Shown: piece by piece, positions 1 to 64,000 of the stretch | Layout of the letters: the number at the start of each line of letters is the position of its first letter | How positions within the stretch are numbered: position 1 is the first letter of the stretch | Origin: an uncultured virus (IMG/VR IMGVR_UViG_3300042560_002070) | Taxonomy: Duplodnaviria > Heunggongvirae > Uroviricota > Caudoviricetes | Strand: one strand, 5' to 3' | Length of the DNA stretch: 64,000 nucleotides | Virus record (IMG/VR): IMGVR_UViG_3300042560_002070 | The notes under the pieces: generated by a model | Told to the model about the DNA's origin: nothing | Seen by the model: the letters and a program-made list of their open reading frames with translations, nothing else | Database searches by the model: none | Made by a program: the position numbers and the translations under genes

Positions 1-29
1 CAACTTGAACCCAAGCAAGGTGAGTAACC

Positions 30-419
30 GTGGCAAACAAAACCGTTGTTTTCAACAATCAAGTTTACAGTGGCACGGCAGGACTAACGCTCTTGCTCAT
101 TTCACCGACCGATGGAAGCATTGGCAACGGTGCTGGTGATACGTTGACTGCTGGAAGCAACGGTTTGTTTTCGTGTATTGTCACGGAGAACATCACTGGC
201 TGGTGGCATGTCGTCGTGAAGAACGGGGCAACTGCGATCCTTGAAGGTGGACAGGTTTATTTCCCATCGGATACGCTTGGTACTTATCGCGTGGATGATG
301 TTGCAACGTCCACACAAGTAGCCGCTGTTCAGGCCAAGACGGACAACTTGCCCGCTGACCCTGCTTCAGCATCTGACATAACCAGCTTACAAAATAACTC
401 CCCAACGGAGGCTTACTAA
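30..419 (+). CDS. Probable virion/tail-associated protein
   Basis: 129 aa, Gly/Thr-rich beta-type sequence; AKTDNLPADPA motif of the kind seen in phage fibre-associated proteins; stop overlaps next start. Confidence 0.6.
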   Translation: MANKTVVFNNQVYSGTAGLTLLLISPTDGSIGNGAGDTLTAGSNGLFSCIVTENITGWWHVVVKNGATAILEGGQVYFPSDTLGTYRVDDVATSTQVAAVQAKTDNLPADPASASDITSLQNNSPTEAY

Positions 420-1039
420 TGCTCGCTGATGTAATTAAGAATATCCCTAATTATCAATCTCTCTCTTCCCAGGAAATTCTTGGATATCTGGGAGAGACTG
501 TTACCGTTTCTAACGACAAGGCTTATACGGTCAAAGACTTTGAGGATATGGTTGTTAGTGGTCACTTCACTCTCAATGAAGTCAACCAGATACTTGGCAC
601 TTTGCAATCAACTCCTCTATTCAATTCTGCTTACATCGCAATGTCCACTGGTGCGGGATTGGAGCTTGCATCACCCGCTAGACAACAACTTGTGTCTACA
701 ATGGCTGATGCTGCTCAGTGGGGCGAAGAATTAAAGACCAAAGTTCTTTCGCTCGGTAGCAAGACAGTCAATCGATATGAGCAACTTGGCTTATCGTCAC
801 TTCCTACTGCTCAAGAGATTGAAGCGGCATTAGTGCCAGTGGTTCCAGATGTCCAGTCTCACGAAGTCTTGCTCACGGTGAATCGTCAACCCGATGGTAC
901 AACACTGGCTATGGCTCGCGTAACTCCCGTTGGTTTGGTCAATGGTGTTGTCGTAACTCGCGGTGAACCTAGAGTTATCGTCAATGGTGACTTGTCTGAT
1001 ATTGTTGCACCAATCTTGGAAGGTCTAATCAATGGCTGA
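419..1039 (+). CDS. Hypothetical protein, virion module
   Basis: 206-aa ORF coupled to both neighbours. Confidence 0.75.
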   Translation: MLADVIKNIPNYQSLSSQEILGYLGETVTVSNDKAYTVKDFEDMVVSGHFTLNEVNQILGTLQSTPLFNSAYIAMSTGAGLELASPARQQLVSTMADAAQWGEELKTKVLSLGSKTVNRYEQLGLSSLPTAQEIEAALVPVVPDVQSHEVLLTVNRQPDGTTLAMARVTPVGLVNGVVVTRGEPRVIVNGDLSDIVAPILEGLING

Positions 1040-2813
1040 TAGATGGGCAGTAGCAACAGGTAATTGGTCAAATACGGCAACGTGGAATGGTGGTACTCTG
1101 CCCGTAGCCGGTGATATTGTGCGTCCTAATGGATACACAGTTACGATAGATCAGGATATTACCGTGACTGAGTTGCGAAATGATGCCAGTTCTCCAGCGG
1201 TGGCGGGTGGTACGTTTTCTGTTTCCACAGCAAGAACAATAAATGCGAATGTCACAAGCTATACTAATTCACATTTTGTACTTAGTACACCACCTGCTGG
1301 AATTACTGTAAATGTAAATGGAAATGTTACTGCAAGAGGTAATGTTACTGGGTATGGTATCAATCATACCGGTGCTGGAAACCTAAATATAATTGGTAAT
1401 GTCACAGGTGATCCAACTGGAACGCCTAGATATTCATGTACTGGTCTTGGGGTAACTAATGGCACAGTTACAGTTACAGGAACGGTGGCAGCATACGAGA
1501 ACGCGCAAGCGGGTATAGTTATTAGTGGCGGGCAATTAACCGTAGTTGGTAATGTAGATTGTCGAATTTGGAATGGTGGAGGTGGGTCTGGTTGGGGAAT
1601 AAATTGTTCTGGGTCTGCAATTGTAAATGTTATTGGAAATGTTTATGGAACAGAAACAGTTATATCGTTAGTTGGTATAAATAACGCCCCGACACTTAAT
1701 GTAACAGGAACGGTGTATGCGCGTGGGATCAACGGTGGTTCAACTTGCACTATAAATGGAACTTTGGAACCAAATACAAATTACGCATCAATTATTGGTT
1801 CTCCTTCCACCTTGATTTTAAATGGTAATTTTGCCCATGCTTCAAATGGTACGGTTCCGTTTGTTATATCTTCCACTGGCAAAGTATTAGTCAGTGCATC
1901 AAATAGTTTAACACATACATATCGCGTCAATAATGCTGGTACTCCCGGTGTAGCCCGATCTCTCTACACAGGCGGTCAGAACCTCGGCCAACCAACGGCT
2001 AATCATGTTCGCTCAGGTCAAACCTACGGCGTATCAAACGAGTTTACTGGAACACTTGCAGTTCCTAGCCCATCATATGTCGCGTTGGGTGTAGCAACTG
2101 ATAATACCGTTGGATCACTTTCCTACCTAAGTTCGACTGATCTTCAAGCAGCACTATCCCCCAATGCTCCTGTTGCTGTTCAGCGTACCGTAGATGATAC
2201 CAAGGCAATTACCTTTTCCTGGCCTGCTAGTGGTGCAACCATCACCGGACAGAAATCAATTGACAATGGTGCATATTCAGCGGTATCGGGTGCGATTGCA
2301 TTCTTGAGAACTGAGTCTAATCGTCATTACTACACACTGGCCTACAACGCCAATGATCGATTAACCGTCGAAGGTACGATTCGTTACAAGATGACGGATG
2401 GGACTTATACGAAATACTTTAATCTGCATCTGTACGATGTGACTAGCGATGTGACAGTTTACCCAACTCAGCTTCAGCAAGAGGATAGGGCAGTTGAGGC
2501 ACCGATCAAGATTTACACAGGTGAATCAGGCACGCAGTATTTCTTTGCGATCGATGCAGACCAGAATCCAATCAATCTGACCGGCAAGAACCTTGAGCTT
2601 CGGTTTGCCGATACAGCCAGCAAGAAGACACTGTACACGGCGAAAACTTCAAACGGTTCTCTTTCCGTTACGCTGGTCAATAAGGTGACGTTCACTAAGA
2701 GTCTTATCTTTACAAGGTACGAGCTATCTACGCTGCGGTTTTCTTTGCGGGACATGAGTGCTGGTGAGGAGGTTTTACTGGCAGGTCCGGTAAAGCTGGT
2801 GTGGGCACCGTAG
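1032..2813 (+). CDS. Tail fibre/spike-like protein with beta-helix repeats
   Basis: N-terminal GNWSNTATWNGG, many (V/I)xGNV repeats, C-terminal INLTGKNLELRF baseplate-adaptor-like segment. Confidence 0.65.
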   Translation: MADRWAVATGNWSNTATWNGGTLPVAGDIVRPNGYTVTIDQDITVTELRNDASSPAVAGGTFSVSTARTINANVTSYTNSHFVLSTPPAGITVNVNGNVTARGNVTGYGINHTGAGNLNIIGNVTGDPTGTPRYSCTGLGVTNGTVTVTGTVAAYENAQAGIVISGGQLTVVGNVDCRIWNGGGGSGWGINCSGSAIVNVIGNVYGTETVISLVGINNAPTLNVTGTVYARGINGGSTCTINGTLEPNTNYASIIGSPSTLILNGNFAHASNGTVPFVISSTGKVLVSASNSLTHTYRVNNAGTPGVARSLYTGGQNLGQPTANHVRSGQTYGVSNEFTGTLAVPSPSYVALGVATDNTVGSLSYLSSTDLQAALSPNAPVAVQRTVDDTKAITFSWPASGATITGQKSIDNGAYSAVSGAIAFLRTESNRHYYTLAYNANDRLTVEGTIRYKMTDGTYTKYFNLHLYDVTSDVTVYPTQLQQEDRAVEAPIKIYTGESGTQYFFAIDADQNPINLTGKNLELRFADTASKKTLYTAKTSNGSLSVTLVNKVTFTKSLIFTRYELSTLRFSLRDMSAGEEVLLAGPVKLVWAP

Positions 2814-2856
2814 AGAGAAAGCCACGTAGAGAGAACAATTCAGGGAGGATTGTATT

Positions 2857-3807
2857 ATGCCAGGAACATGCGGAGCAGTAGGCTCCTTAGCCAAGCTACT
2901 CGTGGAGCCAGGATCTGGGCCACACGTTTTCGATAATCAAAGCGAGCCTTATGCTTTTATCTATGAATCGATGTCCACCCGTCGAGTGACGGCTGGTGGT
3001 CGAGTGATTTGGGGCACGCGATCTAATAGAGCCGAAAGAAACGTAAAGACTTCTTACCTTCCTGTTGGGCGGTTGCACTTGCAGCCTGGGCCTGGAGCGC
3101 TCGACCTCTGGTTGCCACGTATCCTTGGAGGGACTAAGGTTGGCGACAATATTGATCCTGCTGAGACGCTGCCCTCTTTTGGTATGTTGATCGACAGAGA
3201 TAACGGCATCTTCCGCTATGACGACTGCATGGTTGGTCAGGCTGTGTTTCGCGGTCGTAGTGGTCCGAGTGAGACTGGTGAAGAAGAGATCATCGATATG
3301 GTCTTGTTGATCTATGCTAGGTCGGAGATTACGCCTAGCGATACAAGCCCTCCGGCTTGGCCTGCATCGCCACCGACCATTCCGGTTACCGCGAACCAAG
3401 ACCCTTACATCTTCTCGCAGGGTGTGTTGACGCTCAATGGCAACTCGCGTCCATTCGATGAGTTTGTTCTTTCGATCGATAATCGATTAGCTCCGAGGTT
3501 TCGCAACTCGCTAACGCCGACATGTTTCTTGCCGCTTGGTCGACAGGTTTCTTTGCAGGTGAAGAATCCGTTTTTGACGACGACTCACTCGGATTCGTTC
3601 AACTCGTGGAATACTGGCTTTGCAGGATCGCTGGCATTTACTTCGGGTACGATTTCGACAACTGCGCAGTTTCCTCACCTGCGTAACGTGTATGAGACTC
3701 CGACTGTGCCAGGAAAAACTGAGATACCTTTATCCATGAACTTTGAAGCTAGAGCAACTGCTGCCACTGGCTATGAAATTCGGTTTGTCAACGACAGTAC
3801 TGTTTAA
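2857..3807 (+). CDS. Probable tail tube protein
   Basis: 316 aa, RBS GGAGG; GTRS, LSIDNRL and LSMNFEA pattern resembles phage tube proteins; position in tail module. Confidence 0.55.
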   Translation: MPGTCGAVGSLAKLLVEPGSGPHVFDNQSEPYAFIYESMSTRRVTAGGRVIWGTRSNRAERNVKTSYLPVGRLHLQPGPGALDLWLPRILGGTKVGDNIDPAETLPSFGMLIDRDNGIFRYDDCMVGQAVFRGRSGPSETGEEEIIDMVLLIYARSEITPSDTSPPAWPASPPTIPVTANQDPYIFSQGVLTLNGNSRPFDEFVLSIDNRLAPRFRNSLTPTCFLPLGRQVSLQVKNPFLTTTHSDSFNSWNTGFAGSLAFTSGTISTTAQFPHLRNVYETPTVPGKTEIPLSMNFEARATAATGYEIRFVNDSTV

Positions 3808-3816
3808 TGGCGACTA

Positions 3817-4911
3817 ATGGCTAAAAAGAAAAAGAAGCCTAATATAGCCAGCATTATGGCGAACCATGACAAGATGTTCCGGAGCTTGGCTCCAGGCAAC
3901 TTCGGCAAGGTTCCGCCTGTCTTTAAACAGTCTGAAAAGGAGATGCAGCAGTCGAAGAAGCCGAAGCGTCAGAAGCGCCGAGATCAGCGACGTGCTTCGG
4001 TTCAGCCAGAAACGTCTGTCATAGATGTCTTATCATCGGGAGTTGTCGATGCGATATCGGGTGCGACTTTTGGCCTTGAAACCACATTTGGTGGTTACTT
4101 TCAGCAGGGTGGCATGGCGACCTCCTCGTCTAATAGACAAGACGACGCACCGAGAGAGGCGGCTCAACCGAATGCCACGCAGGATACCTCCCCAGGTGTC
4201 AAGGCCCAAGCCAGTGGTGGTGGTGGTGATAAGCCACAGGGCGATAGCCAGCCTATTGCAAACGCTGACGATGACCTGAAAGAGTTCGAGGTCGATCCTG
4301 ACTTGCAGGAGTTCGATGTTAGCGGTGAAGGTGAGTTACAGACGACTGGTGTTGGTGAGCCGTTAGACCAGCCTGATGTCGCTAGTGAGGTACAGAGTTC
4401 TGTAAGTAGCTCGATTGAGCAGGATGTTAGTGAGGCAACTGATTCGGTGCAGGCGACTGTATCTCAGGGTGTCAGTGAGCAGGTGGCAAGCCTTGAGTCT
4501 TCTCGAAGCCAAGACTTTGGTAAGGAGATGAATGAGGTCAGCGGCAAGGAGGTAAGTAGCAAGAGCAGTAATCCTCGCATCGCTAAAAGACGAGAGGCTG
4601 CTAAGAAGGAGAGGGAGGCTGCTGCGAGAAACTTCCGTAGGCAGCGTGGAGAGAGTGTGCCACCGCCTCCGATCGCTGGAATACCTAACCCTATTCCTAG
4701 CGGTGATGACTTTGAGTTAGCTAATATCCCTGGTGAAGAAAAAGCTGATAGTGTCACGTCCGATGAAAAGCGTGTTGCAGAGAACGCTTCATCATCTGGG
4801 ACAGTGGAGTTTGCAAAGAGCACTACTGGACTATTGGAGAAGATGGGCACTGAGATGCAAGCGTTAGCTGTTCGTATCAAAAACATCGAAAACATGATTG
4901 ATAGGTTATAA
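3817..4911 (+). CDS. Hypothetical low-complexity protein (basic N-terminus, acidic middle)
   Basis: 364-aa ORF filling the gap between structural genes. Confidence 0.7.
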   Translation: MAKKKKKPNIASIMANHDKMFRSLAPGNFGKVPPVFKQSEKEMQQSKKPKRQKRRDQRRASVQPETSVIDVLSSGVVDAISGATFGLETTFGGYFQQGGMATSSSNRQDDAPREAAQPNATQDTSPGVKAQASGGGGDKPQGDSQPIANADDDLKEFEVDPDLQEFDVSGEGELQTTGVGEPLDQPDVASEVQSSVSSSIEQDVSEATDSVQATVSQGVSEQVASLESSRSQDFGKEMNEVSGKEVSSKSSNPRIAKRREAAKKEREAAARNFRRQRGESVPPPPIAGIPNPIPSGDDFELANIPGEEKADSVTSDEKRVAENASSSGTVEFAKSTTGLLEKMGTEMQALAVRIKNIENMIDRL

Positions 4912-5658
4912 ATGTTTTTTAAATACGGATCCTATCAGCACGAACAGAATGAAGTTGAATTGGTTCACTTCAACATCAATCCGGTGCGCAATTCTAATGA
5001 CATCAGGATTGCTACTCGATTCACGATGCAAATAAGCGGTGAGCTTTATGTAGACCCGGGTATCGTTGGCAAGGAAGACGCTCAAGCAAATCTAACCAAC
5101 AAGATCAATCTGCTTATCAATGCGTACAAAGACGATTTTAAAGACGCTGGCTTTTATCAGGACAATGGGCTACCCACGCCGCACGTTCTTCCTAGTAATC
5201 ATCCGGACAACCTTACTGGCAACATAGTCATTAACCGCAACTGGCCAATGGGTGACGGTAATGAATACGCCACCAAAAGGACGTTCTCTGTTGGTATTTC
5301 GGCTCTATTTAAAAACGCCTACAGCAACATAGTGGAGTATACAGATTCGATCGCGCAGCAAGGTGATGGTGGTCCAGTTATCAAGTGGTACATGAGGCGA
5401 TTTGGACCTCCTGGCTACCAGATTCTCTTTGACCAAAGCCTTGTCGTGTACGAGCACCAGGGAATGATGACGGCGCTCAATGCTTATCCTGTACCGCCAT
5501 TACCATTGTTCTCGCGTCCATACTTGCTTGGGGATCAAACTAAGATTACTCGCTTTGCTCCCAAGCGATACGCTCAAGGTTATGCGGAATACAGGATAGC
5601 CTGGAGTTACACCTACGTCTTGCCTGCCCCTACACTTGTTTTGCCAACGACGAGGTAG
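4912..5658 (+). CDS. Probable tail/baseplate structural protein
   Basis: 248 aa, abuts previous stop, aromatic beta-rich composition. Confidence 0.6.
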   Translation: MFFKYGSYQHEQNEVELVHFNINPVRNSNDIRIATRFTMQISGELYVDPGIVGKEDAQANLTNKINLLINAYKDDFKDAGFYQDNGLPTPHVLPSNHPDNLTGNIVINRNWPMGDGNEYATKRTFSVGISALFKNAYSNIVEYTDSIAQQGDGGPVIKWYMRRFGPPGYQILFDQSLVVYEHQGMMTALNAYPVPPLPLFSRPYLLGDQTKITRFAPKRYAQGYAEYRIAWSYTYVLPAPTLVLPTTR

Positions 5659-5661
5659 CCA

Positions 5662-8600
5662 GTGGCGTATTTCAAGATAAATGGCAGAGACTGTATCGAT
5701 CCGAATGTAGTCCGAGTGGAACCGCTAACGCCGTTCTCGTTGGGCTGGTTCGGCAAGACCAACTCTATGCACTTGTATCGAGGTAGGCGACCCAGTGAGT
5801 GTCACTTGCTTGTCGACAAGGAAACGCTGGATACTCTCGGCGCTGCTACGGCAACACACACGGTAAGTTTATCGCTCAATGGCACGACCGACGATTTAGT
5901 AACTGGCTTTTGGACGATCACACACATTGAAGCGATCGGTCAAAAAGATATTCCTGGTCAGGTCTTTTATATCATTCTCAAAGACCCACGGCATATGATC
6001 TCGACCGTGGCAAAAACTCCCGCTCAGGTAATTGCCTCTACATGGGAGGAAGAGCTGTGGCCGAACAATAGCACCTACACCTATCAGCAGGTTTTGCAGC
6101 AATACTGGGATCTGATGCCTGCCTTCAACAGGGCAAACAGTGTCACTTGCCCAGTTTTAGCTTCTACGCCAGTGAGCTTTGCAGAAAACATTTGGTGCGA
6201 AGGCGAGACCGTCTGGGAGTGTATATGCCGAATCCTGGCTGCGTGTGGTCATGTTGGGGTATTCGATTCGGTGTCTGGGACTTATTCGTTCCTCCAGGCG
6301 GACGCGACACAGGCTGGCCTAGAGTCGGCCTACAATGCTGCCACCAACTCCCTGCTTTGGGATGGCGACGTACCGGCTGGCCTTAATGCGGGCAATGCTC
6401 CTGCTTCTGTGGGTGTCTCGTTTCGGCCATCGAGGACGGCACTAAGCTTCAGACTTCCGCTGTCCGTTGATGAGTACGGATCAAAGCAATCGATACAGAC
6501 TTTACTACCTGGAGCTAAGAATGGTTCGGTAATGAATGTTATCGATACATCACGCACGAAGTATTGTGCTGAGACATCGATCATCAAGAATCAGGTTCAG
6601 CTTACCAATAGAACTAAAGATTTATCAAAGACAATTCATGGTGCGATTCGTTCTCAAAGAACAAAAAAGATCCGAGTCTATGACATTGTGTTCCCTGTTC
6701 GCATTGGCGAGGAAGTTACACACGTTTGCTTTAAGAGTTCTCGGGCTTATGGTTTCACGGCATCAGTCGAACACTTTGAGGAGTTCGATATCCTGCTTCC
6801 TGAGCCACGCAATGATGAGTGGGATGTCAGCAAGACGCTTGTATGCAAGACGATAGAACCGATAGCGGCTCAAACTGGTGAAACTCCAGCCAGGGGTAAG
6901 GCTCAGGTCTACCAAAAACCAGGAAGTTCTTTATCAGAGATACCCTACGAGATAGTCACTTTGAGCCATATAGGTACATCGGCAGTGGCTGTCGGTACTT
7001 GGGTGGTTGCTAGTCTGGATTTTTACAGTGGAGAGTATTTCATAGTGGAGAAGGGTGGTACGGTTGCTACCACGACAACCACCACACTGGTTCCTCCTAT
7101 ACCTTCGACTTGTCAGGGAACGTGCAAGTGGATTAGTAACGATGGCTTGGTATGGGTAATCGATGAGAATACGTGCTCTAATAGTACAACATCGACATCG
7201 ACATCGACCTCTACGTCAACGTCTAGCACTAGCCCTGGTGCGACTACATCGACTACGACGGCTCATCCGTGTGCGACGACGACTTTAACTCCCACTCCGA
7301 CCTCAACAACTTCGGGTGGTAATTGTGAGTGTGTTCCTCCTACGTTCTGCCCAATTACCGTAGGTGACTGCACGACGACCTACTGCGATCGTAACTTTAC
7401 AGTAGATAATGCCTGCACGTCTTCAACAACTTCGTCAACCACAAGCACGACCACCTCGGCTGGATCTACCACTTCGACGACGCCATGTGATTGTTCAACC
7501 TCAACTACTACCACTACTAGCCTCATCCCAAATTGTAGTGAGGGTTGTGAATGGTGCCTGCTGCCTAATGGAACAATCACGCTTGAAAACAAGTGCGACC
7601 CGTCATGCCCATGCAATCCGTATGCTGGACAATTAGAAATTTGTACGTGCGTTACTACATTTTGCATACCCACTCCCGATCCTCCTGATCCTCCTGATCC
7701 TCCACCTCAGCCTTGTGTTGGTGAATGCGTATGGGTTTGCTTAGGAGAAGGTAGAGGGTGGTGGTACGATCAAAAAAATAGTGACTGCTTTACCTCAGGA
7801 GATTGCAGGTGCTCTTATCCAACGGATAGTGATACATGCCCGTGTGGTCTTTCCATAACAACGCCATGTGTTCGCGAAGCGACTACTCCTTTACCCACCA
7901 CAACTACAACGACCTCTCAGCCTCCTAGTCCCTGCGATATTTGCTATACGACAGTTGCACCTAGCACGACAACTTCTTCGACCACAAGTACAACTCCAGA
8001 TCCTTGCCCAGGCCCATGTCGTTATCGGTGGAACAGTGCAGCAAGCTCTTGGATCTTGATATCTGACCAGTGCGGATCTTGCGGTTGCAGTTCGGCACCA
8101 AGCACTCCAGGGACTGATGACTGTCAAGTGGTTGGTGTTGCTTGTCGGTACTATACAACCACATCAAGCACTACAGCTAGTCCAACAACGACGACTCCAA
8201 TCGGTGCTTGCTGTATGCCGATAGGCGGGTGTTCTGAAAGAAGTCAGGCTAGTTGCACATCCGTTGGTGGAACATATCAAGGTAACGGCAGCACTTGTGC
8301 CAGCGTCAATTATTGCTCCTCACAAAATGGTGCATGCTGCATTCCAGTGCAGAACTCGTGCTACGAAGGGGTGACTCAGCTATTCTGCGAATCCGCTGGT
8401 CATGTCTTCCAGGGTGCTGGATCTACTTGTGCTTCGGTAAATAACTGCACTCCAACCACAACGACAACTAGCACGACGACCAGCACTAGTACCTCTACGT
8501 CGACTAGCACAAGTACCAGTACATCTACAAGTACAAGCACAACCACAACAGCTTGTCCGTGTGCATGCTGCTACACAGACTGCTCATGCCCTCAAGCTAC

Positions 8601-8805
8601 TATGCCAAGTCCATCATGTGCTCCTGGTTCGGTGTGGAATTGCACGACATGCTCTTGCCAGACTACGACAACGACTACGACGACTGCGGCACCAACAACA
8701 AGCACAAGTACTAGCACCAGCACTAGCACAAGTACAAGTACCAGCACTACGACAACTAGCGCTGGGACTACAGGATCTCCCCCGTCACCTCCCCCAGGTT
8801 TTTAG
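5662..8805 (+). CDS. Tail-associated protein with mucin-like Thr/Ser tracts and Cys-rich repeats
   Basis: Globular N-terminal ~470 aa, then alternating poly-T/TS tracts and Cys-rich modules including two GACC repeats. Confidence 0.85.
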   Translation: MAYFKINGRDCIDPNVVRVEPLTPFSLGWFGKTNSMHLYRGRRPSECHLLVDKETLDTLGAATATHTVSLSLNGTTDDLVTGFWTITHIEAIGQKDIPGQVFYIILKDPRHMISTVAKTPAQVIASTWEEELWPNNSTYTYQQVLQQYWDLMPAFNRANSVTCPVLASTPVSFAENIWCEGETVWECICRILAACGHVGVFDSVSGTYSFLQADATQAGLESAYNAATNSLLWDGDVPAGLNAGNAPASVGVSFRPSRTALSFRLPLSVDEYGSKQSIQTLLPGAKNGSVMNVIDTSRTKYCAETSIIKNQVQLTNRTKDLSKTIHGAIRSQRTKKIRVYDIVFPVRIGEEVTHVCFKSSRAYGFTASVEHFEEFDILLPEPRNDEWDVSKTLVCKTIEPIAAQTGETPARGKAQVYQKPGSSLSEIPYEIVTLSHIGTSAVAVGTWVVASLDFYSGEYFIVEKGGTVATTTTTTLVPPIPSTCQGTCKWISNDGLVWVIDENTCSNSTTSTSTSTSTSTSSTSPGATTSTTTAHPCATTTLTPTPTSTTSGGNCECVPPTFCPITVGDCTTTYCDRNFTVDNACTSSTTSSTTSTTTSAGSTTSTTPCDCSTSTTTTTSLIPNCSEGCEWCLLPNGTITLENKCDPSCPCNPYAGQLEICTCVTTFCIPTPDPPDPPDPPPQPCVGECVWVCLGEGRGWWYDQKNSDCFTSGDCRCSYPTDSDTCPCGLSITTPCVREATTPLPTTTTTTSQPPSPCDICYTTVAPSTTTSSTTSTTPDPCPGPCRYRWNSAASSWILISDQCGSCGCSSAPSTPGTDDCQVVGVACRYYTTTSSTTASPTTTTPIGACCMPIGGCSERSQASCTSVGGTYQGNGSTCASVNYCSSQNGACCIPVQNSCYEGVTQLFCESAGHVFQGAGSTCASVNNCTPTTTTTSTTTSTSTSTSTSTSTSTSTSTSTTTTACPCACCYTDCSCPQATMPSPSCAPGSVWNCTTCSCQTTTTTTTTAAPTTSTSTSTSTSTSTSTSTTTTSAGTTGSPPSPPPGF
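8455..8765 (+). repeat. Low-complexity Thr/Ser codon tracts
   Basis: Runs such as accagcactagtacctctacgtcgactagcacaagtacc encoding (TS)n. Confidence 0.8.
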
Positions 8806-8814
8806 TGAGGCAAT

Positions 8815-10797
8815 ATGAAACTGACTATCGGAATGGCAACTTATGAAGACTTCGATGGAGTGTTTTTTACCGTCCAGTCTCTGAGGATGCATCAGGGATT
8901 ATCACCTGATGATGAAATCATAGTTGTGGACAATAGCCCTGGAACTGCTCAGGGTAACGCTGTCAAGAACTTCTGTGAGTCAACTGGTGTTCGATACATA
9001 CCAATGCAAGGAGCCAGTGGTACAACGCAAACGCGAGAGCGAGTTTTTAGAGAAGCGACTGGTGACATTGTGTTGTGCATGGACTGTCACGTTCTGTTGG
9101 CATCTCAGGCAATAGCTCGTCTCAAGCAGTGGTATCGTCAGCATCCAGATACGATGGATCTTTACCAGGGACCAATGATCCTAGATCAGCTTAACTGGTC
9201 CTACACTCACTTCGATCTTAGGTGGCGAGATCAGATGTGGGGTATCTGGGGAACAGCGTGGAAGTGTGAACATGGTTACTTTACTGTTCACGAGAAAGAT
9301 GGCAAAGCTGGCTACTTTATTTTGAATCCAGAGATGACTCCTGTTCCAGAGGAGTGGGGCTTACCTAAGCTTGACTACTTTGGTTCGGTTCAGGAGTTAC
9401 TTGCCAGAGGCTACAAGCTGGCTGCTGGTAGCCCAGACGATGAACCGTTTGAGATACCTGCTCAAGGGCTCGGACTGTTTACATGTCGCAAAGAAGCATG
9501 GCTTGGATTCAATGAACACTTTCGAGCGTTTGGTGGCGAGGAAGGTTATATCCACGAGAAGTACCGTAAGCATGGACACAAGACCATGTGCTTACCATTC
9601 TTGGTTTGGAACCATCGGTTTGCTAGGCCGAACGGTGTCAGATACACACTGACTCAAGAGGACAAGATTCGCAATTACGTTCTTGGCTTCTTGGAGCTTG
9701 GTAGAGACCTAGAGGAGATTCGATCGCACTTCGCCTCTCAAGGTATGAAGCCAGGAGTGTGGGAAAGGGTCGTTGCCGATCCAGTCAACTTCACGGTGAA
9801 CTCGGCTGTTCTGACCAGTGCTAGTGGTCGACCAGTTTTGCAACCACAGCCTACAAACACCTACAGCCTGGAGGAGGTGTATAGGTGGGTTTCGCAGCAG
9901 CCTCGCGACTTGAATGAGCATATGCCAACCTTGCGTGCCTTGGCTGAAAAGTGTGAGTATGTAGCTGAGATGACTAAGCGGCGAGAGAGTACAGTAGCGC
10001 TCTTAGCAGCTAAGCCCAAAAAGCTGATTAGCTATCAGGAAGAAAATGATGCGATCCTAGATGTCTTGGAGAGACTGAAAGACGGCAACACGGAATTTTC
10101 GATGGTTGTCAGTAGTCTAAATGATATTCCGATTCCTTCCCAAGAAGTTGACCTATTGTTCATCGACACACGGCACAACGCTAACAGGGCAATGAAAGAG
10201 CTTGCCATCTGGAGGGAGCATGTGCGAAAGTACATTATATTCCATGACACTGAATCCAATGGATTTACAGGTGACGATGGCCAGGGAGGTCTGTATTCCG
10301 CGATCCGTCCGCTCATAGAAGAAGGCGTGTGGTTCATTTCGCACCACAACAAAAATCAGTATGGGCTTACGGTGTTAGCGAAAAATCCAGAGGATCGACC
10401 AAAGGAAGCTATATGGCTGTGGCCTCCTGGTTTTGGGCCTGGCACTGAGATGTTTGAGATGCTCAAAGACATTGGCGTAACAGATAAGCCTAACTGTACG
10501 TGCAAAGCAACAGCAAACCAGATGGACATGTGGGGGGTTGAAGGTTGTCGCAATCCTCAGAATTTCCAGTGGATCCTCAATCAAGTTAACGCCAACGCTG
10601 CCAACTGGAAGTGGACAGAGTACTTGGCGATTGCTGCGGCAAATGTACTTAATCCATCAAGCTGGAAGTTCGCTTGGAGTATTGACCCACTCAACATCCA
10701 TAAGAGCCTTATCGAGACTGCCATTAACCTTGCCGAAAAGAAGCAGTGTGATGGTAGCTGTAGTTCTGGCGTGTGTAAGCGAGGGTGCCAGCAGTGA
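8815..10797 (+). CDS. GT2 glycosyltransferase fused to a class I SAM methyltransferase-like domain and a Cys-containing C-terminal domain
   Basis: IIVVDNS, LCMDCH (DxD-like), FGGEEGY; later VDLLFIDTRH and YIIFHDT; C-terminal GPGTE...CTC...MDMWG..GC. Confidence 0.85.
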   Translation: MKLTIGMATYEDFDGVFFTVQSLRMHQGLSPDDEIIVVDNSPGTAQGNAVKNFCESTGVRYIPMQGASGTTQTRERVFREATGDIVLCMDCHVLLASQAIARLKQWYRQHPDTMDLYQGPMILDQLNWSYTHFDLRWRDQMWGIWGTAWKCEHGYFTVHEKDGKAGYFILNPEMTPVPEEWGLPKLDYFGSVQELLARGYKLAAGSPDDEPFEIPAQGLGLFTCRKEAWLGFNEHFRAFGGEEGYIHEKYRKHGHKTMCLPFLVWNHRFARPNGVRYTLTQEDKIRNYVLGFLELGRDLEEIRSHFASQGMKPGVWERVVADPVNFTVNSAVLTSASGRPVLQPQPTNTYSLEEVYRWVSQQPRDLNEHMPTLRALAEKCEYVAEMTKRRESTVALLAAKPKKLISYQEENDAILDVLERLKDGNTEFSMVVSSLNDIPIPSQEVDLLFIDTRHNANRAMKELAIWREHVRKYIIFHDTESNGFTGDDGQGGLYSAIRPLIEEGVWFISHHNKNQYGLTVLAKNPEDRPKEAIWLWPPGFGPGTEMFEMLKDIGVTDKPNCTCKATANQMDMWGVEGCRNPQNFQWILNQVNANAANWKWTEYLAIAAANVLNPSSWKFAWSIDPLNIHKSLIETAINLAEKKQCDGSCSSGVCKRGCQQ

Positions 10798-11378
10798 CAG
10801 ACGAAGAAGTAATTGCTCTATGTAATCCTATTAGTGGTTGGATGTTTGATGATGAACTTCTGTGGCTTCATCGTCAAGCCGAGAAAGCTAGTGTTATCGT
10901 GGAGGTAGGAGTCTGGCAGGGACGCAGTACAACGGCACTGTGCCTTGGCACGAAAGGTACGGTCTATGCGATCGATCACTGGCAGGGATCACCAGCAGAA
11001 CTTGAAGATGCGCACAAAATGATGACCGAGGCAACGGGACGATATCAGGTGTTTATTAAAGCGATCGAAAACCTGTTCCCGTTAATAGACAAAGGAAAAT
11101 GCGTTCCGCTTGTTATGTCTTCGTCTAGTGCGGCTAACCTGCTTGGGCCGATGCTCGAAGAGCTAGGTGGGGCTGACATGATATTCCTTGATGGTAGCCA
11201 TGATGCAGATTCTTTTCGTGACGATCTCCTTATGTGGCAAGATCTGCTTCGATCAGGCGGAACAATTTGTGGGCACGATCGTCATTGGCAAGGCGTGCAA
11301 AGCGTACTCGAAGAAATACTTCCCGCAGCAAAAGCTGGCCCCGGAAGCATTTGGTTTCATGCGAAGGATGGCTCATGA
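10785..11378 (+). CDS. Class I SAM-dependent methyltransferase (Methyltransf_24-like)
   Basis: IVEVGVWQGRST, YAIDHW, MIFLDGSH, GGTICGHD. Confidence 0.9.
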   Translation: MPAVTDEEVIALCNPISGWMFDDELLWLHRQAEKASVIVEVGVWQGRSTTALCLGTKGTVYAIDHWQGSPAELEDAHKMMTEATGRYQVFIKAIENLFPLIDKGKCVPLVMSSSSAANLLGPMLEELGGADMIFLDGSHDADSFRDDLLMWQDLLRSGGTICGHDRHWQGVQSVLEEILPAAKAGPGSIWFHAKDGS

Positions 11379-12025
11379 AGTTCTTGTGTCTGTGTCCAAC
11401 GTACAACCGACCGAAAAGGCTCTTAGATGAGTCCATCTCTAACTTCCGAAAGCAAACCTATCGGAATGCGTTCCTGCTGGTGTACGACGATTTAGGAAGC
11501 CACGATGGCGTTATTGAGGAAGATATGGCGATCGTTACTACGGGAGAGCGAGAGCCAGGGATTGTTGCTAAGTACAACCGAATGCTGGAAATGGCTAAAC
11601 AGTTTGGTGACTTTGATGCTATCGCACTGTGGGATGACGACGATATCTATCTAGCGAATCATCTGAAGTATCATCGACAGATTTTGCAAGTCCATGGCAT
11701 GAGCTATCCGTCCACAGTGTGGAGCACGTACACCGGCAAAATGGATAAGGAAGCCAGTGGTGGTAGGTTCTGGGCATCGCTGGCAATTGAGAAATCAGAG
11801 TTTGATCGGGTGGGTGGATTCGTCAATACGGAGCGAGCCGACTTCGATCAGCAGAGCCTGAACTACTGGCGGCAGAATATATCATGCGGAGATCCGTGTG
11901 AGATTGGTGAGCCAACCTATGTGTTTCGCTGGAGCGATACGGGTTGCCAGCATAGTCAGTACCAGATGCGATCCCCCGACGACACGGGTTGGTATCAGAG
12001 ATTAGCAGTTAGTCAAGGAGTATGA
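11375..12025 (+). CDS. GT2/GT-A glycosyltransferase
   Basis: Start re-called at ATGA overlap (MKFLCLCPTYNRP); LLVYDD and ALWDDDDIYL motifs. Confidence 0.85.
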   Translation: MKFLCLCPTYNRPKRLLDESISNFRKQTYRNAFLLVYDDLGSHDGVIEEDMAIVTTGEREPGIVAKYNRMLEMAKQFGDFDAIALWDDDDIYLANHLKYHRQILQVHGMSYPSTVWSTYTGKMDKEASGGRFWASLAIEKSEFDRVGGFVNTERADFDQQSLNYWRQNISCGDPCEIGEPTYVFRWSDTGCQHSQYQMRSPDDTGWYQRLAVSQGV

Positions 12026-12026
12026 A

Positions 12027-12380
12027 ATGGCAAACGAGTTGAGTGTGCAAACAGGGCTAAGCTATAGTAAAGGTGGCGACGTATACAGCGTTTCCGAGTC
12101 AGTCAGTGTGACTGTAACTGGCAATCCACGAATCAGTGGTCGACAAAACATTGGTACTACTGAAGAACAGTTAGTTCTAGGTGATGTTACTACAGTGGGG
12201 ATTGTCTGGATTAAGAATCTCGACTCCACCAACTTCATTACGGTGGGCACTGTCACTAACCAACGAGGCTTTCGCATTAATGCAGGCGAGAGCTTTGCCT
12301 TTAGAGCAGCGAATAACGCTGTGTTTTGTGCTGCCAATACCGCTGCCGTAGACGTTGCGTACGCCGTCTTCAGTAACTAG
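12027..12380 (+). CDS. Small beta-rich probable virion protein
   Basis: 117 aa, WIKNLDSTNFITVG and RINAGES pattern; RBS AGGAG. Confidence 0.65.
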   Translation: MANELSVQTGLSYSKGGDVYSVSESVSVTVTGNPRISGRQNIGTTEEQLVLGDVTTVGIVWIKNLDSTNFITVGTVTNQRGFRINAGESFAFRAANNAVFCAANTAAVDVAYAVFSN

Positions 12381-12450
12381 CATCGCCAGCCACCCCCTCC
12401 TGGCAAAATGAAAAACAAGTTAAGCGGAAGAATACTTGGAGGGTGATGCT

Positions 12451-14790
12451 ATGTCACGAATGAATATTGATCGGCAGTCGCAGTACAGGAATAGTGCTGC
12501 GCAAAGTGGTGGTGGTAATCGCCCTAGCTCTCAGGCTGGTATGGGAAATCAGAATTCCATGCAGAGCTTTCTTACCTTTAGGCCAAGCGGCAATCCGATG
12601 AGCCCGCTACAACCGCAAAGTCCCTACGACGAGTACTACACGCCTAAGAGAAGTATGACAGATGCCAGGAGCGCGATTAGCGACTTCATGTCCGGAGGCA
12701 ATCAAAGCCGCTCATCCAGTGCACAGCCATCGCCGTCTATTTATGGTTCGGGTAGGCAGCAGCAGATGCCGTTTTTGCCAGGGAGAGGTAGTAGTTCAAC
12801 TACGCAGCCACAATATGATGATTTGTTGTATAGGTTTAACCCTGACGCACCTGCGATGTCAAAGAGAGAGATGATTTATTTAGGTGGGGCTTTCAATAAG
12901 CCTTTAGGTTCTAATCAGGGAAGCAGCTTGAGAGATTTTGCGGTTCCTGTAGCTGCTGGCACTCCTGCGAGTAATCTTTCGCCTGCGCCGGACATGTCTC
13001 TTCTTCCACGCAACCTAAACTCTCTAGGTATTAGTTACGCACCAGGGGTTGGCTCACCGCAGCAGTCTCGGATGCCAGTTCCTCAAGTAGTGTCTGAGCC
13101 TTATCAGAGACCAAATCAAGCGTATCAGCCTTTTTCGTTTGGTTTTGGTAATCGCGATGACTACGTAAAAGTTCCGTACTCGCCTGAGTTGTTTGCTGAT
13201 GCTCCGGCAGGTTACAGCAGTTTTCAGGCTCCTCGGTTTGGGTCCAGTGCTGCCTATGTTAACCCAGAGACTACACAGGCTTTTGATGACTTCAATGCAG
13301 AGGCTCGTCGATTGGCGGCACAGCCACGGGAAGATCTTTATGGCATGACATCCAAGATGATCGCTGATGGTGTTGAACAAGGTCGTCAACAAGGCGTGCA
13401 GGATGCCAATGAAATTGTTGATCGCAACCTGTCTGAGAGTCAGGGGTACTATGCAACTCCATCGCAGAGACGATCCGGCTTCTTTAGTTCCGGCATGGGC
13501 GCATTACCAAGTGATGCTGCAATTATGGAGAGCCAGAATCGTCCTTTGAGTGATGGTGGACCTGCTGCTGCGGCGGCTCGTGCTGACCAAGAAGAAAGTC
13601 GTAAGAGAGCAGAGGATGCTATGGGAGGTCCAAGTCCCGATGGTTTAACTCGCTACATGCCAAATCCAGATCTCCTGGCTTTTGCCAATCAGGATCGACG
13701 CAGAGAGGATCAGCAAAAGTTTTCGGCTTTGCAGGACGCTGGCATGTTCCCGAATCCTCAGTCAGGATCCAATCCCAATATCGGGACTTTCCAGCGTGAA
13801 GATCTTAAGGCAATGACTCCCTCTGAGATTCAGTTCTATCGACACAAGATGAACATGGCGACGAATCCTGTGTATCGCGATCGAATCAATGCTAAGCGCC
13901 AGGCGAGATCGCAGGATTTAGCGAATCAAACGAAGACTCGACTAGAGATGGCTGCTAATCGTCGCCAAGCTGCTGCTGATGCTGCTGGCGCTTCTCAGCA
14001 GTTGAGGAACTTCATGTCGGGCCGAGGTGCTATTGGTGGTGGGCAGGATGGATTCAATGCTCTGATGTCGTTGGCTGCTATGCAGAATCCAAATCAAGCA
14101 TTTAATAGCTATGGTGATTCATACAGAGCACTTATGGCTCCAGGTATGCAATCGGAGATGCTAGATGCAAGTGGAAACATGCTAGAAAAGAAAGCAGATC
14201 TTGATCGCTTGCGGCAGTTTGATGATATGCGTCGTGACATCATTACATCAGGCAGGTCACAGATCGAGCAGGATAGAGCACTGGCACGTTTAAACGACTT
14301 TATTATGGCTGGAAACGGAGGTTCTGGAGTAACGTCAATAAGTTCTCCTCAATACACTTTACCAAGCTGGGTTGATACTCCACAACTTGATCCGGAAGAC
14401 AAGACCACACCTACCGTTGACATTTATCACAACTACATGAAGGGCATTACTGGGAAGCCTGAATGGCAAACACTTTCGCCGCAAGAAAGAAAGGCTATCG
14501 AAAGTAGGATTCGCAGGGATTATTTCCCTGGTATTCGAGACTCTGACATCTTGCAACACAAGCAAGACAATGCTCCGAATTTCTTTAGCAGATGGATTGG
14601 CTACCCGCTCCAGTCGCTCTTTGGTACTGATCCAGCGAGTGAGCGTAGGCGCAGGGAAGATGAAAGCGTCTACGAGTCGTACACTCCAGTTCCAATACCT
14701 CAGACGACTCCAGCTACTCAGGGCAACAAGAAGCCTAATGAAGAAAAAAAAGCTAGTCCTCCACAGCAGTTCTATTATAGGGCTAGATAG
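12451..14790 (+). CDS. Probable internal virion/ejection protein
   Basis: ~779 aa rich in Q/S/P/A/M, no Cys; start at ATG after GGAGG; precedes giant virion protein. Confidence 0.6.
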   Translation: MSRMNIDRQSQYRNSAAQSGGGNRPSSQAGMGNQNSMQSFLTFRPSGNPMSPLQPQSPYDEYYTPKRSMTDARSAISDFMSGGNQSRSSSAQPSPSIYGSGRQQQMPFLPGRGSSSTTQPQYDDLLYRFNPDAPAMSKREMIYLGGAFNKPLGSNQGSSLRDFAVPVAAGTPASNLSPAPDMSLLPRNLNSLGISYAPGVGSPQQSRMPVPQVVSEPYQRPNQAYQPFSFGFGNRDDYVKVPYSPELFADAPAGYSSFQAPRFGSSAAYVNPETTQAFDDFNAEARRLAAQPREDLYGMTSKMIADGVEQGRQQGVQDANEIVDRNLSESQGYYATPSQRRSGFFSSGMGALPSDAAIMESQNRPLSDGGPAAAAARADQEESRKRAEDAMGGPSPDGLTRYMPNPDLLAFANQDRRREDQQKFSALQDAGMFPNPQSGSNPNIGTFQREDLKAMTPSEIQFYRHKMNMATNPVYRDRINAKRQARSQDLANQTKTRLEMAANRRQAAADAAGASQQLRNFMSGRGAIGGGQDGFNALMSLAAMQNPNQAFNSYGDSYRALMAPGMQSEMLDASGNMLEKKADLDRLRQFDDMRRDIITSGRSQIEQDRALARLNDFIMAGNGGSGVTSISSPQYTLPSWVDTPQLDPEDKTTPTVDIYHNYMKGITGKPEWQTLSPQERKAIESRIRRDYFPGIRDSDILQHKQDNAPNFFSRWIGYPLQSLFGTDPASERRRREDESVYESYTPVPIPQTTPATQGNKKPNEEKKASPPQQFYYRAR

Positions 14791-14834
14791 GAATATAAAA
14801 AGAATTCATCAACTCAATATAAAAGGATTGAATA

Positions 14835-15926
14835 ATGAGCCGGATGCCATTTAGTTACACTCCACGACCGTTTGTGCCAAGTAAGTCTAGTCCAGATTAC
14901 GACGAGCCTGGTGATTCTGATGATGCTGGCATGGCTGGAAACATCTTATCAGGTGCCATGAATGCTATTAGTCTGCCAGGATCTATGGTGCGAGATGCGA
15001 TCTCGTTTTCCAATCCATTCGATCAGTTGTTTACTCCGTTCAGTGATAAGAATCGAACTAGCGGAGCACAGATTTCTCGCTACTGGATGGGTGGCGACGA
15101 AAACTCTGGTGGCAATCAGATGGCTGGAATGATCATCGACATGCTGACCGATCCGGTCATGTTGGCTAGTGGCGGTACTGCTGCCGCCGCGAAGCTTGGG
15201 GCCAAGGCAGGCATGTCTGCTTTGAAAGGTGCTGGCAAGGTCGCTGACGTCGCGAAAAAAGGATATATGACGCGATTTGATGCGACAGTTCCAGGTAAGA
15301 TGCTCGCCAAGAATAGACCTTACGAGCAGGCTTTGAGCAAAGCAAAGCAAATTGAAGATGATTTAGTTACACGCTATGGAAGTAGAGATACTTGGGATCC
15401 GACTAAAGGTCAGGTTAATAGACAGTTTAATCCATCTGTTAGCCAGGATCGTCGCGCTTACCAAGACATGCTAAAAGCCGAGCGTGATTCGTCAAGATAC
15501 AAATTTGATTACACGGCTCCGGACGAAATACGACGGCAATCGATGGCTGCTTACGGAGCGGATCCTTATCTCGGTGTCAAAGATACGGTAATGCCGATGG
15601 CAGGATCAGCAAGAGATGCTCTCCGTCAACTTGGGACATCTATGTACGGAGGAGTGGCTGACACTCTGAAGTACGGTGCCGGTGGAATGACGAATCTAGC
15701 TGGCAGAGGTCTTGGTTTAAGGACTGGCAGTGCAGCTCCTTTCCGTCAGCGTGATGCACTCGGGCAAATGTATGCGATGGGTACTAACGCATTGCAGACT
15801 GCGACTGGTCAGCGTATGGCAGAAGAACAGTCGATGGAAGACATGATTGTTCAAGCTTTGATGGAAGATCCTCAGCTCATGGACGATCTGTTAATGGCAA
15901 TGGGTGGTGATCAGTCGGAATACTAA
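14835..15926 (+). CDS. Probable internal virion protein; N-terminal domain paralogous to the next gene
   Basis: PGSMVRD, NPFDQLFTPFSDKNRTSG and LTDP shared with the 15941 ORF; Gly/Ala-rich helix. Confidence 0.65.
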   Translation: MSRMPFSYTPRPFVPSKSSPDYDEPGDSDDAGMAGNILSGAMNAISLPGSMVRDAISFSNPFDQLFTPFSDKNRTSGAQISRYWMGGDENSGGNQMAGMIIDMLTDPVMLASGGTAAAAKLGAKAGMSALKGAGKVADVAKKGYMTRFDATVPGKMLAKNRPYEQALSKAKQIEDDLVTRYGSRDTWDPTKGQVNRQFNPSVSQDRRAYQDMLKAERDSSRYKFDYTAPDEIRRQSMAAYGADPYLGVKDTVMPMAGSARDALRQLGTSMYGGVADTLKYGAGGMTNLAGRGLGLRTGSAAPFRQRDALGQMYAMGTNALQTATGQRMAEEQSMEDMIVQALMEDPQLMDDLLMAMGGDQSEY

Positions 15927-15940
15927 AAAGGGATTTTGTA

Positions 15941-18900
15941 GTGGATCCACTAAACGTCAAGCAAGCATTGCGGGCTCTCGTTGCTAACACACCTCGGGAG
16001 CCTGCTCCTTTTGATGAGCCAGAGCGTGACCCAATTAAGAAGCTCGGTAGAAGGATTCAGGCTGACATAGTTAAGGAAGCCCCTCCTGGCTTACTTGAAC
16101 GAGCTGGTAGTACAGCAGCCAGTGGGTTGTCTGCCGTTGGTAATTTGCTTGATGTTCCTGGCTCGATGGCTAGAGACGTACTCACTTGGCTTCCTGGTGG
16201 CCCAAAGCCAGCCAATCCATTCGATCAGCTATTATCGCCATTTAGTGAAAAGAACCGAACCACAGGTCGTGACCTAAACCGTGGCTATGGTTTGTCCGGT
16301 AAAGAAGACACCATGCTTAACTTTACTGGAGGCATGGCAACTGAAATTCTGACCGACCCTCTTACGTACTTGACGTTTGGTGCTAGTGCTCTGACTAAAG
16401 GTGGTCGAGCAGCCAAGGCTCTTGGTATCATGGATGCTGCGCCAGAGGTAGCCAGTCGTGCGTTGGGCCGAAAGGTTGGTAAGCGAGAAGCTCGCCATAT
16501 AGTCACACCAAGAATGCTGTTATCGGATCCGAAGCTAGGTAAAGCAGATTTACGTTTGGCTCTTGAGAACCGCATGCGAAAAGAGTTCGGCTTATCTGAG
16601 GCTGACATGGATCGTCAGCTAGGTGGTCTCGCAAGAATCAATTTGCCATTTTCTGATAAGCCATTCAGCTTTGGTGGTAAGCCATTTACATGGGGCGGCT
16701 TGACCGACGAATACGGAGTTATTGGTGCTGGCAAAATACGAGGTAGAGGTCGTCCTCTCCCTTCACCAGAGATCGAAGTTCCTCCACCACGAGGCGATGA
16801 AGGTGACGGCTGGGGAAGTATACCTGATGACCCTACTCCTCCACCAAAAGGTGGTGGGTCTCCTTCCAATTTAAAGCCAGTAGATAACTTACCTCCACAG
16901 GCAAAGCCTCCTATTCAGCCAGCGGCTGGTACTAAATCTCCAAAACCACTGCCTAAGGATCCAGTTACCGATGAGGCGAAGGTGGCACCTACTGTCAAGC
17001 CAAAGCCAGACTTTGACTACACGCCGAAGGAGTTGGATGCGTTACGCGATTTTGGTTATTCCGACATCGAAGATGTTTCCTATCTCAAAGATACAGCCAA
17101 GGAACATAAAACAAATCCAGTACGCATACTCGCAGTTGAGTCTACTGTTGATAATTTGGTTCAAATGGTTGACAAAGAGGGCTATCCTTTTTTAAAGGCT
17201 CTCGATTATATCGACAGGCATGTGAATGAACGATTAGACTCGCTAGGATTACCTGATGCGTCGTTACCAGAAATTGATTACGCCAAGAAGTATGCTTCGG
17301 TCATTGATCGCCCTGTAAATTTCAACGACATCGTGCAATACGGCAAGCAGCAAGTCGCTGACACTGCAAAGGGTAAGCAGCAGCAAGAGGCTGAGAGAAT
17401 CTTTAAGAAGTTCGGTAGCATTGATCTGGATGAATCCGCCTACTATCGAGCTGTTTTGGGCGAGGTTCCTAAGGCAAAGAAACAAAAGAGTCTTATTAAT
17501 GAAACCGGTGTTGAGGGAAAGGCTCCTTCTGCTGTAGATGCTAGCCCAGAAATACCTCCAGTAAAGCTAAATGAGCCGTTCGTTCACAATACGCGAGTGA
17601 TGGTTATTACTGAGGTAAACGGTGTAAAAGTTCCGTTCTATCTCAGCACTGGAGAGGGAGGAAAGAAATCAGTACCTACTGGTAAATGGTATCCTTTCTT
17701 TGGTGTTGGCAATGATAAGTGGATCAACAAAGGTTCAGAGAAAGCAATTAATGATTTCTATGGCAGTCCCTCCCTGAGAGCTAAGGCTGAAGAGCTAAAT
17801 AACTCATTAGGACCAAATTATAAAATTAGTCAGCCAGATTTGCCGATTGCATTTGATAACACAAAAAAGCTTTCTGGTGATCGACGCTACGTTGCCGCTG
17901 ATGTTAATGAGGGATTTAGCCCAGTTAGCTGGCAGTACGCCGCAGACAATTATAAGTTACATGATGATTACATTAGCAATGCGGTAGCGAGGATTGAAGG
18001 ACGAAGTGCTGATCCTAAGAGTGCCGCGCAATCTGGTGCTGATGTTGCACCGAAAGCTAGAACCTACAAGCGAACCAGTGATGGTGACTATCTATCTGAT
18101 GACGGCAGGGTTTCTGTTGTCAAAACAGGCAGTAACAAATATGAGCTATCGATCGACGGCGTTGCGATAGAGGATTACCCAACTCTGGCAATCGCCAAGA
18201 GGCAAGCTGAGATCCAAATCAATAAACCTAAAAGCAAAACACTCTTTGATGAAGAACCAAAGCAGACTGGTTATCAAGCGACTATCCGTAATAAAGCTAA
18301 GAGACCAGAGCACGGCGACGATAGCGGAATAAAAGAAAAATCTGCAAGGACAATCTATGTAGATGAACGAGGTAGTGGTCTTTCTGCTGCTAATATGACT
18401 GATGTCGAGGATGCACAGATAATTTTTCATCCTGACAATACAGTTTCACTTGCTTGGCGAAACCCAAAAACAGGAAAGCTCAGCGCTTCAAAAAGCACAG
18501 TTAAAGTTCCATACTTCACGGAGCCAGCAGTAGGTTTGCAACCTCTGGAGGTTTGGAATAAGTCAGATTCCAAGCCAGATATTCCGGTCGAAAGTGTCGA
18601 ATCCTACAAAGAAATGCACCTCGGAAACAAAATTACTGAGATTACCAAAGATACACCTGCTAGGTTTAAGACAGCCCGAGGAAGTGAGTACACGATTCTT
18701 GATACTGATTCTGCAAGTGACCTTAAGCTCACAAATAAAAAAGCTAAAGACAAAGATAAATCGTTACCAAGTCACGAGGCTCTTTTTAGAGAAGACCCTG
18801 AACTGTATCAGAGATGGAAGGATGGAGAGGTAGAAGAGTTAAGTCGCTACACCAACAACCCAGAGCACGATGGTATTTACTTCGACTGGGTTGATGCTGG

Positions 18901-21900
18901 ACTAGGATATCCTTGGCCTAGACTTGTTCGAGGTAATGAGAGCGTATGGGAGAAAAATCGATTTTACGTTCAAAACGCCGCATCAGATCTGAAGCTAGAA
19001 GATTACGTTAAAGGGCCTGCTAAGCCATTGCCTCGGTCGCCTAAGTCGAAAACTGAAAAGCCAGTAGTCGTTAGCGAAAAGGCGAAAGATCTAATTGATG
19101 CAGCATCGGATAAAGCAGATGAGACAGTTGTCCCTGCTGTAGATAAAGCCAAAATTGCTCGAATCGACGGCTGGGTAAGGTTCTTGGGGAATGCGACAGA
19201 ACCTAAGACGCAGCGACCTAAGTACTCGCCTAAAGAGATCGAGATCGCAAGGCAGGTTGCGTACGGCGACATAGAAAAGGCACTCATCGAGGAGCGACAA
19301 CTAAAGGCTCGAAACGCTGCGCCGAGAATTGGCGTGATGAAGTTTGTTCAGTCAGCCGTAGCGAATAAGATACTGCCTGAAGGAGCGGTACAGGAAGCTA
19401 GTCAATTCGCAAGAAATTTGATAGTCAAAGAGCAGCTATCAAAAATAAATCCCGAATCCATTAAGACTGCTGCACAAGCAGAGATGCTGGCGACAAGAGA
19501 TATATTTACAGAGCTTAGTCAAGAAGATAAGGCCCTCTTCACTGGCTCAAAAGATTTTGGCAAACAGGTCGGTGAGGCATACAGAGACATCCTGGCTAAG
19601 GGCCAGGTGTCAAAGCAAGCTAAGCCACCTAGTACTCTGGAATCCGCTGTTGCGCAATCCATCGATGACAGTCCCGCATCTGGTTCCACTACAACCCAGA
19701 TTAACCTTAATACGCTAGAAGGTTTGCCCGATGACGTAAAACCAATCATCGGAGAAATGACAAGCAAGATTGGTAAGCGCTTGTTTGATGACGTAAAGGT
19801 AGAAATGGGAGGCATGGGAAGGAGTGCGGATGTAGCGGGAAGCTATGACTTGAAAAATGTATCCATTCGGATCTATGATGCAGCAGTCAAAGCGGGTGAA
19901 ATCGATAAGACACTAATACATGAGCTTTGGCATCACTTATCGACATACCTTCCGGAGGAAGAAGTCCGTTCGATCTATAGAGAATATGAAGACATACTTG
20001 CAAATTACAAAATGAATCGGTCAGGGCCAATTCCGTATGAGCTGAGTAATGTCGACGAGTACTTTGCGTTTACACTCACGGAACTTACTAAGAAGTATGT
20101 TGGTCGCGAAAAGCCAGTGACACTTATTGGCAAGACGTGGGCTAAGATAGTTGATGTGTTTGAGTACATCTGGGATGCGATTCGCCAAACACTTGGCTAC
20201 GATCAAACTAAGGCCATCATGAAGAAGTTCCTATCCGGCAAGAAAGCAGATGCCGCTAGAGTTTCTGATCAAGCAATGGCGATCCGTATGGCTAAGAAGG
20301 TTGATCCGCGCGATCCGACTGGGATTTTTAACAGGAGTCTTAATGCGAAAGTCGAAGACATAGGACTTGGCGACATCGATTTAGAAAACGGCATACTGTA
20401 CTCCATGCTGGATGAAACTGAATCGTCTGTAAAACAAACTACAACAAAAGCGTTTAAGAAATGGTTCGGTGACTGGGAGAAAGATCCAAAGAATGCGAGT
20501 AAGGTTGTTGATGTAGATGGTAAGCCGCTGGTGGTTTATCATGGAACGACTGCACTAGAAGACTTCTCTCGTTTCAGTAATCCATACGCTGAGGACATGA
20601 GTGGTAACTTCCACATGTTCTCTGATAACCCAGAATATTCTGCCAACTTTTCAGACGGCAAAAATGGCAGGATTTTTCCAGTATATCTTGATATCCGAAA
20701 CCCACTTGACCTAACCTCTCTTCCTAGCAGGAGAGGCGATGTGAGGATTAAGCTGGAGAAACTTCTTAGACAGGCTGGCTTTGAGGATCCAGAATTACTT
20801 AAGTCGATTCCGCACGAGCGTGATTTGTTTCAGTTTATAAATCATGGCCAGATGAAAAACGGAAAAACATTCCGACAGAGATTGGCAGATGAAGCAGAGA
20901 AGCTAGGCTATGATGGGATAAAATTTAGCGATGCCTTTGGAAACCTAGAGAAAGGTGACATTAACGGCAACACTTTCGTGGTATTTGATAGCTCGAAAAT
21001 CAAGTCTGCTACTGGCAACCGTGGTACGTTCGATCCAAAGTCCGGCAACATACTTGAATCAAATGCGCCACCTGCGCCTGCGTCTCTAACTTCAGAGCAG
21101 ATTGCCGAACAGCTCTCCGGGTTTCGATCCGCCAAGATCGGCAAGGGAATTGATACTGCTGCTCAAACAGTACTTGACTCCGCACTAGGTCGATCTCTTA
21201 CTGCTCTGTTTGATCAAAGCGTTCTTGGGCAGCTATCTAAGGCTGGCCAAGAAGCAGCACGATTGGCATTCACTGGATACAGAAACGCCATCTATCGAGA
21301 GCGTATGTATATGTCCAAGTTCCTAAGGACTTGGTACGAGACTCCAAGTATTCGCGAAGATGAAATCATCCGATCTGAGCTTGCTCCTATCGATGAGTAC
21401 ATTGCACGAGCAAACGGAAACAAAAAGGAAGCTGCTATCGCACAGCTCGTTGATGCAAGAAAGATTCAAAACCAACGAGTCAATGACATTAGAAGGCTTC
21501 TTGAGGTGGGCATTCGGGATAGTGAAGGTCGCATCATACGTGAAGCAATACCTGTCTCACCGGAGCAGCTTCCCTCGTGGGTGCAGCCTCAGCAAAGGCA
21601 GCAGATTGCGGACATGATAACGTCGTTCAGATATAAAACTCTGAATATGTTGCGTGATGAAAATGCAAACGGCGTACTGACTGAGGCAATTGATGGATAC
21701 TTCCCTCGTCTGCTGTCAGAGCTTCCTGGTAGCAGCTCTATGCCGTGGAATCCAAACTACGGCAAGCTGCTTGATCCTGGTCATCCTAATCAGAAGAAGC
21801 GAACATCTTATCTGGTTGGCTATAGTGACGGGACTTCTGTCATTAACGATATTTCTGTCGACCCACAGTTCTCTGGTAAGCACACAGCCAAGAGAGTAAA

Positions 21901-24334
21901 AGAGAAACTGACTCGCAAGGAAGTTTTGCCGGAAGCAAGACTGCTGTGGCAAAAGTATGGGGAACGACTCGATCCAAGGTACGCCGAGCTTTCATTCGAT
22001 CAGTTGATGCTCGAATCTCCAGGTCTAGCGGAGAAGGTTGAAGGGCTCACAAGATCCATGATGGAGCTTGATCCTGCTCACGCGAAATTCCAGATCCCAC
22101 TTTTCTCAAACGACCTTTTTTCTGGGTTTGAGTTGCGGCTTGAACATCATCATCGATCCATAGCTCACGCCAAGGCTATCCAAAAGCTAATATCAGATCA
22201 TGCTACATCCAGAACTATGCTCGACTACGACAAGAACGGTGTCACTATCAGCAAGGTTCTTGAGAAATCTTCCTATGATGATCCAAGACCAGTCAAGTTG
22301 GTACTTGGTAACATGCCGAAGAAAACTATTCTGGAAGCTGATAAGACTTTCTGGAATACTATGGTTGCGAATCGTGCGAACCTTATCAAAAAAGCACTTC
22401 AAGAAAATAAAGACTTCGTGATTGACTTAGATGGGCAACGAGTACCTCTTAATGTGCAGCAGGGAACTGCGATATTTAAGAACATCATCACTCCAAACAA
22501 AAAGTTTAACACGACTAACTATGACCTGATGATTCAGCACAATCCAGCCGATCCATCAGATCCAAGTGCTGCACTGTTTTTTGCTGTTATCGACGATGGT
22601 ATACCACAAGAACTAAATGTCAGCATACCTAACCCTCTTAACGCTACTGAAGCACGATATCGATCGTCACTGCCTGACGATATCCTAACAGAAATGATTG
22701 TTGTCCCTGAAGATGTAGCAGAAGCTATTGGTAAGTTCGTTAAAGGGCCGAGGTCACTTGAGGAAGTTAGGCCGATGATTCGTGGCTATGACAAGCTTAC
22801 GAATATGTGGAAGATGATGCAGACGGGTATGTTGCCGTTTCTCTCCTTCCACACTCGTAACCTTGGCAGCGGTCAGGCATCTAATTTGTTTCTAGGGACA
22901 CAAATAGATCCACGGTTTTCCGAGTTTAACCTTGCCAATCCAATGACCTATATTAATCCACTGAGGTCTGTATTGGAGCCAATGCGTGATGCGCATCGCA
23001 TTGCAACCGGCCAAACCATTCCAGGTATTTCCGAGGCACCAATCTTTGCTGGCAAGAATCTTACCGACGAACAGGCTACCGAAGAGCTACGTAAGATCAT
23101 CTACGCTAATGCTATCGTAGGTGAGAAGCAAGGTATCTCTGCTGAGCAGTTGATGGATACGATTGGGACTGCTGCTACTCAGTATCCAGGTGTTGACGGT
23201 TCAAGAAGTGTCAATCCTCTGCGTGGGCAATTCTCGCCGCCGGTGCCTGAATCGACCTTCGCGCAGAGATGGTTCATGCCTTGGATGAGTAAAGGCGTTT
23301 TGGCTGACAAGGATATATTCCGACCAGGCCAGCTAGGTCGCGATCTGGGTCAGTACACCGAGTCGCTCAATAGGCTCTCGCCTTTCATTTCTATGATCCG
23401 GCGAGGCTACGATCCTCAAGCAGCGGCAGCATTAGTAAACAAGGCTCAAGTGGACTATACTATGCTGTCCAACTTCGAACGCGAGTACATGCGCCGAATG
23501 TTCCCATTTTATAGTTACACCCGAGGCGTTACGCCGTTTGTGTACGGACAGCTTATGGAGCGACCTGCTGGTGCGATGGGTCGTCAGATCATTGCGACCA
23601 CCAGAGCAGGTCAAACTGACGAGCAAGGGGTCACTCCGGACTACATCCGAGAGACAGCCAGCATTCCGCTTGGTGTGTCAGAGGATGGAACTAGGAGCTA
23701 CATCACTGGTTTCGGTATGCCGTACGAGGATCCTCTACAGTTTGCACAGATCGCACGAGGTAATGTGTCGGGCCTGCTCAGAGAGCTTGGCTCACGACTC
23801 AATCCAGTACCTAAGTCAGTCATCGAAACAGCAACAGGCCGATCACTTTATCAAGCAGGGCCGTTTGGTGGTCGTGAAATTGAAGACCTCGATCCAACGA
23901 TAGGTCGCATTAGAGCCAACATCAGTGACCTAATGACCGGCGAGAAAACAGAGCGGGCACAGCCATTCCTAAACAACCCTTGGCTGGAGTACGCTATTGC
24001 AAACTCTGGCTTGGGTCGAACGCTCAACACCATTCGTACTGCCACCGACCCTCGCAAGTACGACACGATCCCCTGGAAGCTACTGCTAAACCTCGGTACG
24101 GGTGTGCGAGTCGCAGACGTTTCGCCGTCAGCACAAGATGCCATACTCCGCGAACGATTGGCTAGAGTGATGAAAGACTTCGGCGGTAGAATGTACACTC
24201 GCCCCTACTTCCCAGATTATGCTCAAGAAAGCTGGACACCAGAGCAAGCCGCAGACGCTGCGAAGATCGAGGGCATTATGAAACTGCTAAACCAGAGAGC
24301 CACTGATAGAAAAAGAATGGAAGCGGCGCAATAA
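15941..24334 (+). CDS. Giant polyvalent virion protein with zincin metallopeptidase, ART-like and LPD-like domains
   Basis: IHELWHH...DEYFA zincin motif; FKKWFGDW...GKPLVVYHGT...GYDGI...IKSATGNRGTF ART-PolyVal-like signature; C-terminal DYTMLSNFE...FPFYSY. Confidence 0.85.
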   Translation: MDPLNVKQALRALVANTPREPAPFDEPERDPIKKLGRRIQADIVKEAPPGLLERAGSTAASGLSAVGNLLDVPGSMARDVLTWLPGGPKPANPFDQLLSPFSEKNRTTGRDLNRGYGLSGKEDTMLNFTGGMATEILTDPLTYLTFGASALTKGGRAAKALGIMDAAPEVASRALGRKVGKREARHIVTPRMLLSDPKLGKADLRLALENRMRKEFGLSEADMDRQLGGLARINLPFSDKPFSFGGKPFTWGGLTDEYGVIGAGKIRGRGRPLPSPEIEVPPPRGDEGDGWGSIPDDPTPPPKGGGSPSNLKPVDNLPPQAKPPIQPAAGTKSPKPLPKDPVTDEAKVAPTVKPKPDFDYTPKELDALRDFGYSDIEDVSYLKDTAKEHKTNPVRILAVESTVDNLVQMVDKEGYPFLKALDYIDRHVNERLDSLGLPDASLPEIDYAKKYASVIDRPVNFNDIVQYGKQQVADTAKGKQQQEAERIFKKFGSIDLDESAYYRAVLGEVPKAKKQKSLINETGVEGKAPSAVDASPEIPPVKLNEPFVHNTRVMVITEVNGVKVPFYLSTGEGGKKSVPTGKWYPFFGVGNDKWINKGSEKAINDFYGSPSLRAKAEELNNSLGPNYKISQPDLPIAFDNTKKLSGDRRYVAADVNEGFSPVSWQYAADNYKLHDDYISNAVARIEGRSADPKSAAQSGADVAPKARTYKRTSDGDYLSDDGRVSVVKTGSNKYELSIDGVAIEDYPTLAIAKRQAEIQINKPKSKTLFDEEPKQTGYQATIRNKAKRPEHGDDSGIKEKSARTIYVDERGSGLSAANMTDVEDAQIIFHPDNTVSLAWRNPKTGKLSASKSTVKVPYFTEPAVGLQPLEVWNKSDSKPDIPVESVESYKEMHLGNKITEITKDTPARFKTARGSEYTILDTDSASDLKLTNKKAKDKDKSLPSHEALFREDPELYQRWKDGEVEELSRYTNNPEHDGIYFDWVDAGLGYPWPRLVRGNESVWEKNRFYVQNAASDLKLEDYVKGPAKPLPRSPKSKTEKPVVVSEKAKDLIDAASDKADETVVPAVDKAKIARIDGWVRFLGNATEPKTQRPKYSPKEIEIARQVAYGDIEKALIEERQLKARNAAPRIGVMKFVQSAVANKILPEGAVQEASQFARNLIVKEQLSKINPESIKTAAQAEMLATRDIFTELSQEDKALFTGSKDFGKQVGEAYRDILAKGQVSKQAKPPSTLESAVAQSIDDSPASGSTTTQINLNTLEGLPDDVKPIIGEMTSKIGKRLFDDVKVEMGGMGRSADVAGSYDLKNVSIRIYDAAVKAGEIDKTLIHELWHHLSTYLPEEEVRSIYREYEDILANYKMNRSGPIPYELSNVDEYFAFTLTELTKKYVGREKPVTLIGKTWAKIVDVFEYIWDAIRQTLGYDQTKAIMKKFLSGKKADAARVSDQAMAIRMAKKVDPRDPTGIFNRSLNAKVEDIGLGDIDLENGILYSMLDETESSVKQTTTKAFKKWFGDWEKDPKNASKVVDVDGKPLVVYHGTTALEDFSRFSNPYAEDMSGNFHMFSDNPEYSANFSDGKNGRIFPVYLDIRNPLDLTSLPSRRGDVRIKLEKLLRQAGFEDPELLKSIPHERDLFQFINHGQMKNGKTFRQRLADEAEKLGYDGIKFSDAFGNLEKGDINGNTFVVFDSSKIKSATGNRGTFDPKSGNILESNAPPAPASLTSEQIAEQLSGFRSAKIGKGIDTAAQTVLDSALGRSLTALFDQSVLGQLSKAGQEAARLAFTGYRNAIYRERMYMSKFLRTWYETPSIREDEIIRSELAPIDEYIARANGNKKEAAIAQLVDARKIQNQRVNDIRRLLEVGIRDSEGRIIREAIPVSPEQLPSWVQPQQRQQIADMITSFRYKTLNMLRDENANGVLTEAIDGYFPRLLSELPGSSSMPWNPNYGKLLDPGHPNQKKRTSYLVGYSDGTSVINDISVDPQFSGKHTAKRVKEKLTRKEVLPEARLLWQKYGERLDPRYAELSFDQLMLESPGLAEKVEGLTRSMMELDPAHAKFQIPLFSNDLFSGFELRLEHHHRSIAHAKAIQKLISDHATSRTMLDYDKNGVTISKVLEKSSYDDPRPVKLVLGNMPKKTILEADKTFWNTMVANRANLIKKALQENKDFVIDLDGQRVPLNVQQGTAIFKNIITPNKKFNTTNYDLMIQHNPADPSDPSAALFFAVIDDGIPQELNVSIPNPLNATEARYRSSLPDDILTEMIVVPEDVAEAIGKFVKGPRSLEEVRPMIRGYDKLTNMWKMMQTGMLPFLSFHTRNLGSGQASNLFLGTQIDPRFSEFNLANPMTYINPLRSVLEPMRDAHRIATGQTIPGISEAPIFAGKNLTDEQATEELRKIIYANAIVGEKQGISAEQLMDTIGTAATQYPGVDGSRSVNPLRGQFSPPVPESTFAQRWFMPWMSKGVLADKDIFRPGQLGRDLGQYTESLNRLSPFISMIRRGYDPQAAAALVNKAQVDYTMLSNFEREYMRRMFPFYSYTRGVTPFVYGQLMERPAGAMGRQIIATTRAGQTDEQGVTPDYIRETASIPLGVSEDGTRSYITGFGMPYEDPLQFAQIARGNVSGLLRELGSRLNPVPKSVIETATGRSLYQAGPFGGREIEDLDPTIGRIRANISDLMTGEKTERAQPFLNNPWLEYAIANSGLGRTLNTIRTATDPRKYDTIPWKLLLNLGTGVRVADVSPSAQDAILRERLARVMKDFGGRMYTRPYFPDYAQESWTPEQAADAAKIEGIMKLLNQRATDRKRMEAAQ

Positions 24335-24372
24335 AAAAGGGGAGGTAGCCACACACAAAAGCCACCTCCCCC
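24333..24372 (-). terminator. Intrinsic terminator between convergent blocks
   Basis: GGGGAGGT...ACCTCCCC stem with A-run on + (U-run on -). Confidence 0.6.
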
Positions 24373-24402
24373 GACAGCCAACGATCTAGTGGACAACTAA
24401 CG

Positions 24403-24813
24403 CTAGATCGTTGGACCTTGAGGATCAACGATTTCTGGTTGGAAGTCAGGCTCTGGGTCTGCCTCTTCAATAATTGGCAAGCCTTCGTCCGACCATTCGA
24501 CATCAAACAATTCTTCGACCAACTTGACTTCACCGAAGCCAGGAGGTGCGAACGTGTTAATTGTATCGACCGCTTTGAAAGAAAACAACGGTCCTTCACT
24601 CTTGTTGCCACCATCATCCACGTACACAAGATGAATGCTGGCCTCTACGTCTTGCGGCACAATAAAGCTGGTCTCAGTATCATTAACATCCAGTGGGTGC
24701 TCTACCTTCTTACCATCGAAATGGACACATAAGAGCTGAGACTTTAGGTCACCAGCCTTAGGAAACTCTGGCAGCGACACCGAATAAACCAAACCGTCAC
24801 GCACATCAGCCAT
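24403..24813 (-). CDS. Hypothetical protein with FN3/Ig-like motif
   Basis: Start MADVRDG after GAGGTG; VDDGGNKS...DT motif; acidic tail. Confidence 0.65.
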   Translation of the reverse strand: MADVRDGLVYSVSLPEFPKAGDLKSQLLCVHFDGKKVEHPLDVNDTETSFIVPQDVEASIHLVYVDDGGNKSEGPLFSFKAVDTINTFAPPGFGEVKLVEELFDVEWSDEGLPIIEEADPEPDFQPEIVDPQGPTI

Positions 24814-24911
24814 AAACACCTCACCATTGAGAACAGGTAATACACTCGGAGGAACAGGTAATGTCCTGAAAAAACTCGTTAGCCAATTCAGCAGCCAGTA
24901 AAAAAGCTGTC

Positions 24912-25139
24912 TCACTTTTTTGCCTCCTGCGACTGATAATTCATGCAACGCGCCATGATCTTGTCGGCCACAGCCATCGCTACATTCATAGTGAAGCCCA
25001 CATGCTCCACCTCGTTCTGGCTGCGAGGCAGCTCAATCATCACGATCTGAGTTCCGTCGTAAGCATTCTGACCTACGATCTGTCCCAAGGTGACATTAGG
25101 TTCTTTGCTGTACACACGACAATTTTCTGGATCGCTCAT
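24912..25139 (-). CDS. Hypothetical protein
   Basis: Start MSDPEN after GGGGAAG. Confidence 0.6.
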   Translation of the reverse strand: MSDPENCRVYSKEPNVTLGQIVGQNAYDGTQIVMIELPRSQNEVEHVGFTMNVAMAVADKIMARCMNYQSQEAKK

Positions 25140-25489
25140 AATTGGCTTCCCCCTGTATTGTTCCAAACCAGAAGGTTTCTTCGAAAAGCATCACGCGCGC
25201 GCGCATCCCACGATCCTCTTCTAACTATAGTGAGGATGTATTGGTTACTGGTGTATTGATTCCAACCAGATAACCTAAGGGTAAGTTAGAAATACACCGA
25301 CTCATTGGCTTCCTAAAAAGTTGATGGAAGCTTTGTCGGTGCGCAGACATACAACTCCCCGCTACCAAGTGGTAAAACGAAGTTGTGTCTGCACAGCTAT
25401 CAAAACTACAAGTACGCTCTTATGGCGATAAAATGTGGATAGTGTGCATCGTACTGGCGCATTATACCGTACGACCTGGAAGCTGCTTC

Positions 25490-25787
25490 GACTAGAAAAA
25501 TGCCTAGCCCCCGACTCGGATCTCTTCCTTAGACCTATCCTGTGTTCTTCGTCGGCTCCCCCCAGTGAACACGATTTCGAGAGTGACGCTGAAGTGTCTC
25601 AGCTTTCGCCTACCCGTCCATCACTCAAGTCCCTCATCACAAGCCGGTCGATACCCTTTAAGGTTCTTCCTACGCCAAGCCAGATTTAGATCCGGAAGCC
25701 CCTTTAAGGGCACAATGACGTAGCTTGCTCAGGCTCCTTTTTTAGCGTGCGGATTTCCACGCCCACTGTCCTAGCCGTGGCTGCTAA
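25490..25787 (-). ncRNA. Candidate structured non-coding RNA downstream of tRNA-like element
   Basis: No minus-strand ORF; stems GCGTG/CACGC, CCGGAT/ATCTGG, GAGTGATG/CGTCACTC, GTGTTC/GAACAC, a GGC-GAAA-GCT tetraloop and two CC-TTAAAG-GG hairpins. Confidence 0.4.
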
Positions 25788-25857
25788 CCGATCGAGCAGG
25801 AATCGAACCTGCGTTACCCAAAGCAAGGAGGTTGGTCTACCACTGACCTATCGATCG
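25788..25857 (-). tRNA. tRNA-like element with aberrant anticodon arm (nominal anticodon TGC, identity undetermined)
   Basis: CGATCGA TA GGTC AGTGGTA GACC A ACCTC CTTGCTT TGGGT AAC GCAGG TTCGATT CCTGC TCGATCG G: perfect acceptor, D and T stems. Confidence 0.75.
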
Positions 25858-25878
25858 TAGTTGGTGATAACACTACGT

Positions 25879-25908
25879 AGTGTACGCACTGTTACGGGTT
25901 GTAGGCAA
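25879..25908 (-). promoter_or_regulatory. Sigma70-like promoter upstream of tRNA-like RNA
   Basis: TTGCCT-N18-TACACT on minus strand. Confidence 0.45.
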
Positions 25909-25938
25909 TTAGTTGTATTCAATAAATTCAAAAATTGT

Positions 25939-26892
25939 TCATCTTTTTTTCGCTTGTTCGATCTTGCGTATTAGATCGCGCTGGCTCCAGGGTGGACGGC
26001 AGGTGTTATTCCATTCCATTAGTAAATCAAGAGTGCTCTGTTCACTCAGTCCAAATCCGTCTAAGAGAGCCAATGCCGCAGTGTAGGTATGGGTGTGACC
26101 GAATTGTCCTGCAACGGCAGGGCCGTGTGCTATGAGCCAGTTTCGGGCTTTCTGGACAGTGTATTCAGTTACATCCTTTTTATTCCTCCGAGGAGTCATA
26201 ACTGGATCTAGTGTCTTGGGCTGCATGCGCCTTAGGAGTTTGTCCAAAGCGTCAGAGCAATCATGTATCTGGGTATGCCAGTTGATTCGCTTCGAAGTAA
26301 AAGCAAAAAACCTATTGCGACCATAGACTTCCAAGCCAGGATTCTTGCCCGTGACGTTAGGTGCGTCGATTTTTGCCTTGAGCCGAATCCCAGAAGGTAC
26401 ATCACCTATGCCATACAGTTTGATGCCAGTACCGCTTGGGCTTATTTCTACGTAACTATGGAATCGATCTAGGATCGAGCAGGCCCAAGGGGCAAGTGTC
26501 TTACCATGTACGCAGCCATCCAGGTCTATACCAAATAGTCCATTGCCGTCGCCTAAGATAAAACCTAGACCCTCGTAGCGGTTTCCTCGCTGGAGGAATC
26601 GTTGATATGCCTCGTCGTAGCCACGCCACGTCGTTGGGTTGTTGGTTTTTGCTGGCTCCTCAGTGCGGGGATCTATCGGGACTTTGATTTCAGCACCGTC
26701 TCGATGCCATATTCGCCAAACAACCCAATTCGGCAGTGCTCGCATCACGCAAGGAGGAGACTCCTGCCACACTGGTTTTAGTTCTCTTGGAGATTCGTTA
26801 GTTCTGATTGTCAGTATGTGGTGCCTGGGCTTGGTACTCACTATCGCACTCCGAGCACTGAACAATTTCGGGATGGAAAATAAGCGACTCAT
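25939..26892 (-). CDS. Primase-polymerase (AEP-type) with PriCT-like C-terminal domain; true start probably downstream of 26892
   Basis: WVVW, KVP, TNNPTTW, GLGFILG, GIDLDGC, EISPSGTG; C-terminal EWNNTCRPPWS. Confidence 0.85.
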   Translation of the reverse strand: MSRLFSIPKLFSARSAIVSTKPRHHILTIRTNESPRELKPVWQESPPCVMRALPNWVVWRIWHRDGAEIKVPIDPRTEEPAKTNNPTTWRGYDEAYQRFLQRGNRYEGLGFILGDGNGLFGIDLDGCVHGKTLAPWACSILDRFHSYVEISPSGTGIKLYGIGDVPSGIRLKAKIDAPNVTGKNPGLEVYGRNRFFAFTSKRINWHTQIHDCSDALDKLLRRMQPKTLDPVMTPRRNKKDVTEYTVQKARNWLIAHGPAVAGQFGHTHTYTAALALLDGFGLSEQSTLDLLMEWNNTCRPPWSQRDLIRKIEQAKKR

Positions 26893-27043
26893 TGAATTCT
26901 TCTGGTAGGTTGTTCTGTTGTGCTACCTGAAGCCAGAGTGCTTCTCCAGGATGGGAAACGATTGGCATTACTATGTTTCGATGACCGCAGTTTTCGCAGT
27001 CGAAGTAGCTACATGGGTGCAGCTCAATCTTTTCTTTTGCCAT
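26798..27043 (-). CDS. Small zinc-ribbon protein
   Basis: CENCG and CSECD pairs. Confidence 0.6.
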   Translation of the reverse strand: MAKEKIELHPCSYFDCENCGHRNIVMPIVSHPGEALWLQVAQQNNLPEEFNESLIFHPEIVQCSECDSEYQAQAPHTDNQN

Positions 27044-27293
27044 AAAGATTCTCTTTTCGGAGGCAGTAAATACAGGGAAATATGTAAATGCGTTTGTCGC
27101 AGCCTTTGCAGCGACGTGCGCGACTGGGATCTATCTGGCGGAAGTTGTCTATCGGTTCAGAATCTATTTGCTTGCGAGCTTTTATCTCTCGTAGTCGGCG
27201 TTCAATCTCGAAGTGATTTGGCTTCCAGGGCGGATCGTTCTGTGTTGAGGTCTCGGTGGATCGCTTCGGATTCGGTAAATCGTTTCTTGGCAT
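27024..27293 (-). CDS. Small zinc-finger protein
   Basis: CKGC and CIYC; start uncertain because of overlap. Confidence 0.5.
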   Translation of the reverse strand: MPRNDLPNPKRSTETSTQNDPPWKPNHFEIERRLREIKARKQIDSEPIDNFRQIDPSRARRCKGCDKRIYIFPCIYCLRKENLYGKRKD

Positions 27294-27594
27294 ACCTTGC
27301 CTCCAGCTTTGGTATTAGCGTATCGATAACATCCTGTAGAGAGTAGCCTGTGGCATTGAGCGCCAGCACCACGTACCAGATTACGTCACCGCACTCTTCC
27401 AGTACGTTGACTCGATCAAGTGGCTTGCCATAAAAAATATGTTTCTTCACTTGGTCGAGCAGTTCACCAGCTTCAGTAGCGATGCCGGTTGCCCCATGCA
27501 ATAGTCGTATGTTGTTGGCTGCGCGAGCTGCTTGGCTTGCATGATCGTCAGCCTCAGTCCGTAGACATTTATCTTCAAATTCTTTGATGTTCAT
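27202..27594 (-). CDS. mazG: MazG-like nucleotide pyrophosphohydrolase
   Basis: GIATEAGELLDQVKK...EECGDVIWYV all-alpha NTP-PPase motif. Confidence 0.85.
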   Translation of the reverse strand: MNIKEFEDKCLRTEADDHASQAARAANNIRLLHGATGIATEAGELLDQVKKHIFYGKPLDRVNVLEECGDVIWYVVLALNATGYSLQDVIDTLIPKLEARYAKKRFTESEAIHRDLNTERSALEAKSLRD

Positions 27595-28208
27595 TCTTGG
27601 CTCCTTGCTTCTGTTGTCCAACCAAACTTAGGATCAAACTTAGATCTACTCTCGACGGTATAGATTGTTTCTTGTCTTAGAATGCCTACAGGAAATTCAA
27701 GTTTGTTGTCGGTGAAACTCTTCTCAGTAAACACACAGTGATTATTTGGTGCGATGACCAGCGAACCATCGTTACACTCGACAAAGTAAAACTCTTTTGC
27801 TTGTGCAGGATTCTCTGAGAACCCATCACCAACTGGTGCTACTGAGAACAGGTAACGCCCACGCAGGTCGATGTCCTTCATCTTGACTCGACATACCAGT
27901 CCGCTTAGATACGAATACTCTAAGCATGTGAAATCGTAGCCGTAACAATCCCATAGCTGGCAATCGCTAGCAGTCCTGGCAGGTGATCCTGTTTCGCAGA
28001 ATGAGATCGCGTGTGGTGGTAGGTTCCGATACACGGCACCACACTCCAGAAGCACAGTGAGACCCCATGCTCGACCAGGATGTGAGACCAATCCAAACCA
28101 CACCGCAGGCACCAGAGCCCCTTTCGTGCCCGTCAAAAATTGTGGCTTGACATACACGTACTTGTGCTTTGGTATCTCCCCTATTAAATGATTCTGTTGC
28201 ATCATCAA
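27591..28208 (-). CDS. Hypothetical phage protein
   Basis: 205 aa; WFGL, GAVYRNLPPHA, QLWDC, PNN motifs. Confidence 0.75.
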   Translation of the reverse strand: MMMQQNHLIGEIPKHKYVYVKPQFLTGTKGALVPAVWFGLVSHPGRAWGLTVLLECGAVYRNLPPHAISFCETGSPARTASDCQLWDCYGYDFTCLEYSYLSGLVCRVKMKDIDLRGRYLFSVAPVGDGFSENPAQAKEFYFVECNDGSLVIAPNNHCVFTEKSFTDNKLEFPVGILRQETIYTVESRSKFDPKFGWTTEARSQE

Positions 28209-28232
28209 TTCCCCTGAAATAAGGCCGCCTGC

Positions 28233-28463
28233 TTAGGTTGTGCAGTGACTGCATAGGGTGTGGTTGTTCACTATGGATTTTTCAGATTCTTCTGATGTCA
28301 GTCGCATTTCGATAACCTCCATTTCTCTTGAAGTAATTTCCTCAGGCGATGGCATGCTTTCGCCGGTGTACCATGAATAAAAATCGTCATCGTCCTCGTA
28401 GGATAGAAACGATGGCCAAGGCAGAAACTTCCTAGTGACTGCAACAGCCCTTTTGTCACTCAC
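28233..28463 (-). CDS. Hypothetical acidic protein
   Basis: GTGA overlap with the clamp gene stop. Confidence 0.55.
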   Translation of the reverse strand: MSDKRAVAVTRKFLPWPSFLSYEDDDDFYSWYTGESMPSPEEITSREMEVIEMRLTSEESEKSIVNNHTLCSHCTT

Positions 28464-29536
28464 GATGCAAACCCCTGTATGATCTCGAAGCAGTTGCCGT
28501 CTCGCATGATGCTGAGTGCAGCGCCATCACTGGCTACCGCAACCGACTTGCACCTTGACAGAGCCTGCTGAAGATAGATTGAGTTGATCGTTACCTTGGC
28601 CTGTGCATGATTGCATGGTGTCGTTGCCCTATACTTGGCCTTGGGTGACTGATGTGTTGCTATGATCTCAGTGGAAGTAAACTGAAGTGTCACGCCCATC
28701 TGATCCTCCATAGACACAACCGCTGCTTGATTTGCAATCGTCTTTAGTTCGGCTAGGCTGGCCTCGCTGTAACGAAAGGTTGTTTTGGTCATTTCGCGAA
28801 AAGTCTTCGTCGAAGGAAAGCGACCTTCCGCTCGTCGGCATAGGAAGCTCATGTTATCCGCTTCAATGCCTACCCAACTTTCACCTATGCAGAGCCGACA
28901 GCTTATCTGCTCATCGACAATCTCTATAATAGCCTTGGCTGATTGAGCAGGCAGTAGTGCAGTGAAGGTTTCGCATTCCGATGGCACCTCGATCCAGGTT
29001 ATCCTACGACCGTCTGTTGCCGTGAATCGCAAGACACCCTCTTCCTTCGAGCCTTCGATGTATACGGCGTTAAGCGCGAACCTCGTAGACTCTTTGTCGA
29101 TACAATGTATCACCGACTCTAAGCACTGGCATAGCTGCTCAGAGTCGATTTGTGTGGTGTAGACACGGCTCCAGTCGCACGCACCTGGGAACTCATTTAG
29201 ATCGCTATGCACTTGCAGTTCGAAGCTTGCTCGGCTATCGGTGATGCCTACCACTTTGCCGTCTAGCGTTAGCTCTACGTTATCGCCCGTCATGCGAGAG
29301 ACAATATCGCGCAGGTCAGAGTAAGCCAGTAGTGCAATGCCTGGCTCCGTCGTTTCGCAAGGTGCGATCAGCGTTAGATACTGAGCTAGATCTGTACCGT
29401 GTAGGTGAATCTCCGACTCACGAAATACGATCTTGATCTTGGTTAGCACTTCCTTCGGGCTGCTGGTTGGTATGACTTGCGACATACGGCGCAATAACCT
29501 CGATAGCAGTTGCCGTGGTACAGCATTGGTCAGCAT
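28460..29536 (-). CDS. dnaN: DNA polymerase III beta sliding clamp, divergent copy
   Basis: 358 aa; GTDL, STRFALNAV, ATDGRRI, EGRFP, INSIYL motifs. Confidence 0.85.
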   Translation of the reverse strand: MLTNAVPRQLLSRLLRRMSQVIPTSSPKEVLTKIKIVFRESEIHLHGTDLAQYLTLIAPCETTEPGIALLAYSDLRDIVSRMTGDNVELTLDGKVVGITDSRASFELQVHSDLNEFPGACDWSRVYTTQIDSEQLCQCLESVIHCIDKESTRFALNAVYIEGSKEEGVLRFTATDGRRITWIEVPSECETFTALLPAQSAKAIIEIVDEQISCRLCIGESWVGIEADNMSFLCRRAEGRFPSTKTFREMTKTTFRYSEASLAELKTIANQAAVVSMEDQMGVTLQFTSTEIIATHQSPKAKYRATTPCNHAQAKVTINSIYLQQALSRCKSVAVASDGAALSIMRDGNCFEIIQGFAS

Positions 29537-29867
29537 GGTTTAGAGCCCTATTGATGGAGTTTACAAAATCGAGAATGTCATCCAGACGAAATGTCACAAG
29601 CCATGGCTTATGGTTGCGACGATGGAAAACAGCAGGGCATCCTTGCCCCTTACTGTCAAAGACCGCTTGCTCGATCGCTGGGTAGATCGATAAGCGTTCC
29701 TCCCTCTTGCACTCGATATGGATACCTGGGATACCCACAACATCTGAGTCGCCAGCCTTCCCGTTATACTGAGCCGTCCTGCGAGCTGTGATCGGTAGCA
29801 GCCCCATCAGTTCCTTCGACAGCTCCAGCTCCCCACGCTTCCCCTTGTTCTTGCTCTTGCGTCCCAC
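29418..29867 (-). CDS. Holliday junction resolvase (PD-(D/E)XK, Hjc-like)
   Basis: KGKRGELE, SDVVG, HIECKR, PAVFHRRN, PWLV. Confidence 0.8.
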   Translation of the reverse strand: MGRKSKNKGKRGELELSKELMGLLPITARRTAQYNGKAGDSDVVGIPGIHIECKREERLSIYPAIEQAVFDSKGQGCPAVFHRRNHKPWLVTFRLDDILDFVNSINRALNHADQCCTTATAIEVIAPYVASHTNQQPEGSANQDQDRIS

Positions 29868-30090
29868 CGATCTTGACTCCTAGTTTTGTGGTGAGTTCGA
29901 TTCCATCCAGGTTCCCACGTAGGTATTCGTGGACAACCTCCAGCTCGTTTTCCTCAGCTCGCAGTAACGCCGCCACCGTGTAGAAGTAACGATCGATTAT
30001 GGTGATTAAGTTGATCACTAACATCTTGGCTGCTTCGATGGCGATGTACTCGTCGGTGGTGATGTTTCTATTTGACCCTTGCTGTTCCAT
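29764..30090 (-). CDS. Hypothetical protein
   Basis: 108-aa ORF in operon. Confidence 0.55.
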   Translation of the reverse strand: MEQQGSNRNITTDEYIAIEAAKMLVINLITIIDRYFYTVAALLRAEENELEVVHEYLRGNLDGIELTTKLGVKIGGTQEQEQGEAWGAGAVEGTDGAATDHSSQDGSV

Positions 30091-30512
30091 GTGACACCCT
30101 TGAAAAAGTAGTACTCATTTCCCTGGATCGAAGTCGCTCGATATCCCGTAGCCCTTAGGAACAAGTGAGTGGGTAGCATAGACTCATTGACCATGATGCA
30201 GATCCGTCTACGTCGCTCGGGTGTCAGCTTGCGTTCGATCGTTCGCAGCAGTGCTTTACCGACACCTTGCCGTTGATGTCTTAAATCAACAGCCAAGCGT
30301 AGTACCTCGAACCGATCGTCGAGTAGTTCATAAATGATATAGCCAAGGATCTTGCTGTCCTGACTATCGACGGCGACCATGCCGATATTGTTTCGCACCC
30401 TAAGATACTCACGTATCTGGTCGGCGTTCATCGCATCCTCGAAGCATTGGCTTTCTATAGCCACGACCTGCGGTAGATCCGCAACAATCATCCATCTAGT
30501 CATCATGTCCAT
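30018..30512 (-). CDS. rimI: RimI-like GNAT acetyltransferase
   Basis: RWMI, IGMVA, GYIIYEL, LAV, QRQGVG (AcCoA motif), GYRA. Confidence 0.85.
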   Translation of the reverse strand: MDMMTRWMIVADLPQVVAIESQCFEDAMNADQIREYLRVRNNIGMVAVDSQDSKILGYIIYELLDDRFEVLRLAVDLRHQRQGVGKALLRTIERKLTPERRRRICIMVNESMLPTHLFLRATGYRATSIQGNEYYFFKGVTWNSKGQIETSPPTSTSPSKQPRC

Positions 30513-30537
30513 ACAACCACTCCTTTTCCGTCGTGTC

Positions 30538-30567
30538 AGTCTAGCGTAGAGATATCCCTACTGTCAA
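30538..30567 (-). promoter_or_regulatory. Sigma70-like promoter
   Basis: TTGACA-N18-TAGACT upstream of GNAT gene. Confidence 0.55.
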
Positions 30568-30577
30568 GATAAAAAAT

Positions 30578-30646
30578 ACCGCTAGGTGGGAGTCGAACCC
30601 ACGAGTCTAGTCTTGTCGATCTGTCTAAGCCGCCGACTTCTAGCGG
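30578..30646 (-). tRNA. tRNA-like element without a proper anticodon arm
   Basis: CCGCTAG AA GTC GGCGGCTTA GAC ... GTGGG TTCGACT CCCAC CTAGCGG T, followed by a U-run. Confidence 0.6.
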
Positions 30647-30678
30647 TGTGAGTCATGTTAATCTCACTGGCTATTCGC

Positions 30679-30870
30679 TTAATACCCGAGTCTAACTACC
30701 AAACAACCATCATTGAGACTCGACACAGAAACCGTAGTCATAGAAGGAGGAAGGGTAACACGAAGACCAGCACCCCAGCCACCGGCCTCAATTACAATAT
30801 CGCCTAAACGAATCTCAGAAACGCCCTCAACTTCTATCTCCTCCCCATTGAACTTTTTAATAATTAACAT
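30679..30870 (-). CDS. Hypothetical protein
   Basis: 63 aa, RBS-like GAGAG. Confidence 0.5.
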   Translation of the reverse strand: MLIIKKFNGEEIEVEGVSEIRLGDIVIEAGGWGAGLRVTLPPSMTTVSVSSLNDGCLVVRLGY

Positions 30871-30983
30871 GCAGTCTCTCTCAAAATATTGGTATAGTCC
30901 GACTTTAAAATAGACACCTTAGTCTCTGATTGGGGTCTTATCTTTTAGCTTGAGATCGCCCACCATCATCGTACTTAAAAGAA

Positions 30984-31376
30984 TCAGTATTGTTCCTGTC
31001 GATTGTCGAGTGCATCACAAGATCCTGATGATAACAGTTGATGTTTTTTGGCAGTTGTGCATTGAGCTAGATAATTAGCAAGCTTGAATTCTGCCATAGC
31101 CACGCAAGATTTTCTTGTGCGATGGTTTTCACATAACAGTACTTCGCGATCTTCGATGTAGGCTCGCCATCGATTGAAAAGTTCACCGTGTTTCTCGACG
31201 ATTACTGCTGGTGTATCATTGTTGTCCTTGGTATCTATAAGCCAGTAGCTGCATTTCCGTTTTAGTCTCAATAGTTTCATAAGGAAGTTATCGTAGATTA
31301 GTTTTGCTATGCAATCCTGTTCGGTCGTGCTTCCTTTCTCTTCTTCGTGACTTATGAAACCATCAACGTAATTCAT
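30984..31376 (-). CDS. Hypothetical protein
   Basis: 130 aa, RBS AAGGA. Confidence 0.65.
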   Translation of the reverse strand: MNYVDGFISHEEEKGSTTEQDCIAKLIYDNFLMKLLRLKRKCSYWLIDTKDNNDTPAVIVEKHGELFNRWRAYIEDREVLLCENHRTRKSCVAMAEFKLANYLAQCTTAKKHQLLSSGSCDALDNRQEQY

Positions 31377-31418
31377 TCTCGCGTTCCTTTCAGTGTAGAT
31401 AGTTCGATCTCTTCTTTC

Positions 31419-31583
31419 TCACTTTGTCATTTTATCCTGCAAAATTTCAAGCTTGATAATCAGCTTCTCAAGGTCGCCCGCATGTTGTTTATTTTGCGAT
31501 TCTAAATTATTCAGGATTTTTATTAGCTTGTTTTTTGGTTCATTCATGTCGCAGGATAGTTGTCGAAGTTTTTCAGATGTCAT
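31419..31583 (-). CDS. Small hypothetical protein (not in ORF track)
   Basis: MTSEKLRQLSCD...KMTK, 54 aa, RBS AGGAG. Confidence 0.55.
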   Translation of the reverse strand: MTSEKLRQLSCDMNEPKNKLIKILNNLESQNKQHAGDLEKLIIKLEILQDKMTK

Positions 31584-31597
31584 CGTCTATTCTCCTA

Positions 31598-31935
31598 AGT
31601 GAAATTGCCGGAGCCTATCCCGGTGAAAGGCGAAAATAAACTACTCAGGTCGCACAATATCAACAATCCATTGCTTGCCGATGTACCGCACCCAGCCTCG
31701 TGCTTCACAGCCACAATATCCTTCGCCGCTCACGGACACTGTCTCGCAGCTTCTCCGACTCAGGTATTCACACAGCGACGCGAATCCTGTTTCGTTATCC
31801 GGATACTCAGTGACAGTGCGATGTTCTTTCCTCGACAATGCGATCAATTGCTTTGCTGTCCATGTGCCACTTTTGTTGCTCATTGTCTCTACTCCAAGTG
31901 AAAAAGCCGGAGCCTATCCCGGCGGTGAAGGCAAG
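31598..31935 (-). repeat. Two copies of a leader hairpin CCGGGATAGGCTCCGGC (about 31607-31623 and 31906-31922)
   Basis: Identical 17-mer followed by TTCACTT.GGAG and a start codon. Confidence 0.75.
31641..31883 (-). CDS. Hypothetical protein
   Basis: 80 aa between the two leader repeats, RBS GGAG. Confidence 0.65.
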   Translation of the reverse strand: MSNKSGTWTAKQLIALSRKEHRTVTEYPDNETGFASLCEYLSRRSCETVSVSGEGYCGCEARGWVRYIGKQWIVDIVRPE

Positions 31936-31949
31936 TAAGAATCTGGTTA

Positions 31950-32171
31950 TCATTTATAATCTTGACTCATGCGACACTGTTCACAGCAGACCGTCGCCTC
32001 ATCTGTATCCGCGCCACAGGTTTCGCAACAAAACACATTTCCCTCAGCGATGTTGATCGAATCTGATATATCTCTAACCATATCCCTAGCTAATCGATCG
32101 TCATACTTGTAGTTGTAAGCAAAAAACCAATCGCGAATTCTTTTCAGAAGATCAACAGTCGCTTTGTCCAT
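31950..32171 (-). CDS. Hypothetical protein with C-terminal Cys cluster
   Basis: Start MDKATVD after AAGGA; CCETC and CCEQC. Confidence 0.55.
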   Translation of the reverse strand: MDKATVDLLKRIRDWFFAYNYKYDDRLARDMVRDISDSINIAEGNVFCCETCGADTDEATVCCEQCRMSQDYK

Positions 32172-32184
32172 GTTGCTTATGTCC

Positions 32185-32466
32185 TTAAATTTCTTCAATA
32201 ACAACTGATTGCCAGTCGTCATGGTTAGGCAACACGCAGTTCCACGGTTCGAAAACCATGTCTTGCTCTGTCGCATCGTCTGGATACTTGGCGAAATAAT
32301 ACGTCGATGTTCGGTCGCTTTGATCGTATCGACGACACCAGAGACCGTCCTCATCCACGGCGTGATACTCCAATACAATCTGGCCTCCGCTTTCTGGAGA
32401 CGAATGAAACTTCAAACTGGAAACGTAGTCTTGCGTAATTCTTTTGACACTACTCATCGTGATCAC
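32185..32466 (-). CDS. Hypothetical protein
   Basis: 93-aa ORF in operon. Confidence 0.55.
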   Translation of the reverse strand: MITMSSVKRITQDYVSSLKFHSSPESGGQIVLEYHAVDEDGLWCRRYDQSDRTSTYYFAKYPDDATEQDMVFEPWNCVLPNHDDWQSVVIEEI

Positions 32467-32484
32467 CTGAGGTACTTGTAGATA

Positions 32485-32826
32485 TTAGATTTCCTTACCA
32501 GCAAAGATTTCATTTACCTGTTCTCGAATTGCGGCTGGCAATTCATTGAGTCGATCATGCTCCATGTACTCATTAATGACAAGCCACGCTACTGCGTCCT
32601 CTGTTGATAACTGCTCGTAGGTATCTTGGTTGCCTGCCCACTGACTTGTCCAATGCTTGACCCAATTGCCGGACTTAGTGTAGTACAGTGTTTCATGCTC
32701 CCACTCGCTTCCTGTCGACAAGCTGATGTAGTTTCTGCCGTCGTGTGTTACTTCTTCACCGAATTCAATTGCCTTGTCATCATCGAACCAAGATCCTGAA
32801 CCGTCTGTTAGTGCAATTTTTCCCAT
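32485..32826 (-). CDS. Hypothetical phage protein
   Basis: HETLYYTKSGNW, EDAVAWL; RBS GAGGA. Confidence 0.75.
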   Translation of the reverse strand: MGKIALTDGSGSWFDDDKAIEFGEEVTHDGRNYISLSTGSEWEHETLYYTKSGNWVKHWTSQWAGNQDTYEQLSTEDAVAWLVINEYMEHDRLNELPAAIREQVNEIFAGKEI

Positions 32827-32853
32827 GTTTTTGTCCTCGTAAAAAAGTTGTTG

Positions 32854-33111
32854 TCACAGTTGCCAAGGAAGGCATCTATTGAGAGCAGCAGTATGCCAGT
32901 CGTAACCACTACTACCGCCTCTGATTTCCCAGGTTCGATCTTCTAGTTGTTGCCAAGTTCTCGCTGTCATTACAGAGCCTCGGCTCGAACAAAATGGATT
33001 AGAATCGTGATTCATGTATGCTCTGGCTCTATCTCTAGCGTGAGCCTCGTACCATGCTTCTTTAAATTTCTCAATGGTGCATCTTGACATCTGCCATGCC
33101 TCCCTCGTCAC
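32854..33111 (-). CDS. Hypothetical protein
   Basis: 85-aa ORF in operon. Confidence 0.45.
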   Translation of the reverse strand: MTREAWQMSRCTIEKFKEAWYEAHARDRARAYMNHDSNPFCSSRGSVMTARTWQQLEDRTWEIRGGSSGYDWHTAALNRCLPWQL

Positions 33112-33127
33112 CGAATTAATTGATGCT

Positions 33128-33433
33128 TTATGGTTTCTTTGGCGATGAATCAGGATTTGTACGGTCAGGTGAATCTGTATTAACGATGTGCTGGATTAGA
33201 TTGGGGTAAAGGTTTCGGCCCTTGACTCTCTTAAGTGAGCCATCGTCTAGTTGAATCGAGAACGTGTGTTGCCCTTTCTCTGCTCCGTAGGAATGGCGAA
33301 CGACAACACCAGAAAACTCCTTATGTCCAACAACTCTTGGCTTTCCTACTTGGCGACCCCGAAAAAAGGATCCGCCCTGAAAGACTGGAAGTTGGAAGCG
33401 AACGCGATCTCCTGTTCTAATTGCATCTCCCAT
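33128..33433 (-). CDS. Small SH3-like beta-barrel protein
   Basis: GDRVRF, SYGAEKGQHTFSI, KGRNLY. Confidence 0.65.
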   Translation of the reverse strand: MGDAIRTGDRVRFQLPVFQGGSFFRGRQVGKPRVVGHKEFSGVVVRHSYGAEKGQHTFSIQLDDGSLKRVKGRNLYPNLIQHIVNTDSPDRTNPDSSPKKP

Positions 33434-33547
33434 GTAACGTCTGCCTATGAATAGAAATAATGTACGTACAATAATGCTCCCGAATATCGCATCGGGAGCC
33501 ACCGCGCTTTATCGGTTAACTAGCGAATCACACTTGGTACTGTTGTT

Positions 33548-33820
33548 TTAATAATCTAAATTCTCAAATTCATACACGACTGATTTAATGTCTGACTGTT
33601 TGTATCCAAATCGCGTCATCGCGGACTCTATAGTATGCGTTGTCCATCCCAGATCCTTGGCTTCCATTGCACACTCTCTTGCAGTGCCGTTCCAATTCCA
33701 AGATGAACATACCTCATCTTCTTTTTGTCGATCCTCAGTTTCTTGACAAATCACACACTTACCGATAGCCGAATCATGGCAGTAACATTTGTCTGATTTA
33801 ATTGTCTTTGCTTTGCTCAT
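33548..33820 (-). CDS. Hypothetical protein
   Basis: 90 aa, CYC and CVIC. Confidence 0.6.
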   Translation of the reverse strand: MSKAKTIKSDKCYCHDSAIGKCVICQETEDRQKEDEVCSSWNWNGTARECAMEAKDLGWTTHTIESAMTRFGYKQSDIKSVVYEFENLDY

Positions 33821-33855
33821 AGTGTTGACCTTTTATTTGTATTTGTCATTCGATG

Positions 33856-35346
33856 CTATTCGTACTGCTCGCCAGTCGAAGCACACAAGAAGCGACCACG
33901 CGCTTGTTCGTTAAGCTTATTCACCTCGTTAGCCATAGATACACCGAGAGGAATGATAGTCGTCGCTGTCTGCTTCAGGCTCCTACGCATGCGATAAGCC
34001 TTCTCTACGCACTGCTTGACGTTGCGAGATACCCAACTGGTATCTTCTGGATTTGTCTCTTCGAAACCATACTTGGCTTTGTGAATATCCCACACTGGAG
34101 ACAACTCTTCGCGAGTCGGTAGTGGAAAGTAAAACGTATCTACAAACCGAGATCGCAAGGCAGCGTCCAGGCCATCGATTGAATTACTGGTCGCAATGAA
34201 TAGTGCGTTGTCGTTGGACAGTGCCGAGATCAAGCGTAACGCCGCACGTAGTCGGGTCTCACTCTCACCGACATACGAACCTTTCATCGCGCCAAGATCC
34301 ATTCGGATGACGAGACGGTTGAACTCAACACCAACTGACTTGGCGATTAAGCTTTTCCCTGTACCTGGCAAACCTGTCAGTGACACGCAGTACGAATTGT
34401 GATCCTCGATGTAAGACAGCAGAGAGCCAAGTGCATCGGCGTTGATGCCGTTGGTATCTCCCGTATGAGCTAGACCACTCTTCTCGATCTCGTCAAGCCA
34501 CACGATGATCTGTGGTGGCTTAGGCCCGTGCATCAATTCGGTGAAGTATCGCTTGATACCATGCAGCCCACCCACCTTGTCGAACCCATCGCCTTGGTAA
34601 TGAACACTAAGTCCTTGAGTTTGATCGACGAGTTGCTTCTTGAGCGACCACAGCTTTGGCATGTTGTATCCATCGGCTTGGATCGCTAACGATAAAGCCT
34701 GCTCCGCTTGGAACAGTGGCAAACCAGCAACTGCGTCGATGACTGGTGTAACATCTTCCGGCAAAGCGATACCGACCGAGCGACATATCTTTGTTACCGA
34801 GTCAAGATAATGCTCACTTGTTGGCAGGTCGTCATCGAGAATAATAACATCGTTGCGTAGGCACTCTGGTATGACGAACTCGTTGTCCAGTAGGATCAAT
34901 GTGCGACCGAGAGCAGCGTAGGCGTTACGCAGATTCATGATCGCTTGCTGAGTTGCATGATTCCTCAATAGATCATTAGCATGTTGTACAATCAGCACCG
35001 TTCCAGTCGGGAACTCCATCGCTAGGTCAAGCATGTTCTGTGTGGCGACCTTGCCGAACTGCTTGATCGTGTTGTTAAGGCTATCCTTCCTGGCTCCATC
35101 TGGTAGGTGCGATACAGCTTCGGTCACAGCTTGCCACCCATTGACGGATATCTCCGATGGTGTATTGGTGTCTCTCGCATGACCGAGATCGAAACCGACT
35201 ACATCATCCCATACAAAAACAGGAAATGAATCTAGTTGTGGTGGGATGTCACGGCGAAGAGTAATAGGATCAGGACTGTTGATTGCCAGCAGTGGAGCAC
35301 TACGGCGCTTATGAAAAAGAATCTTGCTGTAAATGGTCTCAGTCAT
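33856..35346 (-). CDS. Ycf46-like AAA+ ATPase with permuted motif order
   Basis: FDKVGGL, WLDEIEK, GLPGTGKS, GSYVGESE, FIATSN, SRF; degenerate N-terminal AAA-like domain. Confidence 0.85.
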   Translation of the reverse strand: MTETIYSKILFHKRRSAPLLAINSPDPITLRRDIPPQLDSFPVFVWDDVVGFDLGHARDTNTPSEISVNGWQAVTEAVSHLPDGARKDSLNNTIKQFGKVATQNMLDLAMEFPTGTVLIVQHANDLLRNHATQQAIMNLRNAYAALGRTLILLDNEFVIPECLRNDVIILDDDLPTSEHYLDSVTKICRSVGIALPEDVTPVIDAVAGLPLFQAEQALSLAIQADGYNMPKLWSLKKQLVDQTQGLSVHYQGDGFDKVGGLHGIKRYFTELMHGPKPPQIIVWLDEIEKSGLAHTGDTNGINADALGSLLSYIEDHNSYCVSLTGLPGTGKSLIAKSVGVEFNRLVIRMDLGAMKGSYVGESETRLRAALRLISALSNDNALFIATSNSIDGLDAALRSRFVDTFYFPLPTREELSPVWDIHKAKYGFEETNPEDTSWVSRNVKQCVEKAYRMRRSLKQTATTIIPLGVSMANEVNKLNEQARGRFLCASTGEQYE

Positions 35347-35578
35347 TGTCGTTGCCCTCAAGTGTTGCCTTCTGTCCTTCAGCGAAACGCTTCGCCTCAT
35401 CCACGCCTCGTTGTGTCAGTTTGTAAAATCGTTCGCCTACGTTGTTGCCGTAGATTGGTTCGATGAATCCGTGTTCGATTAATGCTCTGGTTGTCTCGCT
35501 CCCAGCCTGTCGGCGGTGAGCAAACTTCCTTTCGGTCAGGATGCTGACTAGCTCCTGCATGGCTTGTGAATCGATCAT
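35339..35578 (-). CDS. Small winged-helix-like protein
   Basis: LIEHGFI and YKLTQRG wHTH wing pattern. Confidence 0.55.
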   Translation of the reverse strand: MIDSQAMQELVSILTERKFAHRRQAGSETTRALIEHGFIEPIYGNNVGERFYKLTQRGVDEAKRFAEGQKATLEGNDND

Positions 35579-35901
35579 TTGATTTTGAATCCTATTCGCT
35601 CGATGCCGATTGGATCGTAAAGTATTGCAGCGACTTCCTGCCTAGTCATGGGCTTTCTCGTCGCCTGCAATTCCTGTTTGACCCAAGAGGGGTTCATGTC
35701 CACTTTCATAAATGGCACATCGTTTTGTTGAAAGTACTCCATGCACATGTCGATAATCTTCCGATACTCTTCGATGGTGGTCTTCCTGGTTACACCATTG
35801 ACGCATTTGGCTGAGATGATTAGATCTCGTTGTTGCTCCCACCACTCCGCTCTAGGTAGCCAGATGATAAGAGCTTGGTTCGCCACAAATTGATCAACCA
35901 T
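35575..35901 (-). CDS. Hypothetical protein
   Basis: 108 aa, ATGA overlap with next gene. Confidence 0.55.
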   Translation of the reverse strand: MVDQFVANQALIIWLPRAEWWEQQRDLIISAKCVNGVTRKTTIEEYRKIIDMCMEYFQQNDVPFMKVDMNPSWVKQELQATRKPMTRQEVAAILYDPIGIERIGFKIK

Positions 35902-36086
35902 TCTCGTTCCCTTTCGAGTGCTTCGTTGCGAGTTTCAAAGGGCCCTAGCACTGGCCCACCTGACGGCCCCATGTCAGCGATCCATGCTGTTCCTTGAGGT
36001 TCTACATGGCTAGCTCGTTTGATATCTGTTGCGCCGAGCTGCTGTAGAAAAATTAGTCTGTCGTCGTAAATTGAATTGATTTGCAT
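35820..36086 (-). CDS. Small RASHVEP-motif protein accompanying Ycf46-like AAA clusters
   Basis: RASHVEP, WIADMGPSGGPVLGPF, REWL; RBS GGAGGAG. Confidence 0.7.
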   Translation of the reverse strand: MQINSIYDDRLIFLQQLGATDIKRASHVEPQGTAWIADMGPSGGPVLGPFETRNEALEREREWLINLWRTKLLSSGYLERSGGSNNEI

Positions 36087-36162
36087 TTCCATCTCCTCCC
36101 GAAACAAAAACAGGCGAGATAGATCCATCTACCCCGCCTGCTCCCAAGTTACTTTTCACTGG

Positions 36163-36708
36163 CTACTCGGTCTCTCGCTCTCGTACCTGCTCCTTCTGGT
36201 AATACTCATCCTTAAGTATTTCACTAGTTGCCATCCCTAGTGCATGGCTGATCGGTGCCGTATGACTCTGGCATGCACTGCCAGCGCACGCCTCCACCTC
36301 GATTAATGCTTCGCCCCCTAACGGGAACGTCGCTTTGATCAAGCTACCGTCTGGATGCCGGAGCCCTACCAGTCGATTCGTTCCACTGGTTGTGTCGAAC
36401 TCCAAACAGTTTCCCTCTCGCATGCCAACGATGCGTACAGCATTAGCTGCATACGCCTGCTGGAATCGCGTGACATCATCCTTCCTGCCCCACCGTCCGT
36501 TGTAGTCGTCGTAGATCGCTCCACGCTCGTTGAATACAACAGGATAAACCCATCCCTGGAAGTGAACGAACATGCCATTATACGTGCCGTCGTACAATCG
36601 GACGCTGCCAACCGAAGAACTGTAGTTCTTAGCGTTCATCTCCTTAGCAGCAGCTTCCAACGCCTCACCGACCTTGACCTCAACCTTGACCGTCTGCGAA
36701 TGGCTCAT
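36163..36708 (-). CDS. DUF1257 (Ycf35)-like plus DUF2997-like fusion
   Basis: MSH, GWVYPVV, YDDYNGRWG, QQAYA; C-terminal GSACQSHT, HALG, EYY. Confidence 0.65.
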   Translation of the reverse strand: MSHSQTVKVEVKVGEALEAAAKEMNAKNYSSSVGSVRLYDGTYNGMFVHFQGWVYPVVFNERGAIYDDYNGRWGRKDDVTRFQQAYAANAVRIVGMREGNCLEFDTTSGTNRLVGLRHPDGSLIKATFPLGGEALIEVEACAGSACQSHTAPISHALGMATSEILKDEYYQKEQVRERETE

Positions 36709-36739
36709 AGCCACCTCCTAAAATGAAAAGACTTTGTGG

Positions 36740-36768
36740 AATTTATAGTCACTACGTAGCGATGTCAA
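36740..36768 (-). promoter_or_regulatory. Sigma70-like promoter
   Basis: TTGACA-N17-TAAATT. Confidence 0.5.
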
Positions 36769-36774
36769 TACTGT

Positions 36775-37674
36775 TCAAAGCTGAATCATGCGATACGGTG
36801 CATCCTGCACGAACTGGCTTACGTTCTCGTGTAGAGGAGCCAGTGATTGAGCGATTGCTGTTCGTACAGATGCTGACCGAGCAATGGCTACCGAGCCTCT
36901 GGCTGACAGAATAGATCTAGCTTGATCGACGACATCCTGTATCGCTCTACTGCTACCTAATCGAACATCAGCAAACCGATCGAGGAAGTTATTGAGAGGA
37001 TCAAACATATTAGTGCGGAGCTGCTTGCCCTGAGTGAGCTGACTGGCGATACTCCCGAGGATATCTTGTAGCTCACTAGCCAGTGCTGCTGTCGTTTCCT
37101 CGATAGCCTGCTCCATCATCGACGCAAACCGACGCTTCTGCTGCTCGTATAACTCAGGGTTAAGTCGTTGAAGTCGCTCGTCAGGCCCGATCGACGGGTA
37201 CGATACCGATATAGTAAACTTGCCGACAAAGGTTCGTGGGTAATAATCCTCGCGGAATGGTCGACCTAACTTGCGACGGGCATCATCTACTAGCTCGTCA
37301 CGATGCGAGTCCAGTGTCGTCACCAGCGTTTCAAGAATCTGGCACTGCTCGGTAATGTACTGTTGAAACTTTTCCAGATTATCAATGTGCAGTAAGCGCA
37401 CCGAAGGCTCTGGGTAGCTTACAGTTTTTTCCTTGAACTCGCGTTTGACCTTACTCATGTGGCTGGTTACAGCGGAATAGGCAGGGTGCTTGGTGTTGAC
37501 AATCACCTGCATTGCCTTGATACGATCAGCACTGGCTTCTAATGTTCGGGCGATATCTGTTATGTAGCTATCTTCAAAATTCTTACTCGTGCCGAATCGT
37601 GTCATGTCCATCTGTACGGCGATGGTCTGTGCCTGCAATTGTTCTGTTGCGTTGTCGTCGAGAAGCATGTTCAT
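36775..37674 (-). CDS. DUF3150-like helical protein
   Basis: YPEPSVRLL, ARRKLG, DYYP motifs; position in AAA cluster. Confidence 0.55.
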   Translation of the reverse strand: MNMLLDDNATEQLQAQTIAVQMDMTRFGTSKNFEDSYITDIARTLEASADRIKAMQVIVNTKHPAYSAVTSHMSKVKREFKEKTVSYPEPSVRLLHIDNLEKFQQYITEQCQILETLVTTLDSHRDELVDDARRKLGRPFREDYYPRTFVGKFTISVSYPSIGPDERLQRLNPELYEQQKRRFASMMEQAIEETTAALASELQDILGSIASQLTQGKQLRTNMFDPLNNFLDRFADVRLGSSRAIQDVVDQARSILSARGSVAIARSASVRTAIAQSLAPLHENVSQFVQDAPYRMIQL

Positions 37675-37688
37675 TCAAGTTTCTCCTG

Positions 37689-37724
37689 AAAAAAAGTGAG
37701 CGGGCATCAACCCTGTGCCCGCCC
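37689..37724 (-). terminator. Intrinsic terminator-like hairpin
   Basis: GGGCGGGCA...TGCCCGCTC followed by ACTTTTTTT. Confidence 0.5.
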
Positions 37725-37756
37725 TAGTAATTATTGCGAATCAAATTGTGAATCAG

Positions 37757-38884
37757 TTACGCTGTGACTTCTTGTTCCTCTTGACGCTGCGGGCTGCTAG
37801 AGCCCATCGGCATGAGGATGCAAGTCATACCATTAGTTACGAATCGAACAGCATTCGTCCCTCCGTAATACATAAAGTCTACAGTGTCGACGGTCGACTG
37901 CTCAATCATTTCTCGCACCATCTCACCGTCAAGGGTGACAGTGAAATTTGCATCACCGTCTTCTCGTTCGCATTCGAGTGACACTTTAGCTTTACCTACC
38001 GAAGCAGTCGAAGCACTGATCTGTAAACTTCGACCACTTGCTTTCCATGTGGTGGCACGGTTGTCGTCAGTTGAAAATAGTGTGGCTCGCTTAAGGGTTC
38101 CCAGTAGCATAGTGCGATCGATCACACGTTTGGCTGCTGGCGATTCGGAGGGTTGTTCTAAGATTTTGTTGTAATCTGGGAATCTTCCCTCGATCAATCG
38201 GCATGCAACTTTGATATCACCGCTGACAAACAAAGCCATATTCTGGTTCGCTGCCATTTCCGTTTCCCCTAACTTACTAATCCGCTTGACCACGGTGCTG
38301 GGGATCATCCAACTTCCCTGCACATCATTCTCGAAGGGGATATGGTAGTGCATGAGACGGCGACTGTCTGTCGACACAAGCTCAAGGCTACTATCTGTAG
38401 ACTTGAACAGTACTGACTGGAGCTGATAGCGACCTGAACCTGAATCGGCGGCTACGGTCAATGCTCCAGCCCTTGATAAATAGTAGGCTGGTAGAGTAAG
38501 ATAGTCGTGACCGACCGACGGTAGGGATGGCAAGTCCGAACCAAAGTTAGGCACAACGAACTTGTCATCATGGTTCTTAACCACTAGGCCGGTGGGGTTA
38601 TCGCGATTACCTTCCACCTCGATCGTTAGTTCGTCCATGTCGCAAGCTTTGATTATTTTTTTGAGCAGTGTGGCGTTGACTACGACCTGCGATGTCAAGC
38701 GAGACTCGCAGCTTAGTACGTACTCTGCCTGTGCCTCTCCGTCGTAGCCGCTGACAGTTAGTGAATCACGATCAATGACCAGTTTGACGCACTCAAGCAC
38801 TGGCTTGGCCGATGTCTTGAGGGTGAACTGGGAAACGAAATCGACAGCCTTGGTAAAATTAAGTCGATCAATAGTACATCGCAT
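37757..38884 (-). CDS. dnaN: DNA polymerase III beta sliding clamp
   Basis: 375 aa; KPVLECV, RYQLQSV, STDSRRL, RLIEGRFPDY, C-terminal ILMPM. Confidence 0.92.
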   Translation of the reverse strand: MRCTIDRLNFTKAVDFVSQFTLKTSAKPVLECVKLVIDRDSLTVSGYDGEAQAEYVLSCESRLTSQVVVNATLLKKIIKACDMDELTIEVEGNRDNPTGLVVKNHDDKFVVPNFGSDLPSLPSVGHDYLTLPAYYLSRAGALTVAADSGSGRYQLQSVLFKSTDSSLELVSTDSRRLMHYHIPFENDVQGSWMIPSTVVKRISKLGETEMAANQNMALFVSGDIKVACRLIEGRFPDYNKILEQPSESPAAKRVIDRTMLLGTLKRATLFSTDDNRATTWKASGRSLQISASTASVGKAKVSLECEREDGDANFTVTLDGEMVREMIEQSTVDTVDFMYYGGTNAVRFVTNGMTCILMPMGSSSPQRQEEQEVTA

Positions 38885-38896
38885 GAGGAACCTCCG

Positions 38897-39157
38897 ATGA
38901 AATCAAAACAAACGGTTGAGAAAAAACTAGAGACCCTAGCTCGCATGGCTTGTGCCAATGTCAGAGCGATTCGTAATCGTCGTGGGTATACCCAAGAGAA
39001 GCTAGGTGAATTGACCGGATATGGTCGAATCAGAATTGTCGAGATTGAATCTAGGCGTTACTGCCCTACGCTGCCTACGCTGAACACTCTGGCTTGTGCT
39101 CTTGGTGTTGAGGTAGTTGATCTGCTTGTGCCGCAGGCTGATGCTTCGTACGATTAA
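38897..39157 (+). CDS. XRE-family HTH transcriptional regulator
   Basis: NVRAIR, TQEKLGE, IVEIES, PTLPTL, LACALGV. Confidence 0.85.
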   Translation: MKSKQTVEKKLETLARMACANVRAIRNRRGYTQEKLGELTGYGRIRIVEIESRRYCPTLPTLNTLACALGVEVVDLLVPQADASYD

Positions 39158-39290
39158 TCTTGTACTCGATTGGTGCATCGATACCAATCATTCCCCTCGA
39201 TTTCAATCGCTTGAAAGCAATCTTTATGACAGTCCCGTCTGGAGCAATAATCTCTACGACACTGTCTTGCTTGACACCGATAGTTAGCAC
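39075..39290 (-). CDS. CsrA-like carbon storage regulator
   Basis: GTG start; MLTIGVKQDSVVEI...IGIDAP...INR matches the CsrA pattern. Confidence 0.6.
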   Translation of the reverse strand: MLTIGVKQDSVVEIIAPDGTVIKIAFKRLKSRGMIGIDAPIEYKINRTKHQPAAQADQLPQHQEHKPECSA

Positions 39291-39925
39291 TTTGAAAACT
39301 CCTTTGCTAAAGCGTCTTCGGCCTGCTGTGTTGCAAGCCGCATGGAAAACCGTTCCCCTTTCCAGCCCCATTTTTTTGCAGCGGTGGGAGCCTCGTATCC
39401 TGTGACCTTCTCCCAAATTTCACAGATCTTATTGTAACAAGAGTCGGCAAACACCTTGTTGCTGCTGAATTCAAGTATTCGGAATCGCTCGATCAGAGCT
39501 TCATCAAGCCCGTCGATCTTGTTGCTAGTTCCCATGACGATCGTGTTCCGCCTTAAGCTCGTCTCTGGGTCAAGTGCATCCTTTAGAAATCGCTGAACCT
39601 GTGGAGACAGGAACTCGCATTCCTCAAGGATCACTAAATGAAATCCACTTGGGCTACAGTAAGCAAGGTCACGTAAGAACAGCGTCTTGGCATCTTCTAT
39701 ACCTAGCAGAGTGCATGGGACATGATGCAATCCCGTGAACTCATCTTCGCAACCAAGCGATTCAGAGATAACTCTCGTTGTTATAGTCTTGCCAGTGCCG
39801 GGATCTCCTACCAGCATCCAGCAACCACGCGAAGGATTCTCAAGTAACTGCTTTAGTGATTCGATTGGTTGACCAACAATATCATCTAACGAACTTGGCT
39901 TGAACACTTTGTTTAACTTGACCAT
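39284..39925 (-). CDS. Clamp-loader-clade (DnaX/RFC/RarA-like) AAA+ ATPase, short
   Basis: KPSSLDDIVGQ, GDPGTGKT, VILEECEFL, ALIERF. Confidence 0.75.
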   Translation of the reverse strand: MVKLNKVFKPSSLDDIVGQPIESLKQLLENPSRGCWMLVGDPGTGKTITTRVISESLGCEDEFTGLHHVPCTLLGIEDAKTLFLRDLAYCSPSGFHLVILEECEFLSPQVQRFLKDALDPETSLRRNTIVMGTSNKIDGLDEALIERFRILEFSSNKVFADSCYNKICEIWEKVTGYEAPTAAKKWGWKGERFSMRLATQQAEDALAKEFSKC

Positions 39926-39971
39926 TCACTTACTCCTGTAAACGAAAAAGGGTGGAAGTCACTCGCTCCAC

Positions 39972-40012
39972 CCCTATACCGCTGACGCTGCAAATTTTCC
40001 GCATCATCAAGA
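39972..40012 (-). promoter_or_regulatory. Repeated promoter-like element, copy 1 of 7
   Basis: TCTTGATGATGCGGAA-N16-GGTATAGGG then GC hairpin and U-run. Confidence 0.75.
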
Positions 40013-40036
40013 CATACTAATCAGTTTATGTTTAAC

Positions 40037-40573
40037 TCAATCTTCGCTATCCTCTTCAGTGTAAAGATCATCTACGTTCTCAACGCCAGCTTCCCTGAGT
40101 GCTCTGACAATGAACTGGCATAGACTCTGATCGTCATCTGCGATCATCGCTCCGTACCAAGACATCCTAGTGTAAACACCCTGGGCAATATTGAGTAATG
40201 CCCGTGATGCTGCGATGATACGCGCATTAGCTTCGGCATATTCTCCTGGTTGTACTTGACATATTAGTTCCTTGGTAACAGCTTCGACAACACACAGTGG
40301 ATCTTCTTTCGATAGCTTCCATACAATGCCAGTAGCTACTGGTGGTCGTATAGCGATCATGTCTTGATCGTGTAGGATGTCTGTGTTTTTTGCTGCTGCT
40401 GCGATGTGTTCACTCGATAACGTAATGATGTCAGGTACAAAGTACTTGGCTGATCCGTTCTCAATTGCTTCTGGATCTGAGTCGTAATACATTCTGATCT
40501 CTAGTTCGTCGCCACTCTTGTCGAGCACCGGCCAAACAACTTCATCATCGAACAAGATTGATATCAAGTTCAT
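40037..40573 (-). CDS. Hypothetical phage protein
   Basis: ANARIIAAS motif common in phage early proteins; RBS AGGAG. Confidence 0.7.
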   Translation of the reverse strand: MNLISILFDDEVVWPVLDKSGDELEIRMYYDSDPEAIENGSAKYFVPDIITLSSEHIAAAAKNTDILHDQDMIAIRPPVATGIVWKLSKEDPLCVVEAVTKELICQVQPGEYAEANARIIAASRALLNIAQGVYTRMSWYGAMIADDDQSLCQFIVRALREAGVENVDDLYTEEDSED

Positions 40574-40717
40574 TCAAGTCTCCTGTGTTGGTATTGTTAA
40601 TAACTCTAGTTTCTAAATGGGAAAGGCCCATCATACCTTCATGCTTACTAAGCCTCAAGCATTACCGGAACTGTAAGCTAATTCGACTGTCAAGATGTGT
40701 CCGTCCTTGCTTGGCAA

Positions 40718-41005
40718 TCAATACTCGGATGCTAGCTGAAGGGTAGATGAAGATCGATCAGCCGCAGTGATGAGAAATATATTCTCACCACCGAGGCGAT
40801 AGACAGAGAAGATACGGTGCTCCTTATCGACTGCGTAATCGTTAAGCGCCTTAGTCTCTTCACAGGCATCGCCCCAGTCGTGCTGGATATGTCTTTTAAA
40901 GTACTCCTCTGGTTCTTTCTTATGTTTGAATAGCAGATCGTAGCAGTCGGGTGTAATGACACAGAAGCCAAGTGGGAATCCTTTTCTCTTACGTTTGGCT
41001 GGCAT
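40718..41005 (-). CDS. Conserved plasmid/phage hypothetical protein
   Basis: HDWGD, RIFSVY, ITAADRS motif pattern. Confidence 0.7.
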   Translation of the reverse strand: MPAKRKRKGFPLGFCVITPDCYDLLFKHKKEPEEYFKRHIQHDWGDACEETKALNDYAVDKEHRIFSVYRLGGENIFLITAADRSSSTLQLASEY

Positions 41006-41032
41006 GGTTGCCCTTCCGTAGTAGTGACAACC

Positions 41033-41227
41033 CTACCCTTCTTTGCCGGTTAAATGCTGCACGATTCGCATATCGCGAACCTCATTGGTTAATCGTTTGT
41101 TCGTTACGAAGTAAAGAGGTCTGCTTGTTAGTAGGTTGGTTGCGATCCAGCCATTGCCCCTGCGATCCTCGATGCGAGCTACGGTCTGCGTCTTGCCGAT
41201 TGTCACGATGTAGTACTTGCCTGTCAT
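41033..41227 (-). CDS. Hypothetical protein
   Basis: GWIATNLLTSR; RBS GGAG. Confidence 0.6.
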   Translation of the reverse strand: MTGKYYIVTIGKTQTVARIEDRRGNGWIATNLLTSRPLYFVTNKRLTNEVRDMRIVQHLTGKEG

Positions 41228-41342
41228 AGTTTGGCTCCAATGTGAATGAGATAGTTGGTTGATCGAATTGATATGTAACCGTTGCCCTGGCTACATGACA
41301 GCCAGAACAGAGAATCAATGTTAGTAGGGCGATCCATCGCAT
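41082..41342 (-). CDS. Possible small lipoprotein
   Basis: MRWIALLTLILCSGC lipobox-like signal; 3' end overlaps next gene. Confidence 0.45.
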   Translation of the reverse strand: MRWIALLTLILCSGCHVARATVTYQFDQPTISFTLEPNYDRQVLHRDNRQDADRSSHRGSQGQWLDRNQPTNKQTSLLRNEQTINQ

Positions 41343-41363
41343 GATGCTATCCTTACCTTATAC

Positions 41364-41549
41364 TTATCGCATGAAAACAAAAGTCGATGCCAAGTTATTC
41401 ACAAAATCGTTTCGTTCATCTAAAGTTTGAAACTCTTTGGAGTGATAGAAGTTTGACCCGCGAAAGGCATAGTTGACATAGAACTTCCCATCCCTCTCGA
41501 AAAAGTAGTACCTGTCACGCTGATACCAAGGGGTGTCACGTTTGCTCAT
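41364..41549 (-). CDS. Hypothetical protein
   Basis: 61 aa, ATGA overlap. Confidence 0.6.
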   Translation of the reverse strand: MSKRDTPWYQRDRYYFFERDGKFYVNYAFRGSNFYHSKEFQTLDERNDFVNNLASTFVFMR

Positions 41550-41878
41550 ACTTCCCTTATCCTATCTAAGACATCACAAGCATCGAGTAATGCTTCGTGA
41601 TTGGTTTTGTTTGACAGAAGCTGCTCGTCAAGTGGGCTGCACTTAGATCTACAAATCTCAAGCAATTCTTTGAGTGAGCAGTAGAGATCCGGTGCTGCTG
41701 CAATGAGGCGAGCGTTGGCATCATCCTCATCTTCATTGAAAGAATCGAAGACTTTGGCTATTGAATAGAGGACTGTTTGTCCTGGCTCCAGTCTCATGCG
41801 ACCAGTCTCAGGAAATATGAAAAACCGATTGTCATTGAAGTCACTTCCTCTATGCCACGGCCCTGGTGTATGGCTCAT
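41546..41878 (-). CDS. Phage early protein, HTPGPW/ANARLIAAAP family
   Basis: Both motifs present. Confidence 0.8.
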   Translation of the reverse strand: MSHTPGPWHRGSDFNDNRFFIFPETGRMRLEPGQTVLYSIAKVFDSFNEDEDDANARLIAAAPDLYCSLKELLEICRSKCSPLDEQLLSNKTNHEALLDACDVLDRIREV

Positions 41879-42117
41879 AACTCACCTGCCTCTCTCAATG
41901 ATGCTTCAATTAACTTACGAACTGCTTCATCAAAATCTACGCTATGCTTTGCTGGTTGCCAGCTACTCAGCACCCACTTCAGTAGTGATATGTCATCTGC
42001 TCTATCAAGTGGACTGAACTCACAAGCCCCTGTCGTACCCATGTGTGCATCCAAAGCTATAGCAAGGACGCTCCTGCCCTTTGCTTTGTGCTCAAACCAT
42101 TCAGGTCTGTATGCCAT
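41875..42117 (-). CDS. Hypothetical protein
   Basis: Coupled ORF. Confidence 0.6.
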   Translation of the reverse strand: MAYRPEWFEHKAKGRSVLAIALDAHMGTTGACEFSPLDRADDISLLKWVLSSWQPAKHSVDFDEAVRKLIEASLREAGEL

Positions 42118-42394
42118 TGTGCTTCCTCCAAGTATTAAGAATAGATTCGATGGTAACGTACATCGGTAGAGTCTTATAGAAGATCACCGTTTCTTTGCCG
42201 TTGATGCGAATCTCGTAGATGTGATTACTTTTGAGTACCTTGTTGGCAATGCTGAGTATGTCACTAGCCAGTGATAGCGGAGACTTCTCACAATCCTCTG
42301 GCATGTTGCTGCGAATGATTCTCTTCAATTCATTGCCCGTGTCATTGCAAATCAGACCTCGGTTGTCGAGCTGAACTAAGAGTGGCTCCATCAT
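42101..42394 (-). CDS. Hypothetical protein
   Basis: Coupled ORF. Confidence 0.6.
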   Translation of the reverse strand: MMEPLLVQLDNRGLICNDTGNELKRIIRSNMPEDCEKSPLSLASDILSIANKVLKSNHIYEIRINGKETVIFYKTLPMYVTIESILNTWRKHNGIQT

Positions 42395-43263
42395 ACTGGC
42401 TCCTCCGCTAATCTATTGGTTCCACAAATCTCATTGAACTTGTCAAGCAGATCCTGACGCAAGAACTCCAGGTGCATGTTTCCGTTAAGGAACCACTTTG
42501 CATGGAAGTAATCAGTCGATGCTGACTGTTGCTTGCTGTGGTTTGCTAATGTGATTGCATCCACAAGCGGCCCGCCGTAACCCTTCACCTGTCCTTTCCC
42601 ATCAAGCAGGTGCATGATGTTATCCAGTGCGGTGAGGTGAGGCTGAAGAGTATGACTAAGACCGCCGATGGTAGTGCTGTCGCCGTACTTCCATGTGCGG
42701 AATGCGTATGAACGAATGAGTTTCTTCTCCAACTTAAACGTGTGCTTCTCGTTGGTCTTGTACTTACTGTACGCACGATGCGGCTTCCAGTACTCGTACT
42801 CTTCAAAGATCGCTTCATGCAAAAATGACTCAGCGTTCTCGATGAACGACATAAGAACATCCACGATTGTGGTAGGATTGATAGGCGGAAGCGTTTCCCT
42901 TACGCCATCGACAACGATCGAACCTTTCTCTAGTAACTCATCGAGCTGCTTTACCCGCTTGCTTGACATGAGTTTACGGATGCTCAGCTTGTCAACCAAG
43001 ATTCGCCATGCGTCTAGGTGTAGAGCGTGCTCTACATCCTGTGCCGCACGTTCTTCACAGACGTTCTGTAAATTGCTGCGACCACTGTTGGGCGTAGTGT
43101 ACAGATCAAAACCACGCTGACTCTTGAACTCATTTCCCAGAATCGTATAAGCATCTCGAAGAGTTCCCATTGCCTCGATGACTCTCGCCACTTGCTGCTC
43201 GTATACAGCAGCCAGTCGTGAAGCAGTGGTGTACTCTACCATTTCGGTTGATTCAACTATCAT
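42391..43263 (-). CDS. DUF4942-like protein
   Basis: LDGK, TDYFHAKWFLNGNMHLEF, DLLDKFN C-terminal signature. Confidence 0.75.
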   Translation of the reverse strand: MIVESTEMVEYTTASRLAAVYEQQVARVIEAMGTLRDAYTILGNEFKSQRGFDLYTTPNSGRSNLQNVCEERAAQDVEHALHLDAWRILVDKLSIRKLMSSKRVKQLDELLEKGSIVVDGVRETLPPINPTTIVDVLMSFIENAESFLHEAIFEEYEYWKPHRAYSKYKTNEKHTFKLEKKLIRSYAFRTWKYGDSTTIGGLSHTLQPHLTALDNIMHLLDGKGQVKGYGGPLVDAITLANHSKQQSASTDYFHAKWFLNGNMHLEFLRQDLLDKFNEICGTNRLAEEPV

Positions 43264-43309
43264 TTAACTATCTCCACTAAAAGAAAAGGGACAGCCACCT
43301 GCTGCCCCA

Positions 43310-43350
43310 CCGTATACCACCGAGCCCCGAAAATTTTCGCATCATCAAGA
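43310..43350 (-). promoter_or_regulatory. Repeated promoter-like element, copy 2 of 7
   Basis: TCTTGATGATGCGAAA-N16-GGTATACGG then hairpin and U-run. Confidence 0.7.
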
Positions 43351-43527
43351 TGTATGAGCCAAGATCATAGCGTTAGCTTTTCTCAGACTGTCATACTGCT
43401 GAGGTGTGACAGACCCGCCCTTGCGTATCCAGTCTCTTGCGTCGTCGAGTGCATGGCGGGCTGACTCAACATCGCCTACTTCAAGATGTTCGTAGATCAG
43501 TTTGATAGTTGCTTCAATGTCCATCAT
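43345..43527 (-). CDS. Hypothetical protein
   Basis: 60 aa, WIRKGG. Confidence 0.6.
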   Translation of the reverse strand: MMDIEATIKLIYEHLEVGDVESARHALDDARDWIRKGGSVTPQQYDSLRKANAMILAHTS

Positions 43528-43867
43528 TCATCTCCAGGTTGTCATCTTCTCCGCATACCATTGTGTGCAAGCTTTGTTTCAGTATTGACGGATAGAAGTG
43601 CCAGCTCCAGCTAAAGTATTGCTCGACGATGTAGTCATACTTGAATGCGATCTCATTTAGTTTTGTCAGTGTTAGGTCGTGTCTATCTGGCTTGCGGTAT
43701 CCATTGAGTAGTTCATGAAGCAGACCCTCTGCGCACATCGTTAGGTGTGCGTTATGCTCGACGCTTTCTCTTGTTCTCCACTGTTCTTGATCGTAAAAGC
43801 TTACGTCTTTGTACTTCTTAGTACGCCTACGCAACTCGGCCAGCAGTCGATGTAAATTAGTTGTCAT
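43514..43867 (-). CDS. Hypothetical protein
   Basis: Start MTTNLH after AGGAG. Confidence 0.65.
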   Translation of the reverse strand: MTTNLHRLLAELRRRTKKYKDVSFYDQEQWRTRESVEHNAHLTMCAEGLLHELLNGYRKPDRHDLTLTKLNEIAFKYDYIVEQYFSWSWHFYPSILKQSLHTMVCGEDDNLEMNDGH

Positions 43868-44333
43868 GCCCGACTCCTTCTGTGTTGTGTGTTGTAGTTC
43901 TTTTCTCAAGCATCTCTCTCATGTCATCGATCTCGTCGTTAACTTGAACAATAAGACCCGTCAGTAAATCCGTTGCAACTTCCGATAGGTAGTCGTTGAT
44001 AGAGTCGGGGTAGTTTACTTCGATACGCGACAAACAATCCCATGACTTTAGTCGATACCCATTCAGGAATGCCGTTACCTGAATCCATCCGTACCACCAT
44101 TCGTCTTTGAACCATGCTTTCCTGGCAATCATTAATCGTTGGAACTGTTCATCGTTGCATCCGGTAACTGACTGATCTGGATTGTGTGAATCATCGTCAT
44201 CGATTTCGGATTGATTGTCGTGCCTGATTGTGGCTCGATATTCGACTCCCTTGTGGGTTGTCGTTACGTAATCATCTGGGCACACAAAAGATTTGAAATT
44301 TGGGAAGCGTACTTCCTGCTCATTGGTTGTCAT
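43857..44333 (-). CDS. Hypothetical phage protein
   Basis: AWFKDEWWY motif; RBS GAGG. Confidence 0.7.
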   Translation of the reverse strand: MTTNEQEVRFPNFKSFVCPDDYVTTTHKGVEYRATIRHDNQSEIDDDDSHNPDQSVTGCNDEQFQRLMIARKAWFKDEWWYGWIQVTAFLNGYRLKSWDCLSRIEVNYPDSINDYLSEVATDLLTGLIVQVNDEIDDMREMLEKRTTTHNTEGVGHDN

Positions 44334-44384
44334 GTAAACCTCGTGAAGAAATGACGTAAGGAAAACACTACCTTCGGTACATAA

Positions 44385-44909
44385 TTAAACGGCCTGTAGC
44401 TTTGATACGATCTCAACTACAGTTTGATTGTCCATGCCTTTAGGTCTCTCTCGCTCCATGACATAGGATCGCAGCGAATCCAAGTCTCTGCACCACGTAA
44501 CTGTCATCCTGCTCTGAAATGTTTCCATAGATGACCACGGAGCGCGACGAAACTTATGAGTGACCATCACATCGTACTTGTAATCCGCTGAATGACGTGT
44601 GATGTATTTGTCATAGGCTTGCATCCACTCCTCGAAGGGTAGCTCGACAAGCTGGCTGCCTGTCCAAGCATAGCCACGATGCTTTTGGCTGTACTCGGTA
44701 GGTACAAGAATCCGCCCTTCATACTTCGGATGACCATACCCATTGGGTGTGACGATCCAAGTCCCGGTCTCTCTGACGAACCACAGAAAGGGAACATCAT
44801 GAGGCATCCCCTCAAGAGATGCTTTGTCGTGAACTAGCAGGTCGTTTTTGTAATGCGCAGGCCAGCCGATCTCCTCAGCCTTGGCTAGTAGATAATCATA
44901 AGGTGTCAT
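44385..44909 (-). CDS. Hypothetical protein
   Basis: DLLVHD, FLWFVRETGT; RBS GGAGAGG. Confidence 0.7.
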   Translation of the reverse strand: MTPYDYLLAKAEEIGWPAHYKNDLLVHDKASLEGMPHDVPFLWFVRETGTWIVTPNGYGHPKYEGRILVPTEYSQKHRGYAWTGSQLVELPFEEWMQAYDKYITRHSADYKYDVMVTHKFRRAPWSSMETFQSRMTVTWCRDLDSLRSYVMERERPKGMDNQTVVEIVSKLQAV

Positions 44910-44924
44910 TGCCCTCTCCTGTTG

Positions 44925-45257
44925 TTAGCACCATTCCCCATTGCCAATGATCCACAGCTTGCCGCTCTCAACGTCACTGAAAATTGGATTGTCGGCTTCG
45001 TCTGACGTTAGCCCATCCCGATCAGAACAAAGTCCCCACTGGATTAGCTGCGAGATGAACTTATCTTTCTTGTTGTTGTAGCTAATCAGCAACCGCTTGA
45101 GTTTCTCAGTTGCGTAACGAAACCTACCCAGATTTTCGTTTTCCTCCTCAAGAGCCAAGGCTTGGTTGTCAAGATCCCATAGCTCATGTACCGTATCAGT
45201 TACGACTTGCTTCCTGGTTCTTTTGGCTCTCGTCTGTAGTGTTATCTTGTCACTCAT
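44925..45257 (-). CDS. Hypothetical protein
   Basis: Start MSDKITL after GGGGAG. Confidence 0.6.
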   Translation of the reverse strand: MSDKITLQTRAKRTRKQVVTDTVHELWDLDNQALALEEENENLGRFRYATEKLKRLLISYNNKKDKFISQLIQWGLCSDRDGLTSDEADNPIFSDVESGKLWIIGNGEWC

Positions 45258-45438
45258 TAGATCCGTCTCCCCTTGCACTTTGAAAAGGTATCCATATTCT
45301 CTCTCCTGGTGCGCGATACTCCACAAGAACTGGAGCCCCATACTGTGTTACCAACTCGGCCAATTCTTTGCTGAAGTCAGCACACTCAGTGGTAACGTAA
45401 CATCCGTTTTCAAAATAGACAAAGATTCTGTGTCCCAT
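45250..45438 (-). CDS. Hypothetical protein
   Basis: 62 aa, RBS GAGGAG. Confidence 0.55.
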   Translation of the reverse strand: MGHRIFVYFENGCYVTTECADFSKELAELVTQYGAPVLVEYRAPGERIWIPFQSARGDGSNE

Positions 45439-45440
45439 GT

Positions 45441-45782
45441 TTACTCCTCTTCATCGCCTTCGTCATCATCGAACCCATCTTCCATACAGTCATACGCAGT
45501 TGTGAACACAATGTCCTTGTGCGGGTTGCTCTGGCAGGACTGAACCAGCTTGGTGATCTCAGGGCCATCACCAAGAACCTTGTCTAGCTCAACCTCGCTG
45601 ATCTCACCAGCACGAATCGGGTAGTACAAAGCTTCGTAATGGCTCTGACTGTCAACACCGAAGTCAACACATGCAGCCGGTGATGGCCATTGATCAAGAC
45701 ACACGGAGAAAATCATCTTTGCAGTCACTGGCTTGATAGAAGCCAAACCATCTTTAATGTCGGACAGGAAATCGTCGCTCAT
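45441..45782 (-). CDS. Hypothetical acidic protein
   Basis: Start re-called at MSDDFL. Confidence 0.6.
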   Translation of the reverse strand: MSDDFLSDIKDGLASIKPVTAKMIFSVCLDQWPSPAACVDFGVDSQSHYEALYYPIRAGEISEVELDKVLGDGPEITKLVQSCQSNPHKDIVFTTAYDCMEDGFDDDEGDEEE

Positions 45783-45795
45783 GTGTATGCCCTTG

Positions 45796-46161
45796 TTAGT
45801 AGTCCATTGCCTCTGCAAAATAGTCCCGTTCATGCGCTGACACCTTCTCCCATGCAGGAGTAGCAGGTGATCCCCACTCCTCGTCTGCCGGATTGGCTTT
45901 AAGATCAGCCAGTGAGCATCTCGCTTGGCTGTGGTATTCGTGATGGCCGTCGCAGTCCCTCTCTTGTGTCTCATAGATAGACCAGATGCACATCTCGTTG
46001 GGGTCGTAGCAGAACGATTGATACTCTCGCTTAGACCCCTCGTCGGTGTACCAGCCTGCACCAAAAGCCAGCTCTTTTCCTGGCGGGATGGTGATCTTTA
46101 CCCAGTCGCCTCGATACATGAACCAGAATCGTGCGTTAGGTTTGCTCTCTAAATTACCCAT
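45796..46161 (-). CDS. Hypothetical phage protein
   Basis: TDEG, RDCDG, RDYFAEAMDY motifs. Confidence 0.7.
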   Translation of the reverse strand: MGNLESKPNARFWFMYRGDWVKITIPPGKELAFGAGWYTDEGSKREYQSFCYDPNEMCIWSIYETQERDCDGHHEYHSQARCSLADLKANPADEEWGSPATPAWEKVSAHERDYFAEAMDY

Positions 46162-46228
46162 GATATATCGCCTTAAATGGGGACACCCGTTTGGGTTCTG
46201 AAGTTACTTCAGAGGGTGTAGATGTACA

Positions 46229-46441
46229 CTACCTTTTCTTTACAACTTCGAGATGGTGCACAAGATCATACCTATAGGTAAGCATCTTGCCCGACCACTT
46301 CACTTCGATCCAGCGATCGCCATAGGGTGAGTCCTTGGATATGACTTTACCCTTGGCTCGACCGATCGGCGATCCTCGCTTGGCTCTCATAAACTTCAGT
46401 GCTGCGTCCGTCAGACGTACAGTATTCCCTACGTTGGGCAT
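46229..46441 (-). CDS. Small SH3-like protein
   Basis: VGNTVRL, GKVI, VKW, LEVV. Confidence 0.65.
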   Translation of the reverse strand: MPNVGNTVRLTDAALKFMRAKRGSPIGRAKGKVISKDSPYGDRWIEVKWSGKMLTYRYDLVHHLEVVKKR

Positions 46442-46500
46442 ATAGTATCTCCGTGGAAAAAGAATAGAAAAGGGGAGCGTTGGTGCTGCACTTGCACCTG

Positions 46501-46920
46501 CTAACTAGCCGTCGATACCTTGGCTTGCGATGCGAGATTGACCAAAGCCCTACCTAGCATCTGGTAGTTGATTGGTACTTCGTCATAGTCGATCTTAATT
46601 TCGTCATAGTCGATCCTAATTTCATCGTAGTCGATCTCGATATCGCTGTAGTTGATCTCGATTTCGCTGTAGTTGATCTCGATCCATTCAGCGATGTCCT
46701 GAGCAGGTACGTTTGCTGCGATATCGCCAGGGTTGAGTGATTTGCCAAGCTTGGCGTAGTCAATTGCATCATTCTCTTGAATCGCTTCTGCAAGGGTTTG
46801 GTAATTTATCTTGACTTCCTTGACCTGTTCAGCCACCGCTGCCGAAACAGCAGCCTCGACCCGCTGACTAATCACCCTTGCCACCACTTCGTCAATCCAC
46901 TTGTTCATTCTCGCAAGCAT
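46501..46920 (-). CDS. Hypothetical protein with 7-aa tandem repeats
   Basis: EINYSEI/EIDYDEI-type repeats. Confidence 0.7.
   Translation of the reverse strand: MLARMNKWIDEVVARVISQRVEAAVSAAVAEQVKEVKINYQTLAEAIQENDAIDYAKLGKSLNPGDIAANVPAQDIAEWIEINYSEIEINYSDIEIDYDEIRIDYDEIKIDYDEVPINYQMLGRALVNLASQAKVSTAS
46560..46685 (-). repeat. 21-bp imperfect tandem repeats
   Basis: tcgtcatagtcgatc and tcgctgtagttgatc units. Confidence 0.75.
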
Positions 46921-46977
46921 ACATTTCCCTTTCGTTACACCGGAACATCTAGCAAACACCACATGGTGTCAGTACAT

Positions 46978-47010
46978 AAAAAAAGGGGAGCACATTTCTG
47001 TACTCCCCTC
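46978..47010 (-). terminator. Intrinsic terminator
   Basis: GGGGAGTACA GAAA TGTGCTCCCC TTTTTTT. Confidence 0.75.
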
Positions 47011-47038
47011 ACCTCACCCCTAGTAGCCACCACAACCA

Positions 47039-47320
47039 CTAGGATTCCACTGGCTCCGTCGCTTTCAGATAGTTATTAGCAGCGTTCATTAAGCTCTTTG
47101 CGTCATCTCGATTGATAAATAAACCTTTGTTTTTGTGTTCGTTTTCGTTTGCCTTGAGAACAGAGAGTATCAATCTAAATCCGTAGTCAGCAACCAACTC
47201 TTTATTGCAGTTGATTGTGACTGAGTTTCCCTGTTTATCAGTAAACTCAAAGTGATCTAAGCTCCAGCCAACCGAAGCATAAGTGCACTCAAACTCAACA
47301 GACTGTTTTACCTTAATCAT
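47039..47320 (-). CDS. Hypothetical protein
   Basis: 93 aa, RBS GAGGAG. Confidence 0.7.
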   Translation of the reverse strand: MIKVKQSVEFECTYASVGWSLDHFEFTDKQGNSVTINCNKELVADYGFRLILSVLKANENEHKNKGLFINRDDAKSLMNAANNYLKATEPVES

Positions 47321-47424
47321 TTCTTTCTCCTCGATAAGTAAACTAAAACACTTGGTTACTAGCGGCTCGCTTGCCCCACAAGCACCGGTATAAATAAACT
47401 TGGGGGCAGCGATCGACTCGCCAC

Positions 47425-47465
47425 CCCTATACCGCTGACCTCGAAAACTTTCCGCATCTTCAAGA
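47425..47465 (-). promoter_or_regulatory. Repeated promoter-like element, copy 3 of 7
   Basis: TCTTGAAGATGCGGAA-N16-GGTATAGGG then hairpin. Confidence 0.75.
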
Positions 47466-47500
47466 CGTATAGATCAGACTTTCATTTACTTATCAAGACA

Positions 47501-47728
47501 TTATCTAGCTCTACGATTGGCCCGTATCGCTTTGCGAAGTGCCTCAGAATTACCTGCTGGTACAATCTCAAGATAGCTGCCTGTCTTATGTGGCCAAGCC
47601 ATGAAGCCAACCACTCGCTCCACGGTAGAGCAACTCGCGCAGGAGTTAGTATCTGGTAATACCTGTAGTCGCTGCGCAGCGATGGGCTTTTGACAAGAGT
47701 TACATAACCTACGTTCTGTCTTTTTCAT
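47501..47728 (-). CDS. DksA/TraR-type C4 zinc-finger protein
   Basis: CNSCQKPIAAQRLQVLPDTNSCASC; start after AGGAG. Confidence 0.75.
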   Translation of the reverse strand: MKKTERRLCNSCQKPIAAQRLQVLPDTNSCASCSTVERVVGFMAWPHKTGSYLEIVPAGNSEALRKAIRANRRAR

Positions 47729-47763
47729 AGAAAACTCCTTGTGAGAATGAATCGAGCCTCCGC

Positions 47764-47804
47764 TCCCATACCACTGACCCACAGAATTTTCCGCATCTTC
47801 AAGA
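47764..47804 (-). promoter_or_regulatory. Repeated promoter-like element, copy 4 of 7
   Basis: TCTTGAAGATGCGGAA-N16-GGTATGGG. Confidence 0.75.
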
Positions 47805-47962
47805 ACATCTTGTCGGATAAGCAGTCTTTACTAATCAGACTGGCTGCTTAGTAAATCCCTATGTAAAGGTTGACCTATGCGTAAAAGTTAGGGTTTCCCT
47901 ATAGATATCTTTATTGTTGACGTTATCTAGCATCATCAACCGTCTGATTAGTTACATGTATA

Positions 47963-48003
47963 TCTTGATAATGCGGAAAATTTCGGTGCTCGCAGGACTA
48001 TGG
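47963..48003 (+). promoter_or_regulatory. Repeated promoter-like element, copy 5 of 7
   Basis: TCTTGATAATGCGGAA-N16-GGACTATGG then hairpin. Confidence 0.7.
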
Positions 48004-48055
48004 GTGATGGGGCACGCTGCCCCAGCCGTTAGTTTCAATCTTTGGAGTTACACTT

Positions 48056-48376
48056 ATGAGTAAAGTTGCTGCGAACTTCGCTGAGTTTGATGTTTTGTTG
48101 ACAGGCTTTTATTCTGGCATTGGCGGTGTCCGTACCGTTACTCTTACAGAAGACGAGGGCTTCGACATGTCGATGCTCGACCCGAAGGATAAGACTGATG
48201 TCATGGCCCTGCTTGATTTGATCTTTAAGTATGGGCAAAACGATTTCCAGCCCAGAGATTGCCGGTCTGTTTCCGTTGGCGACATCATTCTTGTCAAGCT
48301 AAACAAAAAGGATTGCCCGCTGCGATTCTATAAAGTCCAGAGTTCTGGTTTCCTTTTACTTCGCCGTTCGAGATAG
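48056..48376 (+). CDS. YodL-like domain protein
   Basis: RSVSVGDII, FYKV, GF motif. Confidence 0.6.
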   Translation: MSKVAANFAEFDVLLTGFYSGIGGVRTVTLTEDEGFDMSMLDPKDKTDVMALLDLIFKYGQNDFQPRDCRSVSVGDIILVKLNKKDCPLRFYKVQSSGFLLLRRSR

Positions 48377-48401
48377 ATAGGTAGATCAAGGTATATAGAT
48401 A

Positions 48402-48442
48402 TCTTGATAATGCGGAAAATTTTCGCCGTTGTCGGTACATGG
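48402..48442 (+). promoter_or_regulatory. Repeated promoter-like element, copy 6 of 7
   Basis: TCTTGATAATGCGGAA-N16-GGTACATGG then 12-bp GC hairpin and T7. Confidence 0.75.
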
Positions 48443-48493
48443 GTGGCGGGGCACTTCGCTCCGCTGCCCTTTTTTTATTAGGAGTATGCATTT

Positions 48494-49054
48494 ATGCACC
48501 GTTACAAGAATGACGACTCGGTTTTGGCGGACATGGACTACGTTGGCTTAGTCAATAAGACTAATTACCATCCCATCGTGAAAGAGATGATGATCGAGCA
48601 ACTCAAGAAAGTTGTTCCTGCTCCCGAAAAAGTGAAGGCCCCACAGCACCAGGTATACAAGTTCAAAAAAGGTGATTGGACTTATACCATTGGCTGGAGC
48701 GTCTCCAAGATCACCGTCGAGAACGACAAGGTTATCTACGATCGAGACACTAACACCCGCGAAGTAGTTACCGAGCCTCGCAAAATCCGCATTCAACAAG
48801 CGGTTATGATTTGTACCCATAGCAATGGCCACCAATCCATGCGACGACTCACTGCGATTCCTCGACGTATCAAGGTTCGTGGTAAATTCAAGATTCAACT
48901 TAAGAAAACCTTTACCGATTGCCGTCAAGGTGGCCTTGGCTCCGGTCTTGATAAACACCAGTTAGCCAAGACGCTCCCTGGCAAACTCACCAAACGAGAG
49001 CGAACACTACTGGTCAGTTGGTTGATCTTCGCTCACAGTCAGATCAGAAGCTAG
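48494..49054 (+). CDS. Hypothetical basic protein
   Basis: 186 aa, RBS AGGAG. Confidence 0.75.
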   Translation: MHRYKNDDSVLADMDYVGLVNKTNYHPIVKEMMIEQLKKVVPAPEKVKAPQHQVYKFKKGDWTYTIGWSVSKITVENDKVIYDRDTNTREVVTEPRKIRIQQAVMICTHSNGHQSMRRLTAIPRRIKVRGKFKIQLKKTFTDCRQGGLGSGLDKHQLAKTLPGKLTKRERTLLVSWLIFAHSQIRS

Positions 49055-49212
49055 TTCGTAGGGCGACGGAGCCAGTCATCTGTAAAGGTGCTGGCTCTGT
49101 TTCCCTATGCGCGCGATAAAGGTCAGATCATCTGACTGACTGTAAAGGTTCTCCCTATTGAGCCTGGCTGCCGCATTTCCCTATGCGCCTGATAAAATCA
49201 GACAAACAGTTA

Positions 49213-49253
49213 TCTTGATAATGCCGAAAATTTTTGGCCAAATCGGTATAGGG
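49213..49253 (+). promoter_or_regulatory. Repeated promoter-like element, copy 7 of 7
   Basis: TCTTGATAATGCCGAA-N16-GGTATAGGG. Confidence 0.75.
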
Positions 49254-49349
49254 TGGCGGACTTGACAACGTCGAAACGCCGATATACTCAGTAGTCCGAA
49301 CCCAACGTAGGGACGGCACGACAACGACACTAGCAGAGAGGACAGACCA

Positions 49350-49784
49350 ATGAAGACAAGGGGCAGGATTGCCCGCATGAGACGGATTGACCGGATCGAC
49401 TTGGAATTGACGATCCAAGCCTACATGAAAGCAGGTTTAAAGGAGCCCCAAGCAGTCCGAGAGAGCCTAAAGGCACTAGGCCGAAACACTGGCTCAAAGA
49501 AACAGAGACCACTTGACCGAGACTTCCCACAAACAACGGAGGAAGATTACCCACAAACACCAATCGAAGAGTATCGAATAGACCATATCAACGGTCTGAA
49601 GATTCGCTTTGCAATGGCGAAACGATACCCGCAAGCCTACCGCCGGTGGAAAGACAACCCCACCGACCGGAGAGCGCTGAAGGTAGCGACACTAGTCGCG
49701 ACACTCATCGCAGACGATTTAGACGAACCATATCGGACTGCTGCGAAACGTATCGCGGCAGCAAAGACAGTCAAACGAAGTTAA
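49350..49784 (+). CDS. Hypothetical basic protein
   Basis: 144 aa, RBS GAGGA. Confidence 0.65.
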   Translation: MKTRGRIARMRRIDRIDLELTIQAYMKAGLKEPQAVRESLKALGRNTGSKKQRPLDRDFPQTTEEDYPQTPIEEYRIDHINGLKIRFAMAKRYPQAYRRWKDNPTDRRALKVATLVATLIADDLDEPYRTAAKRIAAAKTVKRS

Positions 49785-49805
49785 TACACACAAGGACAAC
49801 TTAAG

Positions 49806-50306
49806 ATGTTCACGTTAAAGCAAATCGCAGATCTTCAAGCAGCCGGTGAAATTAGCATGACCGAGGCCGTCAAACTTCGCATTGAAGCGCGACAAGCCTT
49901 AGAGACAGGAAAGACAACCAAGCAGCCAGCCAAGCAGCAGCAGAAGAAGCAGCCAGCAGCAGCCGATGAAGAAGCAGACATCGAAGCGCCACCGAAGAAG
50001 AAACCCGCAGCAAAGCAGCCAGCCAAGCAGGCGAAACCCGCAGCGAAGCAGCAGCAGCAGAAGAAGCAGCCAGCAGCAGAAGCAGCCCGAAGCGAAGTCA
50101 TCAAGCTTGACATCCCAGGAGCGGAGGATATCGAGTACTGTCCGACCGCAGTAATTTACCTAGGGCCAGGGAAATACGAGGGAACGCACTGTTTCAAGAT
50201 CGGCCGAGAATACGCCGTCCGCAGCGTCGACGTTTGGAATCACTTGGCCGATGAACTGTACAGCGAACGAGTTGGGGCGTTCATCCGAGACATGATCGCA
50301 GAGTGA
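49806..50306 (+). CDS. Protein with K/Q/P/A-rich histone-H1-like linker
   Basis: KQPAKQ repeats; RBS AAGGA. Confidence 0.75.
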   Translation: MFTLKQIADLQAAGEISMTEAVKLRIEARQALETGKTTKQPAKQQQKKQPAAADEEADIEAPPKKKPAAKQPAKQAKPAAKQQQQKKQPAAEAARSEVIKLDIPGAEDIEYCPTAVIYLGPGKYEGTHCFKIGREYAVRSVDVWNHLADELYSERVGAFIRDMIAE

Positions 50307-50337
50307 GCAGCAGCTTGACAGCTTGACGACCGACACG

Positions 50338-50370
50338 GCGCCGGAGGGGAAACCTTTCGGCGCTTTTTTT
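50338..50370 (+). terminator. Intrinsic terminator
   Basis: GCGCCGGAGG...CCTTTCGGCGC TTTTTTT. Confidence 0.8.
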
Positions 50371-50721
50371 GTTTAATGGTTTTCAATTTACAAAACGTCA
50401 AACCAGATACCTACCGGAAAAATAGCAAACAACGTAAACCGTTACAGAGCAAGGACTTAGAGACGACAGGGGGTGCTAGACCCCCAGAGCATCCGAGGGG
50501 ACGTAGTCTCTTCCCCTTCCGGATTTTTACACTCTATAGAATCTGGCCCCCTTTGTGGCGTAGTCGTTATTTAGATGGCGATGACCGGGGAAGTTAATGA
50601 TTGATCCTTGCTTCTACTTTTTCTTTTCGTTAGCATTGAGGTAGTTAAGTCCCTACGTATTGGCTACCTTACATGCTTATAGGAGCCAGGAAGTCGCGTA
50701 CACTCCTCGGATAGGTGTTTT

Positions 50722-51036
50722 ATGGTGAAGGTTGGAGACGAGTTAGCTTTTAGGCTTGGTTTTTCTGGGAACTACGTCATTCGTAGGGTTGAGAAGATTA
50801 CGCCGAGTGGTCGGATTAAGTGTGGTTCTTATGAGCTTAATGCGGATTTGAGTGTTCGGGGTAAGGTTGCTCGTGGTTGCTGGGGGCCATATCGTGCGGA
50901 GCCAGTGACGGCGGAGATACGTGAGAATGTTGAGCGGAATAAGCTTCTGGCTCGTGTTACGAATGCGAATTGGTTTAGTTTGGATACGGTGTCACTTGGT
51001 TTGGTGGTGAGTATCTTGGATATGGAGGAGAAGTGA
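50722..51036 (+). CDS. Hypothetical phage protein
   Basis: VKVGD and VEKITPSGRI pattern. Confidence 0.7.
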   Translation: MVKVGDELAFRLGFSGNYVIRRVEKITPSGRIKCGSYELNADLSVRGKVARGCWGPYRAEPVTAEIRENVERNKLLARVTNANWFSLDTVSLGLVVSILDMEEK

Positions 51037-51539
51037 TGGATAGGACATTTGCTGGATTTTGGCGTGATGGGGCGGAGGTGCAACCGGAAGGCAAGCACTT
51101 TGATTCGGATTGCATGATTATTGCTAAGCACAAAGACACTAAAGAGTTAGATATTTGCAATATTGTTTATAAAGGCTGGGAAAGCGTCTACTGGCTAGAC
51201 ACAACAACGCCTACGGAACTCTCTCCACAAGAGGCGTTTGAGTTGCTGAAGGTAATCAATCCGGATACTGAAAAAATCGAAGATGATAGTGGTAATTGGG
51301 TTTCAATCAATCCAGGTTCCGACATCATCAACTGGGGCAACACTACTGAGTATCCGTCAAAGCAATGCTGGCGAGTGCCAACCGATGCGGACAAGAAGAA
51401 GAAGTGTCGAGTCAGCAATGACAACGATTGCTTTTTCATGGAACTAACCTTTATTGCAACATTTAACGGTGTTTACATTGTTGCAAATAATGAGCACAAA
51501 ATTACATGCTGGAATTATTGTGAGGTCTTGGATTCCTAG
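51033..51539 (+). CDS. Hypothetical phage protein
   Basis: GTGA overlap; WRVPTDAD...WNYCEV module. Confidence 0.7.
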   Translation: MMDRTFAGFWRDGAEVQPEGKHFDSDCMIIAKHKDTKELDICNIVYKGWESVYWLDTTTPTELSPQEAFELLKVINPDTEKIEDDSGNWVSINPGSDIINWGNTTEYPSKQCWRVPTDADKKKKCRVSNDNDCFFMELTFIATFNGVYIVANNEHKITCWNYCEVLDS

Positions 51540-51808
51540 TGCCCTGGCAGTAGCGTAGGTAGTGCATACAATACCCCCTCTTTTGTCAAAATGTGCGATA
51601 TTTGCAGGGAAAAGTGTGGTTGCTCCACCGTATGGATAGAGTGATTTTTAATGAAAATACCCTGTTATTCGTTACAAGGCTTGCTTTTGGGTTGGGGAAG
51701 TGGGTTTTTGCTTGACTGTAGGGTAGGGATAACGCTACGATAGGCTGTCACTACTGGCTTTTGGCTGTTTGGGTGGTGTGTTGGCTGTAGGGATAGAAGA
51801 GGAAGTGT

Positions 51809-52318
51809 ATGGCTGAGTACGTAGAGCGATATTGGCGAGATGCTAAGAGGGTAGATGCGATTGCGGAGCAGCCAATGGTGGCTAGGTTCCGTGATCAGGA
51901 GTGGGATAAGTGGTATCAGAGTCAGCTTTATGGTTGGGAGCGTGGTGATACGCATTGCTGGGAGAGTCGCAATGGTCACGGCTGGCGAATGTGTCAGGTG
52001 TATGTCGCTCCCGACCCAGGTGAGGGTTGGGTGCTACTTGATCCGGACAAGGATAAGCCAGCGGAAGGTGATGAGTGCTGGGATTCCATGGACCGAAAAT
52101 GGCGAAACAGATTCCTTGAGTCGAATCCGTTCCATCCTACTGGTTTCTATCGTCGCCGCATTAAGCCGAACATTCTGGAAACTCAGAATAGTTGCGAGGA
52201 AAAAGAATACATCTATCGTCCAAAAGGTGGTGATGAAGTCGTTTTTCCTAGTGGACTTCGAGTACTCGTGACCGAGAAAGGCTTTGAGGTAAGGCAATGT
52301 AAGGAGAGTGCAAGATGA
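51809..52318 (+). CDS. Hypothetical phage protein with PDPGEGW...RRRI module
   Basis: RBS GAGGA; Trp-rich modules. Confidence 0.75.
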   Translation: MAEYVERYWRDAKRVDAIAEQPMVARFRDQEWDKWYQSQLYGWERGDTHCWESRNGHGWRMCQVYVAPDPGEGWVLLDPDKDKPAEGDECWDSMDRKWRNRFLESNPFHPTGFYRRRIKPNILETQNSCEEKEYIYRPKGGDEVVFPSGLRVLVTEKGFEVRQCKESAR

Positions 52319-52833
52319 AGCTTGAGGTGGGCAGGAAGTACAAGCGACATTCAGATATCGTTGAAGTTAAGTTCGTCGATTGCGATGGCGACGGCTGGGG
52401 ATTATCAACAAATGGTATCTGCAAATGTGTCATCTTAGATTATGGTTGGGAAGAAGTCACCGACAAACCCGACCCTGGCGAAGGTTGGAGATTGCTAGAA
52501 CCGGATGAGGAGGTGCATGTTGGCGATGAATGGTTTGGCCCGGCATGGGGCAAGTGGATAGCTACTGTCTCTAAAGGATTTAAGCCTAACCAATATACAA
52601 ACCTCACATTTCGTCGCCGCATCGCTCCGCAGTACGTGCCCTACACTTGGGACGATAGAGAGGAGCTGAGGGGACGGTGGTATCGACCGAAGGACAAGAA
52701 GCAGCATGAGCGTCAAGTTACTACATTTAATGTATATGAATACAATTTTTTGATTAACGGATGGACAGCAGAGCGTTTTTTGAAAAATTACGAATGGATC
52801 GACGGTAGCCCATGCGGAAAGAGGGTGGTGTAG
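52315..52833 (+). CDS. Hypothetical phage protein with PDPGEGW...RRRI module
   Basis: ATGA overlap; shares module with upstream gene. Confidence 0.75.
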   Translation: MKLEVGRKYKRHSDIVEVKFVDCDGDGWGLSTNGICKCVILDYGWEEVTDKPDPGEGWRLLEPDEEVHVGDEWFGPAWGKWIATVSKGFKPNQYTNLTFRRRIAPQYVPYTWDDREELRGRWYRPKDKKQHERQVTTFNVYEYNFLINGWTAERFLKNYEWIDGSPCGKRVV

Positions 52834-52835
52834 TT

Positions 52836-53183
52836 ATGACGATGCCGCATTTGATGAATTGCGACCATTCTGATTCGGGATGGTGCTTGGATTGCGTAAA
52901 GAAATTGCAAGATCAATGGGAAGAAAAAGTCAATCTGGCAACCTCTTGCCGATTACAGCATACCGGCGAGGAATGTAAGGTCATCGGTGAGCTTGTCAGT
53001 TATCTCGAAGCTTGGTCAGGATCAACAGATTGTCGCGATTTGGTGCTCGATGGAAAGCTAGAGGTTTATTGGAACGATAGTGTCATGGGTACAATCGAAG
53101 GCGATGGTGACGGTAGCTTTAACTATCATCCTCTCGCATTCGGTCAGCGTGGCCAAAACGAACGACACGGTAAAAACATTTAA
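52836..53183 (+). CDS. Hypothetical protein ending at an attC-like site
   Basis: MPHLMNCDH...WCLDCV N-terminus; stop immediately before CGATAAC. Confidence 0.7.
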   Translation: MTMPHLMNCDHSDSGWCLDCVKKLQDQWEEKVNLATSCRLQHTGEECKVIGELVSYLEAWSGSTDCRDLVLDGKLEVYWNDSVMGTIEGDGDGSFNYHPLAFGQRGQNERHGKNI

Positions 53184-53273
53184 CGATAACGCAATGCGTA
53201 ACCGAGTCGCCGCCGGTAAACTCTCCATTTCAATAACCGTTGTCGGCGACTTCGGTACAACATTTTGTTCTCT
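53184..53273 (+). other. attC-like recombination site, intact
   Basis: CGATAAC...GTTCTCT ends; ACCGAGTCGCCG / CGGCGACTTCGGT inverted repeat with an extrahelical base. Confidence 0.65.
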
Positions 53274-53356
53274 GGCTTTTCGGACGGAGGACAAGGAAAG
53301 ACGTTAGGTAAAAGCATGTATTGTCCACCACCAGAAAAGAAGGAAGTTAGATACCG

Positions 53357-53854
53357 ATGAAAACAGTAGGCGACATTATTGATTTGATTTTGAGCAACCA
53401 AAAGTCTCAGGACGAACTAGGGCACCATGCGTTGCATTTGATGGACGCACGCGAAGCTGGCAGCACAACCGAAATTGGATTGGATGAAGTGCCGCGAGAA
53501 ACGCCAATCGAAGAGGTTGAGCATCATCACGTTCGGCGTGGGTGCAAGTGCTACAAGTTCGCGTATGACATGGGCGGTCGACTTGGAGCTATTCCGTTCA
53601 AAGATGCGTTCGCGAAGTACGGCGAAGTCAGCGTGCGAACAGGCAAGCACGGAACGGAATTGTATATCGTCGGTGATTCGAGCGACGTTGACGGACGCGA
53701 CGAGAACACGATTTACGTGATTGTTGGAAAGCACACGAACCGCAAGACCGGCGAAGAACTGGACGCAGTGTTTACGTGGCACCCAGGCGAGCCAATGCCA
53801 ACGCTCGAAGACGGAATCACGAACGAAACCGCCGTCAAAGTGGACATCGCCTAA
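53357..53854 (+). CDS. Hypothetical protein in putative integron cassette
   Basis: 165 aa; VFTWHPGEP motif; flanked by attC-like sites. Confidence 0.75.
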   Translation: MKTVGDIIDLILSNQKSQDELGHHALHLMDAREAGSTTEIGLDEVPRETPIEEVEHHHVRRGCKCYKFAYDMGGRLGAIPFKDAFAKYGEVSVRTGKHGTELYIVGDSSDVDGRDENTIYVIVGKHTNRKTGEELDAVFTWHPGEPMPTLEDGITNETAVKVDIA

Positions 53855-53859
53855 AGTCC

Positions 53860-53942
53860 AAAGAACGCACAAAATCACCGTGTTACCGCCGGTGAGTATC
53901 GTTGAGGAAACAGCCGGACGGCAACTCCGGTGCATTTTTTTA
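53860..53942 (+). other. attC-like site with damaged right end
   Basis: AAAGAAC, then AAAATCACCGTGTTACCGCCGG / CCGGACGGCAACTCCGGTGCATTTT. Confidence 0.55.
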
Positions 53943-53981
53943 GGTGATGAAAGCACGAAAACAATTTGGAGAGGTGGTGTG

Positions 53982-54197
53982 ATGAGTGACAACAACGAAC
54001 AAGCGTTTCCGAGCGACCGTTTTTCGGAGACAGGCATGACTCTCCGAGATTACTTTGCCGCAAAAGCAATGGCAGCGATGCTGTCGATTGAGCAAGTGCA
54101 TCTGGATCACGGCGAAACAGAGATTGCAACGTGGGCGTATCAACAGGCCGAAGCGATGATGGAAGCACGAAAACAAAAGAAAGATGAGGTGGTGTGA
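53982..54197 (+). CDS. Phage protein of the GMTLRDYFAAKAM family
   Basis: AFP, GMTLRDYFAAKAM, AY..AEAMMEAR; RBS GAGGTG. Confidence 0.8.
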   Translation: MSDNNEQAFPSDRFSETGMTLRDYFAAKAMAAMLSIEQVHLDHGETEIATWAYQQAEAMMEARKQKKDEVV

Positions 54198-54514
54198 TGA
54201 GTGAGAATAGGCTGCTAGTGAAAATGAGGTTTAGTTATCGCAACCGTGACGGCTCGGAGCGATCAACTATGCGTGCGGAAAAGCGTTTTATTGAAGAGTT
54301 CGTTCCGCAAGCAGGGACTGCAATTCGAGTTGAAAGCGAAACATGCGAGGTTCGCGGAAGGGTTTCTGATGTATGGTGGAGAACCCAAGCCGAGTCAGAC
54401 AAGATAATCGTTCACACCGATGAGCAATTTTACTCTGATGGGAATGTCGACGAATCTAAGAGGGAGCATATCGAATTGCTGGAAGCGAATGGATGGACGG
54501 TCTCATCTCGATAA
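54194..54514 (+). CDS. Hypothetical protein
   Basis: 106 aa; stop codon lies within CGATAAC. Confidence 0.7.
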   Translation: MMSENRLLVKMRFSYRNRDGSERSTMRAEKRFIEEFVPQAGTAIRVESETCEVRGRVSDVWWRTQAESDKIIVHTDEQFYSDGNVDESKREHIELLEANGWTVSSR

Positions 54515-54616
54515 CTCTTGCTTTCACCGACTCGAAAGGAAATAGGTAAACACGATGGGTAACAACAGCGACAATTGAGCATAGATGGGCTCAGGTATAT
54601 CTGAGAAGGATGACAG

Positions 54617-55498
54617 ATGATTCATTACATCAACCTTAGGTCGCAGCGACGGCTTTACGAGTATGTAACTGACGTAGGTGGTGCGAGCAATTTTACCTCT
54701 CGCCAGTTAGCTTTTCGAGCTGCTAGGTCGGGGATGTCTTGTGGTGATGTTCTTTTCTATTGCCCCAACCTTGCGTGCCACGAGATGTATTACTGCATTG
54801 GCTCCGGTACCCGCAAGCAGTTGGTGCCATCTATCAGTAGTCGCTTTGATATTAGCTGTTTCGAGGAAGAGTATAGGATGTATCTTCGTGAGATAGTTAT
54901 GTCAGTTGAAGAGGCGAGGCAAGTGTATGGTCGCTGTTGGTGTGTTTACGCAGATCTTGGTTACTTAAGGCCGGAGGGTAGTGCTTATGTTGTCGATGAA
55001 TCGAGAAACGTGCCGCAGTGGTCTGGTGTGGAACTAGAGGGTTTGGGTGCGCAAGAGTTTGAGGCATCTGATTTTACACGTCCGATGATGTTCGGTATTA
55101 GCCGATTGCCTGACACGATAGATTCTAATGTTTTTTTCGCTAGGTCTCTTTATGACTGTAATTGGCAGACTTATGACCGCTATTGCGTTCTCACGCCGAC
55201 AGGTTTTTGTTTAGTGCGACCCACTAAGATCACCTCAGCGATGATGAGGGTCTTTGATGATATCTATCTGGCTAACAGGTTTATTGTTTACGAGCGAGCG
55301 ATTGATATTTATTGTTCGATAGCGATAGCAGCGCAAGATAAGGTTCGGATTTTTTTGCGTAGCCTGCAAGAGCAGATACAGTGCATGAACTTCCTTGGCT
55401 TCGATAGCACACCGTTGTCGCAGCGAGAGGCAGTGTCATCGCCTTCTGTGCCGTATGTAGTTAGACCTAATTTGAACACAAGGATGGTGAAGCTATGA
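54617..55498 (+). CDS. Hypothetical protein
   Basis: 293-aa ORF, RBS AAGGA. Confidence 0.7.
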   Translation: MIHYINLRSQRRLYEYVTDVGGASNFTSRQLAFRAARSGMSCGDVLFYCPNLACHEMYYCIGSGTRKQLVPSISSRFDISCFEEEYRMYLREIVMSVEEARQVYGRCWCVYADLGYLRPEGSAYVVDESRNVPQWSGVELEGLGAQEFEASDFTRPMMFGISRLPDTIDSNVFFARSLYDCNWQTYDRYCVLTPTGFCLVRPTKITSAMMRVFDDIYLANRFIVYERAIDIYCSIAIAAQDKVRIFLRSLQEQIQCMNFLGFDSTPLSQREAVSSPSVPYVVRPNLNTRMVKL

Positions 55499-56019
55499 GG
55501 ACTCGCGAAGAAGATCTCCTTTCGTATTTTAGTGCAGTGTATCGAGATTATAACTGGTCAGTCCGGAGGGATTATAGTCGTGATGGGTATGTTGTAACGT
55601 GTACGATGCCGAGTCGGAGCACGGCTTTGTTTGTTAGTTTGGATTCGGATTCTACAGCTCATCACATTGCCGGAGCAGCTAATCGCGCAGTACAAAGCCT
55701 ACTACGCAGCTTCAGTTTCAATGCTGAGGTGCGTCTCGTTGAGTCAATCCTAAGACAACACTTCGTCGGCGTGAATGTCACCCAGAATGCTGATGGCTCG
55801 ATGGTGATTGATCTGGTTGACACTGCTTATGGTTGCACTGGGCAATACCACATCGAGAGTGTAGAGACTATCGTATCGTTTATGATGACTATTTTTTCAG
55901 CGATGCGGCGTAGCCAATCCTATACGGTTTCGCCAGTTACAGTCGAGGAGCCAGTTGTATCGTCACAAGAATATCGCTGTGTCACCTCAGTCATGCTGGA
56001 GCGAAGCGTGACTTTATGA
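55495..56019 (+). CDS. Hypothetical protein
   Basis: 174 aa, ATGA overlap. Confidence 0.7.
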   Translation: MRTREEDLLSYFSAVYRDYNWSVRRDYSRDGYVVTCTMPSRSTALFVSLDSDSTAHHIAGAANRAVQSLLRSFSFNAEVRLVESILRQHFVGVNVTQNADGSMVIDLVDTAYGCTGQYHIESVETIVSFMMTIFSAMRRSQSYTVSPVTVEEPVVSSQEYRCVTSVMLERSVTL

Positions 56020-56090
56020 AAGAGTGTGGTGTCGTGTTCAATCACAACATCACACGTCCTCTAGCTAGACTTCTGTAGAGCGACCGAAGA

Positions 56091-56975
56091 TCAGTTAACG
56101 CTCGGCTTTCCTCTCATGTAAGCCAGTGCTACTCCAGCAGCGCTGACCTGCTTGCTAATACGAGGGTCAAGGTACATCTCTGTGACGCTGCGATCTTTGT
56201 GGTCTAGGACGGCCTGGGCATCCATATCAATGGCATCGCACGCACTGGCTACCGTTCTGCGCAAACGATGGAACTTGCTCTTGCGATCCGTCGATAGGCC
56301 AGCCTTTTTCATCAGTTGACCCCATTTACCCCACAGAAACAATCTATTGAGCGGCCAGTGGAACACCAGCTTATGATCTCTCGGCAGTTGAGCTAGTGCC
56401 TGCATGGTCTCTACACTCAACTGATACTGCCGGTCTCGCCGCTTTCCCTTGCGGTGTTCGGCAGGGATCGTCAGCCAATGAAGCTGTAGCTGTGACCACT
56501 CTATCTGCATCACTGCGCCTATTCTTTCGGCGGTGTCGAGGATGACAAGGAACAAAGCTCGCCAAAAATCCCTGGCTGGTACGTTGCCAATAAAACCTTC
56601 CTCTTGCTCAATCGCTCTCTGGATGGCAAGCAACTCTTCTGGCAGCCAAGCCTGCGGAGTTCGCTTAGGTTCTATCTCGGCTGGCACGTTGGGCCAAATC
56701 TGGAGATAGCCACGCTGACAGGCAAAACGCCAGATCGCCAGGATCTGCGCCCTGTCTTTGTTAACCGTCGCAGCAGCCCGACCACTGGCTCCGACTCGGC
56801 TTAAGTGACGAGCCATTTCCAGGTCGGTTAGGTCACTTAGGAGTGCTTTTCTGCCCAGCGTCTTCTCAAAAGACCGTATCGATAATCGATACAACCGGAC
56901 AGTCTCCTTGCTGCGACCTCGAAGTTTTAGGGGTGTGTAGATTGATTCAAAAAATTCTTGTAGCAACATGGACAT
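56091..56975 (-). CDS. int: Tyrosine recombinase/integrase
   Basis: TAERIG (R), RKGK (K), FHRLRR (HxxR), LDH, TEMYL (Y); SAM-like N-terminal domain. Confidence 0.92.
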   Translation of the reverse strand: MSMLLQEFFESIYTPLKLRGRSKETVRLYRLSIRSFEKTLGRKALLSDLTDLEMARHLSRVGASGRAAATVNKDRAQILAIWRFACQRGYLQIWPNVPAEIEPKRTPQAWLPEELLAIQRAIEQEEGFIGNVPARDFWRALFLVILDTAERIGAVMQIEWSQLQLHWLTIPAEHRKGKRRDRQYQLSVETMQALAQLPRDHKLVFHWPLNRLFLWGKWGQLMKKAGLSTDRKSKFHRLRRTVASACDAIDMDAQAVLDHKDRSVTEMYLDPRISKQVSAAGVALAYMRGKPSVN

Positions 56976-57046
56976 TCTCGCTAGGTAAGGACCAAGAGAG
57001 GATTTCCTAATCTACGCCACAGATAGTGGGGTGAGGGGTAGGGGGT

Positions 57047-57082
57047 AAATTTTTCCAAATTTTCCGAATTTTCCGAATTTTC
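57047..57082 (+). repeat. Four tandem AATTTTCC(G/A)-like units next to attP
   Basis: aaatttttcca aattttccg aattttccg aattttc. Confidence 0.7.
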
Positions 57083-57102
57083 TTCAAGTCCCTTATCCTC
57101 CA
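57083..57102 (+). other. Putative attP core equal to a tRNA 3' end
   Basis: TTCAAGT CCCTT ATCCTCC A = T-loop, T-stem, acceptor strand, discriminator; about 110 bp from integrase start. Confidence 0.75.
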
Positions 57103-57439
57103 CTTTTGGAACCACTACTTATGGTTGGATTAATCTCTCTTTTCGAAACATTTGTTTGAATCCTAGCAGGCTAGGCAAAATAGTCAAGCCTTGAATGCCC
57201 TTTATGGAGGGTTCTGTTGTAAGTACCTAGATTTTCTGGATTGCCTATTATGCCTTTTTGTGTCGCAATGAGGCATCTCCCCGAGTATTGACCATGCAAT
57301 AGTCGGTTCATATCTTTACGCCCGTGGCAAGTCGCTTTTGCGACCGACGACCATTCTTTCGTGGATCATTCTAAGTCAGTGGATGGCAGGCGTTCCACCG
57401 CCCGCAAGCACGCTTTTCTTAGCGTCTAGGAGTACGTCT

Positions 57440-57685
57440 ATGTTTATGCTTCGAGCAGAGCATTTTGTTACGGAGTCAGTCCCTCGCTGTGGCGAAATCA
57501 ACCGCCCATTCTTCGAGTGGCTAGAGTTTTACGAGCAGTTTCTCGGTAAGCCAGCGATACGTCGTGCCAGCGAAATCGTTTGGGAGGAACTTGGTAATCA
57601 AGCAGGAGCAATTTTGTTTGACTCTACTCCAGAGTTCAATGCTAACTTTTTCAATCAAGTTATGGAGAAACTGACCAATGAGTAA
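57440..57685 (+). CDS. Hypothetical protein
   Basis: Start MFMLRAE after AGGAG; TTGACC-N17-TATCTT upstream near 57288. Confidence 0.65.
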   Translation: MFMLRAEHFVTESVPRCGEINRPFFEWLEFYEQFLGKPAIRRASEIVWEELGNQAGAILFDSTPEFNANFFNQVMEKLTNE

Positions 57686-58796
57686 CGCTATCGCCAGGAT
57701 TGTGTACGGCGCGGATGGTAAAGGAGCTATTGCTCGCGTCAATGACGAGGGTGTGATCCATGCTATCAGCAAGAAGGTTCATTTGTCCGCCGACGAAGGC
57801 CAGTGGTATCACATGACAGTGATCAACGCTGCTACCGGGAAGTACGAACAGAAGAAGATTATTACCGCGAAGGGGTATGATTATCTTCGTAGCTTGATTG
57901 GGATCTACTTCACGAGTCCTGACACGATAGTCAATAGCGACGGTCGAGTCGTCGGCAATCCCTACCTGCACGAAAGTAAGGGTATGCTGGAGTTTGTGAA
58001 GCTCAGAGTGATAGGTGCCTGCCGTGGGCCCTCAGGAAATTGGCATGCTCAGGATCTGACGTTCATCTACAACTTTAAGGCTTACCTCGCCAGCGATCTA
58101 TTCGCTAAGTGGCACGATCGCAAAACTGGCACAACTAAGGAATGGGGTCGTCTGGTTAATTCGTTAGCTGCTGCTCCGTGTGCACCGGACAAGATCAGAG
58201 TGCCAGTGTCGATGGGTGTAGAGCTGGAGGTTGACTTGAGCAACTCGGCTGTAATGAGCATTTACCGAGAGCACCTTGAAAAGCAGAAGTTTGCCGAAAG
58301 GAATGCTTATAGCATGGCCTCCAGAAACATTATGCGAAAACTGTTGGGACTTCACTACGTCGACGATGATAATACTGTGACGATTACCGTTTGGCCGCAG
58401 GCAGATAAGGACATTGCCAAGGTCGGCAGCATGGTCGAGCGTAATAAGCAGGGTAGCGTGGTGATCGATGCTGATGTGGTCAAGATAGTACGCGATCAAG
58501 TCGAGGCGACTGAAGAGGATGTTCAGTCTGTCGATGAGCGTGACGATGAGTCTGTTGTTGAGGTCGATGTACCTGAGCCAGCTAAGCCACAGCGCACTAA
58601 GGTGCAGGCGTTAGCGGAGCTGCGTGAGATCATCAATCAGATTCCTGAGAATGACGAAAAGCCTGAGGCTAAGAAAGGGCTTATTAAGGCGGCATTGAAG
58701 TTAGAAGGATTTAGAACGCCTGCTGACTTGACTAAGGATCATGTGACGATTGAGGCGATCGATAAAGTTAAGGATCATTTGAGGATTACGCTATGA
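57678..58796 (+). CDS. Hypothetical protein, possibly a recombination/ssDNA-annealing protein
   Basis: 372 aa, globular N-terminus plus acidic linker; first large gene of a DNA-metabolism operon (function inferred from context only). Confidence 0.6.
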   Translation: MSNAIARIVYGADGKGAIARVNDEGVIHAISKKVHLSADEGQWYHMTVINAATGKYEQKKIITAKGYDYLRSLIGIYFTSPDTIVNSDGRVVGNPYLHESKGMLEFVKLRVIGACRGPSGNWHAQDLTFIYNFKAYLASDLFAKWHDRKTGTTKEWGRLVNSLAAAPCAPDKIRVPVSMGVELEVDLSNSAVMSIYREHLEKQKFAERNAYSMASRNIMRKLLGLHYVDDDNTVTITVWPQADKDIAKVGSMVERNKQGSVVIDADVVKIVRDQVEATEEDVQSVDERDDESVVEVDVPEPAKPQRTKVQALAELREIINQIPENDEKPEAKKGLIKAALKLEGFRTPADLTKDHVTIEAIDKVKDHLRITL

Positions 58797-60667
58797 AACT
58801 AACAAGTGTCAAGGTCGTGAACGTAAAGGGTCTCAAGGATGGTGAGTACCCTCTGAGTGCAGTGACGTATGTATGTGGAGGTAATCGCAGTGGTAAGACG
58901 GCGATCCTGCAAGCTGTGCAGTATGCCGTGTTTGGACGCTGCGACGAGATGGGCTCTAAGGGTGTTGGTGCCCTGGTTCGGTCGGGTGGCGATTTTTGCT
59001 CGATCGAGGTCGTTGGTGACGAGGTGGTCTTTGCTGCTAAAGTGTCAGTAAAGAAGAACGGCACGATCAGCCAGTCTCGCGTGTGCAAGATCAATGGCCT
59101 TGAGGTGTCGAGTGCCGAGGTCTCTAAGATACTTGGTGATGTACCGACAACATTGGCTCAGTTCAATGCACTAACTGGCGAAGAGATGTGGCGGCTGATT
59201 ATGCCACAGGACGAAAGTAATAAGGTGCCTGCTGATGTGGTGCAAGCTGTCGATGCGATCGCTGATAAGCTGGAAGGCGTTGGGATGACAGGCAGCTCGT
59301 CGCAGATACGCACTGCACTAGAGATGGAGGCAGACAGCGTCAGTCATGCCACAGCGATTCTGGAGGCAGTGTCGGGAGCACAGCGCGAAGCTCGAAGTAC
59401 GGCAAGGGCATTACTCAAAACGATTGAGTCGGATGAGAAGCCGTACGATGGCCCTCCATTGGCTGATTTGAAAATCGAGGAAAAAGAGCTGAAGCAGCGA
59501 ATGCAACAGATCCAAGAGAGCATTCGTTCAATCAATAGGATTCGCCAGACGATCGAGTACAACCGGCAGCAGGTCGAATCGCAGCAAAAGACTTTGGAGT
59601 CGAGTCAAGCTGATATTGCTCGCCTTAGCCCGAATATCGCCAGGATAGATGAAGTTTGTTCCATTGTCGATCAGTTGCTGACAATCATGCCCGATTTCAT
59701 TGATCATGCCAAGTTTAGTAGCACGTTCTTCAGCAATGATGTCCGTCAACTGCTGGAGGCTATTAAAACGATAAATCCAAATCACGACATGTGTAATTTA
59801 GCAGCGAAGTTCACCGAAGCCGTGAATCAGTATATTGCTCAGCGAACGTATGTCATTGGTGCCGATTGTCACCTTGACGAGCTGATAAGCCAAGCGATTC
59901 AAGGAGGAAGCGAGTGGGGCTATCAGGTCAACGAAATTAATCGCTCGGCGTTTGAGTCGTTGCGAGTATCGCTATCTAAGCACAGGCTAACCGTAGCTTC
60001 GACTGTTGATACGTGTGCTAAGCGAGTAGTTCAGTGCGAGGAAAAGATCGCAGCATTGATGGCTGAGACAGTGCACTTAGAGGCGCAGTCGGATGTAGCC
60101 ACCGATGAGAGCGTCGTGGCTGTCGTTTCGCAGAAGCTAAGTTCGGTGATGGATCTAATCGCCAAGGCACAGGCGTATAACGCGAGAGTTGCACAGGCCC
60201 AGACGGCACGCATGCAGGCGATTACTCTTGAGAGTTTGGATGCTTTCTTTGATCATGCTATTGAGCGTCTTCAGTCATATCGTGCCTTGCTGTTGCGTGT
60301 GGGTATCGAGTCTGTCCAGGCTGGAGCCAATGCGATTATCGAGAGAATTGGATTAAGCAAGATCGTGCTTGAGCCAGTGACGGGTAAGCGTCCATCTTTA
60401 GTCGTGAAGAACGAAGCTGGTAGCCTGTACTCAGGTATGAGTGGGGCTGAGAGATTGATCTATGGTGCAGCACTGATCCGTTCGATTCATGCGGTACGCA
60501 AGGTGGGGATGTCCCTACTTTTCTTGGAGGGTGGTGAGTTGGATCACAACTACACGACTCGCTTGGTCCATGCGATGAGCCAGTGTGGCGAGGTTGGTAA
60601 TGCGATCTTAGCTCACTGGGTGAATAATCTGTTATTCGACTCTCAGATTGGAGTGGTTAATGTCTAG
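58793..60667 (+). CDS. SMC/Rad50/SbcC-like coiled-coil ABC ATPase
   Basis: GGNRSGKT Walker A, long coiled coil, MSGAE signature, LLFLEGGELD degenerate Walker B/D-loop. Confidence 0.85.
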   Translation: MKLTSVKVVNVKGLKDGEYPLSAVTYVCGGNRSGKTAILQAVQYAVFGRCDEMGSKGVGALVRSGGDFCSIEVVGDEVVFAAKVSVKKNGTISQSRVCKINGLEVSSAEVSKILGDVPTTLAQFNALTGEEMWRLIMPQDESNKVPADVVQAVDAIADKLEGVGMTGSSSQIRTALEMEADSVSHATAILEAVSGAQREARSTARALLKTIESDEKPYDGPPLADLKIEEKELKQRMQQIQESIRSINRIRQTIEYNRQQVESQQKTLESSQADIARLSPNIARIDEVCSIVDQLLTIMPDFIDHAKFSSTFFSNDVRQLLEAIKTINPNHDMCNLAAKFTEAVNQYIAQRTYVIGADCHLDELISQAIQGGSEWGYQVNEINRSAFESLRVSLSKHRLTVASTVDTCAKRVVQCEEKIAALMAETVHLEAQSDVATDESVVAVVSQKLSSVMDLIAKAQAYNARVAQAQTARMQAITLESLDAFFDHAIERLQSYRALLLRVGIESVQAGANAIIERIGLSKIVLEPVTGKRPSLVVKNEAGSLYSGMSGAERLIYGAALIRSIHAVRKVGMSLLFLEGGELDHNYTTRLVHAMSQCGEVGNAILAHWVNNLLFDSQIGVVNV

Positions 60668-62339
60668 TCTTACAGAGCAGCAGTTTTCGATTTTAGAGTC
60701 AAGTGTCCTTGGGGCAGGGCCAGTCGCTGTTAAGGCTGGCCCTGGGTCAGGCAAGACGCATACGGTAGTCAGTCTGATTAAGCAGCATTTAGAGATAGGC
60801 GTTTCACCAACTGAGGTAATCGCCATTACCTTTACTAGGCGAGCGGCCACAGAGCTTAAGGAGCGTCTTGGCAACGCTGGTAAGCGTGTCAGGGCTAGTA
60901 CCATCGACGCACTGGCCTTGGATATTGTAAGCAGCAAGGAAGCTAATACGGCAGTGCTTAGTCCTCAGTGGTCTTGGAATGTGTTTAGTGTCTGCTGTGA
61001 CATGGCAGGAGCTAAGCCGACCTCAACGCTGTATGACACGATGTGCAAGCTACAGGAGCGAGAGTACACCGGCCAGTCGATCGATGGTGACATAAGCAAA
61101 GCCGAACGAGTGCTTAGTCTGTATGAGTCGATTTGCGAGGCAGGCAGCTATCGTGACTATAGCATGATGATTGGGAAGGCAATTCAGATCGTAGAAAGTG
61201 GTAGCTACCGCAGTGTGTGTCGCTTACTCGTCGTGGATGAGGCTCAGGATACGAGTTTACTACAGTGGCGACTGATCAAGGCGTTGGCTAAACAGTCAAC
61301 TGTACAGCTTGTGATTGTTGGCGATCTAAACCAGAACATTTACAGTTGGCGTAATGCTGCTCCTGAGGTGTTCGAAGGTTACCTGCAAAGCGAGGACTGC
61401 ATTGCACTGCCGCTTAACCAGTCGTTTCGTTGTTCACCGCAGATCGTCAGAGCCAGTAATTTACTGATTGAGCTAAATCCTGGTGCTACTGGGGGTGTAG
61501 TTAGTAAGCGAGTGGGTGCGTTTGAGCCGGTTATTAGCTGTCCAGAGCGACCTGTCTTGGCAGTAGCTGGCTTGCTCGATCAGCTCTATCTGCCAGATGA
61601 CATCGCAGTGCTGTGCCGCACCAATCGGACGGTACAGCATGTGGCCCGTGAGCTGCTGGAGATCGGTGTGCAGGCTAATGCGGTAACGCCGATAGAAGGC
61701 TCGCTTAGTTTTTTGGTTGCAGCAACACTGTTTGGTGTGAATCAACACAACACTGTTCATCAGATCCTATTGCGTTCTGCTGCATCGGAGGTAGGGATAT
61801 CGCTACGTGGTAGTGATGCAGAGTCGCTTATTGCATCTCTAGCTTCTGCTCCAGGTGGATACAAGCTAGTTAGCTTCGTTAGTAAATGTGCCTGTGATGA
61901 TTTAGTTTTTGGCGAGGTGCTGAACGACATACGAGAGGTTCCAGAGTATCGTCGAGCAGTTCAAGACTTGAGTAAATCTTACGGTGGTTACTTCATGGAG
62001 GATGCGGTTGGGCAACTGCTTCGTGTGCCGGAGGTGGAACAATTGAGTGGAGCCATCACGGTATCGACGATTCACCAAGCCAAAGGTCTTGAGTGGCCTG
62101 CTGTGGTGATAGCTGACTTGAAAGAGGGTGTTTTCCCAAGCAAAAAAAGCCTTAAGAGCGAGGCGGGCATTATCGAAGAGCGACGGCTTATGTATGTCGC
62201 GATGACTAGGGCGAAGGACTCGCTAACCCTGTGCTATGACGCTTTGGCTCCGAGTCAATTTGTGTTCCCTAAGGAGGTGTATCGTGCTGGAGAGAATGAG
62301 GGATTGGCTCAAGAGACGATCCGAGAAGCAGGATGGTAG
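60660..62339 (+). CDS. UvrD/Rep-family SF1 helicase
   Basis: AGPGSGKT, ITFTRRAA, VDEAQD, VGDLNQNIYSWR, STIHQAKGLEW, EERRLMYVAMTRA. Confidence 0.95.
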   Translation: MSSLTEQQFSILESSVLGAGPVAVKAGPGSGKTHTVVSLIKQHLEIGVSPTEVIAITFTRRAATELKERLGNAGKRVRASTIDALALDIVSSKEANTAVLSPQWSWNVFSVCCDMAGAKPTSTLYDTMCKLQEREYTGQSIDGDISKAERVLSLYESICEAGSYRDYSMMIGKAIQIVESGSYRSVCRLLVVDEAQDTSLLQWRLIKALAKQSTVQLVIVGDLNQNIYSWRNAAPEVFEGYLQSEDCIALPLNQSFRCSPQIVRASNLLIELNPGATGGVVSKRVGAFEPVISCPERPVLAVAGLLDQLYLPDDIAVLCRTNRTVQHVARELLEIGVQANAVTPIEGSLSFLVAATLFGVNQHNTVHQILLRSAASEVGISLRGSDAESLIASLASAPGGYKLVSFVSKCACDDLVFGEVLNDIREVPEYRRAVQDLSKSYGGYFMEDAVGQLLRVPEVEQLSGAITVSTIHQAKGLEWPAVVIADLKEGVFPSKKSLKSEAGIIEERRLMYVAMTRAKDSLTLCYDALAPSQFVFPKEVYRAGENEGLAQETIREAGW

Positions 62340-62373
62340 TAAACCGATTCGTAGGTTTCGACCGCTGCGAAAC

Positions 62374-62532
62374 ATGAAGGCATTCGTAGCTTCCGTGTTG
62401 CGCAAGATATCGAGCGGCATACCTAAGTGGTTACTGCCGTATTTAGTGCAGGGTGCGTTGATTCTATTGGGTGCGCCGTGGTGGGTGTGGCCCATTATTG
62501 CAATAGCTGCATGGCTGCTTCTAGGTCGTTAA
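62374..62532 (+). CDS. Small membrane protein
   Basis: 52 aa, hydrophobic C-terminal half. Confidence 0.5.
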   Translation: MKAFVASVLRKISSGIPKWLLPYLVQGALILLGAPWWVWPIIAIAAWLLLGR

Positions 62533-62542
62533 TAGGAGGTAC

Positions 62543-63409
62543 ATGATGAATAGAGACTTGCAGATCGACGAAGAATTTAAGAATTTACTTGGCTCTCATA
62601 GCTCCGAGGAGTTTGATCAGTTAAAGCAAAATCTAATTGCTGATGGTCGAGTGATCGATCCAATTATCGCTTGGGAAGGTCACGATATCGTGGTAGATGG
62701 TCACACACGATATCAGATCGCGATTGCGGAAGGCATACCATTCCAGGTGATCGACTTGCCGTTTAGTGATCGGGAAGCGGTTAAGCAGTGGATCTATGGT
62801 CATCAATTTGGTCGTCGTAACGGCAACGGATTTGAGCTGGCTCGCTGGCGATCGATGCTGGTCGACATGATTGCGAGAAAAAACTCAGCACCAACGAGCC
62901 GTCACAAGGCCGTAAAGGAAGTTTCACAAAAGACTGGCGTAAACAAACGAGTCATTTATAGCGATCAGGCAGCAACTCGCGTGCTCGATTCGATCCCAGA
63001 GCAAGCAAGACGAAACATCGAAACAGGAGTCATCCGAGGTTCCGTCGAGTCGGTGGCCAAGATTGCCTCTTTACCTGAAACACAGCGATCTCAGGTCGTG
63101 GAGATTCTTGAGAATTTGCCTACCAGTGTGGAAGAAGAGGTGACATTTCGTTCGGTGGATGAAGTGATTCAAGCGGTGGCAGAACATCAAACCAATCAAG
63201 CGCCTCCTCCCAAAAAGGCAAGCAAGGAAGTCGAGCAAGCAGTGGCTCGAATCGAAAAGGCGATCGCTGAATTACCGAAGAGTATTGACGTGGTAGCGAG
63301 TGGCAAGAAGCTACATCGCTCACCTTGGAAAGAAAGAACGCAGGCTGCGTTTGCTAATTTCGTTAGCCTGTGGAGGGAGCAATGCAAGAAGCCAACACAC
63401 AGCAAATAA
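62543..63409 (+). CDS. ParB/Srx-like N-terminal domain protein with HTH
   Basis: IDEEFKNL, DPIIAW, VVDGHTRY, QFGRRN. Confidence 0.85.
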   Translation: MMNRDLQIDEEFKNLLGSHSSEEFDQLKQNLIADGRVIDPIIAWEGHDIVVDGHTRYQIAIAEGIPFQVIDLPFSDREAVKQWIYGHQFGRRNGNGFELARWRSMLVDMIARKNSAPTSRHKAVKEVSQKTGVNKRVIYSDQAATRVLDSIPEQARRNIETGVIRGSVESVAKIASLPETQRSQVVEILENLPTSVEEEVTFRSVDEVIQAVAEHQTNQAPPPKKASKEVEQAVARIEKAIAELPKSIDVVASGKKLHRSPWKERTQAAFANFVSLWREQCKKPTHSK

Positions 63410-64000
63410 GGAACTGCTTTACTCGTGAGCCTTGGCCTCATCAGCTTGAGGCAGCAACTCGTGTGGTTGAGGAGCTTCGGACGCACAACGCAGTAACGCT
63501 TTGTAGCGCAACTGGTGCCGGAAAATCAGATGTGATGTGGGCACTGGTTCAACATTACCTCAACATTGGTGCCAAGATTTTGATCTTAACCAACAGGCGT
63601 ATGTTGACTCGTCAAACTATGGCAAATGCTCAGGTGAAGGGGATTGGTTTTGGTGTTCGTGCAGCGACACTGGCCGAGCACTTTGATGCGAGCCAGGATG
63701 TGCAGATCAGTAGTGTGCAGTCGGAGATCGCCAGGACTATCAATAGTTCCAGGTGGGAGCGATTTGGAGCGGACATTGTGCTTGTCGACGAAGGACATCT
63801 ACAAGCTAGTGGTGAGTCCGAGAAGTTCCTTCGATCGTACCTGCATGATCGAGCCAAGATCGTCGGTATTACAGCAACTCCGATAGGTATGAGTCATCTG
63901 TATCCGAGGCTAATTGTGGCAGGTAAGCCATCGGATTGCCTTAGGTGTGGTGCTCATGTACGAGCGATTATCAAGGCTCCGTTTGAGTTCGACTTATCGA
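63382..64000 (+). CDS. SF2 DEAD/DEAH-like helicase, truncated by window end (not in ORF track)
   Basis: Manual translation: PWPHQ, ATGAGKS, LVDEGH, GITATP; RBS GGAGG. Confidence 0.9.
   Translation, partial: MQEANTQQIRNCFTREPWPHQLEAATRVVEELRTHNAVTLCSATGAGKSDVMWALVQHYLNIGAKILILTNRRMLTRQTMANAQVKGIGFGVRAATLAEHFDASQDVQISSVQSEIARTINSSRWERFGADIVLVDEGHLQASGESEKFLRSYLHDRAKIVGITATPIGMSHLYPRLIVAGKPSDCLRCGAHVRAIIKAPFEFDLS

Follow-up and report, generated by a model that had tools for sequence, protein, structure and literature searches.

The window analysed here is a stretch of 64,000 nucleotides from an uncultured virus of the Caudoviricetes (IMG/VR record IMGVR_UViG_3300042560_002070), a phage from lake water. 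It was found that a gene for a Ycf46-like AAA ATPase with a swapped order of sequence blocks lies on its minus strand (33856..35346). The longest ORF over the locus (33856..35400, minus strand) encodes a protein of 514 aa, labelled P0001. The true start codon is likely that of M19, at nt 35346. A GAGG sequence sits 9-12 nt 5′ of the M19 codon, and the M19 ATG overlaps with the stop codon of the upstream ORF. The homologues of P0001 start at M19, the ESM Atlas entry likewise starts at residue 19, and residues 1-20 are poorly modelled by AlphaFold2. Thus, given the M19 start, the span of the original prediction, 33856-35346, is the gene. All residue numbers below are those of P0001, the 514-aa ORF, and are not counted from M19.

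The features of the gene, all on the minus strand, are as follows in the order of the chain. Residues ~20-262 (34615..35343) form an N-terminal alpha/beta domain. In the alignments with p97 and with a profile, its fold is D1-like, a degenerate variant of the AAA type that lacks a P-loop. The N-domains of normal-order Ycf46-like proteins are its homologues. FDKVGGL (273-279, with GGL at 277-279) and helix alpha0 (together residues 270-290; 34531..34593) lead into the ATPase core. Then comes a moved block, block B (residues 297-336; 34393..34512), consisting of strand beta3′, the pore-loop-2 region, and helix alpha3′. The Walker B motif IIVWLDEIEK (residues 298-307, including D303 and E304; nt 34480-34509) is on strand beta3′. 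Block A (residues 337-396; 34213..34392) follows, with beta1, Walker A, alpha1, beta2, pore loop 1, and the GESE helix alpha2. It holds the Walker A motif GLPGTGKS (residues 343-350; nt 34351-34374) and the pore loop 1 YVG (376-378, within YVGESE 376-381). The sensor-1 strand ALFIATSN (399-406, with LFIATSN at 400-406) is followed by the second region of homology, which carries the arginine finger residues R416 and R418 (RSRF at 416-419); both are encoded at 34147..34206. The helical lid and the C-terminal helices (residues 430-500; 33901..34113) were delimited with the alignment of model residues 265-513 to p97 D2 (468-764).

In summary, the chain order in P0001 is Walker B (298), Walker A (343), and sensor 1 (400). 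The original prediction had placed Walker B before Walker A; residues 298-307 do precede residues 343-350, and the nucleotide positions it gave for both blocks were correct. It had also named a canonical Walker B downstream of Walker A as an observation that would contradict it. P0001 has no canonical Walker B 3′ of Walker A. Residues 396-398 are all that connects the GESE helix to the sensor-1 strand, which leaves no space for a second Walker B downstream of Walker A. The linkers are short: the one between alpha0 and the moved strand has 7 residues, and the one between alpha3′ and beta1 has 3.

Profile matches show the same layout. The Pfam AAA profile PF00004 matches P0001 with 62.2 bits (cut-off 21.2, E 9.2e-17) in two stretches only, and the Walker B part of the profile is skipped. 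The best stretch aligns residues 341-392 with profile positions 3-54 of 131. The PDB sequence matches obtained with P0001 as the query are also split, with the Walker B part skipped. I built a normal-order profile from the relatives P0056-P0121 of 450-560 aa, which came from the first homologue search. This profile matches P0001 in four pieces that are not collinear: residues 116-288 to profile positions 67-250 (E 1.9e-13), 298-336 (block B) to 328-368, 340-395 (block A) to 271-326, and 398-512 to 369-502 (E 1.6e-10). The four-piece match is well beyond chance expectation. The breakpoints are at profile positions 326/327 and 368/369, exactly at strand starts. All of the 49 close relatives, P0001 included, have the layout N-domain, 327-368, 269-326, and 368-503 on the same profile. 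In conclusion, two adjacent internal segments of the active AAA domain are exchanged in the chain. The in-frame swap of two internal blocks that had been proposed is thereby located to exact breakpoints, and the split, out-of-order matches to Ycf46/AAA profiles that had been expected were observed. The best NCBIfam E-value is 1e-5 for P0001, as compared with 1e-28 for a normal-order relative. A family model specific to the swap was not found in NCBIfam or PHROG.

The exchange is also seen in direct comparisons with normal-order relatives. P0001 and its nearest normal-order protein, P0050, match with a BLASTP E of 1e-39, and in their alignment P0001 has a 40-residue "insertion" before Walker A, while P0050 has a matching one after the GESE helix. 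Reciprocally, a profile of the swapped family matches normal-order proteins out of order: Mycobacterium phage Corndog gp96, Aeromonas phage HJ05 gp65, Rhodobacter phage RcTiptonus gp60, and the ATPase WDT82709.1 of a Ca. Manganitrophus plasmid (CP114562.1). Such normal-order Ycf46-like ATPases of phages, plasmids, and bacteria, a type named SpoVK/Ycf46/Vps4 family AAA+-type ATPase by JGI, are homologous to the swapped proteins over the full length, that is, in the N-domain, both core blocks, sensor 1, the arginine finger, and the lid. In the normal-order relatives, Walker B lies about 54 residues after Walker A, whereas in the swapped family it lies 43-50 residues before Walker A (in the 93 sequences classed by motif pattern). 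The linker from alpha0 to the first strand is shorter in the swapped family than in the normal-order relatives. The Atlas models of cyanobacterial clusters named Ycf46 fit P0001 at TM 0.74-0.75.

Is this order common among the homologues? The first homologue search scored 7,999 candidates, of which 203 had E ≤ 1e-3. Among the 120 listed, the 48 best are Walker B-first, as P0001 is, and the order is normal in the remaining 72. A profile search was then performed over 1.84 billion cluster representatives, and the best 150 matches, all at E ≤ 4.3e-161, were inspected. All of these 150 are collinear with the swapped profile. They include 143 new proteins (50%-cluster representatives), of which 140 are Walker B-first, three are unclassed, and none has the normal order by the normal-order profile; this classing replaced motif patterns, which classed just 94 of the 143. 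Thus homologues with the same order, which had been suggested as a check, exist in number: all 49 close relatives and 140 of the 143 new ones have it. The library holds 47,586, 13,510, and 4,056 proteins at E ≤ 1e-3, 1e-10, and 1e-30, respectively, normal-order relatives included.

The catalytic motifs, which had been described as intact, are so throughout the family. E304, K349, N406, and R418 are each kept in all of the 262 distinct swapped sequences. D303 is kept in 260, S/T350 and G278 in 261 each. In pore loop 1, V377 is kept in 249 and G378 in 260 of the 262 sequences, while the residue that opens the pore loop is L in 163 and is often non-aromatic. The identity of the swapped relatives to P0001 falls as low as 25%.

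An AlphaFold2 model of P0001 was built with 38 family sequences. It has a mean pLDDT of 90.3 and a pTM of 0.78. Strand 298-302, helix 319-333, strand 337-343, helix 349-359, strand 363-367, helix 379-395, and strand 399-405 succeed one another in the model, and so the regular alternation of strands and helices runs through the swapped region. The loop after Walker B has low confidence (block means of 81 and 62, residues 301-320). The best structural matches to the model are p97/Cdc48/VCP and Rix7/NVL, solved classical AAA proteins of type II. The p97/Cdc48-type matches have Foldseek E-values down to 8e-12 at a sequence identity of just 14-21%. The whole model fits p97/Cdc48 D1-D2 with a VIA Z of 18.8 over 392 aligned residues (model 22-514, p97 211-764). 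Therefore, the N-terminal 240 residues form a degenerate AAA-like domain without a P-loop, in a type II architecture. The active domain (265-513) fits p97 D2 (468-764) with a Z of 16.9 and an rmsd of 2.5 Å over 197 aligned residues. Structure prediction, another check that had been suggested, thus gave a confident model with a core that fits p97 D2. In this fit, 52 of the 249 model residues are unaligned, most of them because an aligner that follows the chain order must drop the moved ~40 residues. P0001 and the p97 type have classical AAA features in common, namely the pore-loop position, the GESE-type helix, and the arginine-finger region. P0001 differs from the p97 type in that its first domain has no P-loop, its core has another chain order, and an N-terminal cofactor-binding domain is absent.

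The AAA+ core consists of five parallel strands in the sheet order 5-1-4-3-2. I performed a covariation analysis by mean-field DCA with 262 sequences (Neff 227) and 30,628 residue pairs. The pair 300-401, between the moved strand and the sensor-1 strand, has a DCA score of 2.83 and rank 11. The pair 298-395 has 3.86; residue 298 opens the moved strand and residue 395 closes the GESE helix, two elements that follow one another directly in a chain of normal order. Pairs of alpha3′ with alpha2 or alpha4 have scores of 2.5-4.6, with 324-412, 330-392, and 322-381 at 3.0-4.6. The pair 341-425 (beta1-beta5) has 2.32. The maxima in two column shuffles, which ignore phylogeny, were 1.68 and 2.22. The scores for beta3′-beta2 (1.01) and beta1-beta4 (0.97) are not above the column-shuffle level. 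AlphaFold draws on the same covariation, and so the model and the DCA are not fully independent. The covariation supports a moved strand that neighbours the sensor-1 strand, its usual place in AAA+ proteins. Thus what is rewired is the chain connectivity, while the three-dimensional arrangement is probably unchanged, as judged from the model, its fit to p97 D2, and the covariation.

The original prediction had allowed for either a rewired P-loop core or domain swapping. The former holds as a matter of connectivity, with the p97 D2 fit and the covariation in its favour, while domain swapping found no support. In a domain-swapped ring, the unit 297-336 would insert into the neighbouring subunit, and each active site would be built from two chains. 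The monomer model fits both cases alike, and the loop after Walker B is where the model is less confident. However, linkers of 7 and 3 residues and a Walker B-to-Walker A spacing held at 43-50 residues argue against this arrangement. The monomer model is also compact and confident by its pLDDT and pTM, and all covariation pairs can be satisfied within one chain. A domain-swapped ring is thus quite improbable.

It may also be asked whether the fold itself has changed, with the moved strand elsewhere in the sheet or outside it and with a new active-site geometry. The sheet order was judged indirectly, and the 52 residues unaligned to p97 D2 would fit such a change. But most of these residues are the moved ones that a chain-order aligner must omit, and the covarying pairs 300-401 and 298-395 are contacts of the normal arrangement. 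The strict retention of D303 and E304 would be sensible only beside a P-loop. I consider a changed fold highly improbable.

Could the protein be a decayed, inactive ATPase that serves as a scaffold, with the upstream Walker B-like block as a relic? In favour of this, P0001 already has one degenerate AAA-like domain. The idea is nevertheless extremely improbable, since the catalytic residues are kept in 260-262 of the 262 sequences at identities down to 25%. In addition, inteins were found inside the P-loop of at least three relatives, and inteins prefer conserved, essential sites.

Twenty lake-water sequencing runs carry at least half of the sampled words of this DNA, and 13 of the 20 are not marked as possible sources of it. 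Contigs from four of these 13 runs cover the gene with no difference and no joint. Contig X8 spans 33700-35332 and contig X12 spans 34123-34949; both cross all three junctions with 0 differences and no joints. The misassembly that the original prediction had named as a possible refutation was not seen, and misassembly is ruled out as the cause of the block order. Since 79 of the 80 viral loci, from other samples, also share the block order, the chance that it is due to an error of assembly or sequencing in this contig is negligible.

The preferred reading, two segments exchanged in the chain of an active AAA domain with a normal fold, can be set beside the gene neighbourhood. Two genes on the minus strand near the ATPase gene belong to families that recur with it. 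The first (36163..36714) encodes a 183-aa protein with a DUF1257-like N-terminal part (neighbour family c4), and its C-terminal 35 residues match DUF2997 weakly (E 7.8e-4, 19.7 bits, below the cut-off of 24.1). This protein has no Pfam DUF1257 match and was assigned to the DUF1257-like family by the family profile. Family c4 (100-225 aa) has 11 members that match DUF1257 at E ≤ 0.1 among the 22 scanned, four of them above the cut-off. The second gene (36775..37674) encodes P0265, a divergent DUF3150-like protein of 299 aa, which is the most constant companion of the ATPase. The DUF3150-like family (~310 aa) is encoded on the same strand in 76 of the 80 viral loci, and the DUF1257-like family in 74. 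As a separate observation, the ATPase gene is in a minus-strand block with a primase, two clamp-like genes, and a small clamp-loader-like ATPase.

The assignment of P0265 is based on its family and on structure. PF11348 matches 20 of the 48 aligned members of the P0265 family, while P0265 itself has no Pfam or PHROG match. Structure matches to DUF3150-named proteins in the Atlas and BFVD support P0265 as DUF3150-like. Its own model has a pLDDT of 90.9. Foldseek gave nothing in the PDB at E ≤ 1e-3 for this model, a wide VIA search gave generic helical bundles only (residues 172-295, best Z 8.8), and tblastn against phage records gave no match to P0265.

Genes for DUF1257, DUF2997, and DUF3150 proteins accompany the ATPase gene in normal-order relatives as they do in the swapped family. 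In the normal-order bacterial loci, a DUF3150-like gene is beside the ATPase gene in 8 of 76 and a DUF1257-like gene in 22 of 76. The RcTiptonus and HJ05 loci carry a DUF1257-like gene. In the Ca. Manganitrophus plasmid record, AAA, DUF1257, DUF2997, and DUF3150 are annotated in a row, and this AAA has the normal order. Thus, the module predates the swap. The swap probably left the job of the module unchanged.

A defence role of the locus was considered and rejected. PADLOC gave only a generic AAA similarity to IetA/TRIP13, and the partner genes had no match. Identity with the anti-phage protein IetA/IteA was also rejected: the NCBIfam IteA model gives 20.9 bits as compared with a cut-off of 510, and the PADLOC IetA match has an E of 1.2e-6 over 63 residues only. 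The family scans of the neighbouring ORFs named no protease that could be the partner IetS. The literature search on DUF3150 and on the function of the module found nothing informative. The accessible text of one article mentions a cyanobacterial DUF2997-DUF1257-fed7 cluster (PMC4284462), and that of another describes the sgiAT toxin-antitoxin pair (PMC10954446).

How often did the swap occur, and who carries it? A tree was made of 252 proteins with 454 profile-ordered columns. A single branch, with a support of 1.0 and a length of 0.70, parts all 180 swapped proteins from all 69 normal-order proteins, with three tips unclassed; the tree is unrooted, and the 69 normal-order proteins are those brought in by a search from P0001. 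The breakpoints are identical in all of the 180 swapped proteins. One clade with shared breakpoints fits a single swap event, and as far as these sequences tell, the swap most likely arose once. The simplest route would be that the two-unit segment was duplicated and the outer halves were then lost. The Walker B-Walker A-Walker B intermediate of such a duplication was not seen in P0050, aligned residue by residue.

The swapped family is mostly viral. IMG/VR has at least 360 relatives; its 80 best loci comprise 79 swapped ones and one that is unclassed. In species-representative prokaryote genomes, four of the best 80 loci are swapped and the other 76 are normal. All four are on metagenome-bin contigs, one of which (65,917 bases) is also the contig of a viral locus. 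In a set of 50,697 phage records, the sole full-length match is gp103 of Tunturiibacter phage Tunturi_3, which is swapped and is the one member of the family found in a cultured phage. Corndog gp96, HJ05 gp65, and RcTiptonus gp60 in the phage records have the normal order. Among the plasmid records, none covers 80% of the P0001 query.

An altered motif order in a working P-loop NTPase has a precedent in the circularly permuted GTPases of the YlqF/RsgA/YqeH type. In these proteins, the whole G domain is permuted to the order G4-G5-G1-G2-G3. The present case is different in that an internal pair of segments is exchanged in an AAA+ core, with both ends of the domain in place.

A search of part of the open-access literature found no report of an AAA+ protein in which Walker B precedes Walker A. 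Where the accessible texts of PMC7824862 and PMC10853773 say "permuted", the word refers to methylases and not to an AAA+ swap. The family is thus apparently an undescribed, conserved chain-order variant of a well-known fold.

Taken together, it is very probable that P0001 is a two-domain Ycf46-type AAA ATPase of phages, whose active domain is exchanged and yet normally folded, and that a single swap took place in an ancestor that already carried the module. In this architecture, a degenerate D1-like domain would be followed by an active classical AAA domain. The normal chain may be written as four units, alpha0, then beta1-P-loop-alpha1-beta2-pore loop 1-alpha2, then beta3 (Walker B)-pore loop 2-alpha3, then beta4 (sensor 1), and the second and third units appear to be exchanged here. 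The three-dimensional fold and the active site would stay normal. Short linkers suffice because each of the three new connections has to span no more than one or two strand positions along one edge of the sheet, with its handedness unchanged. ATP would be bound on the P-loop and hydrolysed by D303/E304 together with N406, and R418 would be received from the neighbouring subunit in a presumed ring. The hydrophobic-V-G pore loop may pull the substrate. Indeed, the conserved hydrophobic-V-G loop before the GESE helix suggests a substrate-pulling ring. That a protein substrate is threaded is only a guess, because the first pore-loop residue is often non-aromatic. The swap itself probably came about by the duplication and partial loss described above, and the normal-order ancestor in which this took place would already have worked with DUF1257, DUF2997, and DUF3150 proteins.

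A further idea, which I put forward tentatively and consider rather doubtful, is that the swap is not neutral. The folding order and the mechanical or allosteric path would then differ from those of every studied AAA+ motor and give the phage lineage an advantage, and hence the swap would have spread. In this case, the Walker B strand, pore loop 2, and alpha3 would hang directly on the linker of the D1-like domain, and the P-loop unit would lead into the sensor-1 strand. The altered path would link the nucleotide site, the pore loops, and the neighbouring domain. For example, the swapped form might evade a host factor by which the normal form is recognised. Such an advantage would explain why one rewiring event reached hundreds of phage lineages. 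If this is true, the family would provide the first ASCE P-loop core in nature that is active and permuted in a non-circular way, and it could be a template for the re-threading of motors of this kind.

Whether the swap is neutral or not, the preferred reading of an exchanged chain with a normal fold bears on how AAA+ proteins are understood and annotated. The order of Walker A, Walker B, and sensor 1 is treated as fixed in AAA+ proteins and in the wider P-loop ATPase core. Motif- and profile-based annotation relies on this fixed order, and in P0001 the Walker B motif is missed and the score collapses. A large natural family with all the catalytic residues in another order indicates that the core tolerates re-threading. 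The swapped family is thus a natural test of how connectivity relates to folding and to force transmission in AAA+ motors. In addition, it draws attention to a so far uncharacterised phage module of four genes (AAA, DUF1257, DUF2997, and DUF3150), with cultured phages among its members.

Some members of the swapped family, in which the Walker B block precedes the Walker A block, are 690-900 aa in length (P0026, P0028, P0029, P0133, and P0135). It was found that three of these long members carry PF05203 and PF14528, which are intein/homing-endonuclease Pfam domains. The P-loop is interrupted in the three intein-bearing members, where the profile built from normal-order relatives splits at positions 277/278.

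In Table 1 of PMC12870095, the SpoVK/Ycf46/Vps4 family match of ORF 80 (490 aa) of Pseudomonas phage vB_PaeP_GZMU_A1002 is limited to residues 318-378. The same short match would be expected of a swapped-order member, and ORF 80, judged by the match span listed in that table, is a candidate. In a structure search, several Ycf46-like clusters were annotated by the Atlas with the Pfam family PF30482 over the region that aligned, an accession that postdates the Pfam release used in this analysis.

As for the neighbouring genes, the 124-aa protein encoded directly downstream of the ATPase gene (33128-33502, minus strand) matches DUF7699 (PF24766) with an E-value of 1.3e-8 and a score above the cut-off. 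In the Tunturiibacter phage Tunturi_3, gp96 (11639-12667 of its record) was assigned to the DUF3150-like neighbour family by the profile of that family, while the record labels it as an 'HNH endonuclease'.

I found that the window has two distinct sliding-clamp-like genes in one phage, together with a short clamp-loader-like AAA gene (39284-39925; 213 aa). Both clamp-like genes lie on the minus strand and match phrog_947 (28460-29536, E = 1.3e-37; 37757-38884, E = 1e-51), and the latter also matches the Pfam DNA_pol3_beta domains. The plus-strand block of large genes is closed by a 2,797-aa ORF (15941-24334, plus strand), which has an endolysin-like stretch at residues 780-903 (phrog_938) and also matches two families of unknown function. 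Finally, since a tyrosine-integrase-like gene is present at 56091-56975 on the minus strand (phrog_1, E = 3.4e-28), the phage may be temperate.

What the first reader, a model, noticed from the sequence alone, without database searches (positions are those of the whole stretch)
53184..54540. Integron-type attC sites and a gene cassette inside a phage accessory region
Site 1 (53184-53273) has AAC...GTT ends and an inner inverted repeat with extrahelical bases, starting right after a stop codon. Site 2 (53860-53942) has the same plan but a lost right end. Site 3 (from 54509, CGATAAC...TTCACCGACTC) is a left half containing the stop codon of ORF 54194. Cassette hallmark: the sequence leaving site 1 (GTTCTCTGG) is the reverse complement of the sequence entering site 2 (CCAAAGAAC) at 8 of 9 positions, as expected if ORF 53357-53854 arrived as a circular cassette. 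No IntI is in the window. Inference: the phage gains accessory genes through a host integron integrase, linking the cassette pool to phage mosaicism.
Basis: partly seen in the sequence, partly recalled or inferred. Interest (0 to 1): 0.8.

Follow-up and report, generated by a model that had tools for sequence, protein, structure and literature searches.

The report
Worn integron attC sites in phage
Two hairpin sites and a half-site between small phage genes are worn copies of integron-type recombination sites that form whole gene-cassette arrays in related lake phages, so these phages swap accessory genes the way bacterial integrons do.

Summary
Sites 1 (53184-53273) and 2 (53860-53950) are real, related imperfect hairpins; site 3 (from 54509) is a half-site.

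Pattern scans found the same two site types in over 30 uncultivated viral contigs. Read on the strand opposite to the genes, those copies show the full attC plan as measured on 17 real attC sites from resistance plasmids. They stand in same-strand arrays of up to 8 per 6 kb, and 5-16 per complete phage genome.

In 48 of 67 neighbouring pairs the outer R-box bases of one site complement the next site's, against 15 of 67 for its own. This is the cassette signature.

A covariance model built only from the phage sites matched 13 places in integron plasmids, all real attC sites on the cassette strand. It scores window site 1 at 50 bits and site 2 at 43 bits, minus strand only.

The window's copies are eroded: site 2 lost one R half, site 1 has a poor L box, site 3 is truncated. 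No IntI was found in the window or in 10 viral records.

Two things change: the strand, and which site belongs to which gene. The integrase remains unidentified.

attC clusters in phages were already reported by Qi et al. 2023.

The parts
52812..53183 (+). ORF (123 aa) of a third, upstream cassette that has lost its own attC. Its cassette start (the TTATCG half of site 1's R') is kept.
   Evidence: 69% identical homologues in L052, L053 and L056. Each abuts, at its 5' end, the same attC type (93-97% identical, same R'' 7-mer). The attC on the 3' side differs between contigs (55-76% identical).
53184..53273 (-). attC site 1, a complete-length type-1 relative. R box 5 of 7 pairs. The second extrahelical A is present. 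The L box is degraded (4 of 7 in the canonical register).
   Evidence: R2 match at 50.0 bits, E 4.6e-11, minus strand; the plus strand scores only 12.8 bits. Fold z -4.3 and -3.1. Geometry. 15 viral stretches carry the same inner stem.
53190..53865 (-). Inferred cassette A: site 1 plus ORF 53357-53854. It is bounded by the AA|C crossover points in the left ends of site 1 and site 2 (plus-strand reading).
   Evidence: Boundaries inferred from the family's cassette signature and from the joint travel of ORF and 5'-side attC. In the window, the outer 4 bases of site 2's R' complement those of site 1's R'' at 3 of 4 positions; site 1's own R' manages 2 of 4 (read).
53357..53854 (+). Cassette ORF, 165 aa, function unknown.
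   Evidence: 7 homologues at 53-100% identity. In L003-L005 the homologue has an attC-type site just upstream on the opposite strand. No Pfam, PHROG, NCBIfam or PADLOC family. Model pLDDT 85.7, no fold match with E <= 0.001.
53860..53950 (-). attC site 2 (type 2). L box, both extrahelical bases and R' are intact. The AAC of R'' is lost, which is the GTT missing after the T-run on the plus strand. On the coding strand it reads as a hairpin followed by T7, so it is terminator-like.
   Evidence: R2 match at 42.8 bits, E 4.2e-9, with the R-box pairs flagged as broken. 16 and 19 viral stretches carry near-identical copies that do have GTT. Terminator scan hit at 53913-53931 plus a T-run.
53866..54514 (-). 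Inferred cassette B: site 2 plus ORFs 53982-54197 and 54194-54514.
   Evidence: Bounded by the R' motifs of site 2 and site 3. In run X3 a contig joins 53186 to 54523, leaving out cassettes A and B together.
53982..54197 (+). ORF, 71 aa, phrog_2201-like. A module widespread among related phages.
   Evidence: PHROG match at 1.2e-17. Homologues in L041 and L047. Contig depth 28-107 here against 5-6 over cassette A.
54194..54514 (+). ORF, 106 aa, unknown. Its TAA stop lies inside site 3's R motif.
   Evidence: no family.
54509..54545 (-). Site 3: the 3' half of an attC (R', 6-base spacer, L', start of the stem). The other arm is missing.
   Evidence: Read and compared with family members. No fold and no R2 match. 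The X3 contig carries the same half with a different R' and spacer.
56091..56975 (-). Tyrosine recombinase (294 aa), context only. It is a generic phage integrase, not an integron integrase.
   Evidence: Pfam PF00589 and PF02899, phrog_1. No TIGR02249 match at E <= 0.01. Against IntI1 only weak local similarity, and nothing aligned to IntI1's extra stretch.

Best explanation
Window 53184-54545 is a decayed cluster of integron-type attC sites without an integron integrase (a CALIN) inside a phage genome. Each cassette holds one or two small genes plus the attC that lies on the genes' 5' side. The genes are antisense to the attC top strand, so the folded, recombining bottom strand is the coding strand.

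Cassettes were gained and lost by structure-specific recombination at the conserved AA|C / G|TT point of the R box. The enzyme is most likely an integron integrase supplied by the host; this step is inferred.

In this particular phage the sites have since eroded. Site 2 can no longer form an R box, site 1 has a weak L box, and site 3 is half gone. They are probably fossils that now serve mainly as RNA hairpins. Site 2, with its U7 tail, probably acts as an intrinsic terminator between early genes.

Shown here: family membership, attC geometry, the cassette signature in relatives, and variable cassette content.

Inferred: the enzyme, present inactivity, and terminator function.
For: 1. Family. 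Pattern scans blind to attC rules found site-2-type copies in 16 and 19 viral stretches and site-1-type copies in 15. The flanks differ outside the AAC and GTT ends.

2. Geometry. 17 real attC sites from class 1 integrons share one plan: R'' of 7, a 5-base spacer (4 in qnrVC1), L'' of 8 with a bulge, L' of 7, a 4-6-base spacer (5 or 6 in 16 of the 17) and R' of 7. Both phage types meet this plan with R 7/7 and L 7/7, but only on the strand opposite to the genes. They also carry a second bulged A about 6 bases further in, as in aadA1.

3. Enrichment. A strict structural detector gave 75 hits in 208 kb of viral loci, with scores up to the maximum of 19. The null gave 28 hits in 3.84 Mb of Markov sequence, none above 17.

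4. Cassette signature. In 67 neighbouring pairs the outer 4 bases of R'(n) fully complement R''(n+1) in 48, against the site's own R''(n) in 15. Staggered beat own in 42 pairs, own beat staggered in 5, and 20 were equal.

5. Covariation. 91.5% of cells are paired and 20 of 25 pairs change on both sides; slid controls reach at most 43%.

6. Reciprocal models. R2 was built from 47 phage sites only. It matched 13 places in 171 kb of integron plasmids, all at cassette junctions on the cassette strand. R1 was built from 4 real attC sites. It matched two phage sites at E 9e-5 and 0.004.

7. Window. R2 scores site 1 at 50.0 bits and site 2 at 42.8 bits, minus strand only.

8. Co-travel. Homologues of ORF 52812-53183 keep the same attC on their 5' side in 3 contigs (93-97% identical), while the 3'-side attC varies (55-76%). 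In 61 of 67 cassettes the longest ORF is antisense to the attC, and it starts inside the attC in 52 of 67.

9. Variable content. A contig of run X3 joins 53186 to 54523 with 12 other letters, skipping both cassettes. Another joins 52863 to 53860.

10. Precedent. Qi et al. 2023 (PMC9892861, sections 2.1 and 3.4 read) found 17 CALINs in 10,705 phage genomes, and 5 of 6 phage attC sites were recombined by IntI1.
Against: No IntI was found. The window's only recombinase is generic. 0 of 10 viral records reach the TIGR02249 cut-off, and 5 of those records are at least 90% complete.

The model made from real attC sites (R1) does not match the window's own sites, even with filters off. My strict detector also misses them. 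Their attC status therefore rests on membership of the phage family.

The R2 training set was picked by a detector modelled on attC geometry, so the reciprocal test is partly circular.

In the phage family the central spacer is partly paired: columns 12-13 pair with 83-84 in 89% of cells. That is more pairing than the class 1 sites I examined.

Site 2 is also a textbook hairpin with a T7 tail.

IntegronFinder's and HattCI's own models could not be run, and no recombination was observed directly.
Confidence: 0.8

Rival explanations
1. The hairpins are attC-like sites served not by an integron integrase but by a phage-encoded recombinase, for example the tyrosine recombinase gene that sits beside the cluster. 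That would make this a phage-owned cassette system that only mimics attC.
For: A tyrosine recombinase gene lies within about 1.5-4 kb of the cluster in the window (56091-56975), in G002 and in G005. No IntI was found in 10 viral records.
Against: These recombinases are not one family. The window's is 26% identical to G005's and has no significant similarity to G002's. 8 of 10 records gave no TIGR02249-related match at all at E <= 0.01. None aligns with IntI1's extra stretch (for the window). Their position next to an accessory region is the usual one for a lysogeny integrase.
Confidence: 0.1
2. The hairpins are only conserved intergenic regulatory elements (intrinsic terminators or stem-loops). 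The mosaicism would then arise from ordinary homologous recombination between these conserved elements, as proposed for promoter-stem-loop modules of T4-type phages (recalled, not read here).
For: Site 2 and all of its relatives keep a T7 run after the stem. The sites lie between genes. In L002 a homologue of the cassette ORF is flanked instead by two near-identical terminator-plus-motif repeats.
Against: This reading does not explain several results. The exact attC geometry and bulges sit on one arm in dozens of sequence-diverse sites. The R-box complementarity is staggered, which needs a fixed crossover point. A model of these sites finds real attC sites, and only those, in plasmids. Most family members have no T-run.
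Confidence: 0.07
3. The elements are miniature palindromic transposable elements that insert between genes.
For: They are about 90-base imperfect palindromes with inverted ends, occur in many copies, and their flanks vary.
Against: No target duplication was seen. The ends pair across the intervening gene rather than within one element. Gene and neighbouring site travel together. No transposase was noticed in the loci, though I made no systematic search.
Confidence: 0.02

Closest known systems
CALINs (clusters of attC sites lacking an integrase) in phage genomes, Qi et al. 2023, Front Microbiol (PMC9892861; abstract and sections 2.1 and 3.4 read)
   Same: attC sites with cassettes inside phage genomes and no IntI nearby. 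attC sites are discussed there as weak terminators. Phage attC sites were shown to be substrates of IntI1.
   Different: That study found 21 of 10,705 deposited phages with integron parts, mostly as small clusters. Here the sites belong to a uniform, roughly 90-base family spread over more than 30 uncultivated viral contigs, with 5-16 sites per complete genome. Genes are antisense to the attC in 61 of 67 cassettes and often start inside it. The two site types have no blastn match in 50,697 deposited phages. I did not see that paper's supplementary tables.
attC sites of mobile class 1 integron cassettes (aadA1, dfrA, blaVIM and others), used here as positive controls
   Same: R box with AAC/GTT, 5- and 6-base spacers, L box of 3 + bulge + 4, a second bulged A, a variable loop, and staggered R halves between neighbours.
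   Different: Gene orientation is opposite. Lengths are uniform (about 88-92 bases). The central spacer is partly paired. The first bulge is mostly G on the top strand, where the class 1 sites examined mostly have C. No attI, Pc or IntI is present.
Sedentary chromosomal integron arrays with homogeneous attC sites, e.g. Vibrio repeats (recalled from general knowledge, not read here)
   Same: Long arrays of short cassettes of unknown function, separated by attC sites of one length class.
   Different: Those arrays sit in a bacterial chromosome next to intI and attI. These sit in phage genomes without either.
Intrinsic (rho-independent) terminators
   Same: On the coding strand site 2 is a GC-rich hairpin followed by T7.
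   Different: It is about 80 bases long, with fixed bulges and AAC/GTT ends. Most family members lack a T-run.

Membership tests
integron attC site | R box: two inverted 7-base halves with the conserved AAC / GTT triplets (Nivina et al. 2016, PMC5027507, passages read) | tested here: inconclusive
   Family: AAC and GTT are invariant in 47 of 47 aligned sites. Window site 1: 5 of 7 pairs. Window site 2: the R'' triplet is lost and the R-box pairs are flagged as broken. Site 3: only R' is left.
integron attC site | L box with an extrahelical base on the L'' arm, in the 3 + bulge + 4 layout seen in the 17 control sites | tested here: inconclusive
   Family types 1 and 2: 7 of 7 pairs with the bulge at position 4, on the strand opposite to the genes. 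Pairs 14-21 with 76-82 are 98-100% paired with compensatory changes. Window site 2 keeps this layout. Window site 1 has only 4 of 7 in the canonical register (read).
integron attC site | A second extrahelical base (T on the bottom strand) a few bases inside the L box, on the same arm | tested here: met
   A bulged A follows 2-3 paired bases after L'' in the controls and in both phage types. It is present in window sites 1 and 2 (alignments). The detector required it, so its constancy in the 58 listed sites is by selection.
integron attC site | Unpaired central spacer between the R and L boxes (5 and 5-6 bases) | tested here: inconclusive
   Spacer lengths of 5 and 6 are as in the controls. However, two of the spacer columns pair in 89% of cells, so the unpaired part is only about 2-3 by 3-4 bases.
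integron attC site | Cassette signature: the outer part of one site's R' complements the next site's R'', because the crossover lies at G|TT | tested here: met
Family: 48 of 67 neighbouring pairs are fully complementary, against 15 of 67 for the site's own halves.
integron attC site | Recognised by an attC covariance model | tested here: inconclusive
   R1 (4 real attC sites) matches two phage family sites at E 9e-5 and 0.004, but not the window's sites. It also missed 6 of 14 unseen real sites. R2 (phage sites only) matches 13 real attC sites and nothing else in 171 kb, plus window sites 1 and 2. IntegronFinder's and HattCI's own models were not available.
integron attC site | Recombined by an integron integrase on the folded bottom strand | not testable with these tools
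   This needs an attC x attI assay. The precedent for other phage attC sites is Qi et al. 2023.
complete integron | intI gene (with the IntI-specific extra domain), attI and Pc next to the array | tested here: not met
   No TIGR02249 match for the window recombinase. 0 of 10 viral records reach the cut-off. attI and Pc were not searched for.
intrinsic terminator | GC-rich hairpin followed directly by a U-run on the transcribed strand | tested here: inconclusive
   Site 2 meets the definition. Site 1 has only TTTTGTT, 6 bases after the stem. Function was not tested, and no RNA run was available.

The most novel reading that the evidence does not exclude
A large group of uncultivated lake phages keeps true integron cassette arrays, with 5-16 attC sites per complete genome and up to about 15% of the genome. 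In these arrays almost every gene is antisense to its attC and starts inside the attC loop, so the coding strand is the recombining strand. Phages would then be a major, overlooked reservoir and shuttle of the integron cassette pool, trading cassettes with host chromosomal integrons through the host's integrase. The attC hairpins would double as RNA-level signals, acting as terminators or as start-site hairpins.
Probability: 0.5. Interest if true: 0.85.

Novelty: new variant of a known kind. Interest (0 to 1): 0.75.

Why it matters
attC clusters in phages have so far been reported as rare: 21 of 10,705 genomes in Qi et al. 2023.

This window led to a family of phages in which cassette arrays are a regular part of the genome, and in which relatives differ by whole cassettes. 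That gives a concrete mechanism for part of phage mosaicism. It also provides a direct route between the bacterial cassette pool and viruses.

The inverted gene orientation, if general, raises a question: how are such cassettes expressed and oriented without the usual promoter-at-attI logic?

The window's own copies show the other end of the story, in which sites decay once they are no longer used.

Tried and rejected
- **Rfam.** No family match in 48000-58000 at E <= 10 apart from two chance rows.
- **blastn against deposited phages.** Window 52000-57200 gave no match.
- **Nearest held record.** G001 (30.7 kb fragment) lacks the region and has no R2 match. The window's own assembly is not held.
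- **Relatives of the ORFs.** Searches in viral contigs for the flanking ORF 52315-52833 and for the cassette ORF gave nothing useful. The two genome-contig hits are 16-residue matches, which I took as chance.
- **First working idea.** I first read the sites as paired terminators and the 8-of-9 match as a by-product of a palindromic consensus. I dropped this once the reverse-strand geometry and the array signature were seen.
- **Aligning real attC sites.** MAFFT alignments of attC sites of unequal length (A4, A5) misplaced the L' halves and were not used. Alignments A7 and A8, made from R1 matches, contained wrong-strand and chance rows and were not used for a model.
- **R1 as a detector.** It is narrow. 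With default filters it found 8 of 14 unseen real sites and nothing in the window.
- **Strict structural detector.** It finds only 8 of the 17 reference attC sites, plus 3 other places in 171 kb, and none of the window's eroded sites. An earlier notebook line saying 12 of 17 was a miscount.
- **Cassette protein.** No PADLOC family. Foldseek against the PDB gave no match with E <= 0.001.
- **Expression.** No RNA holder is listed for the region, so nothing can be said about expression.
- **Read laying.** The joints 52831-54163 and 52863-53989 have short sides or unknown letters in between, so I did not interpret them.
- **Earlier findings of this scan.** Nothing on record.
- **Literature.** Searches for attC arrays in viral contigs or with opposite gene orientation in phages found nothing beyond Qi et al. 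2023.
Full report
**What is in the window**

The region lies in a plus-strand run of small genes (48056-56019) of a phage-like genome. The window also holds a primase, two sliding-clamp genes, a clamp loader, a UvrD-type helicase and a 2797-residue protein with a lysin-like part. A 294-residue tyrosine recombinase sits at 56091-56975 on the minus strand.

- Site 1 (53184-53273) and site 2 (53860-53942) fold much better than shuffled sequence on either strand, and they align with each other end to end.
- Site 3 does not fold.
- Site 2 is followed by seven T and is picked up by a simple terminator scan.
- Rfam has nothing here.

**The sites belong to two widespread families**

I wrote patterns from the inner stems of site 2 and site 1 and scanned IMG/VR.

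- Site-2-type copies turned up in 16 and 19 stretches.
- Site-1-type copies turned up in 15 stretches.

The copies are nearly identical between contigs, while the DNA outside their AAC and GTT ends differs. In relatives, site 2's T-run is followed by GTT.

**Test against real attC sites**

I fetched class 1 integrons from nine resistance plasmids and marked 17 attC sites at cassette junctions. All share one geometry:

- a 7-base R'' ending in AAC
- a 5-base spacer (4 in qnrVC1)
- an 8-base L'' with one bulged base
- a variable middle
- a 7-base L'
- a 4-6-base spacer (5 or 6 in all but qnrVC1)
- a 7-base R' starting with GTT

In most of them a bulged A follows a few paired bases after L'', as read by eye.

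Read on the gene strand, the phage elements fit this geometry only partly (L box 5 of 7). Read on the opposite strand, both types fit completely: R box 7 of 7, L box 7 of 7, a bulge at position 4 of L'', spacers of 5 and 6, and the second bulged A in the same place. By the rule that the bulges lie on the AAC arm of the top strand (Nivina et al. 2016, PMC5027507, passages read), the attC top strand is the window's minus strand. The coding strand is then the recombining bottom strand.

**Arrays and the cassette signature**

A strict detector encoding this geometry gave these results:

| Sequence searched | Size | Hits |
|---|---|---|
| Viral loci | 208 kb | 75, many at the maximum score of 19 |
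| Order-1 Markov null | 3.84 Mb | 28, none above 17 |
| Integron plasmid loci | 171 kb | 8 of the 17 reference sites, plus 3 other places |
| Window | 64 kb | none |

The viral hits are 58 distinct sequences of about 88-92 bases. They stand on one strand in rows 250-1564 bases apart.

I then dropped any requirement on R-box pairing and examined 67 neighbouring pairs.

- The outer four bases of one site's R' are fully complementary to the next site's R'' in 48 pairs.
- They are fully complementary to the site's own R'' in only 15.
- Staggered complementarity was better in 42 pairs, own better in 5, and 20 were equal.

This staggered relation is what a crossover at G|TT leaves behind. The relation is symmetric and does not itself tell the strand.

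The strand follows from three things:

- the arm that carries the bulges
- the finding that in 61 of 67 cassettes the longest ORF is antisense to the attC, begins inside it in 52 and ends within 13 bases of the cassette end in 56 (longest-ORF starts may be placed too far upstream)
- a natural experiment: homologues of ORF 52812-53183 in three contigs keep the same attC at their 5' side (93-97% identical), while the attC at their 3' side varies (55-76%)

**Models**

An alignment of 47 phage sites shows strong covariation. 91.5% of cells are paired, 20 of 25 pairs change on both sides, and slid controls reach at most 43%. The rows were chosen by the detector, which inflates pairing in the L box and the first inner pairs.

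| Test of R2, the covariance model built from this alignment | Result |
|---|---|
| Window site 1, minus strand | 50.0 bits, E 4.6e-11 |
| Window site 2, minus strand | 42.8 bits, E 4.2e-9 |
| Rest of the 64 kb window | nothing (next match 12.8 bits, site 1 plus strand) |
| 171 kb of integron plasmids | 13 matches, each a real attC on the cassette strand (7 are among my 17 reference sites; the rest are further attC at other junctions or repeat copies) |
| 41 loci | 133 matches at E <= 0.001 |
| 32 viral loci | 26 carry two or more sites, up to eight |
| Four near-complete phage genomes (3 at 100%, 1 at 95% by CheckV) | 5, 6, 8 and 16 sites, clustered |

In the other direction, a narrow model from four real attC sites (R1) matched two phage sites at E 9e-5 and 0.004. 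It did not match the window's own sites. R1 also missed 6 of 14 unseen real sites.

**State of the window's copies**

- Site 2 keeps its L box, both bulges and R'. It has lost the triplet of R'', so it cannot form an R box.
- Site 1 has both ends (R box 5 of 7) and the second bulge, but its L box pairs at only 4 of 7 positions in the canonical register.
- Site 3 keeps R', spacer, L' and the start of the stem. The other arm is replaced by unrelated sequence leading into ORF 54617-55498.
- The cassette of ORF 52812-53183 has lost its own attC.

The cluster therefore reads, on the minus strand: site 3 (half), cassette B (two ORFs plus site 2), cassette A (ORF 53357-53854 plus site 1), then a cassette remnant.

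**Variation in nature**

In contigs of other lake metagenomes, one record of run X3 joins 53186 to 54523 with 12 other letters. The 3' end of ORF 52812-53183 then runs straight into a site-3-type attC, and both cassettes are absent. Another record joins 52863 to 53860, the edge of site 2.

Contig depth is 5-6 over cassette A. It is 10-107 over site 2 and ORF 53982-54197, which are evidently shared by many related phages. Gene content at this locus is not fixed.

**The enzyme**

The window's recombinase is a generic phage integrase with no IntI signature. Ten viral records gave no match over the TIGR02249 cut-off, and five of them are at least 90% complete. The recombinases near the arrays are not one family.

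The arrays are therefore CALINs. A host integron integrase is the likeliest agent, but this is inference, and I could not identify the host.

**Known or new**

Qi et al. 2023 (PMC9892861; abstract and sections 2.1 and 3.4 read, supplements not seen) reported integron parts in 21 of 10,705 phage genomes, among them 17 CALINs. They also showed that IntI1 recombines five of six phage attC sites. The kind is therefore known.

What differs here:

- the size and uniformity of the family
- its spread over uncultivated phages
- the inverted gene orientation, with gene starts inside the attC
- the dual look of type 2 as a terminator

The two site types have no blastn match in 50,697 deposited phage records. 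My literature searches found no description of such arrays.

**Function of the cassette genes**

This remains unknown. The 165-residue protein has seven homologues, no family match, a confident model (pLDDT 85.7) and no fold match.

Noticed in passing
window 47960-47983, 48399-48422, 49211-49234: A 23-24-base motif occurs three times at 96-100% identity in the intergenic regions ahead of the first plus-strand genes. Short repeated words stand around it. It may be a repeated early promoter or operator.
   Followed up: no
window 53945-53989 and 54157-54204: A direct repeat of about 45 bases in two blocks (95% and 100% identical). The sequence ahead of ORF 53982, including its ribosome site and first codons, repeats at the 3' end of the same ORF, where ORF 54194 starts. 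This looks like a recombination scar or a module boundary inside cassette B.
   Followed up: partly
window 48441-48469 and 50337-50364: Two strong terminator-like hairpins (12 pairs followed by T7) lie between plus-strand genes. They are unrelated to the attC family.
   Followed up: no
window 49806-50306: An ORF rich in K, Q, A and P with exact internal DNA repeats of 30 and 18 bases (49933-49962 with 50050-50079; 49920-49937 with 50013-50030).
   Followed up: no
window 54552-54575: An eight-codon ORF follows a ribosome-site-like AAAGGAAA (54532-54539) inside site 3. This is where family members carry the start of the cassette gene, so it looks like the stump of a lost gene (compared).
   Followed up: partly
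L002 (metagenome contig), about 90-160 and 780-850: A 59%-identical homologue of the cassette ORF is flanked on both sides by near-identical copies of a different element: a terminator hairpin plus a conserved downstream motif, not an attC.
   Followed up: partly
G009 (contig behind L060), 34462-44039: A complete 62.5 kb phage genome with terminal repeats carries 16 attC-type sites in two oppositely oriented arrays, 4 on + and 12 on -, spanning about 9.6 kb.
   Followed up: partly
window 28460-29536 and 37757-38884: Two separate genes both match the sliding-clamp family phrog_947.
   Followed up: no
window 54617-56019: The two ORFs between site 3 and the integrase have no homologue or family in any search made. 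They lie in a stretch whose AT skew differs from that of the cassette region.
   Followed up: no
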